Source of the DNA: Eledone cirrhosa
Taxonomy: Eukaryota
Direction of reading: 5' to 3'
DNA: 64,000 bases
NCBI GenBank assembly: GCA_964016885.1
Contig: OZ024746.1
Location: 14,818,001-14,882,000 of the forward strand
The notes beneath the pieces are model-generated. The model searched no databases. It was not told where the DNA came from and saw nothing but the letters and a program-made list of their open reading frames with translations. Shown in pieces: positions 1 to 64,000 of the stretch. The first letter of the stretch is position 1. The number at the start of each line of letters is the position of its first letter. The translations under genes were made by a program, and so were the position numbers.

Positions 1-368
1 ATATGAATAAATTTAGTCCTTCATCACACACACTATATCATCATCATCATTTTACGTCTGCTTGTCCCTGCTTGCAAGGGAACTGATTCTGGCTTGATTT
101 CTACAGCTGGATGCCCTTCCTAACACCAACCTCATTTACAGTGAGTGCTGGGTGCTTTTTTGCCGTGCCACCCCACAACCACTTTGCAGTGGAATGATAG
201 GGACCCCAGTCCCTATCATCTCATTTCTACAGCTGAGTAAACTGGAGCAATGTGAAATAAAGTGTCTTGCTCAAGGAAACAACGCATCACCCGGTCTGAG
301 AATTGAACCCACAACCTTTCGATTACAAGGCCAAGGCTCTAACCACTAAGCCATGTGCCTCATATATG

Positions 369-400
<32 letters not shown>

Positions 401-649
401 ATGTGGATATACATTATATGAAGATGTTTTTCAATATTTACTCATATTTGTTCCAGTTCTCTGTTAAAGTTCAGTTTGCTTTTTTATTGTTGGGGGAGGG
501 TTGAGAGAGTGTTTAGCATGGGCAAGTAGTGAAAGTTTGGTATATACTACCAAGTCATACTCAGTTGCAAGTGATGGTTGTTTTCAACCTTTTTGGGATC
601 TTCAGAAACATATTCTTTAATCTGTGGACACAGATATAAATATTCCAAA

Positions 650-714
<65 letters not shown>

Positions 715-1124
715 AAAGTCCATGCCTTTGTGGTTAGGGTGTTGGATTCAGGGTCATAAGCTTGTGGGTTTGATTCCTGAACGAAGTGGCAGGTTGTGTT
801 CTTGAGCAAGACACTTCATTTCAAGCTGCTTTTCAAGATAGGACTGGGGCCTTTACCTTTAAAACACCTGAAAAATCCTACCTTTTTTTTTGTATATTTT
901 GACCTCTATTATTCAGTATATTCTTAATTTTTTATGACAGTAGTGTGTGATATTAGAGCTGTTGTTTCTAGCAAGTCTATCTCTATATATGACAGTGTAT
1001 AATATGAGCGCAATTTGGCTGCTATTTCTAGTAGGTCTAGCAACCATGTAGTGATCTCCTTTATACATATGTGTAGTGTGTTATTTGAGGAGAATTTGGT
1101 GCAATTTCTTGCAGGTCTAGCTAA

Positions 1125-1165
<41 letters not shown>

Positions 1166-1494
1166 AGTCTAACCCATGCTAGCGTGGAAGATGGACGTTA
1201 AACGAAGATGATGATGATGATGAGACAGTAGTGTGTTATTTGAGGGAGATTTTGTTGTTGTTTCCAGCAGGTCTAGCTACCATGTAGAGGATCCCTTATT
1301 TGTCAATGTTCCCCAATATATTTTAATTCCGAACAAAGAAGCTTGCTAATGAAAATAGGGAGTTGTTTCCTTCTGTAACAGTTCATTGAATGTAGGAAAG
1401 TACTTGTTAAACTAATGACCTAATTATTTTGTGAAAATATAAAAAATTAAATGTGGTGTTGATAACAAACCTGCATAACAAAAGTAATATGTAT

Positions 1495-2450
1495 GTGAGT
1501 GTGTCTGTGTATAACAGTGTATGTGTGTGTCTGTATAGCAGTGTGTGTGTGTGTGTATAGCAGTGTGTATGTCTCTGTTTAGCAGTGTTTGTATGTGTCT
1601 GTGAATAGCAGTGTGTGTGTGTCTGTGTATAGCAGTGTGCGTGTGTCTGTGAATAACAGTGTGTGTGTGTGTGTGTCTGTATAGCAGTGTGTGTGTGTGT
1701 GTGTCTGTATAGCAGTGTGTGTGTGTGTCTGTGAATAGCAGTGCGTGTGTGTCTGTGAATAGCAGTGTGTGTGTGTCTGTGTATAGCAATGTGTGTGTGT
1801 CTGTGTATAGCAGTGTTTGTGTGTGTCTCTGTATAGCAGTGTGTGTGTGTGTGTCTGTGAATAGCAGTGTGTGTGTGTGTGTCTGTGAATAGCAGTGTGT
1901 GTGTGTGTCTGTGAATAGCAGTGTGTGTGTGTGTGTCTGTGAATAGCAGTGTGTGTGTGTGTCTCTGTATAGCAGTGTTTGTGTGTGTCTCTGTATAGCA
2001 GTGTTTGTGTGTGTCTCTGTATAGCAGTGTGTGTGTGTGTGTCTCTGTATAGCAGTGTGTGTGTGTGTGTCTGTGAATAGCAGTGTGTGTGTGTCTGTGT
2101 ATAGCAGTGTTTGTGTGTGTCTCTGTATAGCAGTGTGTGTGTGTCTGTGAATAGCAGTGTGTGTGTGTCTGTGTATAGCAGTATTTGTGGTGTCTCTGTA
2201 TAGCAGTGTTTGTGTGTGTGTCTGTGAATAGCAGTGTGTGTGTGTGGCTGTGTATAGCAGTGTGTGTGTGTCTGTGTATAGCAGTATTTGTGGTGTCTCT
2301 GTATAGCAGTGTTTGTGTGTGGCTGTGAATAGCAGTGTGTGTGTGTGTCTGTGAATAGCAGTATTTGTGTGTGTCTCTGTATAGCAGTGTGTGTGTGCCT
2401 GTGAATAGCAGTGCGTGTGTGTGTGTCTGTATAGCAGTGTGTGTGTGTAC
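1495..2450. repeat. Compound minisatellite, (TG)n-TCTGT(GA/-)ATAGCAG units of about 22-28 bp
   Basis: Tandem units seen directly; explains the spurious His/Thr ORFs. Confidence 0.95.
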
Positions 2451-3118
2451 ATACTGTTACAGTCTGGTAGTTATGAAACTGGTTGACAGAGTGACTGATA
2501 TTCAGTTTGTAACTGATCCAACCCCTTACCACACAGGCACACTCACTCCCACCACACACACATATATATAATGTATATATATATATATATATAATGTATA
2601 TATATATATATATATATATGTGTCGCCTACTTATTTATTTATTCTGAAATTAACTGGTTGTAAGGATGTATGTATGTATAACAGCTACAAGTTCTGTCTG
2701 TGGGCAACACTCAAATATCAGGTTTATCTTTTCTATAAATGTCCATATTGCCATGGCTGAGTTATTAAGAAGTTTGTTTAACAATCATGGTCTTTGGTTC
2801 AATCTCACCTCACAGCCTCGTGTCTTTAGCCATTGCTTCTGGTCGACACCCCCCAGCCTTGTGACTAAAATTTGGTAGATGGTAACTGTGTGGAAACCCG
2901 TTGAAAGCCTGCCAAACAAAGGGTTGGGAGAACACTTTAGTTGTGTCAAGGACATGACAACTTCTCTTGAGACTATACATAAGCAAGATACAGACTCCCT
3001 CCAGCCTGTCTGGGAGGTCAGTAGATCCAACCAACCTTTACAAGCATGGAAAGCGGATGTAAAATAATGATGATATATGTGTGTGTGTATATATATATAT
3101 ATATACACACACATATCT

Positions 3119-3731
3119 TCTAAACTATAATAAAGGAAGGTCTGTGGGACTGCATACGGTTTTTTTTTTTTATCCCGTTAGTAAAATTACTTTGAATAAA
3201 TAATTGTTTATACTTTTGGCACAAGGCCAGCAATTACCCAGTGCATTACTGGTACTTTATTTTATCGACCCCGTAAGGATGAAAGGCAAAGTTAACCTCG
3301 GCGGGAGAATGATTACATAATTTATCTACTAAATTTCGTAAACAAAAATAATTTCGTAAAAATAATTTAAAATTAACTTCTTTTCAAAGTTGCACTTCCG
3401 GTATATTGTTGCCCCCACCACTTCAACTACCATATATATAGAAAGAGAGAGTGTGTGATGTCAACACTTCCGGTGGCGATCACTTAAATAAACATACTAA
3501 TTTTCTCCTAATGCAGTTTATATATAATATTGTCTTTTTTTAATGTATCATGGATTACGTTACTGATTACATAAGACAGTGTAACACAGTCTTTGTTCAA
3601 TTTCTGTGTATATTGTCAATTACGATTTTATTTGATGTATCATATCTACATGTATATATACTTGCGTATAATATCAATATACACACTACACATGCTAGCA
3701 GAAAACCACCGAAGGGTGGTTTTTCTGCTAG
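3119..3731 (+). mobile_element. Non-autonomous Helitron-like element (copy 1, interrupted by a SINE fragment at about 3201-3305)
   Basis: 5' TCTAAACTATAATAAAGG; 3' hairpin CCACC-GAAG-GGTGG then CTAG|T. Highly similar to the inverted copy at 28969-29483. Confidence 0.72.
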
Positions 3732-4194
3732 TACATACAATGGGCTTCAGTCTACAAAATTTCACTTACAAGGTATTGGTGAGTCTGAAACTGTAAGGAG
3801 ACAGATGCCAAAGGTACCACACAGATGGACTGAAGTTGACACCAAGAGGTTCCAAAGTAGTCTTATTAATCCCACAGCCATTCCCCACTCCCACAAATAC
3901 AAATAGAAATTATTTGAAAACATTACATTTCTGTTATATACTTGAAAACATTACAAATTGTGTTTGTGTGTGTATGTATATATATATATATATATATATG
4001 TATATTTGAAAACATTACAATTTGTGTGTATATATATATCATCATCATCATCGTTTAACGTCCATTTTCCACGCTAGCATGGGTCTATATATATATTTGA
4101 AAACATTACAATTTGTGTGGGTGTATGCAAGCAGGGAAAAGCGGACGTAAAATGATGATGATGATGATGATGATATATATATATATATATATAC

Positions 4195-7010
4195 ATCATC
4201 ATCGTTTAACGTCCATATTCCACGCTTGCATGGGTTTGGACGGGAGTTTTCCCACTTGAGGCAAGAGTGGTTGTCTTGCTCGTGTAGGACTGTCTGGCGG
4301 GTTTTCTACGGCTGGATGCCCTTCCTAACACCAACCACATTTACAGTGTGGAACTGGGAGGTTTTTGGGTTTGGACGGGAGTTTTCCCACTTGACGCAAG
4401 AGTGGTTGTCTTGCTCGTATAGGACTGTCTGGCGGGTTTTCTACGGCTGGATGCCCTTCCTAACACCAACCACATTTACAGTGTGGAACTGGGAGGTTTT
4501 TACCGTGTTGCCTACACGGCCACATTACAGCGTGGACTGTGTGTTTTTTGTCGTGACACCTACACGATCTCATTTGTTTCGGCCTGGATGTTGTGGCACC
4601 AACATAACTTTACATTGAAGGGGCGGTGTGGATGGGGTGGGGGGGGGGTGTATTTTGTTAGAGATGCCTACTGACTGAAGTAGGTTTTACTTTGTATTTA
4701 GGTAAGGCGGGTCTTCTCTATTACTGAGTACCGCCAAAGATCTCGGTCCAGTGACATTGTCTTGGAGAGGTGTAAGTGTGTGAGGTCGGAATTTATCAGG
4801 TCGTCCCAGGTTTTTCTGGGTCTGCCTACTCCGTAGCTACCGTCTATCTTTATTGCCCTGCACTTTTTTATACAGCTGTCGTCTTTCATGCGCATCACGG
4901 GATCATACCAATGTAGCCTTCTCTCGAGTAAACAACATCTGATCCCTCTTATTTCTAATTTTTCCCTTAGTTCGTTTATGATTTGCCGTTCACGTATATT
5001 ACTATTACAAATCCAGCGGAGCATGCAAGCTTCGTTCCTCTCTAGTCTGCGTATATCCTCTGCACACAATGCCCATGTCTCACTGCCATGCAACATTGTT
5101 GTTCGTATGCAGGCATCATACAACCTGCCTTTCATTTTTAGGGAGAACCCTTTAGCGGCTAATAGTGGTATAAGCTCTCTGAACTTTTTCCATCCAGTTC
5201 TGACTCTAGCTACTGTACTTTCAGAGCACCCTCCCCCACTGCTGATTTTGTCACCCAGGTAACGGAAGCTGTCCACTATTTCTATAGAACCCTCTGCGCA
5301 ATTGAAAGAGCTAGTATTTTGTGGGCACTTGCTGCTACTAATTGCACCAGAGCACCGGTCACATGTAAAATCTATGTTCTTAGTTAGCTTACCTGTGATC
5401 CCACTAAATCTTTTATGCACCCATACTTTGCATTTGGGACATAAAATGGAGTTTCTACCTACGCCTTTCCTACACACTGAGCATGGCCATTTCCCGGAAG
5501 GGACCGGCGCCTTATTTTCTTTCCTACAAACTAGAACTTTAGTCTTAGCCAGGTTAATTTTAAGGCCTTTTGATTCTAGGTCGTGCTTCCATGTTTGGAA
5601 TTTCTTCTCTAGCTCGGCCATTGATTCAGCTATGAGCGTTAGATCATCTGCGTATAGGAGTTCCCATGGGCAGCCAGTCTTGAACTCCACTGTTATAGCC
5701 TGAAGGGCAATAATAAATAGTAGGGGGCTAAGAATGAACACCAACTTTTACGCTAAACTCTTCACTCTATTCGTTGTTAATTCTAACCTTGCTGACTGTT
5801 TCTTTATACATGGCTTGTATAGCTCTCACAAGCCATTCGTCAACACCTAGTTTTCTAAGAGCCCACCAGATAATGGAACGGGGGACTCTGTCGAAGGCTT
5901 TCTCCAAGTCGACAAAAGCTAAGTATAGGGGTTTACTTTTAGCTAGGTACTTCTCCTGTAGTTGTCGTACAATGAAAAGAGCGTCTGGTACTTTTGCCTG
6001 ACACAAACCCGAACTGCATTTCATCTAGATCAATTCTCTCTCTGATTAGTTGCGCTATTACTTTTTCCGTGACCTTCATGACCTGGTCGATTAATTTAAT
6101 GCCACTATAGTTACTCCTATCTAGGGCGTCTCCTTTACCCTTGTAAAAGTTAACGATGATGCTGCTAAGCCAGTCCTTCGGAACAACCCCATTCTGTATG
6201 ACTTGGTTTACTATCCGGGTGACCATGGTTTGTCCCACCGTTCCAGAGGCTTTCAGCATCTCAGCAACTATTTCCGAAGGCCCAGCCGCCTTACCCGTCT
6301 TCATATCTTTGATTGTCTTACTTATTATACTACCTTCGACTAACACTGCTGGTCCCTCTATTGGGTCGATGTGGGGGAGACTGTCTTTCTCCCATTTATT
6401 CTCCTCATTTAGTAGCCTTTCGTAGTGACACTTCCAAGCTACCTTCTTATCAGCGTCAGTGATGGCAAGTACACGATCATCATTAAGTACACACTTCTCC
6501 CCAACAATATCACGGTTTTCCTTGACACATTGCCTAGCAATCCTTAACACCTCACGTTTTTGGTCCTCGCGTTGTAGAACATGCTTGAACTTTCTTTCCT
6601 CTGCTTCCCTTCTTGCGAAGTACACTTGTCTCCTAGCTTCCCTCCTGGCCACTTGATAGTCTTCTCTACTTCCCCCATCCTGCCATACTTTCCAAGCCTG
6701 CTTTTTGGCCTTAATTGACTCCTCCACCTTACTGTTCCACCACCATATTACTCTCCTCCTGCCTACAGGCCTGCTCCAGCCACAGACTTCGTCTGCCGCC
6801 ATCAGCAGGTTTGCTTTCAGGAATTCCCACTGTTCCTCTATATTGTACGACTCTAATTGCTCTTCCTTACTGTCGAAAGCATCAAGTAATATGCTTTTAA
6901 ATTTATTTCTGGTTGTGGGGTCCTTTAGCTTCCATATTTTTCTCCTGAGGATAGTCCTCTTCTGCTGTCTAGTACGTCTCGTCTTGACTATTAGGTCGCT
7001 AATTATCAGT
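4195..7010 (-). mobile_element. 5'-truncated RTE-clade LINE, frameshifted RT ORF (7010-4698) plus 3' UTR ending in (ATG)n
   Basis: Motifs KGKGDAL...[50 protein letters not shown] 138-bp tandem duplication lies in the 3' UTR (4230-4497). Confidence 0.93.
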
Positions 7011-7759
7011 CTGTATATATATATATATATGAAAACATAACAAGTTCCTGGATGATGTTGTTTACTGACAATAGTGGTATTTCTAATTACTGTGAAGGTC
7101 TCAGATAAGCTGTTTGGGATTGACCAACAGTTTTTGGTTGATGTCAAACTTCAAAATAATATCATTGTCATTGCTTTTACACTTACTTTTCTATGCTTGC
7201 ATGGGTTGAACAGGTCTTTTTCTTTTTCGGATACTCTCAGGTCTTGAATAATTGCCCCTGCTCCCTGTTTATTAAATTTTGCTAATCTATCTCCAGCAAA
7301 ATTTTATTTTAAGTGGTAGCATTCCTGCGACAATTAATTTTCTTTAGACATTAAAAACATTATACATGCCAAAAAGTAATTACTAGAAATCCCAGATGTT
7401 ATAAAATAAATAAGATGGGTTGTGGTCTCAATATGTAAACTAAACGAATAATTCTGGTTTGAAAAAATCAACAGAGACAACCTAAAAAAATTCTGATTCC
7501 TCCCTATGCTTATCCCTCCCTCCCTCATTATTTGGGACCCGAGAGTAGTTTTTTTTGGGTTTTACTATGGCCCCATTTGGACAGTTTGTTGTGATCTGAG
7601 TGAGTTCATATTTGTAGTTCCCACTTTAGACCACTCGGGGGTCCTTGTCACACTTGAGGGAGAATTGGTGCCTATTTCTTGTAGGTTGTGTGTACACCTA
7701 GAAATTGGTTGCATTTGTTGTTCAGGTTTTATTTATTTGTGGATTTTTTTTTTTTACAG

Positions 7760-10695
7760 ATTATACCGAAGATCCCCAAAAATTTCTCTTGGGTTGTTGA
7801 TGGGTTCTTAGCAGCACTTGGGTTTCCTAATGAGTCTGCTAACATGATGTATTTAGTAAAGCATGGCATAAAATACCTCATTAGTTTAACTGCGGAACTC
7901 ACCCCTTCGTTAAAGGGATTCGAAGGTATGTGACTGAGTTTTTTAAAACTTTCCTCCCAAAATCAAAAACACCACTAAATTATATGTAATATTTTTTGAT
8001 TTGTATGGATTTTTTTTCTGACAAGGCTTTTAGTACATGATGTAATGAGTGGTTTACTATATGTAGTAATGAGGATTTAGCTCATGAGGTAATGAGTGGT
8101 TTAGTACATGTTACAATGAGGATTTAGTACAGAGGTAATGAGTGGTTAGTACCTGCTGTAATGAATGTTTAGTACATGTTGTAATGAGAGATGATAAGTA
8201 CATGTTTTAATGAGTGATTTAGTACATGTAATGAATGTTTAGTATATGTTGTAATGGGAGTTTAGTACATGTGGTATCGAGATTTTAGTACACGAGGTAA
8301 TGCATGGTTTAGTACATGTAGTGATGGCGGGGGCTTAGTACATGTGATAATGATGGTTTACTACATGTGGTAATGGGGTTTTTGTTATATGTTGATACAG
8401 ACAAGACTAAGTAGTTAATAAAAATCAATAATAGAATATAGAAAAAAAACCTAAACATTATTTTAACACTTTCATCATATTTCTAATGATGGACATTTCC
8501 TGTGATAATCAAATAATTTTGGAAATAAAGAATTTCGAGGGATTTAGTAATATAACTAACTTTCTCATTATTTATCTAGTGTTTAGAAAAAGGTTCTTAC
8601 ATAAAATTATGATGGAAGGTTTTAGATAAATATGAACACTTTAACTGTTTTGTTACCATATTTCTAATGAAAGAAACTGTCTGATTTTCAAATAATTTGG
8701 AAAATGATCAAAATTTTGGATGGATTTAACCCATTAGCATTTAAACTCGTTGTATCCTGACAGAATTCTCTCTTCTCTTTCTGTTCAAACGGCTGTTGCC
8801 GGCCTTTCATACTGATGTTAAGGTATTGTTCTCAAAATCTCATATCAAACATATGATAGTAAATATAGAGTAATGTAAATGCTAAAGGGATAATAATATG
8901 ATGGAACTTAACTTAATGAAGGTCCTTACTTAAAATTATGATGGAAGATGTTTAGATAAATATAAACTTTAACTGTTTCATTACCATATTTCTAATGAAA
9001 GACACTGCTTATGATTTTCATATAATTTTGGAAATAATGAAGAATTTGAAGGGATTTAATAACATAAGTAACATTTTCATTTGGAACCTAACTTAACAAA
9101 GTTCCTTACATAAAATTCTGATGGAAGATATTAACATAAATCTAAATACATTAAAAGAAAGTTTTATATCACAGAAACAGGTGATTTCAGGTAGTTTGGT
9201 ATTGATTGGGTTGAAGATTTTATTGAGAAAAAACTAAAGAAATGTTTTATTTAAAAAAAAAAAGTAATTATTATTTTTTTTTTTTTCTAGATAAATTAGT
9301 TTGGTCTCAGATTAAGATAAAAGATTTCTCACCACCAACTCTTCAACAAGTAGATGAATTCTTGAAAGTTGTTGAAAAAGCTCGTTCTGAAAATTCGGTA
9401 AGTAAAACATTTTTTTCCCCTAACAATTAGCAACACTAACAAATTTTAATATGAAATAGTTAGAATATGACTAGAATAAAAGTATTACTGCAACAAAAAC
9501 ACACAACATACGTTGCAATGTCATCTATTCCTTGCTGAAGTAAGGGTTAACTTTGTGGGCACATTGACAAACTTCTACATTTTGCTCCATCATCTGCAAC
9601 ACCCTTGGCTTTCATTTCATTTCCTCCATCATTTTCAATCATGTCTTCCCTATATTGTAAGAAGTGACTGAAAGGGTTGGTGTCAGGAAGGGTATCTGAC
9701 TGTAAAACATTGTCTCAAAACATCATATCCAACTCATGCCAGCATGGAACGGAGGACGTAAAAATGATCAATGATGAATCCTAGAACCAGAGGCTGTTTC
9801 AGGCAGTTTTGTGTCCTGGAACCAGGGGCTGTTCCAGATAGTTTTGTAATCTAGAACCAGGTGCTGTTCCAGGTAGTTTTGTATCTTAGAACCAGGGGCT
9901 GTTACAGGTAGTTTTGTATCCTAGAACCAGGGGCTGTTCCAGGTAGTTTTGTATCCTAGAACCAGTGACAGATTCAAGTAGTTTTGTAACAAGAAGAAAG
10001 ACAAACGTATCTCTAGTTTATTTCTGGTAGATTCTGTCTTCCTTGAAGAATATTTTAACATTTTCATTCCCTGTCCCTTGCTTTAAACTTTAGAAATATT
10101 GAAATCTTGCAATATGAATAATATTGAATTAAACTGAATTTAACTATTAATGACCTGTACCACATGAAACTACTTTAGCAAGACATTCTTTCTCAAAGAT
10201 CTGTTCTCTAGTAAAGATACTATAAACCACATTAACAAGGCATCTTTGAAAACTACAAAACAGCACTATGACTGCATCATAGTAAAAATTAAAGTTTTTA
10301 CTTCAGTTTACTGCAAATATTTACAATAATCTGTCCTCTAGTAAAGATACTATAAAAATTTGAATTAATAAACCCATTTGTTGGATATTTTCTGATTAAT
10401 TATTACAAGATGTAATAATTAAAGGAAGATAATTTCCAAATAACAATAGCTGAGATAATGAATAAAGAGGATTGCAATTAAATCTATGAATTATAACGAA
10501 CCACATGAAATCATGCATGTTTAGGTGCGTATATTTGTGTGAGGGTGTATGTATGTGTAAATATATGTCTGTGTGTGTATGTATAAATATATATGTCTGT
10601 ATGCATGTGTAGGTGACTGTTTGTGTGTATATGTATGTGTGTGTATATATGCCTATATATATGTATGCATATGTCTGTATGTGTATAAATATATC

Positions 10696-10743
<48 letters not shown>

Positions 10744-13700
10744 CGTGTATATGTCTGTATGTGTGTGTGTATATGTCTGTATGTGTGCGTGTATATGTCT
10801 GTATGTGTGCATGTATATGTCTGTATGTGTATATGTCTGCATGTATGCGTGTGTATATATATCTCTGTATGTATGTCTATGTATGTGTGTATATTTGACT
10901 ATCTTTTTGTGTATATGCCTGTATACATGTATGTATATGTATGTGTGTATATATATATATATGTGTGTGTGTGTAAGATTTTGAAAATATTTGTTACATT
11001 ATTTTAAAAAAATGAAACCTATTTCTATCTGGAAAGAATCATATGAAATATCTCTTTAGTTCAACATTGTGTGTGTGTTGTTATTTGTTGGTGTGTGTTG
11101 GGATGGTGGTGTTTATATATGTGAATGTGTGTGCTTGCAGTTTTTGTCGGTGTAGGTATGTTTATGAATGTGTGTGTGAGTGTGTGTTTACAAACGTGTA
11201 TGTGCCATTACTTGGTGTGTGCATGTGTTTGTGAATGTGTATGCGTGTGTGTTATATCGTCAATAAATTGAAAATGAACAAAAAGTAAAATTCGTGAAAT
11301 TCATATCGTGTGTGTAATGTGTGTGTGTAATGTGTGCGTGTGTGTAGCCAACAGTAACTGCACGAAGCAGTTAATGAAATGTTGTCACCCCCTCCTTCCT
11401 GTTTGTCAGCTCTGCTTCTCATGTAAAACCCTCGGTATACTGCTTAATGGTCTCTGCATAACTCCAGAAACTATATTTTTATGTATATATCATCAACATC
11501 ATCATTATCATCACTGTTTAACGTCTTATTTTCTATGCTTACATGGGTCAAACAGGTTGTCCACTCTATGAGGCAAGTCTGGTTATTTGACCGCACCATA
11601 CTTTGCTCAAACAGAACTGTATTTTGGCTGCGGCTTTTTACAACTGGATGCCCTTCTTAACACCAACCATGTTGACTGTCGAAGTGGGTGGTCCCATTAT
11701 GAGAGGAGGTCTGACCAATTGGCTGCGCTGTACCCTGCTCATAAGCAGATCTGTATTAGGGAGCTGGGTTGGCTTTAAGGTCTTTCATTTCCAAGCTGTG
11801 CTTCCATGTCTGAAATTTCTTCTCTAATTCTGTCATAGATTCAGCTATGAGGATCAGGTCGTCGGTGTATAGGAGATCCCATGGGCAACCAGTCTTAAAT
11901 TCCTCTGTCATAGCCTGTAGGACAATATTGAATAGAAGGGACTCGGAATGGAGCCCTGGTGGACCCCCCCCCCCACTTACACAATGAATTTCTCACTATA
12001 CTCATTGTTAATTTTGACTTTGACGGCTTGTACTGCATTCATGAGCCACTCATCTACCCCTAGTTTTCTGAGGGCTAACCAGATTATCAAACGAGGGACT
12101 CTATCAAAACATTTCTCTAGGTCCATGAATGCTAAGTAGAGCAGCTTGCTTTTAGCCAAGTACTTCCCCTGCATTTCATTCACAAGGAAGAGGGCCTCAG
12201 TCGTGCTTTTCCCCCGGCATAAATCTAAACTGTTTCTCAACTAGGTGTATACAATCTCTAATTAGTTGTGTGATGTCTCTTTCTGTAACTCTGATGACCT
12301 GGTCAATCAGTTTGATGCCCCTGTAGTTATTTCTCTCTTGGGCATCTCCTTTTCCCTTGACAATGATGTGGTTACGCAGGTCATTGAGAATGACGCCGTT
12401 CTGTATATATATATATTCTATATTACTTGGGCTTACGACATGTGGTTAGGGTGTGCCCTACCATCCCAGATGCTTTCAACATCTCAGCAACTATTCTCGA
12501 TGGTCCGGCTGCTTTTCCTGCCTTCATTTTCTTAATTGCCTTATTTACTCCGCTGCTGCTTATTCGTACAGTTTGACCTTCTGTTGGGTACGTTTGGGGC
12601 AGGCTGTTTTCTTCCCATGCATTTTCTTCATTCATCAGACTTTCATAATGGCCTTTTCATGCAGCTTTCTTTTCAGCGTCGGTGAGGGTATGTGTGCTAT
12701 TGTTGTCAAAGAGGCACTTCTCCCTGATAACATCACAGTTTTCCATGACACATTGCTTTGCAATCCTGAACACCTCATGCTTTTGGTCCTCACATTGTAA
12801 ACATGCTTAAACTTTGTATTTTCTGCTTCTCTTCTTGCCAAGTATACTTGCCACCTAGCCTCTCCCCTAGCTTCTTCGTAAGGTACCTGCTACCTCCATT
12901 TTTCCATGCCTATCTTTTGACTTTAATTGTCACATCCACCTTACAATTCCACCACTAAGTGATTCTACTTCTCCCTGGAGCCTTGCTCTATCCTCAGATC
13001 TCATTTGTTGCTTTCAGCAGGTTATCTCTCAGGGACCCCCCTCCCCACTGCTCCTCTATATTGTATGTCTCTATTTCCTCTTCTTTACTGTCAAAAGTGT
13101 CAAGCAAGATTCTCCTAAATTTGTTACGAGCTGAGGGCCCCTTCAGCTTCCATATCCTTTTCCTCTAAGTTGCCCTCTGTCTCCAGGTCTGTCTAGTTCT
13201 AACTCTGAAGATGCTGGGAGGTGCATTCCTCATCCGGGAGGCTTTTTGTGTTTACAACTGTTGCTCTATATTGTCTCTCTGTCAATCTATAGTTATCTAT
13301 TTATGTATATTTCCCAATAGAAGATAGATGGGTAGAACATAGCTATCATATTGTAGTGGATAGTTTGATAACAAAGAAAATCTGGAAGGAAATTATTGTA
13401 ACATATTGAAATGAATGTGAAATGAGATGAAATGTGGTTGATTGAAAGCAATGACTGGGCAGGCAAGAGGAAGAAGGTCAAGGAAAACTTGAGGATTCAA
13501 ACATCTTTACATAGAATGTTGTAATCAACAAATTATTCGATCAAATATTCTTTTCTATAAACCTTGTCATTTTTTATAGGTACTCTGCTAGTATATATCA
13601 TCATCATCAACATCATCATTTTATGTCTGCTCTTCCCTGCTTGCAAAGGTGGGACGGGTCTTATTCAGCACAGCATCTCTCCACTCGTCACGGTCCTTCG

Positions 13701-15804
13701 TCATCTCCACTGTGAGCTTCAGTGATCTGAGGTCTGTTCTCACCACCTCCGCCCATGTTTTTCGTGGTCTACCTCTACCACGTCTTCCTTCAACTGGCAT
13801 TTCCTGGCACTTCTTTACCCATCGGTCATCCTCCATGCGCATCACATGTCCATACCACCTCAGTCTCCTCTCCCGTACACTACATTCTATCTCTCTCAAC
13901 ACATTCATGCTGAGTCGTTCATGCACATTGACATTGCACATCCAATGGAGCATGCTTGCCTCATATTCTCCAGCCGTCGCATATCCTCTGCAGTTGCTGC
14001 CCATGTCTCACTACCATGCAACATCGCGCTCCTCACACAGGCATCATATAACCGGCCTTTCGTACGCAGGGAGAAACTCTTCTTCGTCAGCAGAGGAAAC
14101 AACTCCCTAAACATCTTCCAACCCGTCCTTATTCTAGATACTATGGCCTCGGAACACCCCCCTCCCATGCTAATCTGATCTCCTAAGTACCGGAAGCTAT
14201 CCACCACTTCTATAGCACCCGCCTGCATTTGAAAAATGTGTCTATCAATGTGACTTCTACTGTCTAATTTCCCTGTACATCTACTGCATACATATTTCTC
14301 CCTACCTGTTAGTTTGCTTGCTATCCCGCTACATCTCTTGTGTACCCAGGATCTGATTGTGTGCATTTTATAGAATTTATGCCAGTTCCTTTTCTGCATA
14401 TCGAACATGGCCATTTCCCTGACGGAATCAGTTTTGTCCTCTTTTCTACTCATCAACACTTTTGTCTTAGCTAGGTTCACTCTCAGTCCTCTTGCTTCCA
14501 ACTGCTGTTTCCATAGCCAGAATTTATTCTCTAGCTCCTCTACTGATTCTGCTATAAGAACCAGATCGTCAGCATAGAGAAGTTCCCATGGACAGCCAGT
14601 CTTAAACTCCTCTGTTATACCTTGGAGGACTATAATGAACAAGAGCGGGCTGAGGACCGAACCTTGCACTCCTACTTGTATCTGGAATTCCTCACTAAAC
14701 TCCATTCCTACCCTGACTTTACTGACAGTACCTCTGTACAAAGTTTGCACAAGCCATTCCTCAACACCTAGTTTCCTTAGGGACCACCAGATGACAGATC
14801 GGGGTACCCTATCAAAAGCCTTCTCTAGGTCAACAAAGGCTAAGTATAGTGGCTTATTTTTCTCTAAGAACCTCTCTTGCAATTGTCTCACCAAGAAGAG
14901 GGCATCTGTTGTACTCTTGCCAGGCACAAAACCAAACTACATCTCATCTAGTTTGACCCTTTCTCTAATTAGTTGTGCTAATATCCTTTCTGCCACTTTC
15001 ATAACCTGATCCATCAGTTTTATACCCCTATAATTGCTCCTCTCCAGAGCATCCCCTTTACCTTTGTAGCAATTTATGAGAATACTGCTGCACCAGTCTT
15101 TGGGTATGACACCACCATATATAGCCTGATTGATGATGCGTGCAACCAGTTTAGTGCCTACGTCCCCTGATGCCTTCAGCATCTCGGCAACTATTCCCGA
15201 TGGTCCAGCAGCCTTACCATTTTTAATTTCCTTAATCGCCTCTTGGACCCTATATTCGTCAATCTCAATAGCTGGTCCCTCTGTCGGATCTACTGAGGGT
15301 AATTTCTCTCTCTCCCATTCGTTCTCCACATTCATCAGTCTCTCATAATGATATTTCCAGGCCTCCTTTTTCTGATCATTCGTGACACTAAGTACACCGG
15401 CATCGTTCCGGACACATTTATCTCCAACAACATCCTGATTTGCATTGACACACTGCCTTGCAATGTGGAACACCGCACGCCTCTGATCTTCCCGTCACAG
15501 AACATTGGCAAACCTCCTACTCTCAGCCTCCCTGCGTGCTAAGTACACCTGACGTCTAGCTTCTCTCTTAGCGGCTGTATATTCTTCCCTACTCCTACCC
15601 TTTTTCGAAGCCTTCCATGCTAGTCTTTTGTCTCTAATAGCCTTATCTACTGTGCTGTTCCACCACCAGGTCACTCTCTGTCTGGTTGGAGCTCTGCTCC
15701 AGCCGCAAGTTTCATCAGTAGCCTGCAGTAAGTTGTCACGTAAGAAATTCCAGTTATTATATATATATATATATATAATATATATAATTATATATATATA
15801 TATA

Positions 15805-15836
<32 letters not shown>

Positions 15837-15852
15837 ATTATATAATTCCAGT

Positions 15853-15883
<31 letters not shown>

Positions 15884-15999
15884 ATAGTAATAATAATAAA
15901 TTTGAAGACTAAAATCCAAAGAGGGCTTGATAAGATTCAGAAGATCCTGTTAAGGGTGAAAGCAGCGATTCTTTGCTTAAACTTTAATCTGTTATTTTA

Positions 16000-16047
<48 letters not shown>

Positions 16048-16097
16048 TTGTGTAGTGTGTGTGTGTATGTATGCGTGTGTGTGTATGTTTGTATGTA

Positions 16098-16130
<33 letters not shown>

Positions 16131-17821
16131 TGTTCCACCACCACTAGAAATTGTTGTCATGTCAGTACTGAAGTTTCCATTCTGCACTATGATGGGGTGG
16201 GGTGGGGGGAGATAGGAAGGGTGATAAATATGATACGGGTGTGGTGCGAGAGAGGGAAAGGGTGTTAGTTATAACTGGTGGGAAAGACACTGCCTATGAT
16301 TTTGAAGTAATTTATAAAATAATCAAGAATTTAGAGGAATATATAGCTTTCTAATAATTAAGTTGATGTTTGGAGCATAACTTGGAAGTTCTTACATAAT
16401 ATTATGATAGATTTTAGATAAATATAAACACTTATAATAAACAGTTATTGAGCAAAACACTTCATTTCATGTTGCTACAATATACTCAGCTGAAAATGAG
16501 TTCAACAATAGCTAGGCGTTTAACCCTGTAATGGACTGGTGTTTTGTCCATAGGGAGGTCTTGTACACTCAGTCACTTAATGCCATGGAAACCGGGATAA
16601 ACACTGGCCGGATGAGTCTCTGGGCTTGAGACAGACTTTAGACTTTTTAGTGATGGATTGACAGAATTAGTAGAGCATCAGATAAAACACCATTTCAGTA
16701 TTTGTTCTGGCTCTATACATATTCTGAGTTCAAATCCCGCTGAAGTCAGTTTTACTTTCCATTGATAAAATAAAGTAGCAGTCATGTACTGCAGTTGATT
16801 TAATCAACTCTGCCCTTTCCCTCAAAATTTGGCATCTCTTGGCCATGTGCCAAAATCAGAAATCAATATAATTTTTATAATCAATATACAGTGTTTAATC
16901 TCCATTGCTATAACATTCTTCTGCCAGGAGTTGCGATCGGTAAATAGTATCAGCAATAGAGACACCAATGGAAATATTGTTTCCTTGGTCCAATTTCACA
17001 AGATCCACCCCACTCGGTAAGTGAATGAGGTCTGGGATTTTGTTCATCTTTTCCATTCCATTTTCACACGTAACCTTCTAGAATATTCCGTATTCTAAAA
17101 AGTCTCAAACTGCAATACTTTTTCTATTTATAACTTTTATGTTTTTTATTTTATTTTTTTGTAAAGCATTTTTTTTGTCTTGAAATATTCCAAGATAACA
17201 GAATAAAATTATTATTGTTCCTAAGTGTATGTAATAACTTTCTAGATAAACCCTTTAAAGAATGTTGTAGCCAAAATAGGGTGTCCAAACCCCCACCCAC
17301 CCGCCCATCCCATCAAAAACTGTAATAAATGTTTAGTTAATGTCTAGTAATTCTATTTGAACTCCTTTGTTGTTGTTAATATTTGTAATTGTTGCAAGGA
17401 ATGATGCTATATATCTTCATTGCTGTGTTGTGTATGTCGTGGTACACACCAAACTCTCGCCCTTCATCTGGTCTTACCCAGACATTTCTTAACTTGTAGG
17501 CTGTAGCTGTGCATTGCCTTATGGGAAGAGGTCGGACAGGCTGTATGCTGGCTTGCTATTTTGTGAAGGAATGGGAACTGCCTGCCGAAGACGCACTCCG
17601 CTACGTGAGGGAATTGAGGCCCGGTTCCATTCAGACTAGAGTACAAGCTGATGTGGTACGGAAATTTGAAGAAAATTTCAAAGGAGCTCGCGGTATAACA
17701 TAAAACTATGTATATATTAGATGTTAGGATTTTTCACTGATTTTTTCAAAAAAGCCCATGGGATAAACATAACGCTGTGTGCTGTTAGATGCTAGGACAC
17801 TCACACACATATGTGTATATG

Positions 17822-17904
<83 letters not shown>

Positions 17905-18367
17905 ATATATGTATATATATATATTTTTTTTTTTTACTGATTTTTCATTTTAAAAAATGAGCGAGAGAGAGAGCAAAAAATGAAAATGAGTTTTGAATAA
18001 AGATTGACCAACTTTGCCATGTAAGGCTTGACAACATATTCTGCATGCTAAGCTTGAAATTCTTTTTTTTAAAAGTCAACCCATGTTTTCCAAAAGAAAT
18101 AATAATAAAATAATACAAGACGATCTCATGTATTGATGCTCATTGGAGCTAAGTGCTTAAATAATAATAACAACAATAATAACAACAATAAAAGCCAGAA
18201 GAAAAAATATATAAAAATCTATCTAAATAAATGAAGCACTTTGATAAATATAAATCAATCTATTTTTATTTTTATTGACAAAAAAAAATGTTTGAGATGA
18301 TTTTTTTAAATTTTTTTTTTTTTTTTTTCTGATCTGTATCTATTGAATTATTTTACTTCCAGCATTC

Positions 18368-18399
<32 letters not shown>

Positions 18400-21300
18400 A
18401 TTTCTTGAGTAATATGTGTGTGGGTGGAGGGCATGTGTGCATATGCAGGATATTTGTTTCTGTTTTGAAGTTATAATTGCATGCATATATATATATGCAT
18501 ATGTAGAAATATATCTGTATGAGATGTGAATGTATGTACAAAGTATGTATATATATATATGTGTGTGTGTGTGTGTATGAGATGTGTATGTATGTATGAA
18601 GTGTGTATGTATATATACATATACATACACACACATACATATATATGTATGTATATGTGTATGAATATGTCTGTATAGAAGTGTATACATTTGTATATGT
18701 ATGTATATTCAACAGTAGATAAATTATTGTTAGGTGCAACATTAAGGCTGTGTGAATGTCAGTTAACATAAAGTTAAAATATCATCTTGCCAAAAATAAA
18801 ATTAAATTAAAAATAAACCCTGATAAAGAAATCGCTAGAAATCTAATTGTTTCTTCCTGATGTCAACATTTGAAATAGCGAAGAGAATGAAAGAAATGGG
18901 AAATGTTGAAGTAGTGATGATTGGATGAATGTAGAGAACTTGTGTAGTTCAATGATGAAGGGTCTTCTTTATATTGGTCTGAGTCATTGCTCTCTATATC
19001 ATCTTATGACCATATGATCTGAGACAATGCTCTCTAAATCATCTTATGACCCTAAATGTTACCTCATGTTGGCTCTATTCCAATTATAACTTTGTTTATT
19101 AACTACGGAAATATCTTAATATCAGAAACCTAATGAATCTAGTAAAGATTTTTAAAATATTTTTTATTTCTGAAAGAGGAATTATTTTATAAAGCTTATT
19201 GAAAAAAAAAATACTAAATAGCATTCTAAAATTTATTTTGTCAGGCTTTAAAAAAAATCTAACTTGATATTTGCTAAATGGTAAATTCTTTGGAAGTTTT
19301 GATTAATGCTGAAAGTTGTTTTATTTGAACTATTTTAACCATTTTGATACTGACTGGCTCACACTCACCCCTGGTTCTATGATACAAAGCTCCTGGTTTT
19401 AAAGTGTTTATACCTCCATCATAATTTTATGTAAGACATTTTTTGTTAGTATACGTTCCAAAACCTGTTTAATAAGGGAGAAGTTATGTTTATGATTTTC
19501 AAATCATTATTTAAATAATAAAGAATTTGAAATGATTTAACAATATAACTGAATTTTTCATTTAGTTGATGTTTGGAACATCTTTTTTTCACACTTATTC
19601 CTGAGAGGGTCGAACAGACCTTCCGGAGGGTCCCATCAGAAGCAATCATCTTCAAATGAGATTATTGATATTGATCAACTATTTTACTTGTGGTCTACTT
19701 CTGGGTTTCCCGATGGTTAACTTTGCCCCTAAAATATGTTCAGTGATTCTTTCCTCTGACATTTTACCCAATTGTCCTTTGTATCGCTTAAACTGGAGCA
19801 ACTCCCTGGTTGGAACATAACTTAAATTTTTTTTACATAAAATCCTGATAGAAAATCCATAGATAAACAGATCTACTTTAACATAAACAACTTTGTATTA
19901 TTGAACTGGGGGTAGTTTCTGGTAGTTTCATGTCAAAAGGGCTAAATGTTAACTGGTAAAATGATTTATGGGCTTCATTTTATAATTGTTATTTCTGTAA
20001 TAAATTTTAAAGTTGCTACTGTTTTGGGGATGTTGGCTTCCTGTAATTTGTTTCTTTAAAAAAAAAACACTCATGCTGAAAGAGAGAGAGAGATGAAAAA
20101 ATAATCACAAGTCTGAAATGAAACTTATTTAAAACTATAAATGACTCCACCACCTCTGAATAAGAGTTCTTCATGTTTGAAATATGAGGAAACCAATTAT
20201 TGTACTCTTTGTTGAACGCATACATAAGTATAAAGACACAGACAAACGTATAGAGACACATGCACACACAAATGTATAGAGACAAACATACATACAGAGT
20301 AACAAGCAATCATTTATCTCACACATATATATCCTCCTCTCTCTTTATCTGTGTGTGTATGTATGTGATATTATAAACACCACTAAGAGATCAAAAGAGA
20401 TATGCACACACTCTCATGTCTCCCCTCTTTCACTTTCTCTCTTTCTTATGTGTGTGTGTATGTGTACATGTTTGTGAATGTGTGTGTGTGTATGTGTGTG
20501 TAATATTATAAACATCCTTAGAAGACCATCTGATTGAAATGATATAGCTGATATCCTAGTGAAGACCTAAAAATATTCATACATAATGTATAAATCATTG
20601 TCACTCTTTTATTCACAACAAATCGTAACAACTGACTTCAAATATATATAAATATTCCCAATAAAGAAATTCCAATAATTTTTTAAATAAATTTAATTGT
20701 ACAAGTTTAGTAAATCAAAATAATATATCCAATAGCAATTATTGAGCTTGGTAAATGTCCAAAGAGAGATAGAGAACGGTGTACACAGAAATAGAGTTTC
20801 TATGATAGACAAAATTCCTTCAATGTGGTGCTCCAGTATGGCTGCAGTGTAATGAATGAAAAGTTATAGAATAAATTAATGTTAATAATTCTTGTCAAGA
20901 AGTGCAAGGGAGACAAGACGAAAATCTAAATTAATAAAAAAAAAAATGAAATGGTGTCATACAGTAAAGTAGTTGTCATCTGGTAAGTATAGGGACTACA
21001 TCAGATATGCTTCAGTCTTGTTAATATCTCATCAGTGAAGTGAAGCAGTGTCTTCTTATTTGTGCTTACCAGATTGTGAGAATGATTATGAGAATAAATG
21101 TTTTTGATTAGATGGTTTATTACCACAACACAGGGAAAATTTCCTTGGGATGCCTTCTGCATATTGGACATACAGTAAAGTGGAGATTTATAATTACTCT
21201 GGTGAGCCTAAAACATGTGTGGTTAGGTGGACTTTATTACTATCAAAGCAGTTAACAACTTTCCAAATTTCTCTCTCTCTCTCTGTACACACACACACAC

Positions 21301-21513
21301 ACACACACACACACTGTATATAGTCATGTGTAAATTCTCCCTCCCCCATTTTTACATACATTCTTGGCTCTGTACTTCACTTTCTTATAAACCTCTACAG
21401 ATGCAGTAAATAAGTCACATGCTCGTTTTTACACTGTTCTGTCTTTTTCTTCTTTGATAAAGGAAAATGGTGTGACTTATACATGAGTATATACAGTATC
21501 TCTAGCCCCTTCT

Positions 21514-21564
<51 letters not shown>

Positions 21565-21896
21565 AAAATATACATGTGCCTCTCTTTCTCTCCCTCTCTC
21601 TACATATATATATATATATATATATATAATCAAATTTTAACATCAGCAGAGAGTGCACGTTAAATGATAATGATGCTATATACATATATATATATATATA
21701 TGTATGTATATATGTGCTTTTTCTTTATTACACCATGGTTTTGCTGATTGGAGCAACACAATCACAGCCCCAGCTACCAATTAAGAAACACCATATAACA
21801 CAAATGTGTGTATATATATATATGTATATGTATGTATATATATATCCATCTTGCTTTCTTTATTAATTGAATACATACAACACAGATATATACTCT

Positions 21897-21985
<89 letters not shown>

Positions 21986-23475
21986 TCACACAGACAGATA
22001 TACTCTCTCACACACACACACACTCTGTATAAATGGGCAAGACAGTGGTGTGGTTGCTCTATAGATTTTTGGTAGTTGTATCCATTTTATTTTTCTAAAC
22101 ATTTTTTCCTTATTAAACTCTAAAGAAATGTCAATTATTTATTATCAATAAAAATTAATAAATTAAACAATTTCCTATGTTCTTTGTCAAATCCATTTTA
22201 CTGTTGGTGATATATATTTACGTTTATGTATTTATTATGTAAGATTCTTGATGTGAAATTGTGTTTTTTATTGGCAATACTGGCGACATGACCGTCCCTA
22301 AATATAACAATAAAGTTGTATATTTATATATATATATGTTATATCATCAACATCTGCGTTCTTACAGCCACTTTTTCATGCTAGTATGTATTGACTTTTT
22401 TGAAGCAATGTTTTACAGCCAGATGCTCTTCCTAATACTAGTCCTTTTAGTCACTTCTTACTACATGCAAGGATATGGTGTACCTATTCTAAACCAGATA
22501 CATACTGTTTAGAATGTTATTTATACACACACATATATCGACAGTCGATCAACAAGGTCCCAGACCGAGGAAACAATGTTTCTATTGGTTTTTCCAATTG
22601 CTAATACTACCTACTGGCTGCAAACCCAGGCAGAAGGAACAGTGTGAAATAAAGTGTATTTCTCAAGGACATAGCACATCGGGAATCAAACTCACAACCT
22701 CACAATTGCAAATCCAATCCTCTAACCACTCAGCCACGTGCCTTCACGCACGCGTGCATGTGTTTTGAACAATGGAAATAAAACAAAAGGCATATATTGA
22801 TGCTTAATCAGTTCATTCTTTTACGGTCATTTCAGAAGGTTGATTGATCATAATAAATTGATATAGTGACTAATCGATAGTGGTTATGCCACAACATATT
22901 ACTAGTCTCAATATTCCAGATCCATCTCACCATCTTCCTCAGAAATAACACATACACACACACACACATACATATATACATATATACATGGATATTTATA
23001 TATATATATATATATATATCATCATCATCATTTTATGTCGCTTTTCCCTGCTTGCAAGGGTGGGACGGGTCCTATTCAGCACAGCATCTCTCCACTTGTC
23101 ATGGTCCTTCGTCATCACCTCCATGAGCTTCAGCAATCTGAAGTCTGCTCTCACTACCTCCGCCCATGTTTTTCGTGGTCTTCCTCTACTGCGTCTTCCT
23201 TCTACTGGGATTTCTTTACCCAACGGTCATCCTCCATGCGCATCACATGTCCATACCCCATACCATCTCAGTCTTCTCTCCCACACACCACAACTTATCC
23301 CTCTTATACACAGTTTCTCTCTCAAGTCATCTATGCTTGGTCGTTCACGCACATTGACATTGCACATCCAATGGAGCATGCTTGCTTCATTTCTCTCCAG
23401 CCGTTGCATATCCTCTGTAGTTGCTGCCCATGTTTCACTACCATACAGCATCACGCATAGGCATCATATAACCGG

Positions 23476-23511
<36 letters not shown>

Positions 23512-26500
23512 CCAGCCTACTCTGTATAGTAGTTGTACTGGTGCCATGCAAAATGCACCCAGTCTACTCTGTAAGGTGTATGGTATCGAAGGTGTTAAGC
23601 AGGTCAATGGATTAAGTCTACCACTCAAGTTCTACCAGGAGTTGTGACCAGTAGATAGTATCAGCAATGGAAAGACCAATGGAAACATTGTTTCCATGGT
23701 CTGATTTGATGAGTTCCACCCAAGTGGGCCATAACTGAATTTGCAATAAAATATCTTTCTCGCAACATGTTTGATAACCATATATCTGTGTTACCTTTAT
23801 GGTACAATCAACAACAACAATTATTTCTCACATAGGCACAAGGCCAAAAATTTTGCAGGGGTGTACTTTGACCCCACTACTTGACTGGTACTTTATTTCA
23901 CCGGACCTAGAAAGACAAAAGGCAAAGTTGAGCTCAGAATATAGAAAGTCATAAATAAACACAGCGAAGCATTATGTCTGACACTCTACAGATAGCATCA
24001 ACCCACCACCCTTTGGCCTAATAATAATGGTTTCTGATTTAGGAACAAGGCTGATAAAGTAAAGTACCAATTTTTGGGGGACGGGAAAAAATGATTAAAT
24101 CAACCCTGGTACTTTACTTTATCAACCCTGTAAGGATGAAAGGCTAAGCTAACCTCAGCAGGATTTAAACTCAGAACGTAAAGGGCCGTAACTTTATGCT
24201 ACATCATGTCCAACACTCTACCGATTCTGCCAGTAATAATATTTAGTACTAATGGACAATGACAATTATTAAGAAAGTAAAATGTTGATTGAATCAAACA
24301 CCAGCAGGTTACTGGTACTGGTTGTGTCACCTGAAAGACGACTAGGGAATGTCTATAGTGATTTGACTTGTTAAAAGAAAGAAAACTTTAGATAATGTAG
24401 TCCTAGATACACAATGCCTGAATAAAAGATGGGATAGTCATTGTTGGCACACATTTGATCATAGGTCTGCTACATCAGAACTGACATGATGTTAAATAAT
24501 AACTAAAGACATGTTAAATAATGAACAATGGGATGGTCACAGCTGGAATGTCTTTGATCATAAATCTGCCCAGGTAGTGCTGAACTGAGGCTTAACAATA
24601 AGGAAAGATGCATTAGATAATGTAGTCCTAGATGGATCATGTCTGAATAAAAGACAACTAGAACATCTTTGATCATAGGTCTGCTGTATCCTGACTGACC
24701 TGGGGCTAAACAACAAAAACACAACAATAATGATTTCTAATTTAGGCACAAGGCCAAAAATTTGTGAGGAGGGGGAAAGTCTATTATATTGACCCCCAGG
24801 AAGGATGAAATGCGAGAGTTGAATTCAGAATGTAAAGAACAAGAACAAATACTTCAAACATTTTGTCCGACACTTTAATGACTCAGCCAATCAATTGTCC
24901 TCATATACTCTATAATACATCTTACATTGGTTTCTATAAATAATCGTTCCAGTTGTTTGGTAAGTGTAACTACCGGATAGTCATTGGATTATAACAGAAG
25001 TTGGTAAGAATTCTATAGACACTAGGACCCTTAAACCTCCTGATACCAATCTACCTGGAACTGGCCCTGGTTTTATGGTACAAAACTGTTTTTATTTTAA
25101 TGGGTTTCAATAAATCAACCAAGATATTTATGACTGGTGCAGCCAGCCGTTGGGATCCCACTCTAGATGTTTGACTATGTGTCCATCCAGCCATTTCAAT
25201 GTGCCTTAGAAATACTTGGTGTTGCCCATTATCCCATAACTGGTACAGCCATTTGTCGGGGTCCCACTCTTAATGTTTGACTGTGTCCATCATGGCATTT
25301 TAATGGGCCATAAAAATACTTAGCACTGTCCATTTCCTCTTGGTGTGGCTGAAAAATGTCCCAGAGCCAAAAGTAAGAGTCAGGTGAGAACCAGTGTAGT
25401 TAGCCATCCTTAATGGTGCCACTGCCAGACACAAGGTATTCCCAGTTTTGAAGTAATGTTTCTTGAAATCCTGGTTAACAGTATATCCATTATTGAAACA
25501 ACCTTTCTTCAAATCACTTCAATATTTTCAAAGGATATATTATATATATATATTTTTTTAAACCCTTCATTCTCTTTCTGATATATTTGAATCAGCTATT
25601 TACAAGGTAAGCTTTATTTTACATTCATATTTCAAACTACCATTTATTATTTATAACCAAAGAAGAGCTGTGTTACAGATATATCCATATATATCTTTTA
25701 TTCCATCTTTCTTTTTCTTCTTTTGTATTTTTTCAGTTAAAATATTAAATATTTCAGGCATCATCATCGTCATTATCATCATCATCTTCATCATCTTCAT
25801 CATTTTACATCTATTTCCTTGTTTGCATGAATTAGACATGTCACTCTCTGAGGCTAGACATGTCAGATGACTGTCTCACTCATACCTTCCATTTTGGCAA
25901 TGGTTTCTATAGTTGGATGTCATTTCTAACACCAACCACTTTACAGCATGTACTGGGAGTTTTTTTTTTATCATGGCACCACCACTTGATAGGGTGGACT
26001 GGAGGATCTTTATTGTGGCACTAGCACTACCAGTTTACAGAGTGTACAGGGTGTATTTTATTGTGGGACCAGGACTAACACTTGACAGTGTGGTCTGGGT
26101 GTATTTTATTGTGGAACCAGCACGGCCACCTGACAGTGTGGTCTGGGTGTATTTTATTGTGGGACCAGCATGGCCACTTGACAGTGTGGTCTGGGTGTAT
26201 TTTATTGTGGGACCAGGACTATCACTTTACTGTGTGGACTGATACATGTTGCTTGCCAAAGGAAGTGACCTGCAATGGAGAAGGAAGGGCAGCGAGGTGG
26301 GAGGGATGCAGCTTTAAAGAGTTTGTTATTCTACTGATTGTTTTTCTGAGTAAATATTCTATGAAATATCTGGAAATATTGTGTTATACAGGGTTGCCTA
26401 TGGACCATTTGGTAATGAGAGATCTCCACCTAGCAGGGTGACAAGTCATATCACTAGACTGTTTCCAGGCCAGGCCCATGTCTGCCAGGTTTGTCTACAA

Positions 26501-26992
26501 AATCATTAAGAGTTAACTCTTAATGATTTTGTAGAAAATATCTAAAAATATGTTTATAGTATCATTACTAGTGGACAGATTGTTGTGAAAACTTGCAGTA
26601 TTAGAATAAATACTTTACTGATAATGAAAGGGTTAAAGATATAGGTAGTGTCTTTCATTAGAAATATTGTAATGAAAGTGTTAAAGACATTAGAAATATA
26701 GTTATGAATGGGTTAAAGGTTAACCAAATATTTTCATAGTTAATCAGTTAATAATTTGCTATATTTGTCTATTTAACAGGCTGTTGCAATCCATTGTGCT
26801 CACGGCAAGGGGAGGACAGGTACTATGATTGCTTGTTATCTGATTAAGTATCACAATCAGACAGCCAGCGAAGCCTTGAAGAACATCCGGGAGTCAAGAC
26901 CTGGATCAGTGGAGACTTTTCAACAGGAAGAACTTATCTATATGTTTGAGGATCAATATAATCAAATGAAATCACAAAAAGAAATTGAGTAA
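7760..26992 (+). CDS. DUSP23: Dual specificity protein phosphatase 23-like gene (start exon not located); shared exons 7760-7925 and 9291-9397, alternative last exons 17500-17703 or 26780-26992
   Basis: Exon 7760-7925 reads [23 protein letters not shown]... (cf. DUSP23 PPNFSWV). Exon 9291-9397 has the general-acid loop [16 protein letters not shown]. Both last exons carry HCxxGxGRTG..ACY and R..RPGS(I/V). All junctions are GT-AG with matching phases (1, then 0). Confidence 0.88.
8030..8385. repeat. Degenerate minisatellite of about 23-24 bp (TTTAGTACATGTGGTAATGAG)
   Basis: Tandem degenerate units in a DUSP23 intron. Confidence 0.8.
9778..9990. repeat. 35-bp minisatellite (CCTAGAACCAGGGGCTGTTCCAGGTAGTTTTGTAT), about 6 copies
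   Basis: Tandem units seen directly. Confidence 0.9.
11790..13270 (-). mobile_element. Degenerate RTE-clade LINE fragment
   Basis: [14 protein letters not shown] and [17 protein letters not shown] in broken frames. Confidence 0.88.
13600..15752 (-). mobile_element. 5'-truncated RTE-clade LINE with short 3' UTR and (ATG)n tail
   Basis: [54 protein letters not shown]; several frameshifts. Confidence 0.93.
17500..17703 (+). CDS. DUSP23: DUSP23-like alternative terminal exon A (catalytic P-loop HCLMGRGR)
   Basis: Acceptor cttgtag|GCT, phase 0. Reads [73 protein letters not shown] hexamers lie downstream. Confidence 0.85.
   Translation, partial: AVAVHCLMGRGRTGCMLACYFVKEWELPAEDALRYVRELRPGSIQTRVQADVVRKFEENFKGARGIT
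19335..19946. mobile_element. AT-rich MITE-like family with TTAACC(C/A)TTT...AAAGGG(T/C)TAA termini
   Basis: Imperfect terminal inverted repeats. The internal motifs CTTACATAAAATTATGATGGAAG and TTTCTAATGAAAGACAC recur at 8460-9200, 30992-31400, 46920-47770 and 58300-58700. piggyBac-like TTAA ends are inferred. Confidence 0.5.
23018..23478 (-). mobile_element. RTE LINE 3' fragment
   Basis: YGSETW...RRLRWYG...[12 protein letters not shown]; similar to the 3' end of the 13.6-kb copy; (ATG)n tail. Confidence 0.88.
26040..26240. repeat. 45-bp tandem repeat, about 4 copies
   Basis: GACAGTGTGGTCTGGGTGTATTTTATTGTGG repeated. Confidence 0.85.
26780..26992 (+). CDS. DUSP23: DUSP23-like alternative terminal exon B (catalytic P-loop HCAHGKGR)
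   Basis: Acceptor ttaacag|GCT, phase 0. Reads [70 protein letters not shown]. Not in the supplied ORF track. Confidence 0.85.
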   Translation, partial: AVAIHCAHGKGRTGTMIACYLIKYHNQTASEALKNIRESRPGSVETFQQEELIYMFEDQYNQMKSQKEIE

Positions 26993-27249
26993 CCTTTTAT
27001 TACAATTCACACCAGGTTTTATTTTTTTCAATTAACGAGAAATCATTAACAAATTTATTTAATGAGAAATCTTTTTAAAAATTTATTTAATTACTATCTT
27101 CAACAAAATTATTAGTAATGTCCCAGAAATGTTTTAATAGCTTCTTTCTACATTTAGTTTCATAAGAAGGCAGGCTTTGTGTATTTTATTTTTTCAACTT
27201 TCTTTTATTTATTTATTTATTTGTTATTATTATTATTATTGTTTAGAGC

Positions 27250-27915
27250 GGGGGATTGGCAGTATCAGTGGAAGGTCGGACGCCATGCTTTCCCTTTACG
27301 TGCTGAGTTCAAATCCCACCAAGGTTAACTTTGCCTTTCATCCTTACGGGGTAGATAAAATAAAGTACCAGTAATGCACTGGGTAATTGCTGGCCTTGTG
27401 CCAAAAGTAGAAACAATTATTATTGTTAACGTACAGGCAGTGGATTGGCATTATCGGTAGAGCATCGGACAACATGCTTTGTGGCATAGAGTTATGGCCC
27501 TTTACATTCTGAGTGCAAATCCTGCCAAGGAAGCATGGTGGATTGGTAGAATTGGTGTCAGATAAAATGCCATTGTGATATTTGTTCCGGCTCTACGTTC
27601 AACTTTGTCTTTCATCCTTATGGGGTTGATAAAATGAAGTACCAGTCAAGTACTGCAGTCGGTGTAATCCCTTCAAATTGCTGGCCTTGTGCCTAAATCT
27701 GAAACCATTAGAATGTGGTGGATTGGCAGTATCGGTAGAGCATCGGACAACATGCTTTGCAGCATAGAGTTACGGCCCTTTACGTGCTGAATTCAAATAC
27801 CACCAAGGTTAACTTTGCCTTTCATCCTTACAGGGTTGATAAAATAAAGTACGATTTAATCGACTTTCCCCTTCCCAAAATTGTTGGCTTTGTGCTTAAA
27901 TCAGAAACCATTATT
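27250..27915 (+). mobile_element. Cluster of 3-4 tRNA-derived SINE copies
   Basis: Repeated GGATTGGCAGTATCGGTAGAG heads and CTTTCATCCTTACGGGG cores. Confidence 0.8.
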
Positions 27916-28164
27916 ATTATTATTTGTAAATATCATTTTAAAGAATTTCTTTGTTCATCATCTAATGATTACTTAGTCTTTATTTCATTTTCATCAATTT
28001 TAATTCTATTATAAATTAATTAATTCTTTAGTTTTACTAACATTAATTTACTGAGGTTAACACATTCCTATGACAAACCTTGTAAATTTCAATCTATCTT
28101 TCATAAAACATCATTTAAAAAAAAACAAAAAAAACTAATTCTAGATCTGTTGGTCTCACCGGCA

Positions 28165-28332
28165 CAGGGGCAGGGATAAAGGCCAGGTCACACTATGGTA
28201 CAGTTCCTTCTTCTAGGGGCAGGGATAAAGGCCAGGTCAATTCATGGTACGGTTCCTTCCCCCAGGGCAGGGATAAAGGCCAGGTCACACCATGGTACAG
28301 TTCCTTCCCCCAGGGGGAATAAAGGCCAGGTG
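28165..28332. repeat. Tandem repeat of about 48 bp, 3-4 copies
   Basis: GGGCAGGGATAAAGGCCAGGTCA...ATGGTACAGTTCCTTC repeated. Confidence 0.8.
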
Positions 28333-28524
28333 TACAGTTCTTTAAAGAAAAATATATATGCTATAGAACACTGTGTGTGTACATATATATATATATGTAT
28401 GTAGTTTTCTATGCCATTTAGACATATCACAAAGACAACAAAATTATGTGCAATTTTAGAATATAGGCCATATTGCATTCTGAAGATTTGTACATTTAGA
28501 AATTCTTTAAATCTTACATTCTTG

Positions 28525-28925
28525 ACTGGTTAGAGGAATTACTACAGATCTGGTTAGAGGAATTACTACAGATCTGGTTAGAGGAATTACTACAGATCTG
28601 GTTAGAGGAATTACTACAGGTCTGGTTAGAGGAATTACTACAGATCTGGTTAGAGGAATTACTACAGGTCTGGTTAGAGGAATTACTACAGATCTGGTTA
28701 GAGGAATTACTACAGGTCTGGTTAGAGGAATTACTACAGATCTGGTTAGAAGAATTACTACAGATCTGGTTAGAGGAATTAGTACAGATCTGGTTAGAGG
28801 AATTACTACAGATCTGGTTAGTGGAATTAATACTGATCTGGTTTGGTGAATTGATACAGATTTTGTTTTAGGAAATCCTCCAGATCTGGCTAGAGGAATT
28901 GTTAGAGATCTGGTGAGGTGAATTG
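28525..28925. repeat. 24-bp minisatellite (TCTGGTTAGAGGAATTACTACAGA)
   Basis: About 12 near-perfect units that degenerate rightwards; abuts the Helitron 3' end. Confidence 0.95.
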
Positions 28926-28968
28926 TTACACATCTTGCAAGATGAATTGTTTTTGATCATTATAAATA

Positions 28969-29483
28969 CTAGCAGAAAAACCACCCTTCGGTGGTTTTCT
29001 GCTAGCATGTGTAGTGTGTATATTGATATTATACGCAGGTATATATACATGTAGATATGATACATCAAATAAAATCGTAATTGACAATATAAACAGAAAT
29101 TGAACGAAGATGTTGTTAACACTGTCTTATGTAATCAGTAACGTAATCCATGATACATTAAAAAAACGATATTATATATAAACTGCATTAGGAGAAAATT
29201 AGTATGTTTATTTAAGCGATTGCCACCGGAAGTGTTGACATCACACACACACTCTTTCTATATATATGATAGTTGAAGTGGTGGTGGTGGTGGTAACAAT
29301 ATACCGGAAGTGCAATTTTGAAAAGAAGTCAATTTTAAATTATTTATTTTTACAAAATTGAGTAGATAAATTATGTAATATTCATTCATTATTTATTCAA
29401 AGTAATCCAACTTATTTTACAAACGGGATAAAAAAAAAAAAACTGTACGCAATCCCGCAGACCTTCCTTTATTATAGTTTAGA
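28969..29483 (-). mobile_element. Non-autonomous Helitron-like element (copy 2)
   Basis: Minus strand reads A|TCTAAACTATAATAAAGG...CCACCGAAGGGTGG TTTTTCTG CTAG|T: canonical TC/CTAG termini at an AT target, no TSD. Confidence 0.78.
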
Positions 29484-29989
29484 TTTTGTTATATTTCAAC
29501 TAAAACAGTTGAGGTTTTCTGTTAAATCATGTTAAAACTGTCTCATAATTTGAAATCATCCCAGTGAACAATTATAAAAAATGATCTGAAAGGTGTATTT
29601 CTGTAAATATGTTTGTAAAATCCAGTTACTGTCTCTCCTTCATGTATGCATGTGTGTATATAAATATATATATATATATAATATTAGGTATAAATCGCAG
29701 TTGTAGCTGCAATAGGGCAGATACCAATCAAATTGTTTGAGGCAGTCACAAAGCACTCAATGGTGCAAAAAGTTAATAAATTTCTCACCCAGAGTTAATA
29801 CAAAGTTATATAAATGTGACACCATGAATAAATTTACTAGATATTTGTGGCCATAGTATAAAACCACGACAAATACGAACAGCTAGAAAACTAACCTACA
29901 CACACATATAATCTATATATGTATATGGTTATGTGATCAAAATGTAGGTTTAATTATTATATCATTTCTAGTGTTATTTTCACTTATTT

Positions 29990-30210
29990 GTGAAATAGTT
30001 GAAGGGGAAGAGTCCTCAGACATGCCATCCAGAAGATCCTAGCAGAAGCAACCATCACCAAGTGAGAACAGCCGAGGTTATGGATGTTATCCAACCATCT
30101 TGCTCGGGGTCTACTCCTGAGTCTCCTGCCAGTTGGTTTTACCCGTAAAATCTGTCCAGAAATTCTTTCCTTCGAAATTCTAATCACACGTCAGTACTAC
30201 CATAGCTGTG
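29990..30210 (-). mobile_element. Short RTE-type LINE 3' fragment
   Basis: RVKPTGRRLRSRPRARWLDNI; related copies at about 52140-52490 (+) and about 19590-19810 (-). Confidence 0.65.
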
Positions 30211-31569
30211 ATAGTAGTCTATCTAGTAATATTAACCATAGTCAGTTTAACTGTGGTTATTAGGAGAAAACAAATACTAGGGATTGGTTAATATTATTGT
30301 TTAGTTAATATGAATATTGGCAGTGGAAGGACCTCATATGATCTTTAGTGGGATTGGAACCTGTAATAGTCATTCAGTGGTGTTTCTACCATCTGCACCA
30401 ACTTTATACTGATGTTTCCCTGATAGCACAACTCTGTTTTAAACCATTCAGTTAGTGGCCTACACTTGTTATTGTTGTTGTTAGGCCTATGATCAAAGAC
30501 ATTTAAATTATTTACTCAATTAAAATATAATGTATTCAGGACTACAGTATTCTCAATGCAAGTCTCTTTTCTTTCTTCTTTTTTTTAGATACTAGGCATG
30601 GGGGTGATTTAGCTACTATTTCTAGCAGGTCTAGTAATCATGTAGAGGTCACTCCTTCATCGGTTCATGCGTTACCGTGTAAAAACAAATTGTTATGGAT
30701 AAAAAGGACCAATGTTAAAAAAAATATGGATAAGTTTTATATTGAGACAGTTAATGAAAAAAGTAATGGTAATGTTTGGTATATTAGATTTTGAGCCATA
30801 CTACCACGGGTTGTAAGAGTGGTGGAGGATAGATGTGTAGGAAGATAGAAGAATTAGAGTGGAAGAGTGTAGGTATGATGGAAGGTAGAAGAGTGGTGGA
30901 GTGTTGGAGCAGTGCTGGCTAAGTCCTGTTATTAACTATAACACATCTGCAGCAATCTTAGTTTTATTAAGTTGCTCTTGCACTGCTTCTGTTAACCCTT
31001 TCTTTACCATATTTCACACGCAAGACATTGCCTTGGATTTTCAACTGATTTTGTAATAATCAATGATTTCCACAGATTTAATTACTAAATAATTAACTTT
31101 CTCATTATTACTTTGGTGTTTAGACCATAACAAAGGTTCTTACAGAATTATGATGGAAGGTTTTTAGATCAATCTAAACACTTTATTCCTTTCATTACCA
31201 TATTTCTAGTGAAAGACACTGATAATCAATAATTTGGAGGGGATTTAGTAACATAACTAACTTTCTCATTATTACTTTTTGATGTTTAGAAGATAACTTA
31301 GGAAAATTCTCATACAAAAAAATTATGACGGAAGGTTTATGAACACTTTAAAACAAACAATTTTGCATCATAAAACCAAGGTTGTTATCAAAAGTGTTAA
31401 AGTTTAAATTTAAATTATAATCATTTCTCAGCCATTTTTCCTGCCATAAAATGTCCAAAATTATAAAACAATGTTTGTTGTTGTTGTTTTTTAAACAATA
31501 ACAAACTCAAAGGTACATTATTTTGTTTTGTACCTTTTTGATATATATATATATAAAGAAAGACGATCG

Positions 31570-31775
31570 ACTTTCGTCAAATCGGACCGAGGGAACAATG
31601 TTTCCGTTGGTCTTTCCAATTGCTAATACTATCTATCGGTCGCAACTCCAGGTAGAAGGAGCAACATGAAATAAAGTGTCTTGCTCAAGGACATAACGCA
31701 TCGCCTGGTCCAGGAATCGAACTCACAACCTTACGATTGCGAATCCAATTCTTTAACCACTCAGCCACACGCCTT
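31570..31775 (-). mobile_element. Second tRNA-derived SINE family (GAGTTCGATTCC...TCCTTGAGCAAGACACTTTATTTCA)
   Basis: tRNA-like head on the minus strand. Related copies at about 225-362, 716-830, 22540-22745, 34370-34630, 34950-35075, 54585-54680 and 59090-59275. Confidence 0.8.
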
Positions 31776-34700
31776 ATGTATTTCATTAAATATAAGGTAT
31801 AGTTAATTTATCTTATATTGGATATTACAGAATATCTTTTACATCAGAATATCAATACATCTTTTACACAGATGTATTGATACAAATATTATATTTCTTG
31901 AATTACTTGGATGATAGTATGTGATATTAAATCTAATTATACTGTTAATCATTTTGTTATCATATTTTTAATTAAAGACACTTCTTACGGTTTTCAAAGA
32001 TGAAAAAAAAAGATTTTAAGGGATTTAGAAATTATTTCTCTGGTGTTTAGAATGTAACTTAACACACGATTCTTACATAATATGGTGGAAAGTTTTGGAT
32101 GAATATCAGCATTTTAACCCTTTGGTTACTATATTTCTTATGAAGTTTTTAGGTAAATATAAACACTTTAAAATAAACAGCTTTGCATTGTAGAACCAAG
32201 TGCAGTTTCAGGCAATATAAGGAAATTCTTACATAATGAAGCTGGGTGACCTCCATTTTTTTTTTCCATTTGAAAAAAGAATATTTTTATTAGTAAATTG
32301 AATCTATTTTATATTTGAGTTTTGCTTTACATTCAGGGTTGCATATATTTAGGAGCTGTCATATATTAAGGGGTATCATATTTAAGCTTGCTTATATTTA
32401 GGGGCTGTCATATATTTACAAGCTATCTTATATTTAGGGGCTGTCATATTTATGGTTATTTATATTTAGGGGCTATCATATATTTAAAACTGTCTTATAT
32501 TTAGGGTTATTTATATTTAGAAGCTGCTTTTCAATTTGGGGTTCTCTTCAAACCTAGTGAGTAATGGTAAGGTTTAAAATGTCCAAATCATGCTGCATGT
32601 CACAACAGCACCTCTATGACTCCTCCAGAAGTGCTGATAGATAGCTATTGTATCTTTACAAAAACATTAAATTTCCTTTTCTTTCTTTTTTTAACAGTTC
32701 TGGAGAAATATTTCTTGCATTATGTCATTAGCACCAATAATTTCGTCTGACGATTATGGCTGTAGTAATAGTAACAACAACAATCAGTGAACTAAAGGCA
32801 GTGTTTACCTGGCGCAGGTAACACTGGTTTTAGTTTTGGTTGTTTTATTATATATATATGAGAGACCAACAGAGATTTTGTCTCAAATGATATATGTCTG
32901 TTGGTACACATATAATTTTGGTTGGAAATACCTGGGTTTTTCTCCCTGTCAGACTAAGATCATGTTTAAATCTTGTCTGTTCTGTGTAAGAACTGGAAGA
33001 TCAGAAAGAGTTTGGGGGAGGAAAAAACAAAATATCCTGCTATTAATGAGATTTATAAATATGTTATTTTGTCTCTTCTCTCCATGTGCTAAGGAAACAT
33101 CCACAGCACATGGTGAGGGGGATGATAAACACAAGCTATCTGCTGCAACCACCATTATCATAACAAAAATAAAATCTATGTTGTCCTCAGACAAACTGAT
33201 ATAATACATAATATTTCTCCAAAAAATATTTTTCAAAAATCCTTTTATTTGATTTAAAATATTAATCAATAGATCTACTTTTCATTATTTGTTTTGTATT
33301 TGACAAACAAACAATTCTGTTCTTTTTTTTTTCTTCCCCCGAATTTGTCAGACTTTGAGCCATTGGTCAGTTGGAAACTATTTTAATACCTGTAGACATC
33401 CTTGTCCTTTTATATGTAATATTTTAAAGAAATAGTTTGAAACTAAACCTAAGTAAGACAATCTTTCAAAACTAGTCAAAATTAGTCAAATATTAGAGTT
33501 AGAAATAACTTGTCAGAATTTTTTTTTTTACTGTTTTCCAGTGAAGTTTTTCTATTGTTGTTTATTCTTTGTTGTTGATTTTCTTTATTATTATTGTTAT
33601 TATTATTATTATTATTATGAGTTTGACATCTCAGTCATTGATGTTATTTAACTGGAAAATTTGCCCTAATGAACATCAAGCCACTATCTGCAGCCTCAGA
33701 TATTCAGGATGTATCGGAGGGTCCTTGTTGTTCTCTGTAGGCATGCCTTTTGAAGTGTTAAAAAAAAAATAAAGGAGGCTGAGCTAATATAAACTCTAAT
33801 AGAAACTCTTCAAGATAGTACCTAGTGCTCTTATGACAATTAGGACGACCTTGATCTCATGACAGTCCCAAATACTTTTCAGTTCCTACTTTAGTTCTTG
33901 GTACCGGTTTATTTTCTCATTATTATTATTACCATTGTTATTATATACGTCCACACTTCTTTTGTAAAGTTGTTTTTATTAAAAAAAAAGAATTGGTTCG
34001 ATACTTTATAACAACTATTTTTATAAATAAATAAAACAAACTGTTTACAAACATTCCTGAATTTTGTTTTTATTTGTTTGTTTTTTGTGTGTATGTGTGT
34101 GTCTGTATGCATGAGAGTTTGTGTGTATATATAAATGTGCATGTGTGTGAGTGAGAGCTTCTATGTATGTGTATGTGTACACTTGCATGTGTGTGTGTGT
34201 GTGTGCATACCTTTTTCAACAGAGATATATTCGTTCTTGTATTTGTTTTACAAGATACTTGATGTGAAATTGTGTGTTGAAACAGATATTGTTGTACTTT
34301 GGGAGGATCATGTTGCCAATAAAAACCCACACCACCACTAGTTGATGAAACTAAAGTGAAATTCAACTGGCAGCATGGCCTAGGGGTAAGGGTGTTGGGC
34401 TTACAGTCATGATGTTGTGGGTTTGATTCCTGGATTAGGTTGTGTGTTGTGTTCTTGAGCAAAACACTTCATTTCATCTTGCTCCAGTATACTCAGCTGA
34501 AAATGAGTACCAGCAATAGCTAGAATTTGACCTTATGATGGACTGGTATCCTGTTCAGGGGTAAGTCTTGTACTCTCAGTTGCTTCATGCCACAGGAACC
34601 AGGATAAGCACCGGCCTAATGAGTCTCCCCACTGTTGATCTCCGGCTTAACAACAACCAAATATCTTTTTTATCCCCCCTCCCCCCCATCTGATCTGCGT

Positions 34701-35343
34701 CGTCTTCTTGATGGTCAGGTGGTGGTGGTGTTACACCGGACGACTGAGATACTTCTCAACAATGCTTGGACAGCCATCGTCTCTAACGACGAGGGATCGA
34801 ATTGTTGGAACAACGGAATTGCCTACTCATGAAATTAACATGTAAGAGGCTGACCATTCCATAGACGCACCATCAACGTAGTTCTCAGGAAGAGTCAGCG
34901 TGACACAGTGTGTGACAAGGTTGGCCCTTTTGAATTACAGGAGCAACTAATATTTTTTCAGCTGAGTGGATTGGATCAACGTGAAATAAAGTGCCTTGCT
35001 CAAGGACACAACACGCCACCTGCTCAAAGAATCAAACTTATAGCCTTACGGCCAAGAGTCAAACACCCTGACCGCAAAGCTAGTATGGTTATATATATAT
35101 ATATTAATTGTTTCTACGTTAGGCACAAGGCCAGCAATTACCCAGTGCATTACTGGTACTTTATTTTATCGACCCCATAAGGATGAAAGGCAAAGTCAAC
35201 CTCGGCGGGATTTGAACTCAGATCGTAAAGGGACGTAACTATGCTGGAAAGCATGGCGTCCGACCCTCTACCTATACTGCCAATAATACATATATATACG
35301 AATAATACTTATATATGTGTTAAATCCGGTGGTAAGCAGCAAG

Positions 35344-35416
35344 TCAGCAGATAGCTCAGTAGGTAGAGCAGAGGACTGTAGTTTGTTAGGTCGATGGTTC
35401 GAATCGGTCTAGAAAC
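35344..35416 (+). pseudogene. tRNA-Tyr(GTA)-derived relic
   Basis: GATAGCTCAGTAGGTAGAGCAGAGGACTGTAG...TTAGGTCGATGGTTCGAATC matches the eukaryotic tRNA-Tyr D-arm, anticodon loop and T-loop, but the acceptor and anticodon stems do not pair. Confidence 0.65.
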
Positions 35417-37037
35417 AGAGGGTGAGATTAAGTGTTAGAATTAGGGTTAGAAGTAGAGTAGAGTAGGAACCATACTTTTCTTCTTTGCATAGTTCTAATG
35501 TTAGTATATGTACTTCTAAAGCAAACATAGTTAATTGGTTGAGTCATTAGGAATGAAATTTTATATCCTTGGTATTTGTTCTGGCTGGTTGGGTTCAAAT
35601 CCCGCTGAGGTCAACTTTATCTTTATCTTTCATTAGTTCAGGTTGGTGGATTGGCAAAATCGGTAGAGTGTCAGACAACATGCTATGAGATTAGCTTTGC
35701 CTTTTATCCTTTTTGGTTAGCTTCGCCTTTTATCCTTATAAAGTAGATAAAATAAAGTACCAGTAACACACTGGGGTTGATTTAATTGACTTTTCCCTCC
35801 CGAAGAATTGGAATTGTTGGCCTTGTGCTGCCTAAATGAGAAACTATAATTTCCGAGTCAATATATAAATAAAGAGTAAGAGAGAGAGAGAGAAAGATAT
35901 TAACCTAGAGAGAGCAGAGGGAGACCCAATCTGTGAAGGGCTGATACCATAAGATCTCGGATACGCTGAGAGATACTGATAACTTAGAGCAAGAGAGAGA
36001 GATACTGATAACAGAGAGAGAGAGAGTGGGGGGATACTGATAACTGAGAGAGAGCGGGAGGATATTGATAACAGAGAGAGAGGTAGGGAGGTTACAGATC
36101 AATCTATTCAAACTACCAATAAACTAATTGATCTCTCTCAACAGTCTCTGCCTAAATCATTAGACACCTTTTCTTTGTTACAGTAGAAGTATTTATTCTA
36201 TTTCGCATTAAAATTTCCTTACTGGTCTTAGTATTGTATATCAAATGATGTTTGTGAGGGTACTTGACTCTTCCAGTATCTTAGCCTCGCTATCAGTTTT
36301 GACATTGTATATCAAGTGATGCTTGTGATGGTACTTGACTGTTCCAGTGTCTTAGCTTTGCTATGAGTCTTGACATTGTATCTGGTTTTCGTATTATATA
36401 TCAGATGATGCTCTCGGGGGCACTTAGCCATAACTTTCAAATGAGTTAAACTTGTATCTTAAGGAGAATAATTAACAAGACTAATTGAAAGTTGAGAAAA
36501 TACCTTGATGTCTGGCAGCAGCATTCTTAGAGATGGAGAGGTACACTGGTTCTCACCTGACTCTCACTTTTGGCTCCGGGACATTTTTCAGCCACACACA
36601 CCCCAATAACTGCTTCTGGTGGTCAGTTAAACTTAGTGAGGGGCTGGGTGCTTTTAGAGGAGGTGGGTCCTGCCACGTATTTCTTAATGGTGAATACCAT
36701 GATGGACAGATAGTCAAACGCCTAGAATGGCACGCCAACAACTGGTTGCACTAGTAAGGGGAACTTGATTGATAGAATTTAAATTTCTACTCGAGCCCAG
36801 AGTCTCAGCAAGTCTGAATTCTACTCCCACCCAGTTACTGAGGGTACAAACTCTGCCATCCCAATGGTTGTACAGTACAAGACTCCCCACTTCTCCTCAC
36901 TCAAATGACTGAGGGTAGAGGACTAACCCCCATCCCTCCCTTGACGAGTCCCCACCCTTTCTGTCAGAAAGTTATCCCCAGCTGCTGGAATTCAGTATTC
37001 AGCTGCGTGGACTGGAGTAATGTAAAATAAAAAGGAT

Positions 37038-37441
37038 TTACTCAACCATCAAGCTCCGACGCCTGGCAACTGACTTGGTAAACACCCACAAAATTGTTAA
37101 CCATGTTGCCAACAACAACCCTGAGTGCCTTTTCGATTTCCATGTGTCTAACACACGTGGACATGCCCACAAAGTAAGAAAACAGCACAGTTCCCATGAC
37201 TTTCGGAAACATTTTTTCACGCTCAGAGTTGCTGAAGCATGGAACAAACTACCTGCATCAGTTGTTAGCTGTCGAGACACTGCATCCTTTAAGGCCTCCA
37301 TGCTTCCCGAGATCCGCCAACACTACAGCTAACACATACAAACATGTACTTCCCTGACATTTGTGTATTATTCTATGTACTATATTGACGAGTTGTAGTG
37401 CACCTGAGCACTTTACACAATAATTTCATTATTATTATTAT
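37038..37441 (+). mobile_element. CR1/L2-type LINE 3' end
   Basis: NTRGHAHKVRKQ...FRKHFFTLRVAEAWNKLPASVV....SFK, followed by an (ATT)n tail. Confidence 0.82.
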
Positions 37442-37561
37442 ATGACAATGATAATTTTATAGATGGGACGTTACTCCGTTTTACACCGCTGAAAAAATCA
37501 TGTGGTTGCAGTTGTTTTGATTATTATTTGTGAATTAACTAAATGTTGCTTTATTTACAAA

Positions 37562-40500
37562 ATGGCAATAAAAACGATACAATTATTTAGAAGACTCATA
37601 TGCTCTTCTGTACGAAATGTTTCATTACGGCATTTACAGGTAAGTACAATATACATACATATATACACCCATACCGACAAGGGTAATGCTCCTATCATTT
37701 TTGGAGAGGCCGACGATCATAATTTTCCGACAAAAATTATTCATTTTAGATAGTATACTGGGTGCATTTTTTGCAATACCAGCACAACCACTGTACAGAC
37801 TTGACGAGGTATATTCTATGAAAGTAATAACACTACTAATTTCTAGGGTGTACTATGAAAAAAATATACACATGTAGAACAGAAAAAGATAGCAAGAGAA
37901 AGAGAGATAATACGATATATGATATTTATGATATAAAGAAAATACAAACTTATTTTGAAACTTCAGATTTATAACTTTAAAAAAAAACACAATTTCATAA
38001 TAATGAAAATAACAACAAGGTAGAATACGATTGTCATCATCTTTAGGAGTTTTTTTTGTATAAAACAAGAAATGCGCTATATAAGATGACAGGTATATAT
38101 AAAAGGTCAAGGATAATTTTTAAGCACGCCAATCATTATTGCGACTTTATTCATTATTGTATTGTACATATTTTATTGTTTCGTCTAATTAAAATAAACG
38201 AGCAAAGTATGCAATATTTTTTTTGAAAGTTTAAGAATTTTCCGACAGCAATTCTTTTGTGCAGTGCAGTTGCACCCCCCGACAAAACGCCACTATGTAT
38301 GTGTGTGTGGGCATATATATATATATATAATGTGTGTGTGGTATTAACTAATTTGAGAATGAGTACTCAATACCAAATTTTAGATATTCTTTATTATGGC
38401 TATGTTACTGTGGACTTTTATCTGAGTACACAGGTGAAGCTCCAGAGTGGCTGGACTCTGACTTGACCTTATATATTATATAAAGCCGGCATTTTGTCCT
38501 TAGTTTTTAGTTTATTGTAAACTATACTTCTAATGTAGAGTTACACATTTCTTTTACTTTATTTGCAACGGTTAAACGATGACCGAAATCTTTGATAAAT
38601 ACTTAATGCGGTAATTATCTGGTATTAACGAAATGAATATTTAATTAAATGTTTTTATTTAAGATAACTATAAGTTGTTTTTGTACAGAGGACATGTGTT
38701 ATCGAGTAATTATGTAACACTTATAGGGTTGTGGTTGGCAGAGTCGTTAGAGCATCGGACAATTGTTTAACAGTATTTGTTCATGCTCTTTACCTTCTGA
38801 GTTCAAATCCTGCCCAAGTCAACTTTAACTTTCATCATTCCGAGGTCAATAAATCAAAGTACCAATCATGTACGGAGGATCGATTTTATCTACGTGTTTT
38901 CCCTCCTCACAAATTTGCAGGCCTTGTGCCTAAATTAAACCCCATTATGTAACAGTAATGTAAGCAGACGTTATTCTTTTAATGTTGCAATATTAAAGAA
39001 AATGTAAAGCAAGGGGTGAACAACCGAGCCAACACCAGAGCAAAAGACAGCAACGTCGCGAGGAGTACCGAGCAACCTTTTTAATGATTTTTTTTGTCAA
39101 GCCAGCACACTCGCAGCGTTGCCTCGGGTGATGGCGTTATTATAAATGCAGGCGTTATTATAAATTAGATTACGACATTAAATTGTTTTCGGTCTAGAAA
39201 TAAGAAACATTACACCTATCTCGGTGATGGATGTAATAATAATAATAATAAAAATACTTAGAACCAAGCCAGGTGTCAGATTTGTTATAATTAATTTAGT
39301 TGGATTGGCAATTTCGGTAGAGCATCGTACAAGATGCGTTGTTTCAGAGGGTTTATGGCCTTTTACGTTCTGTGTTCACCGAGGTTAGCTTTGCTTTTCA
39401 TCCTTTCTGGAGTGATAAAATAAAGCATCAGTAATGCACGGGGTCGATTTAATTGACCCCCCCCCCTAAAATTGCTGGCCTTGTGCCTAAATCAGAAACC
39501 ATTTATTTAGTTTATTGATTGAATTATTTTGCAGACAGTTCGACTAAAACCTGGGAATTATTTTGACAACAATGTCCTGCCTTTCTCAGCTTTCCTCACT
39601 GATAACTATGGTCGTCAACACACATATCTACGGATTTCTTTAACTGAAAGGTGTAATTTACGCTGTAAGTTCAGACTATTTCACTTTCATTCTTCCATAT
39701 TATGAGAATGTTTTGAGTGGATTAACAGTATCGGTAGAGGGTCGGACGCCATGCTTTCTAGCATAGAGTTACGGCCCTTGCCATTCTGAGTTCAAATCCT
39801 GCCGAGGTTAACTTTGCCTTTCATCCTTACGGGGTCGATAAAATAAAGTACCAGTAATGCACTGGGTAATTGCTGGCCTTGTGCCAAAAGTAGAAACAAT
39901 TATTGAAGAAAACAGTTTTTTTTTTGTTTAGATGGCAACAGCAATTCCAATAGGACATTAAATGTTTGAAATAATTGTTTCTACGTTAGGCACAAGGCCA
40001 GCAAATATCCAGTGCATTACTGGTACTTTATTTTATCGACCCCGTAAGGATGAAAGGCAAAGTTAACCTCGGCGGGATTTGAACTCAGACTGTAAAGAAT
40101 GGCAAGGGCCGTAACTCTATACGTCAAAGCATGGCGTCCGACCCTCTCCCAATACTGCCAATCCACCGCCTATTAAATGTTAGAAATAATGATAACAAAA
40201 TTATTGTAATGTTACCTTAGTTCTTTATATTTCTGGATAAAATGCCTTCATTAAAAGAAGAGTTAATCAAACCAAGTCACTTTAAAAATGCCAGCATAAG
40301 AACAACACAAGATTTCCTGATCATGTTTAAATTAAAACTTTTCATTATAATTTCTTGTAAAAACATTGTCATGCTATGATCCAAATACTAACTAAAAGTT
40401 AATTATTTTACTAAATCCTTTAAATTTTTGATTATTTTAAAAGTTTATTAAAAATGTGATTTTCATTAGAAATATTGTAAGGAAAAGGTTTAATATTTCT

Positions 40501-43500
40501 AATTTCAGGCCAATATTGTATGCCAGAAAATGGTGTGGAACTGACTCCTAACAAAAATCTTTTAACAACGCCAGAATTGATACAACTCACATCTTTGTTT
40601 GTTAATCAGGGCATCAAAAAAGTTCGTTTAACTGGAGGAGAGCCATTGATTAGAAAAGATTTAATTAAAGTTGTTGGTGAGTTTCTGCTTCAATTGTTAT
40701 TATTGTCGTTGTTGTTGTTTATGCTGCATGTTTAAAATAAGTACACTGTATCCCTGTATGTACCTGGTTTAGAATAGGTACACTGTATCCCTGTATGTAC
40801 CTGGTTTAGAATAGGGACATCATATCCCTGTATGTACCTGGTTTACAATAGGTATATCATCAAACTCTCTATGGCTGGATGTCCTTCCTAATACCAACCA
40901 CTTTACAGCATCTACTGGGTGCTTTTATTGTGTAGATTACCAGTAGGGAGGTTGTCATGTCCTTGACACAAGTGAAGGGTCCTGCCAACCCCTTGTTTAG
41001 CAAGCTTTCTATGGTTGGATGCTCTTCCTAACACCAACCACTTTACAGTGATATATTTTTATTGGAACAAAATAAGAGAACAATTTACAAAGAGTTCCTA
41101 AGACTTCTTCATAAATTTGACATTTTCTTGTAATTCTAATATTTCAGAAGAACTTCAACAACTAAAGCAGTTGGGTTTAGAATACATTGCCATGACAACC
41201 AACGGCATGATTCTCCATCGATTTCTGGACAAGTTAAAAGGAGCTGGTTTAGATTCACTGAATATAAGTCTCGATAGTTTAATGCCACATAAATTTTCCT
41301 TCATTACTCGGAGGAATTGTTTAGATAAAGTCCTGAGGAACATAAAGGCTGCTTTAGCTGTAGGATTCTCTCCATTGAAGGTAAGGAATGATCTTAGTGG
41401 AAGATTTAATATTTCTTTACAGATGCCTGGGTGATAGGAATGCTAGAAATGAATGTGGATTGAAGTAGAAGGGGAAGACCTAGAAAGACATGGTTAGAGG
41501 TGAGGAGGAAATGAAAGCTAAGTAGTTGGTGAGACAAAATTGACGAAAATGTTTGGCAAAGGTCACTGAGCCTGGCAGTGTAGAGATGAAGCCATGTCTC
41601 ATAGTTTGTGGTCAGACGTGAAACTTAATCTAAATATTTGTGACAGAGTGGACTAGGAGGCAGGTGGTGGTATAAAACCAGAGTGGACTTTACTAAGTTT
41701 ACTACTGAACCAAGAAGTTACTCAGTAAACTTCTTCAGTACATAGTAATGTCTGCAATAATATTTTTCTCTTGTAAATCTTTCTAGATCAACTGTGTTGT
41801 CATGAAGAACTTGAATGATGATGAAATATGTGATTTTGTACAATTAACAGAGAAAATGGTGAGTTGACTTTATATATATATTTTTCCCATTAAGCATTTT
41901 TGTGTTATGTGAGGGTTCAGAAGTTCACCTAGAAACCATTATTATTATTATTATTCAGCTACCACTAAGGCAGTGGCTGACTTTGCCTTTCATCCTTACG
42001 GGGTCGATAAAATAAAGTACCAGTAATGCACTGGGTAATTGCTGGCCTTGTGCCTAAAGTAGAAACAATTATTATTATAGCTTTTCCTTTTATCCTTACG
42101 GGGGTCCATAAAATAAAGCACCAGTAATACACTGGGGTCGATTTAATTGACTTTCTCCATCCCCAAATATTGCTGGCCTTGTGCTTATAGTAGGAATCAT
42201 TACTATTATTTATACTTCCAGAATTTAGATGTACGATTTATAGAATACATGCCATTTCAAGACAATAAATGGGATTTGAAGAACATGGTCCCTTATAAAG
42301 ATATGTTGGAAATAGTTAAAAGGAAATGGCCGAACATTGTTAAAGTTGAAGATAAACCTAACGATACTTCAAAGGTATTTTAAATATTTCTCTGAAATTT
42401 TCCATTTTTATTTCTTAATGGTTTGTTTTTCAAACAATTGCTTGAAGACAGTTAAGATTTACAGGACATTGCTGAGTAAGTAAGCTGGAAGTTATACACA
42501 AGCTACTATTTTGGGAACCAACTCATGGGAGACAGTAGAGGAAGACCTGCTTGAACCTTCATCGATCAACTCTCAGATGATACAAACCTCAGTAAAGAAC
42601 AGTTGCCTGGAACAATGGAAATTGTGAATTGTGTCTGGAATGTTTGAGTGTGGCTGCAATGATGATGATTATATATATATTCATTTTATTAAGGCTAAAT
42701 AGTGAGTTTTGTTACTCTGGAGTTTTAGCATATGTGTGTGAGTCTGTATGTATGTGTATATATTTAAATAATATCGGTGTATGACTGTGTGTATTTGGAC
42801 ATGTATGTATATGTGTATTTGAACATGTATGTATGTATATGGCTTTGTGTATTTAAACATATAAATGTGGCTGTATGTGTCTGTATGTATATGACTGTCT
42901 CTTTATGTATGTAGCTGTTAAGAAGTTTACTTTCCCATTATAAGGTCCTTAATTAAATCTCAAAGTGTGGCCTCTTAAGCGAGTTTCATTCTTTGAATTC
43001 TTTCGTTTGTTTATTTTCTCTTGCAGGCATTCAAAGTTCCTGGATTTGAAGGTCAAATAGGTTTTATTACATCAATGTCAAATCATTTCTGTGGCTCTTG
43101 TAATCGTTTAAGACTTACAGCCAATGGAAACCTCAAGGTATCAACACTCTACTCTTTTACCTGTTTCAGGGAATAAAATTAAAAGTAAGACCAAAATAAA
43201 GTGGGTAGGATCGGTGTGAGAAGTAGGCGGTGTGGAGTTGGGATGGGGATTGTTTCTACAATGTTTTCATTCATGGCAGTATTTTCTCACTCTCTGTCTC
43301 TATCTGAATTGTAAAGTGTCTTGCTCAAGGGCACAGTGGACTCCCGGAAATTGAAGTCATTATATACTAATATGTTTATTACATAATACACACTACTATG
43401 TTTAGTATATAGTATGTACTAATGTGTTTAGAACGTAGTATACACTAGTATGGTTAATATATACTGTGTTTAGAACATAGTACATACTAATATATTTAGT

Positions 43501-44441
43501 ACATAGTATATCCTAATGTGTTTAGAACATAGTATACACTAGTATGTTTAGTACATAATTTATACTAGTAAAATGAATCATCTGTTCTATTTGTAACATT
43601 CAGGTTTGTCTGTTTGGAAATGAAGAAATGTCTTTGAAAGACTTGATACGGACGAAAGTTCCTGAAGAAGAAATCTTGAAATATATACAAGTGGCTGTGA
43701 AAGGGAAACATAAGCAACATGCTGGTAAGTTGTACTAATTTTGATATCACATTGTCTGGAACTGACCCCGGCTACTGTATGATGGGTACTATCTTGGTTG
43801 GTGATGACCCATCCAACACTTGCTAGCAGGTAAAGCAGATATTGTCACCACCACTGCTGACAACATCATCATCATCATCATTTAATGTCTGTTTTACCTG
43901 CTAACAAGGGTTGAATAGGATGTCACAAATCAGGTCAGTACTTCATCAGAACCACTCTCCGATGGGCCTGCATCTCACTTATATACATTTTATTATGGCA
44001 CCAGTACCAGGGAAATGTTGTGTCATTGACACAACTGAAGAGTCCTCTCTACCCTTTGTTTGGCAAGTTTTCTATGACTGCTGCTGATGTTTATTATCAT
44101 CATCATCATCATTGTCCTCACCATTTAACATCTATTTTCCATAGACATGTTGTCTTGTTATAAAGCTAGACAGGTAAGGTGACCATATTTTGCTCATAGG
44201 TTTCGCTCCTGGTTGGATGACTTCCTTAATGCCAATATTGGTCTAAAAACCTTTGGTCATAATTTTATGTTAGGATTTTCTTAAGTTATTTTCCAAACAT
44301 CAGCTTAATACTGAGAAATATTACTAAATCCTTCCAAATTCTTGATTAAAACACTAGTTATATATACATTAAATTTGTCTTAAAGGTGTTCACAATATAA
44401 AGAATATGAAAAACCGTCCAATGGTGTTAATTGGTGGATGA
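37562..44441 (+). CDS. MOCS1: Molybdenum cofactor biosynthesis protein 1A (GTP 3',8-cyclase, MoaA homologue), 373 aa; exons 37562-37639, 39535-39664, 40509-40676, 41148-41380, 41787-41858, 42222-42374, 43027-43137, 43604-43724, 44386-44441
   Basis: Arg-rich N-terminal transit-like peptide; [19 protein letters not shown] (radical-SAM CxxxCxxC); VRLTGGEP; MTTNG; NISLDSL; RFIEYMPF; C-terminal cluster [18 protein letters not shown]; conserved terminus NRPMVLIGG*. Exon lengths sum to 1122 nt with GT-AG introns and consistent phases. Confidence 0.95.
39715..39903 (+). mobile_element. tRNA-derived SINE (abundant family with core CTTTGCCTTTCATCCTTACGGGGTCGATAAAATAAAGTACC)
   Basis: A-box/B-box-like head (GGTAGAG...GAGTTCAAATCC) plus conserved core; many related copies across the window. 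Confidence 0.85.
39971..40170 (-). mobile_element. tRNA-derived SINE, inverted partner of 39715-39903
   Basis: Reverse complement of the same family. Confidence 0.85.
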
Positions 44442-44489
44442 TTCATATTGAACTAATTATTAAAGGTAATTTTTTAAATTTTATATTTC

Positions 44490-45800
44490 ATCATTATTAT
44501 CACCATTTAACATTCATTTTTCCATGCTATTATGGGTTAGACAAGTTGTCCCATTGTGAGACAAGCCAGGTCAAATGACCATGTTTTGCTCACACAGAAC
44601 TGATTCTGGCTTGGTTTCTACAGCTGGATGCCCTTCTTAATGCCAACCACATATACAGTATGTACTAGGTGCTTTTTGCATTGACACCTATACAACCACT
44701 TTATAGTTTGGGCTGGTCATTTTTTGTTGTACCACCTACACGACTACTCTACAGTGTGGGTTGGGTGCTTTTTGCAATTATACGAGGTAAGCTTTTATCA
44801 CTTCATCCCAAGTCTTTCTAGGTCTTCCTACTCAATAACTTGCATCAACTTTGAGCATCTAGCACCTTTTTATGCAGCTGTCATCCTTCATACACATCTC
44901 ATGTCCACACCACTGCAATCTTCTCTCCTGCACACTGCATCTGATCCCTCTTATTCCCAATTTCTCTTTCAGTTCATTTATGCTTTGCCATTCATGTATA
45001 TTACTATTATACATCCATCAAAGCATGCAAGTCTTCATTTCTTTCCAATCAACACAGATTGTCTGCACACAGTGCACATGTCTCACTACCATGCAACACA
45101 CATCATACAATCTGCCCTTCATTTTGAGGGAAAAGCCTTTTGTAGCTATCAGTGGTAGTAGCTTCCTGAACTTTTCCATCATGTTCTCACTCTGGCTGGA
45201 ATTTCTACCCATTCCTTTCCTACACACTGAGCAAGGCCATTTCCCAGAAAGGATCAGGGACTTGTTTTCTTTACTACTTACTAGAAATTTGGTCTTTGCC
45301 AAGCTGTCTTTAAGATCTTTTAATTCCAGGTCAGGAATTTCTTCTCTAGTTCTGCCATAGATTTAGCTATTAGAGTTAGATCATCATCATACAGGAGTTC
45401 CCAAGGGTGTCTGGTTTTAAAGTCTTCTGTTATAGCCTGGGCGACAATAGTAAACAGCAGAGGGGCTAAGGATGGAACCCTAGTGAACCCCAACTTGCAC
45501 ACTATACTCCTTGCTATAATCATTATTAATTTTAACCTTACTGACTGCACCTCTGTACATGGCTTGTACTGTCCTCTCAAGCCATTCATCCACCCCTAGT
45601 TTCCTCAGTGTCCACCAGATTACAGAACGAAGGACCTTGTCAAAAACTTTCTCCAAGTCATCAAATGCTAAGTAGAAGGGTTTAGGTACTTCTGCAGTTG
45701 CATCACAAGGAAGAGAGCATCTGTTGTACTTTTATCTGACACAAATCCTAACTGCATCTCATCTAGATTAATTTGATCCTAATAACTTGTAGAATGACTC
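44490..45800 (-). mobile_element. Degenerate RTE LINE (RT remnant plus 3' UTR) immediately downstream of MOCS1A
   Basis: PWELLYDDDL, GKWPCSVCRKG, GFSLKMKGRLYD in fragmented frames. Confidence 0.85.
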
Positions 45801-46209
45801 TTTATGTGTGTGTGTGTCTATCATCAGCGTTTTTACATCTGCTTTTCCATGCTTGCATGGGTTGAACATATCATCCTCAGAATGTGTTGAGTAAATATTA
45901 ATAATATTTCAGCTCTGTTGCTAACATAAAACACTCGTTTTCCTTCATTCTTTCTCCCTGTTATCACCACAGTATTTTTTTAGAGAATTTTTTAAAGAAG
46001 GGCCTCAAATTTCATATAGTTTAGGGCCTCAGTAGGTGAAAACCCAGCCCTGCATCCAACCAACCAACTATCCCACCAGTCAACTGGTATAATCTACTTT
46101 TATAAAAAGTGACATGTTTAAATAAAAAAGATTTGTTATCTTTATTAAAAATGAAATAATCTTTATAAATATAAATATAAATAAAAATGTTAAGAAATGT
46201 CGAGGTTGG

Positions 46210-49200
46210 TCATAAGATAACAGTCCCTTGTGATCTTGATCTTGATGCTAAACTACTGGTTGGCATAAAGTCTCGGATACTACAGTTACGTTGTTTCTTT
46301 CGACTACATAGAACATACAAACTGAAGCTGACAGAAACTAGAGTTATAAGCACCAGTAAACCCAGTATTGAGTACACAATTGTAAGGTCCATTTCTGAAA
46401 TAAGACAGAAAATATCAAATTATTTTATCTGAAGGTATAGATTGGATTTTATGGAATCATCTTTGGTAAATGTTATTGATTTTAATGGATCCAACTTAAT
46501 TTTATTTCAAGAACTTTTATACATATGGTGTGTAACTTTATATATATATATATGTGTAACTTTATACATATGCCATGTAACTGTATGTATGTATATATAT
46601 ATATAGTATGTAACTATTATCATTATTATTAATTTTTTTTTAGGGCAATGGATTGGCAGTATCAGTAGAGTGTTGGACAACATGCTCTGTGGTATTTAGT
46701 TACAACTTCCTATATCTAAGTTCAAATGCTGCTGAGGTTAACTTTGCCTTTCATCCTTACAAGGTTGATAAAATAAAGTACCAGTAACGTACTGGGGTCG
46801 ATTTAATTGACTTCTTCCCAAAAAAAATTATTGGCCTTGTGCTTAAATCAGAAACCATTATTATTATTATTAACTTTCAAAATCAAGATGGAGAAGGAAG
46901 TGCTGCCTTCCATTTAGTTTATTAAAAGAGTTAAAAATGAGCAATTTAATTATATTAATAAATCCATTCGAATTAATTTAAAAATCATAAGCAGTGTCTT
47001 TCATTAGAAATATGGTAAGTTGTATTACTAAATCCCTTCAAATTCTTAATTATTTTCAAAATGATTTGAAAATTATTGTGTGTCTTTCATTAGAAATATA
47101 GTAATGAAAGTTTTAAGGGTTTTCTTTTTTTTCTAGGAACCCTTGTTATATTTGAAAGTCTGTGTGCGTGAGAAAACTGTCTATGTTGGAGTGAGTCAGC
47201 AGTGAATCAGCAGAGGTTAAGAGCTAAATTTAGTAAAACAAAACCCCCACAATGAAATGCTACAAAGAGTGTTTTTCTTTCTTAAAACATCTAAGTGTTA
47301 TAATCTCTTCTGACTCACAGCAATATTTTATTTTAAGAATATTAACGGACACTTTGAGTGTACAAGGCTCTTGTACAAACAATAGATGGTGGTTTCTTCT
47401 AAATTGACATAAGTGGTGGGTTCTCACCTGTGTGGTGGTGAACACCTTTATTAACTTTATTAATCCTTCTCATATCAAACTACCTGACCCTCCCCTCCTT
47501 CCTGCCTCTATGATACAAAACTGGGTTATTTTAAAGTGTTTATATTTATCTATAAATCTTGCCTTCTAATTTTATGTAAGAGCCTTAATTAAGTTATGTT
47601 TTAAACACCAGCTTAGTAACAAGCAAGTTAATTGTATTACTAATCTCTAAAGAATCTTGATTATTAAAAACATTTGTTTTTGAAAATCATAGACAGTGTC
47701 TTTCATTAGAAATATGGTAATGAAAGGGTTAATGACACAGGCAATGCCTTTCATTAGAAATATGGCAACAAAAGAATGAAATATCTTGTTAACTTTGGAG
47801 AAACCAGAATAAGTATATGTATTTATTATATTTCTGAAATTTTTAGAGCAGTGGACTAGCAAAATTGTTAGAATGTTGGACAAAATGGTTGCAGTATTTA
47901 GTTATGGTTCTTTATGTTCAAAGTTTAAATCCTTCCAAGGTCAATAAAATAAAGTACCAGTTACATACTGGAGTCAGTTTAATTGTCTTTCTTCCCACAA
48001 GGCCTTGTGCCTAAATTAGATATCATCATACAAAATCTCCCTTTTCTGTTAGATTGTCTTTAATCACACACCTCTTGTGTACCTTACATTGTATAGAGTT
48101 CCTACCTAATCCTTTTCTACATAAGAATATATAATATAATAATGTTCTACATTTCATTTTTATTTTTTTGTCTTCTAGATATTTTAACAGTTTTAATTAA
48201 TAAGAGAGATGAGGGAGAATGAGAGAGAGATTTGGTAAATCCAAGATTTTGTGGATGATTGCCAGAAAAGTTTTTATGGAGATATCACAGGATTATAATG
48301 AAAATTAACTTAAAAACCAAAATTGATGACAATTAGAATTAATTATAACTATTCAATTAAAAGAAATTTATATATTTTCTTATATTTATCTTTACTGTTG
48401 TTGTTATTGTTCATTATTATTATTATTGATTATTTTGAGATCTATACACCTTTTTGTTGGTCTAAAATGGGAAGTGGACTGGCAGTGGTGTTTCTGAAAG
48501 GGAGACGGAATGGCAGCGGTGTTTCTGAAAGGGAGACGGAATGGCAGCGGTGTTTCTGAAAGGGAGGCGGAATGGCAGCGGTGTTTCTGAAAGAGAGGTG
48601 GAGTGGCAGCTGTGTTTTGGAAAGCTTTTGACTAGGAGGTACAGATGACCTTTCTGGACCTGGAGGGTAAGTTGGTATCCTGGATATGAGCAGGACATAG
48701 GCATGGACCAGAATGAATTGACCAATCTTTTCTGGAGAACTTTCGGTTCAGGACTCTGGATAATTTCCAAAAGTCCCTGGCCTGGTAGTGCTACTGAGGG
48801 GGCATTGCTAATTTAAGACAAACTTTACAGCCATGGAAGTTTTGTCAGAACTGTCCAAGATGTGCATGGAGTGATGAAACCGTTCCTCACACACTTGTCC
48901 AGTCTCTATGCATTACTGACTTTTGTGGAGTTTTATTGAACAGCTGTAATCACATGTAGGACAGATCTGGTTATTGGCAAACTCCATCATAAAGATCTTC
49001 CTTCCACCTTTGTTTGGCTAGGAAGGGCAGAGAGTTTTCCTATGTCTGGTGGCTATGGTGAATGGAGTGGTGAACTCAGATTGCAGAGAGCTGAAATAAA
49101 TACTGCAAAGCATTCTCTCCAACATTCTAATGTGTGCGTGCGTATATATATATATAAAGTGGTTGGTGATAGGAAGGGCTTCCAGCTATAGAAAGGGTTG

Positions 49201-51327
49201 GAAGGGTCTTTTAGTTGTGTCAAGACACAACAACCTCTTGTGCTGGTGATCTACCTGATAAAAGCACCCAGTATATATGACGCAAAGTAGTTGGTGATAG
49301 GAAGGACATCTAGCCGTAGAAAGCTTGCCAAAGAAAGGGTTGGGGGGACCTTTCAGTTTATGTTAATGCCACAACAACCTCTCGTGCTGGTGATCTACAC
49401 AGTATATGTTGTAAAGTGGTAGGTGATAGGAAGGACATCTAGCCATAGAAAGCTTGCCAAACAAGGGGTTGAGTGGACCTTTCAATTTATGTGAGATGCA
49501 AACCCCCTTGGCCTATCTGTGAGATCAGTAGCACCCCTGCTTCAGTACTGACTTGGTCTATGTAGATCTGGCCAACCTTTGCTAGTAGGGAAGCGGACAT
49601 TAAATGATGACGATGATGATGATACAATAAGCTTCTGCAGTTTCCATCTACCAAATTCCATTAAAAGAGCATTGGTCAACCTGGAGCTATAGAAGACACT
49701 TGCCTAAGGTGCCACACAGTGGCACAGTTGTGTATTGACAATTTGGCGATGGTATACAGCAGTGACTGGTATGACTAACAATGAAATGAAAATGAATGAA
49801 CTACAGATAAAATTAAACCGAACTGATGTATGTAAATGTGGTTGGTGTTAGGAAGGGCATCCAGTTGTAGAAAACCTGCCAGATAATCCTATACGAGCGA
49901 GACACGGTCATCCGACCAATCTTGCCTCAAATGGGACAATTCCCGTCTAACCCATGCTAGCGTGGAAGATAGAGGTTAAACGATGATGATATTGATATAT
50001 ATATGTGTGTGTGTGTGTGTACATACATACATGTATGTTTATGTAACGTAACTTAACTGTTCGACAAAAAGAGATCGATACAATAAATACCAGGCTTGAA
50101 ATAAAAATGACCACTGTGGTCGGCTAATGATCGCCTGAATCTATTTCAGTGTAATAACTGAAATCAGTAGACGAAAGAAATGATGTTAATAATGGTATTC
50201 TCATGTACGAAGATGCTATACAATAGCTTATAAAATAGGGCGAAGACCCATAAAAAACGGGAAAAGAAGTTGCCATTAGCCACTATGTGGAATTGAAACC
50301 CATACTCCTCAACGTATAGTGGAAGTCTGAGAGATCGACTACGTATACAGAAAGAAATGATTTCTAATTTAGACGTAAGACCAGCAATTTGGAAGCAGGG
50401 GGTAAATCGGTTATATCAACTCAAGTACTTCACTGGTATTTTGTTTCATCGACCCCAGAAGGAGAAAAAGCAAAGTTGACCTCGGCGGGATTTGAAATCA
50501 GGACGTAGAAAGTCGTAATTAAATATCGCAAAGCATGTTGTCTGATGCTCTACCAATGCACCGTCACCGCCCTTGGTAGAAGAAATAATGACAAGATGAT
50601 AAATAACTGTCTTTAACTCACCTATGGGTATAAGAATACCAGTTCCTGAACCTGGTTGTTGAAGAGGAAGATGTTTGTCGTAATTTATTTTGATCTCCGT
50701 AGAAATGCTGATAGAATTTCTGGCTGATTTGCCTTTGGCCGAGTTTACCTGTATTTCTTGTCGTATGACATTATAGGCTGATTTCGTGTCGTTCTTGGTT
50801 TGAATTCCTGATGTAACATCGATATTTAAAGGACCACCAGACTCCAATTGTTCAGAAAAGTTTTGACTCCTTAATGCTGCAGGACTAGACATCATCTCTT
50901 CGGAACTGCCGTTGATAACTCTTTCGTTGTAGTTTAACAATGTTTGTAATTTTCGACAACAGATCGAATTCAAACAAGTCCGCTGGTCGACAATTATGTG
51001 TTCGATAAGTTCCAGAATTCTTAGATTAATTCTTCGACAGTTAAGTTTGGTTCTCCGCGCATCAATAATTTCCAGATCAGGTAAATAACTTATATTAAAG
51101 TCTAAGTGTTTCAAGGGTGTCTCTTTGATGGACAATGTCATGTAATCCGGGTGGATTGTACGAAACTGTAAAGCTTGTAACGACTTCTTATCACAGTCAA
51201 TAAGTTTCTCCTGTTCTTTCCAACTGCAGACATCTTCAACAAATTGTGTTGTTCCCTGGGCTAAAAGACTATGGAATAATGTCGTTAAGAAGAAGAATAA
51301 ATACAGAGGAAAATATTCATTAGCCAT
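46210..51327 (-). CDS. Uncharacterised single-pass type I membrane protein, 296 aa; exons 51327-50622 and 46394-46210
   Basis: Signal-peptide-like N-terminus (MANEYFPLYLFFFLTTLFHSLLAQG), Cys-containing ectodomain and Ser/Thr-rich stalk. Donor ATAG|gtgagt (phase 1) joins acceptor tatttcag|AA ATG GAC in frame. Exon 2 encodes the TM segment IVYSILGLLVLITLVSVSFSLYVLC, then the basic stop-transfer SRKKQR and a short tail. AATAAA (minus strand) at 46141-46146. Confidence 0.72.
48478..48622. repeat. 31-bp tandem repeat (GGAATGGCAGCGGTGTTTCTGAAAGGGAGAC)
   Basis: 4-5 tandem units. Confidence 0.9.
48620..49010 (+). mobile_element. Decayed L1/Tx1-type LINE fragment (zinc-knuckle region)
   Basis: QKSLAW*CY*GALLI*DKLYSHG and CPRCAWSDETVPHTL (zf-RVT-like), with stop codons. 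Confidence 0.6.
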
Positions 51328-52139
51328 GATTTAGAATTGGTGAAAAAGTTGTCTGTAGTATGTGAAGTTACACGAAACAAACGATGTCGACCGTTTATTG
51401 TCAATGCTATTGTGTAGAATGTTGAATTTATTATTCAAGTGGTAATCGGGAGCAAATTTTACTGGAATCAAAGAACAGAACTTACTACAATGAGTAATCG
51501 TTCTGTTATATTTGAAGAGTTCGTTTCCGAGTAGAACAACCTAGTAGCACACAAAAGACGACTCACGACCGTTTCAAAAAAACGGAGATGACGAATTAAA
51601 GATTATCACTTGACTTACGACAACGACCGTCGTCACCACCACCACTACTATACCACCACAACCACCATCACAACATTCAAACAATACTTGATGATAAATA
51701 TGTTTTCATTTTAGTTGAAAGACCATTTTAAATCTAACAATTATATTCCTATTATTCATGCTGGCCATGTCAAGTGTTGTCTAACTAAAAGGAGGCGAAG
51801 ATTTCGTCATGGTGTCATGATAAGAAGGATTTCACGATGATGGGAAATGAATGAACGTCACACATTTCTTCGAGTAACATTTCACAATTGATTTCGAAAT
51901 AAGATGAAAATATCCCGTCACATTCGCTGCGTTCATTTCGTGTATTCCACTCTTAAATTTATTTGATGTATTAAATATAGAAATATTTATTTTGTTGGGT
52001 TAAAGAAAGTACAAGAATTGCAGGAGCTGGTGCAGTAAGGCGCTAGCTTCAGCATTCGGTAATCAGAAGAATGTAAAAGGTATACTCACTATCTTTAACC
52101 ATTCACTATGGTCATAAATCTTGGGTAATTACCGAATGA

Positions 52140-52495
52140 ATACGATCGCGAATACAAGCGGCCAAAATGGGATTCCTCCGAAGGGTTTTTGGAGTGACAT
52201 TACTCGATGGAGTACATAGTTCCGAGATCAGAGAATCGCCCCAGGTAGAGCAACTACTTCTCCGATTTGAGAGATCAGAGCTCTGACACTATGGGCATAT
52301 GGTTAGAATGTCTCAGGAAAGAATCGCTGGACAGATTTTACGGGCAAAACCAATCGGCAGGAGACCCAGAGGTAGACCCCGAACGAGATGGTTAGATAAC
52401 ATCCATGAGCTCGGCTGAACTCGCTTGGGGATCCAGCCGGATCAGTTGCTTCTGACTGCACTGACGACCCTCCCAGGAATAAGTGAGCGAAGAAG
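52140..52495 (+). mobile_element. RTE-type LINE 3' fragment
   Basis: IQAAKMGFLRRV.GVTLLD...YGHMVRMS.ER...GRRPRGRPRTRWLDNI. Confidence 0.75.
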
Positions 52496-53100
52496 AATTA
52501 AAAAAAATATATTTTTTACATTTCTGCGTATCTCTACTTTTATTTTTTAACTATATATATATCCGTGTGTAGATGATGGCTGAGAGAAAGGAGTACTCAA
52601 TACCGAAGTAGAGATTTAATATTCATTTTATTAAAGCTAAATATTAAAGTCTTGTTACTCTGGAGTATCGCCTGTGTATCACAGGGTCATAAGATAAACA
52701 GGCGAAACTCCAGAGTGACAAGACTCATTATTAGCCTTAATAATATATATATGAAGTTTTGGTTGTTGCGGAAGAGGATAATAAACACGACAAATACCAA
52801 AAATTCTGGTTGAATTTATATCTTTACTTCACTTCAGTAAAAAGGAAAATATAAAGTTTGATTATAGTATTCACAAAGGAATATAGTGTTCAATAAGGAT
52901 TCTGTGTTGTACGGGAGTCTCTTTGTTTACTATGCAATGTTCCCTTAAAAATGACAAGTTTTGTTCAGACAGTATGTACCAGCAGAGGTAGTAGTAAACT
53001 ATATTATGGCGAGGCTGTTGTACAAGCGCAGTGACAGGGAACTGTGTTATCTAGGAAAAGAGGCAGGTGACTAACTGTTAAGACCGCAGGACAGGCTATT

Positions 53101-53635
53101 TATAATTGTTTCTACTTTTGGCACCAGGCCAGCAATTATCCCAGTGCATAACTGGTACTTTATTTTATCGACCCCGTAAGGATGAAAGGCAAAGTCAACC
53201 TCGGCGGGATTTGAACTCAGATCATAAAGGGAGGTAACTATATGCTTCAAAGCATGGCGCCCGACCCTCTACCAATACTGCCAATCCACCCTATTTATAA
53301 TTGTTTCTACTTTAGGCACAAGGCCAGCAATTACCCAGTGCATTACTGGTACTTTATTTTATCGACCCCGTAAGGATGAAAGGCAAAGTCAACCTCGGCG
53401 GGATTTGAACTCAGATCATAAAGGGAGGTAACTATATGCTTCAAAGCATGGCGCCCGACCCTCTACCAATACTGCCAATCCACCCTATTTATAATTGTTT
53501 CTACTTTAGGCACAAGGCCAGCAATTACCCAGTGCATTACTGGTACTTTATTTTATCGACCCCGTAAGGATGAAAGGCAAAGTCAACCTTGGCGGGATTT
53601 GAACTCAGATCGTAAAGGGACGTAACTATGCTGGA
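53101..53635 (-). mobile_element. Head-to-tail trimer of the tRNA-derived SINE (194-195 bp period)
   Basis: Three near-identical units starting at 53101, 53296 and 53490. Confidence 0.88.
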
Positions 53636-53998
53636 ATGACGGCTAGTTATTTTTGATAGATAACAGATGGCACAAGAATATCTTCTCCTTCCTAGAAATA
53701 GTGCCGTAAATACTATCCTCAGGAAATATTTTCTATTGTCTTCTCTGCGATGTCACAGGTCACTTGGTGGCCGTGTCAGTAAGTGAAAAGAAAAGACCGT
53801 GAGAAAACATTTCTTTCGCCCACACACACACGCATATTATATATAATATAATAATTGTTTCTACTTTTGGCACAAGGTCAGCAATTACCCAGTGCATTAC
53901 TGGTACTTTATTTTATCGAACCCGTAAGGATGAAAGGCAAAGTTAACCTCGGCGGGATTTGAACACAGAATGGCAAGGGCCGTAACTCTATGCGTCAA

Positions 53999-54168
53999 AA
54001 GGACGAATGGTTACGCCTTCATTACTTTTATTGGTTGGTGACGCGCATTTCGCTATTGATCAGCTGAAGGTTTGATCTAGACCGACACAGATCGAACATT
54101 GAGCTGATCAATAGCGAAACACGCGTCACCAACTAATAAACGTAATGAAGGCGTAACCATTCGTCCTT
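53999..54168. repeat. Long inverted repeat (about 80-bp arms, 10-nt loop)
   Basis: AAGGACGAATGGTTACGCCTTCATTAC... and ...GTAATGAAGGCGTAACCATTCGTCCTT; about 7 mismatches by eye. Confidence 0.92.
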
Positions 54169-55908
54169 GTATTATTATATTACACTCTGTCTAGCTCTAC
54201 ACCACGATACTAACGTGAACCTAAACATCGAGTGCTCACCTGGGTGAACCTACAGTAACTTCGCGTTACACTCCCTGGATATATATATATATATATTGCC
54301 AAGTAGTTTCAGAATTTACTCAATGTGTTTATATATTATTAGTCTGAAGAAAAGGTAGATTTTTTAGGGAGAAAGGGTTGGAAAGGTAAACATAAACACA
54401 GCAAATATAATTAAATATATAGGTGGAAAAATTAGCTTTTAAATAATTTTAAATTCTTTACACATGTTTCAAGAGAGTTATATATCAAATTATTCGAAGA
54501 ATGTTGCGTGAAAATATTTGTAAGCTTATGAATATATTTCTCCTGGAATTTTCTTATTGAATATACTTCGTAAAATACAACGCGAAATAAAGTGTCTTGT
54601 TTAAGAACATAACGCATCGCCTGGTCCGCGAATCGAACTCACAACTTCACGATTGCGAATCCAATTCTCTAACCATTAAGTCAGGCTAAGTTAATTATTT
54701 ACTTGTAAATAATTCAACAGGAAATATACAAATCTTCAATATATTTTGAGGCCTTAAAAAATCTACGTTTATAATTAACATCCTGGTAAATCCTACAAGA
54801 AAAAGTGTGTAATGTTCTTCACTTTCCTTTGATGTATAAGCGATGTTTAAATTGTATGTGTGGACCCGAAACTACTGATGGAGTCGTAGCGGGTAATGTA
54901 GTAACTTACATGTAGTGTGTCATAAACATTTAAAATCAGGAGCAGCCCATCTCTTCTTCAGGTTAGAACATAACTGATTTCTTCCGGAGAAGAAGAGAAA
55001 GAGATATAGAGAAAGAGATATAGAGGAAGAAAAAAAAGATAATAAAAAAGAAAAGGGGCGGGGCGAAGCAAACCCAGGCACTCAATCACACACCACAACA
55101 AGGGGTCCTGGGATTTCCCCTCTAATAATGTTTGAGGTAAGCCATCACAGACCGACAAAATAATTTGTCGATAATTCCTAGTATTTAAAAATTTAATTTC
55201 CTTCAGCTACAAATAATGTGATCCTCTCATTTACCACAACATCCGGGATATGGGAAGGAGTCGCTAACAGTGGCATCCCAAATCAGATCCTAACCTCTTA
55301 CCCAGAGACAAAAAAGTAAGACCATCTGGCCTCTTCCCATCAAACCCGGACAATCCGGCTAGCTCCAGATTTGAGAATATATTTTAATTGAGGATTTTCT
55401 GCGTACCGTATTTTTCCGTACAAAAAAAGCAAATACTTTATCCAAAAGTTTGATATCAAAATCTGCCAGTGTTCCATACACCGAATGAAAATCATAAATA
55501 CTAAAATAACTTTCCCCGAAAGTTTTCGCTCCAAAATATATATATCAGTGCATTTTATAACCCGAAAAAATACAATAGTCCATTCAGTACCTTACTACCT
55601 TAACTTAATTGTTTTAAATCTGCCATTAGCTCCCTCGAGTTATTCCCCTTAGTTAATTTATGTTTTATTTTTAACAGCGTTATCTCCCTTGGTTACTAAG
55701 CTTTCTTTCATTATTTCCACTGTAAACAAACATTGAAAGTCGCCTGGTTTCTCTAATAGATTAAATTCTTTTTTTACTCCATTCCAATGAGTTTTACATC
55801 ACCTTTATTAAAGTGATGGTTTCTGTTTCAGTGAAGACTTTGATGAGATTTCTAGGGATTTTCAGCACTTGTTCAGCAAGTTTTACTCCCAAACTACGGC
55901 CTATTTAT

Positions 55909-55920
55909 GTTGCTAGCGAC
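55909..55920. promoter_or_regulatory. RFX X-box-like element at the putative CCDC24 promoter
   Basis: Near-palindrome GTTGCTAGCGAC. It is followed by a donor CA|GTAAGT at 55976, and an acceptor at 57225 precedes the CCDC24 ATG, suggesting a non-coding first exon. Confidence 0.45.
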
Positions 55921-56720
55921 AGTTGTTGTTTAACAAGGAACTTTTACAATAAACAAGTGGACTCTTTGGTTGACAGTAAGTTGGAACTTCACTTCACATA
56001 TTTATGTTTTTATTTAGATGCTTTGTTTCCGTAAAGACAAGAAAATGATTTGAGTAAATTATTAAGTGCAAGTATTGCTGTGTGGGAAAGTTGACGCCAT
56101 GTAACCACGTGTTTTCTGGTTTTAGGTTCACTCCTTATGTGTGACACCTTTGAACAAATGTCTTCTACCGCAGCCCCAGGTTGACCAATGCCTTGGGTGT
56201 GGAATTTGGTAGACGGAAACTAGGCTGAGGCTTCAAATTTCATATATCATAGGGCCTCAGCATGTGAAAGTCCAGCCCTTTTCCTAGTGAACCATTTATT
56301 TAAACGATGGAGATAGAATTATTCTCATTCCGTTGTCCATGTCTGGAATATTATTGTCCAAGTATTGCTGTGTGGTAAAGTTGTCGCCATGTAACCACAT
56401 GTTTTCTGGTTTTAGGTTCACTCCTAATGTGTGACATCTTTGAACAAATGTGTGTCTTCTACCGTAGCCCCAGGTTGACCAATGCCTAAAAGAGAATTCT
56501 TGACAGAGTTCGAAATAAGAAAATGAAAATATCTTTTTATATTCGGTGAAATGTATGTATACTCATTAAGGTTCGTAAGAGGTGATTAGTTGGCACCAGA
56601 AAGGGATGACATCTGGCTAAAAAAAATTGCCTCAAAAAGGACCCCATGTCATGGATCCCACAAGCTTTAACTGTGAAAAAGGCCTTCATATGTTTGTTGT
56701 CATATACATACATACATATA

Positions 56721-57055
56721 TACTCTGCTATGTATTGAGTACCTTACTTACTGTGGTTACCTCCGATGAATGAAACAGTTCTAGTCCTGTAGAATCTCAT
56801 CTATATTAAAACTTTTATACTCTGCTATGTATTGAGTACCTTACTTACTGTGGTTACCTCCGATGAATGAAACAGTTCTAGTCCTGTAAAATCTCATCTA
56901 TATTAAAACTTTTATACTCTGCTATGTATTGAGTACCTTACTTACTGTGGTTACCTCCGATGAATGAAACAGTTCTAGTCCTGTAGAATCTCATCTATAT
57001 TAAAACTTTTATACTCTGCTATGTATTGAGTACCTTACTTACTGTGGTTACCTCC
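56721..57055. repeat. 97-bp tandem repeat, about 3.5 copies
   Basis: Near-identical units start at 56721, 56818, 56915 and 57012. Confidence 0.93.
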
Positions 57056-57073
57056 AATTCAACCCGGAATAAC

Positions 57074-57121
<48 letters not shown>

Positions 57122-57241
57122 ATTATTTCAAGCATTAAACTAATATATTTCTTCGTTTGTAGTCATTTGCTTTATATATCTATAATATATATATATATAT
57201 ATATATATGACTGTATATGTTTCAGGTTGTTCTATTGAAAC

Positions 57242-57892
57242 ATGAGTGAAAGTAACAGAAAAACAGGATGTCTACATCAGCCTCCTCCTCATCTTAAAGC
57301 TCCATCTTCAGTCTGGAAATTAATTGAACAGAGAATGCCAGAGCCTGAGATACAAGAGGTGAAGAATATTTTGGGTGCCAGTTTAGTTGAGGAAAATATT
57401 CAGCTATACAATGAGGTGAGTATAAAAGAGGACATCAGTGTGATAGATAATATAATTAATGACAATTTGAATTAGTCAGTAAATGTTAAAAATACAGTAA
57501 CAATGATGCTGGGATACCTTGCAGTTCTTTATAGGTCCTTATATTTCAGGATGAATTATATTTTCATTAAATGATTGACATTTTAAAAGTTTACCTTTGA
57601 ATTCACATTGTTGTAGCTTTTAAATGGAACACTATTCTCTCTCTTTTCCAAGTCATGAGTCATTTCCTGCGCAGATGAAGGTTCATCAATGTGGATGAGG
57701 TTGAAGATGGGTGAAGGGAGTTTTTTGCCTCTAAACCACCCAAATGGTATAAGTGTGGAATTGAGCTTCTGGCACAATTATGATAGACAATAGAATATGA
57801 TGGGATATATTATGATGAATAAATGATTTTTGCTGTAGATTGTTTGAGCTATTAATTAAAGCTTGAAATACGAAAAAATGTTTGACTCAACC

Positions 57893-57983
<91 letters not shown>

Positions 57984-60900
57984 TGGCTTCTAGAGGACTA
58001 GAACTGTTTCATTCTAAGGAAATCATCAGGAAACACGCGTATTTAGTCTCTCTCACACACACATACATACATACATAATATCTATCCATATATATGTTTT
58101 AGCTTGAAACATTGCAAGATATATTCCAAGAATACCAACCACAAAATCCACATAAAAAATCATCATCAGGGAGAATGGCAGAACCTCCAGCAGTTCGAAA
58201 AGCATTAATTAAAGAAATTAACTTTCTTGTTACCAGTATTAAAGAGAAGCTAGAATATAATAACATGTAAGTTATTAATTACTTCACTAATTGTTGGTTT
58301 AATCCTTTTTCACTCTAAACCTTACCAAAATTAGTTCTACTTCTATGAAACATAGCCAGTCATTTTAAAGGGTTCCTGATATTTTATATCAGAAGCATAT
58401 GTTAGGTTATTATCTTAGTAATGAAATAATTAATAATTTTCTAAATTCCTCAGAATTCTTTATTAATCAATTGGAATTATTTTGGAATATTTTAACTTAA
58501 AAATATTCCAAAATAATTTTATATAAGAGCCATATGTGAAGTTACTATCTTAATTATGAAATAATTAATATTTTTAGTAAATCCCTCAAAATTCCTCATT
58601 AATTAATTGGAAGAGCACAGTAGTACAGTCATAGTTAAACTGTGATCCATTTGGCTTTCTGAAGGGTACACCTAATTTCAAAATTACCTTGAATGTTTTT
58701 AGGTATAGGTAGACATACATAGGTTATAACACCTGACTGTAAAACACTCACCCCACCCAACCCTCCATTGGTGAGTATAGTTAAGTCTGTCGGGTTTCGA
58801 AAAACTAATCTCTGTTTTAACAGAGAAAATGGACTTAAAACACTACTTGTTGTGGTGATATTTATTTGATCAATGATTGGTATTAAAGTTTTTAAGTATC
58901 AAAATAATTTACATCATATTTCTCCATTTTAGGGATTCTGACCACATATTGTCGAAATACAACAGAGAAATTCTTGACTATGTTTCCAATCAATGTGGTA
59001 ATATCTGCTTTACTAACATTATTAGAGAGAAGAGAGAATGAATTGACAAGATCCCAAACCGCATTCACTTACCAATTGGGATGGAACTCGACAGATCGGG
59101 CCAAGGAAACAATGTTTCCATTGATGTTTCCAATTGTTAATACTGTCTACTGGTCGCAACTTCTGGCAGAAGAAGTGACATGAAATAAAGTGTCTTGCTC
59201 AAGGACATAACACATTGCTCAGCCTGAGAACCAAACTCGCAACCTCACAATTTCTCTAACCATTAAACCATGTACCTTCACATGGCTAGAGGTATCAATT
59301 ACAGCTACAATCCATTGAATAGGTTTCAGCACAGTTTCTGTGTGTGTAATTTCCTCAAATACTCTATAAGACAGCTATGTGGCCTCTTCACAATAATAAT
59401 GTCCTGGGTTCAATTCTACTGTGTGATATCTTGTACAAGTGTTATCTACCATTACTTCAAGTTGACCCAAACCTTGTCAGTAAAATTGTTGATTAAATGT
59501 CCCATAAATTCAAAGGTGGTCCTGCCTTGTTATGTATTGTATCATGTAGATTCTGCCTTAGAATTATTTTAAGGGCACAGACTGATTGAATTAGGAAAAA
59601 AAGTAAGGAAAGGGTTAAATGGCTAATTTCTTATGATGATGTCTTGAAGTGTGATGTAATTGTTTGTCTTCCAGAAATTTCTCAAGAAACCAACTGTGTT
59701 GATTCCTCTCCATCATCAAGCTGTAAGAATCAATCAATATCTTCAACTATTGATCGGTGAGTAAGAAATATTATTTAACTATGTTTGTTAGTGTCTGTTC
59801 TAATAATACTTTATACTTCTTTTTTACTACAGCCTGTAATATTTTCCACTACAGATGTTCCACCCACCACCTCATGTAATATTTTCTTCTACAGATGTTC
59901 CACCCATCACCTCATGTAATATTTTCCACTAAAGATTTTCCACCCACCATCTCATGTAATATTTTCCTCTACAGATTTTCCACCCACCACCTCATGTAAT
60001 ATTTTCCACTATAGATTTTCCACCCACCACCTCATGTAATATTTTCCACTACAGATTTTCCACCCACCACCTCATGTAATATTTTCCACCCAACACCTCA
60101 TGTAATATTTTCCTCTACAGATGTTCCACCCATCACCTCATGTAATATTTTCCACTAAAGATTTTCCACTCACCATCTCATGTAATATTTTCCTCTACAG
60201 ATGTTCCACCCACCACCTCATGTAATATTTTCTTCTACAGATGTTCCACCCATCACCTCATGTAATATTTTCCACTAAAGATTTTCCACCCACCATCTCA
60301 TGTAATATTTTCCTCTACAGATTTTCCACCCACCACCTCATGTAATATTTTCCACTACAGTTTTTCCACCCACCACCTCATGTAATATTTTCCACTACAG
60401 ATTTTCCACCCACCAGCTCATGTAATATTTTCCACCCAACACCTCATGTAATATTTTCCTCTACAGATGTTCCACCCATCACCTCATGTAATATTTTCCA
60501 CTAAAGATTTTCCACCCACCATCTCATGTAATATTTTCCTCTACAGATGTTCCACCCACCACCTCATGTAATATTTTCCACTACAGATTTTCCACCCACC
60601 ACCTCATGTAATATTTTCCTCTACAGATTTTCTACCCACCACCTCATGTAATATTTTCCACCCAACACCTCATGTAATATTTTCCTCTACAGATGTTCCA
60701 CCCATCACCTCATGTAATATTTTCCACTACAGATTTTCCACCCACCAATATTTCCCCTAGATAGAGATGTTCCAACTACCATCTAATATTTTCCACTACA
60801 AATGTCCCAACTACCACCACATGTATTATTTTCTGCTACAGATCTTCCAGCTTTAAAAAAGATGACATTGAAACTCTGGTAGAATCCTTGAATTATTTAC

Positions 60901-63900
60901 AGATAGATGACATTGCAAAACAATTAAGGTCAGTCTTGGAACCAGTTTTTACTCCCCCCCCCCTCCAATTAGTTTTATTTGATAAAACTTTAATTAAAAA
61001 CATTGTGTATTTAGCAGAAGATTCCTAATTAGCTTTGCTAAAGTAAGTTACATTTAGTATTATTTTTAACAACTGTTAAAAATATCAGAAGCTAATACTT
61101 AGATTGGATCTGGGAAACAGTATTTCTATTAGTCTTTCCATTGCTGATACTGTCTGTCAGTCATAACTCCTGACAGAATAAAGGAGCTAATCATCAAACC
61201 AAGGAGCTAATGTTTCCATTGCTGATACTATCTGTTGCTTGTATCTCCTGACAGAAGGAAGTAGCTGATCATCAGATTGGACCAGGGAAACAATGTTTCT
61301 ATTGGTCTTTCTTTCCACTGATATTATCTGTCAGCCAGTTGCAACCAACAGATAGTATCAGCAATGGTAAGACCAGTGGAAACATAGTCTCCTTGGTCTG
61401 ATCTAATGGTCAGCTCCCTTCCTTTTCTAACAACTGGTATTTGAATGTGCCTTTTGTATATACACAGATCAAGACTAGAAGAGGAAATAAGAGAAATTTT
61501 AGACAATATCAAGATTCTACAGAACAGTTTAGATATTACGGAACAGCCAGGGACTTCAAATCTAAAGAAAGAAATTCCAACACTAACAGGTAAGATTTAG
61601 TCGCCTCATACAACACACAGGGATGCAGTATGCCTACTCTGAACTGGGTACACATGGGTAAATATACATGTATATATATCATCATCATCATCGTTTAACG
61701 ACCATCTTCCATGCTAGCATGGGTTAGATATATATATATATATATATACACACACACGCACATATATATTAAGGTGTATGTATATCATCCAAACAAGCAT
61801 ATAATTAGCACTCATATTGGTAATTAAGATAGATATTAAGATTTGCACTAGCAGCGCTGAAGTGTATGATAAAGTTATATCTGAATAGATACAGTATGTG
61901 TAACTGAGACTGCACCAGTGTGTATTTCAGAATAATACTAAGAGCGAATGGGTATGTATAGCCATCAAATACATGTTTTCCTGTGGTTGTTTGGATGATA
62001 TATATGTTAATATATGCTCAGGTGGGTCAGCAACACGTGACTCAAATACATGATTCCCCACACAAGCATTTTATTGTGACACCAGCACTACTAAGGTTGT
62101 TTCCTTGACACAGCTGAAGAGTTCGCTCATCATCTTTGTTTGGTAGGTTTACTGTCACCAATATATATATATACACACACACATACATATATATATTTAT
62201 ATACACACACATACATATATATATATATATACACACACACATATATATATATATATACACACACACATATATATATACACACACACATACATATATATAT
62301 ACACACACATACATATATATATACACACACATACATATATATATATATACACACACACACATACAGACATATATATCATCATCATCATCGTTTAACGTCT
62401 ATCTTCCACGCTAACATGGGTTAGATGGGAATTGTCCCATTTAAGGCAAGATTGGTCGGGTGACCGTGTCTCGCTCGTATAGGACTATCTGGCAGGTTTT
62501 CTACGGCTGGATGCCCTTCCTAACACCAACCACATTTACAGTGTGGACTGGGAATTTTTTTACAGCATAGACTGTATTTTTTTTTTTTTGTCGGGACACC
62601 TACACAACCTCATTAGTTTGGACTGGACGTTGTGGTACCAACATAACTTTATGGAGAAAGGGTGGTGCTGGCGGGAGTGGAGGTATATATACATATAAAC
62701 TTTTGTTTATTTCTGTACAACTAAATTTTGTAGAATTTGATTTTATTCAGAGTTGCGTCTTGAAAGAAAACATTTAGAAGAAGAATTGTTGAAAGAATCC
62801 AGCCCTAATAAATGTGTAGCTCCTGCTGTTGTGGTCAAGTTATCAGCTCCTGCCAGTGTGGTCAAGTTACCAATTAAGTGAGTACAGCATTCCTTGTCAT
62901 TCACTGCTGCATGGGTCAGATGACTCATAGTCCATCTAAAAAGTCCCCAAATTATGATCCTGTGAAGTTGAACTGCAGTGACATGCTAGAACAAACTGAG
63001 CACATGGCCAAACCTCAAAGACCAACTACAAGAGGTAGAGTCTAAAGAATTGGGGTTTACGACTGGATGTTTGGCCATACAGGTCTGATCATTCTCCAAC
63101 CACAATATTGCTACACTATTACATCTAGATGTTGATGGAAATTGCTGCAGCTATCGCAGAGACACGACATCTGTACCAGGAGACTGCTGCAGCTATTGCA
63201 GAGACACGACATCTGTACCAGGAGACTGCTGCAGCTATTGCAGAGACACGACAGCTGCACCAACTTCTGAAATTAACCACTAAAGCCCACCTTTATTTGA
63301 AAGGTTGTCATATCTTTGGTATAACTAAAGAGTTCTATGGTCACTAACCACATTACAGAGTGCACTAGGTGCATTTTGTGATGGTCATACATTGTAAAGT
63401 AGCCAGCAGTCAAACGGAGGCAGAGTGTACATGGTGCATTTTATTTAAGCACCTACACCAGAGAGGTTGCCAATTCTTTGGCACTACTAAAGTCCTCTTT
63501 ATCATACATTGCCATTGTTTGATTGCTGACTACTTTACAGAGTGTACTGGATGTGTTTTGTTGTGGCACTAGTATCAGAGAGGCTGTCATGTCTTTACCG
63601 TTTTGTCATGGCACCAACACTAGAGAAGTTGTCAATAGAGACAATGTTGCCAAAGCCTTTTTCTTTAGATTTAACAAACTCTTTTGTTTCAGGAAACCAA
63701 ACCGAAATTTGGATGTTGACAAAAATATTCAAATCAGAGCTGGAAGTCAGTATAAGAAACCAGACACCAATATTGACATGAGTTTCTCTGAAACGTTATC
63801 TTTAGAGTTACCACAATACCGATATTTACCTCACCCTCCTCCAAGTGAAGCAAGATCCAAAATAAACTCTGCTGAGAAATTCCGAAGAATGATACATAAT

Positions 63901-63918
63901 TCCAGAGTGGCACATTAA
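57242..63918 (+). CDS. CCDC24: Coiled-coil domain-containing protein 24-like, about 348 aa; exons 57242-57415, 58103-58266, 58933-58997, 59675-59756, 60842-60928, 61468-61589, 62751-62877, 63693-63918
   Basis: SVWKLIEQRMPEPEIQEVKNILG, EPPAVRKALIKEINFLV and IDDIAKQLRSRLEEEIREI resemble conserved CCDC24 blocks as recalled (SLWELVEE..EVKRILG, IDEVA.HLR.LLEEE). GT-AG exons sum to 1047 nt in frame. Confidence 0.8.
59833..60841. repeat. 40-bp minisatellite filling a CCDC24 intron
   Basis: Unit GTAATATTTTCC(A/T)CTACAG AT(G/T)TTCCACCCACCACCTCAT, about 25 units with some shortened 26-bp units. Confidence 0.95.
63140..63255. repeat. 42-bp tandem repeat, about 2.7 copies
   Basis: TGCTGCAGCTATTGCAGAGACACGACATCTGTACCAGGAGAC. 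Confidence 0.85.
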
Positions 63919-64000
63919 GGAATAATCTGCCACATTAAAGTAATTAGATACAATATGATGTGAGGGAATCCTTTATTATTATAATAATTTACAAAGACTT

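Follow-up and report, generated by a model that had tools for sequence, protein, structure and literature searches.

In human DUSP23 (VHZ), the residue said to serve as primary general acid/base is Glu134 and not Asp65 (PMC5965843 and PMC13577060, citing Kuznetsov & Hengge 2013). The Glu134 position overlays the Q-loop residue Gln446 of YopH (PMC5965843), and the same position has been altered in the archaeal enzyme Tk-PTP. The E132Q mutant of this enzyme is active, possibly with an artificial Q-loop, and has a kcat/KM that increases at 20 C and is halved at 60 C; the E132L mutant is inactive and the D63N/E132Q double mutant shows a synergistic loss of activity (PMC5965843). In Tk-PTP and ShufPTP the Asp dominates or ranks equal with the Glu, and the effect of the Glu-to-Gln change is modest (PMC5965843, PMC12848742), and the Glu of these archaeal enzymes is treated as a backup acid (PMC12848742). 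A review also describes a phosphatase-independent action of DUSP23 on MKK4 and MKK6 (PMC13147768).

Duplicated alternative last exons are known as a class. In the human survey of tandem duplicated exons, 77 of 236 events swap C-terminal regions, ligand-binding residues tend to lie outside the duplicated regions, and 80.6% of those that are overlapped are conserved, so that a changed catalytic acid would be a minority case; losses of binding residues between alternative exons are known in ACTN1/4 and ACAN (PMC9741552). The DUSP13 locus provides two phosphatases, DUSP13A and DUSP13B (PMC9741552, PMC13147768).

Here we describe a DUSP23 gene of the octopod Eledone cirrhosa that joins its shared exons to one or the other of two duplicated last exons, a choice that probably switches the acid/base chemistry of the enzyme. 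As in the human events, homologous exons serve as alternatives and swap the C-terminal part of the protein; unlike those events, the nucleophile lies in the swapped exon together with the Arg and the Q-loop, and a catalytic acid differs. The swap of a catalytic residue is what is unusual within the class. The gene resembles DUSP13 in giving two homologous dual-specificity phosphatases from one locus, but in DUSP13 the whole protein alternates, and here one half of a domain is swapped and the other half is common to both forms. The difference between the two exons falls on the same Glu position that was engineered in Tk-PTP, where E132Q equals the natural change in one of our exons; unlike the octopod case, it is a mutant made in the laboratory from an enzyme that has one form and in which Asp63 is dominant or co-equal. 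No paper on an octopod or mollusc DUSP23 gene, or on duplicated phosphatase active-site exons, was found in a literature search that covered few subscription papers and to which bioRxiv supplements were invisible.

Organization of the gene

The window, a stretch of 64,000 nucleotides of contig OZ024746.1 (positions 14,818,001 to 14,882,000), contains two shared coding exons followed by two alternative last exons, which we call A and B (Table 1). When joined, the shared exons give an open frame of 91 amino acids that ends in phase 0. Both last exons are preceded by AG, begin with GCTGT at a phase-0 acceptor and are closed by a TAA stop, after 67 amino acids in A and 70 in B. They are homologous and well diverged: 28 of 67 residues and 105 of 204 nucleotides are identical, and tblastn in the window pairs them at E 2e-17. 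In a comparison of 60 codons, 26 first, 15 second and 42 third positions differ. Each of them alone passes the Pfam DSPc cut-off.

Table 1. Features of the DUSP23 gene, in positions of the window
Feature	Position	Strand	Remarks
Shared coding exon, start of DUSP23 domain	7760..7925	+	phase-0 acceptor, phase-1 donor; single genome copy
Shared coding exon with Asp65-equivalent loop DFSPPT	9291..9397	+	Asp codon 9323-9325; single genome copy
Donor of shared exon 9291-9397	GT at 9398	+	phase 0
Alternative last exon A (derived; octopods and cuttlefish)	17500..17703	+	Cys 17515-17517, Arg 17533-17535, Gln138-equivalent 17644-17646
Exon A codon CAG (Gln) at human Glu134 position	17632..17634	+	from alignment
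Start of exon A 3' UTR	17704..17797	+	aligns across three related species
First AATAAA after exon A (candidate poly(A) signal)	17996	+	
Alternative last exon B (ancestral-type P-loop)	26780..26992	+	Cys 26795-26797, Arg 26813-26815, Gln138-equivalent 26924-26926
Exon B codon GAG (Glu) at human Glu134 position	26912..26914	+	from alignment

The two last exons are served by a single set of upstream exons. Each shared exon has one match in the 3.0-Gb genome, and no second copy of either was found in the window or elsewhere in that genome. Genome-wide, the last exons match only A, B and one distant locus, which appears to be CDC14-like as read from its translated sequence. Three more exons, one of them a cassette, lie upstream of the window at distances of 3.6-15.4 kb; skipping of the cassette leaves an open frame that starts at the first ATG and encodes 253 amino acids with exon A or 256 with exon B. 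Over the shared exons and exon A, the encoded protein is 95-100% identical to that of Octopus. Some database models end in a third, short last exon (with MFLDL or RLLEMK...), for which the region 9398-27000 holds no convincing counterpart.

Use of both last exons

Junctions were sought in contigs of four public runs (X19, X8, X15 and X14) out of 24 listed, none of which is recorded as RNA. X19 comes from the species itself (word share 1.00), and X8 and X15 come from different studies and different organisms. In all four runs, exon A is represented by one contig that starts at 17499 and whose loose end matches the 3' end of the shared exon. Exon B is represented in X8 and X15 by contigs with a loose end at 26779 that again matches this 3' end. 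The overhang in X19, X8 and X15 consists of 25 nt of the shared exon and 5 nt common to A and B; together these make 30 nt, the length left where a graph built from 31-letter words forks. In X14, which lacks a B contig, the A contig runs unbroken through the junction and 434 nt upstream. No exon B contig was seen in X19 or X14, which is not proof of absence. In five of the six junction contigs the short side is below the 31 letters of the tool's bridging rule, and contig depth is unable to rank the isoforms.

Both junctions thus coexist in two relatives, those of X8 and X15. In E. cirrhosa itself the A junction is seen directly, and the B junction is suggested by the size of the fork. Both isoforms are also already present in the automatic annotation of two Octopus species, whose models use the same exons: O. 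sinensis (XP_029643816.1 for B and XP_029643817.1 for A, with isoforms X1 and X3 of type B and X2 of type A) and O. bimaculoides (XP_014768663.1, X1, type B; XP_014768664.1, X2, type A). Other models carry B (Argonauta hians) or A (O. vulgaris and Sepia pharaonis). The cephalopod models have automatic names, some of them CDC14B or pakB, which are silent on the catalytic difference.

These results bear out the architecture proposed in a sequence-only reading of this DNA. Its coordinates, phases and motifs for both last exons are all correct, as is its description of two intact, homologous and diverged terminal exons in open frames. Its claim that the upstream exons are unduplicated extends to the whole genome, so exon B has no separate upstream set. 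That one gene uses both exons is backed by the junction contigs and the Octopus models. For the individual junctions it had named, 9397-17500 is present in four of four runs, and 9397-26780 is present in two of four, both from relatives, with the fork alone in the species itself.

Family membership and predicted fold

Family tests used the Octopus isoform proteins P0017 (A), whose last exon is identical to A, and P0026 (B), whose last exon shares 56 of its first 57 residues with B. They match human DUSP23 (4ERC) with E-values of 1e-33 (A) and 2e-35 (B), and CDC14B with 2e-12 and 4e-16, respectively. AlphaFold models of both isoforms (pLDDT 90-98 in the domain) superpose on 4ERC with TM 0.95 and an rmsd of 1.1-1.2 A, and a search of the ESM Atlas returned the DUSP23 family only. 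The models predict the same DUSP23 fold for both isoforms, which speaks to compatibility of fold and not to chemistry. A PTEN- or PTPMT1-like lipid phosphatase and a DUSP11-like RNA phosphatase were considered and rejected (PTEN E about 1e-6; PTPMT1 TM 0.82 against 0.95 for DUSP23). Each isoform has one small DSP domain, whose closest solved sequence and fold, judging by best matches, is DUSP23.

Both isoforms have the HCX5R(T) P-loop, Asp65 on the IPD loop and Gln138 of DUSP23/VHZ. As in the human protein (4ERC, 2IMG), Cys95, Arg101, Asp65 and Gln138 are found in both, and Glu134 is found in B. Unlike it, isoform A has Gln at 134, the last exon is duplicated, and the octopod gene encodes a long N-terminal extension of about 90 amino acids that is modeled with low confidence.

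The second acid differs between the exons

Alignment to human DUSP23 (4ERC numbering) identifies the shared Asp as Asp65 and residues 6, 45 and 49 of the last exons as Cys95, Glu134 and Gln138. Residue 45, located 39 residues after the catalytic Cys, is Gln in A and Glu in B. We compared this position across 61 of 102 fetched proteins, in an alignment with 57 non-cephalopod rows that leaves out redundant cluster members, the six multi-domain proteins of abalone, a fungal protein of 780 aa and some matches that lack a name; the homologues are mostly unnamed microbial proteins. The column is Glu in 57 of 57 non-cephalopod rows, from microbes to fish. Thirteen columns of the last exon are invariant in these rows; B matches all 13 and A matches 12, the sole departure being the Gln at position 45.

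Among all 111 P-loops of the 102 proteins, the position is Glu in 94, Gln in 10, Gly or Trp in 6 and absent in 1. All ten Gln cases are cephalopod exon A sequences, cuttlefish included, and the six cases of Gly or Trp concern one degenerate abalone tandem domain. Exon B as a query supplied many of the homologues; the non-cephalopod matches of the A-type queries have Glu in 17 of 18. Isoform B, with its GAG codon, thus has the dual-acid Glu134, and isoform A, with CAG, lacks it and is therefore a derived variant and not a dual-acid member.

Other differences accompany this replacement. The loop that adjoins the active site changes from VETFQQEEL, with three acids, to IQTRVQADV, with one acid and one Arg, and exon A lacks Glu139 (Glu in 46 of 57). 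In the P-loop, G-[R/K]-G-R and a basic residue at +4 are kept in both exons. A and B differ at three P-loop positions, all of them variable columns in which the commonest residue occurs in 20, 42 and 20 of the 57 homologues.

The sequence-only reading had assigned both enzymes the same general-acid loop and had let P-loop residues switch the class of substrate. The Asp65 loop is indeed shared; however, the human primary acid, Glu134, lies inside the swapped exon as Glu in B and Gln in A, and the main acid is therefore swapped rather than shared. The P-loop claim finds no support as worded, given the variability of the differing positions and the basic +4 residue of both exons. Its two-exon gene stands, and its mechanism is right only in part.

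Selection and history of the exons

Among the differences listed relative to the contigs of related species, exon A shows 0 nonsynonymous and 4-5 synonymous changes (Fisher p 0.003). Exon B shows 1 nonsynonymous and 12-13 synonymous changes (Fisher p 2e-8) among the listed differences, which comprise 13-14 of 23 differing letters, the remainder lying near the ends of the alignment. At the protein level, exon A is identical to Octopus at 67 of 67 residues and to cuttlefish at 62 of 67, and exon B has one difference from Octopus and Argonauta in its first 57 residues. Indels in the exon A comparison are confined to the UTR. Neither exon is neutral, a point that the sequence-only reading had singled out for checking, and the pattern of substitutions indicates purifying selection on both.

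Synonymous change is lower in A than in B (4 of 48 sites versus 12 of 36, p 0.005). Local RNA structure was rejected as its cause (z +0.72 for A and -0.48 for B). With regard to A-to-I editing of exon A, the contig of the species itself shows no difference, and contigs drop rare variants; the term DUSP23 is absent from one supplementary file of PMC8382921, a file that possibly does not contain the full site tables.

The P-loop sequence of exon B is exactly that of limpet and scallop DUSP23, and for this reason we regard B as the ancestral type. The identities of exon A with Octopus and cuttlefish imply that A predates the octopod-cuttlefish split. In a tree of 58 columns and 22 animal rows, in which the tool flagged long branches, the A group is supported at 100/98 and the B group at 98/95, with stems of 0.79 and 0.35, respectively; the tree did not resolve A and B as sisters. 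All seven members of the cuttlefish cluster are A-type, and A may be the main form in cuttlefish. Searches of limited recall found no exon B in decapods, and the two-way choice is therefore documented in octopods only.

Proposed mechanism and alternative explanations

Most likely, B would represent the ancestral enzyme with two acids, and A an enzyme that uses Asp only and carries a Q-loop Gln like that of classical PTPs. Isoform B would keep the ancestral pair of Asp65 and Glu134. Isoform A, with Gln at 134, would rely on Asp65 alone, and its Gln would do what the Q-loop glutamine does in classical PTPs, where it positions water. The role that we give to Glu134 in this proposal is carried over from the human enzyme, as reported at second hand, and would have to hold in the octopod. 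The duplication itself is probably older than the octopod-cuttlefish split, and the choice of exon could be a competition of the proximal acceptor and poly(A) site with the distal acceptor. Both enzymes would be active, and they may have different pH profiles, rate-limiting steps and preferred substrates. Since Asp is dominant or co-equal in the archaeal enzymes and the effect of the Glu-to-Gln change there is modest, the kinetic difference between A and B may be small. A more ambitious version, which we offer tentatively and consider less likely than not, is a regulated octopod splice switch between a Glu134-led mechanism and an Asp65-only mechanism with a classical Q-loop, combined with the upstream cassette into at most four forms. 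The frame-shifting cassette would add a signal-peptide-like segment, and the forms would be cytosolic or membrane/secretory, each with either chemistry.

The two exons might instead be real and nearly equivalent in catalysis, kept for their 3' UTRs, C-terminal tails or partner surfaces, with the Glu-to-Gln change merely tolerated. The temperature-dependent gain and loss of kcat/KM in Tk-PTP E132Q fits such tolerance, and 39 of 67 residues differ, many of them on helices away from the active site. The conserved 3' UTR of exon A, together with its fewer synonymous changes than in B, points to constraint at the RNA level. However, a Glu that is invariant in 57 of 57 rows and a Gln that is fixed in octopods and cuttlefish are hard to square with indifference, and we consider this explanation unlikely. 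Isoform A could also have weakened as an enzyme and serve to trap substrates, as a scaffold or as a competitor of isoform B. Missing from it is the residue to which human DUSP23 is said to owe its primary general acid, the review notes the phosphatase-independent action on MKK4/MKK6 (PMC13147768), and the abalone tandem domain has likewise lost the Glu at this position. Yet A keeps the equivalents of Cys, Arg, Asp65 and Gln138 and conforms to 12 of the 13 invariant columns, its replacement is Gln, the one that preserves activity in Tk-PTP, and A-type sequences make up all seven of the cuttlefish cluster, where A may be the main form. Weakening of A is therefore quite improbable.

We give little credence to the earlier proposal that the P-loop switches between protein, lipid and RNA phosphates and that the extra Cys of exon A serves redox control. 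The residues after the catalytic Cys do differ (LM versus AH), and exon A has Cys in place of Thr104, where 54 of 57 homologues have Thr, a replacement that cuttlefish retain. However, the differing P-loop positions vary throughout the family, both exons are basic at +4, the DUSP23 of Lingula combines HCMLGRGR with Glu134, and RTGC also occurs outside cephalopods in three unrelated proteins among the 102 fetched. The reading of one exon as an orphan, a pseudo-exon, a piece of a second gene or an assembly artefact is largely refuted and now barely tenable. The run from the species itself has no exon B contig, but the shared exons are single-copy in the genome, the two junctions are found together in runs from two studies, and exon B changed 1 of 57 residues against at least 12 synonymous changes relative to Octopus and Argonauta.

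The switch of acid/base chemistry that we favor is sharper and more testable than the mechanism it replaces. Duplicated alternative exons usually keep catalytic residues, and in this gene the residue that makes DUSP23 mechanistically odd is the one that changes. Exon A represents a natural, selected Glu134Gln enzyme built on an identical N-terminal half. The isoform pair is consequently a clean case for asking if splicing can choose between catalytic mechanisms, and it would provide a direct test of why DUSP23-type phosphatases, from microbes to humans, keep a second acid.

Alternative last exons and synonymous changes

Relative to the same relative, the alternative last exon A of the DUSP23 gene carried fewer synonymous changes (4 of 48 sites) than its duplicate, exon B (12 of 36 sites; p 0.005), a contrast that persisted under the most conservative bound (p 0.03) and that measures exon A against exon B only. 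The start of the exon A 3' UTR was also conserved (17500-17797, a stretch that includes the exon). No local RNA fold was found that would account for the low synonymous change in exon A, and a splicing element or an editing-related constraint are possible causes.

In database models P0014 and P0077 the shared exon is followed by a short last exon that is non-catalytic. Such models come from O. sinensis X4/O. vulgaris and O. bimaculoides X3, their short exons differ between species, and no clear counterpart was found in the window. The sole other genomic match to exon B lies in CDC14-like phosphatase exons (stretch L003, G000:C3:234544849-234547989).

Upstream exons and N-terminal cassette

The exon sequences predict that two reading frames are used for the first coding exon, set by inclusion or exclusion of a 154-nt cassette. 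The predicted cassette-out form has the N-terminus MSYDG..., identical to that of O. vulgaris at 48/48 positions and to a cuttlefish-like protein at 40/48. In the predicted cassette-in form the MSYDG frame meets a stop at codon 59 and the +1 frame opens, which would gain a segment that resembles a signal peptide and is strongly hydrophobic (11-mer Kyte-Doolittle score 3.2); the equivalent segment scores 2.8-3.2 in Octopus, Argonauta and Sepia. In scallop, too, some DUSP23 isoforms begin with a hydrophobic N-terminus (2.3-2.7) and others with a plain one.

Upstream DUSP23 exons (in genome stretches L005 and L006, outside the window) and other window features
Feature	Position	Strand	Basis
DUSP23 exon	L006:4555-4702		
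DUSP23 exon	L005:2579-2732		
DUSP23 exon	L005:6285-6425		
Intronic non-LTR retrotransposon reverse transcriptase fragments	4698-7150 and 13905-15494	minus	Pfam RVT_1
294-aa open frame, hydrophobic start and leucine-rich-looking stretch	50446-51330	minus	sequence

A similar stretch near 22.9-23.6 kb is a candidate for a further reverse-transcriptase fragment. The 294-aa frame matched no Pfam family.

Comparison with abalone

Haliotis DUSP23 (homologues P0001, P0002 and P0010-P0013) contains several domains in tandem. Inspection by eye gives four repeats, three with the HCX5R loop, and one loop-bearing domain has also lost the equivalent of Glu134, described as the primary general acid of human DUSP23, with Gly or Trp in its place. 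The abalone case is a separate duplication in a different mollusc lineage.
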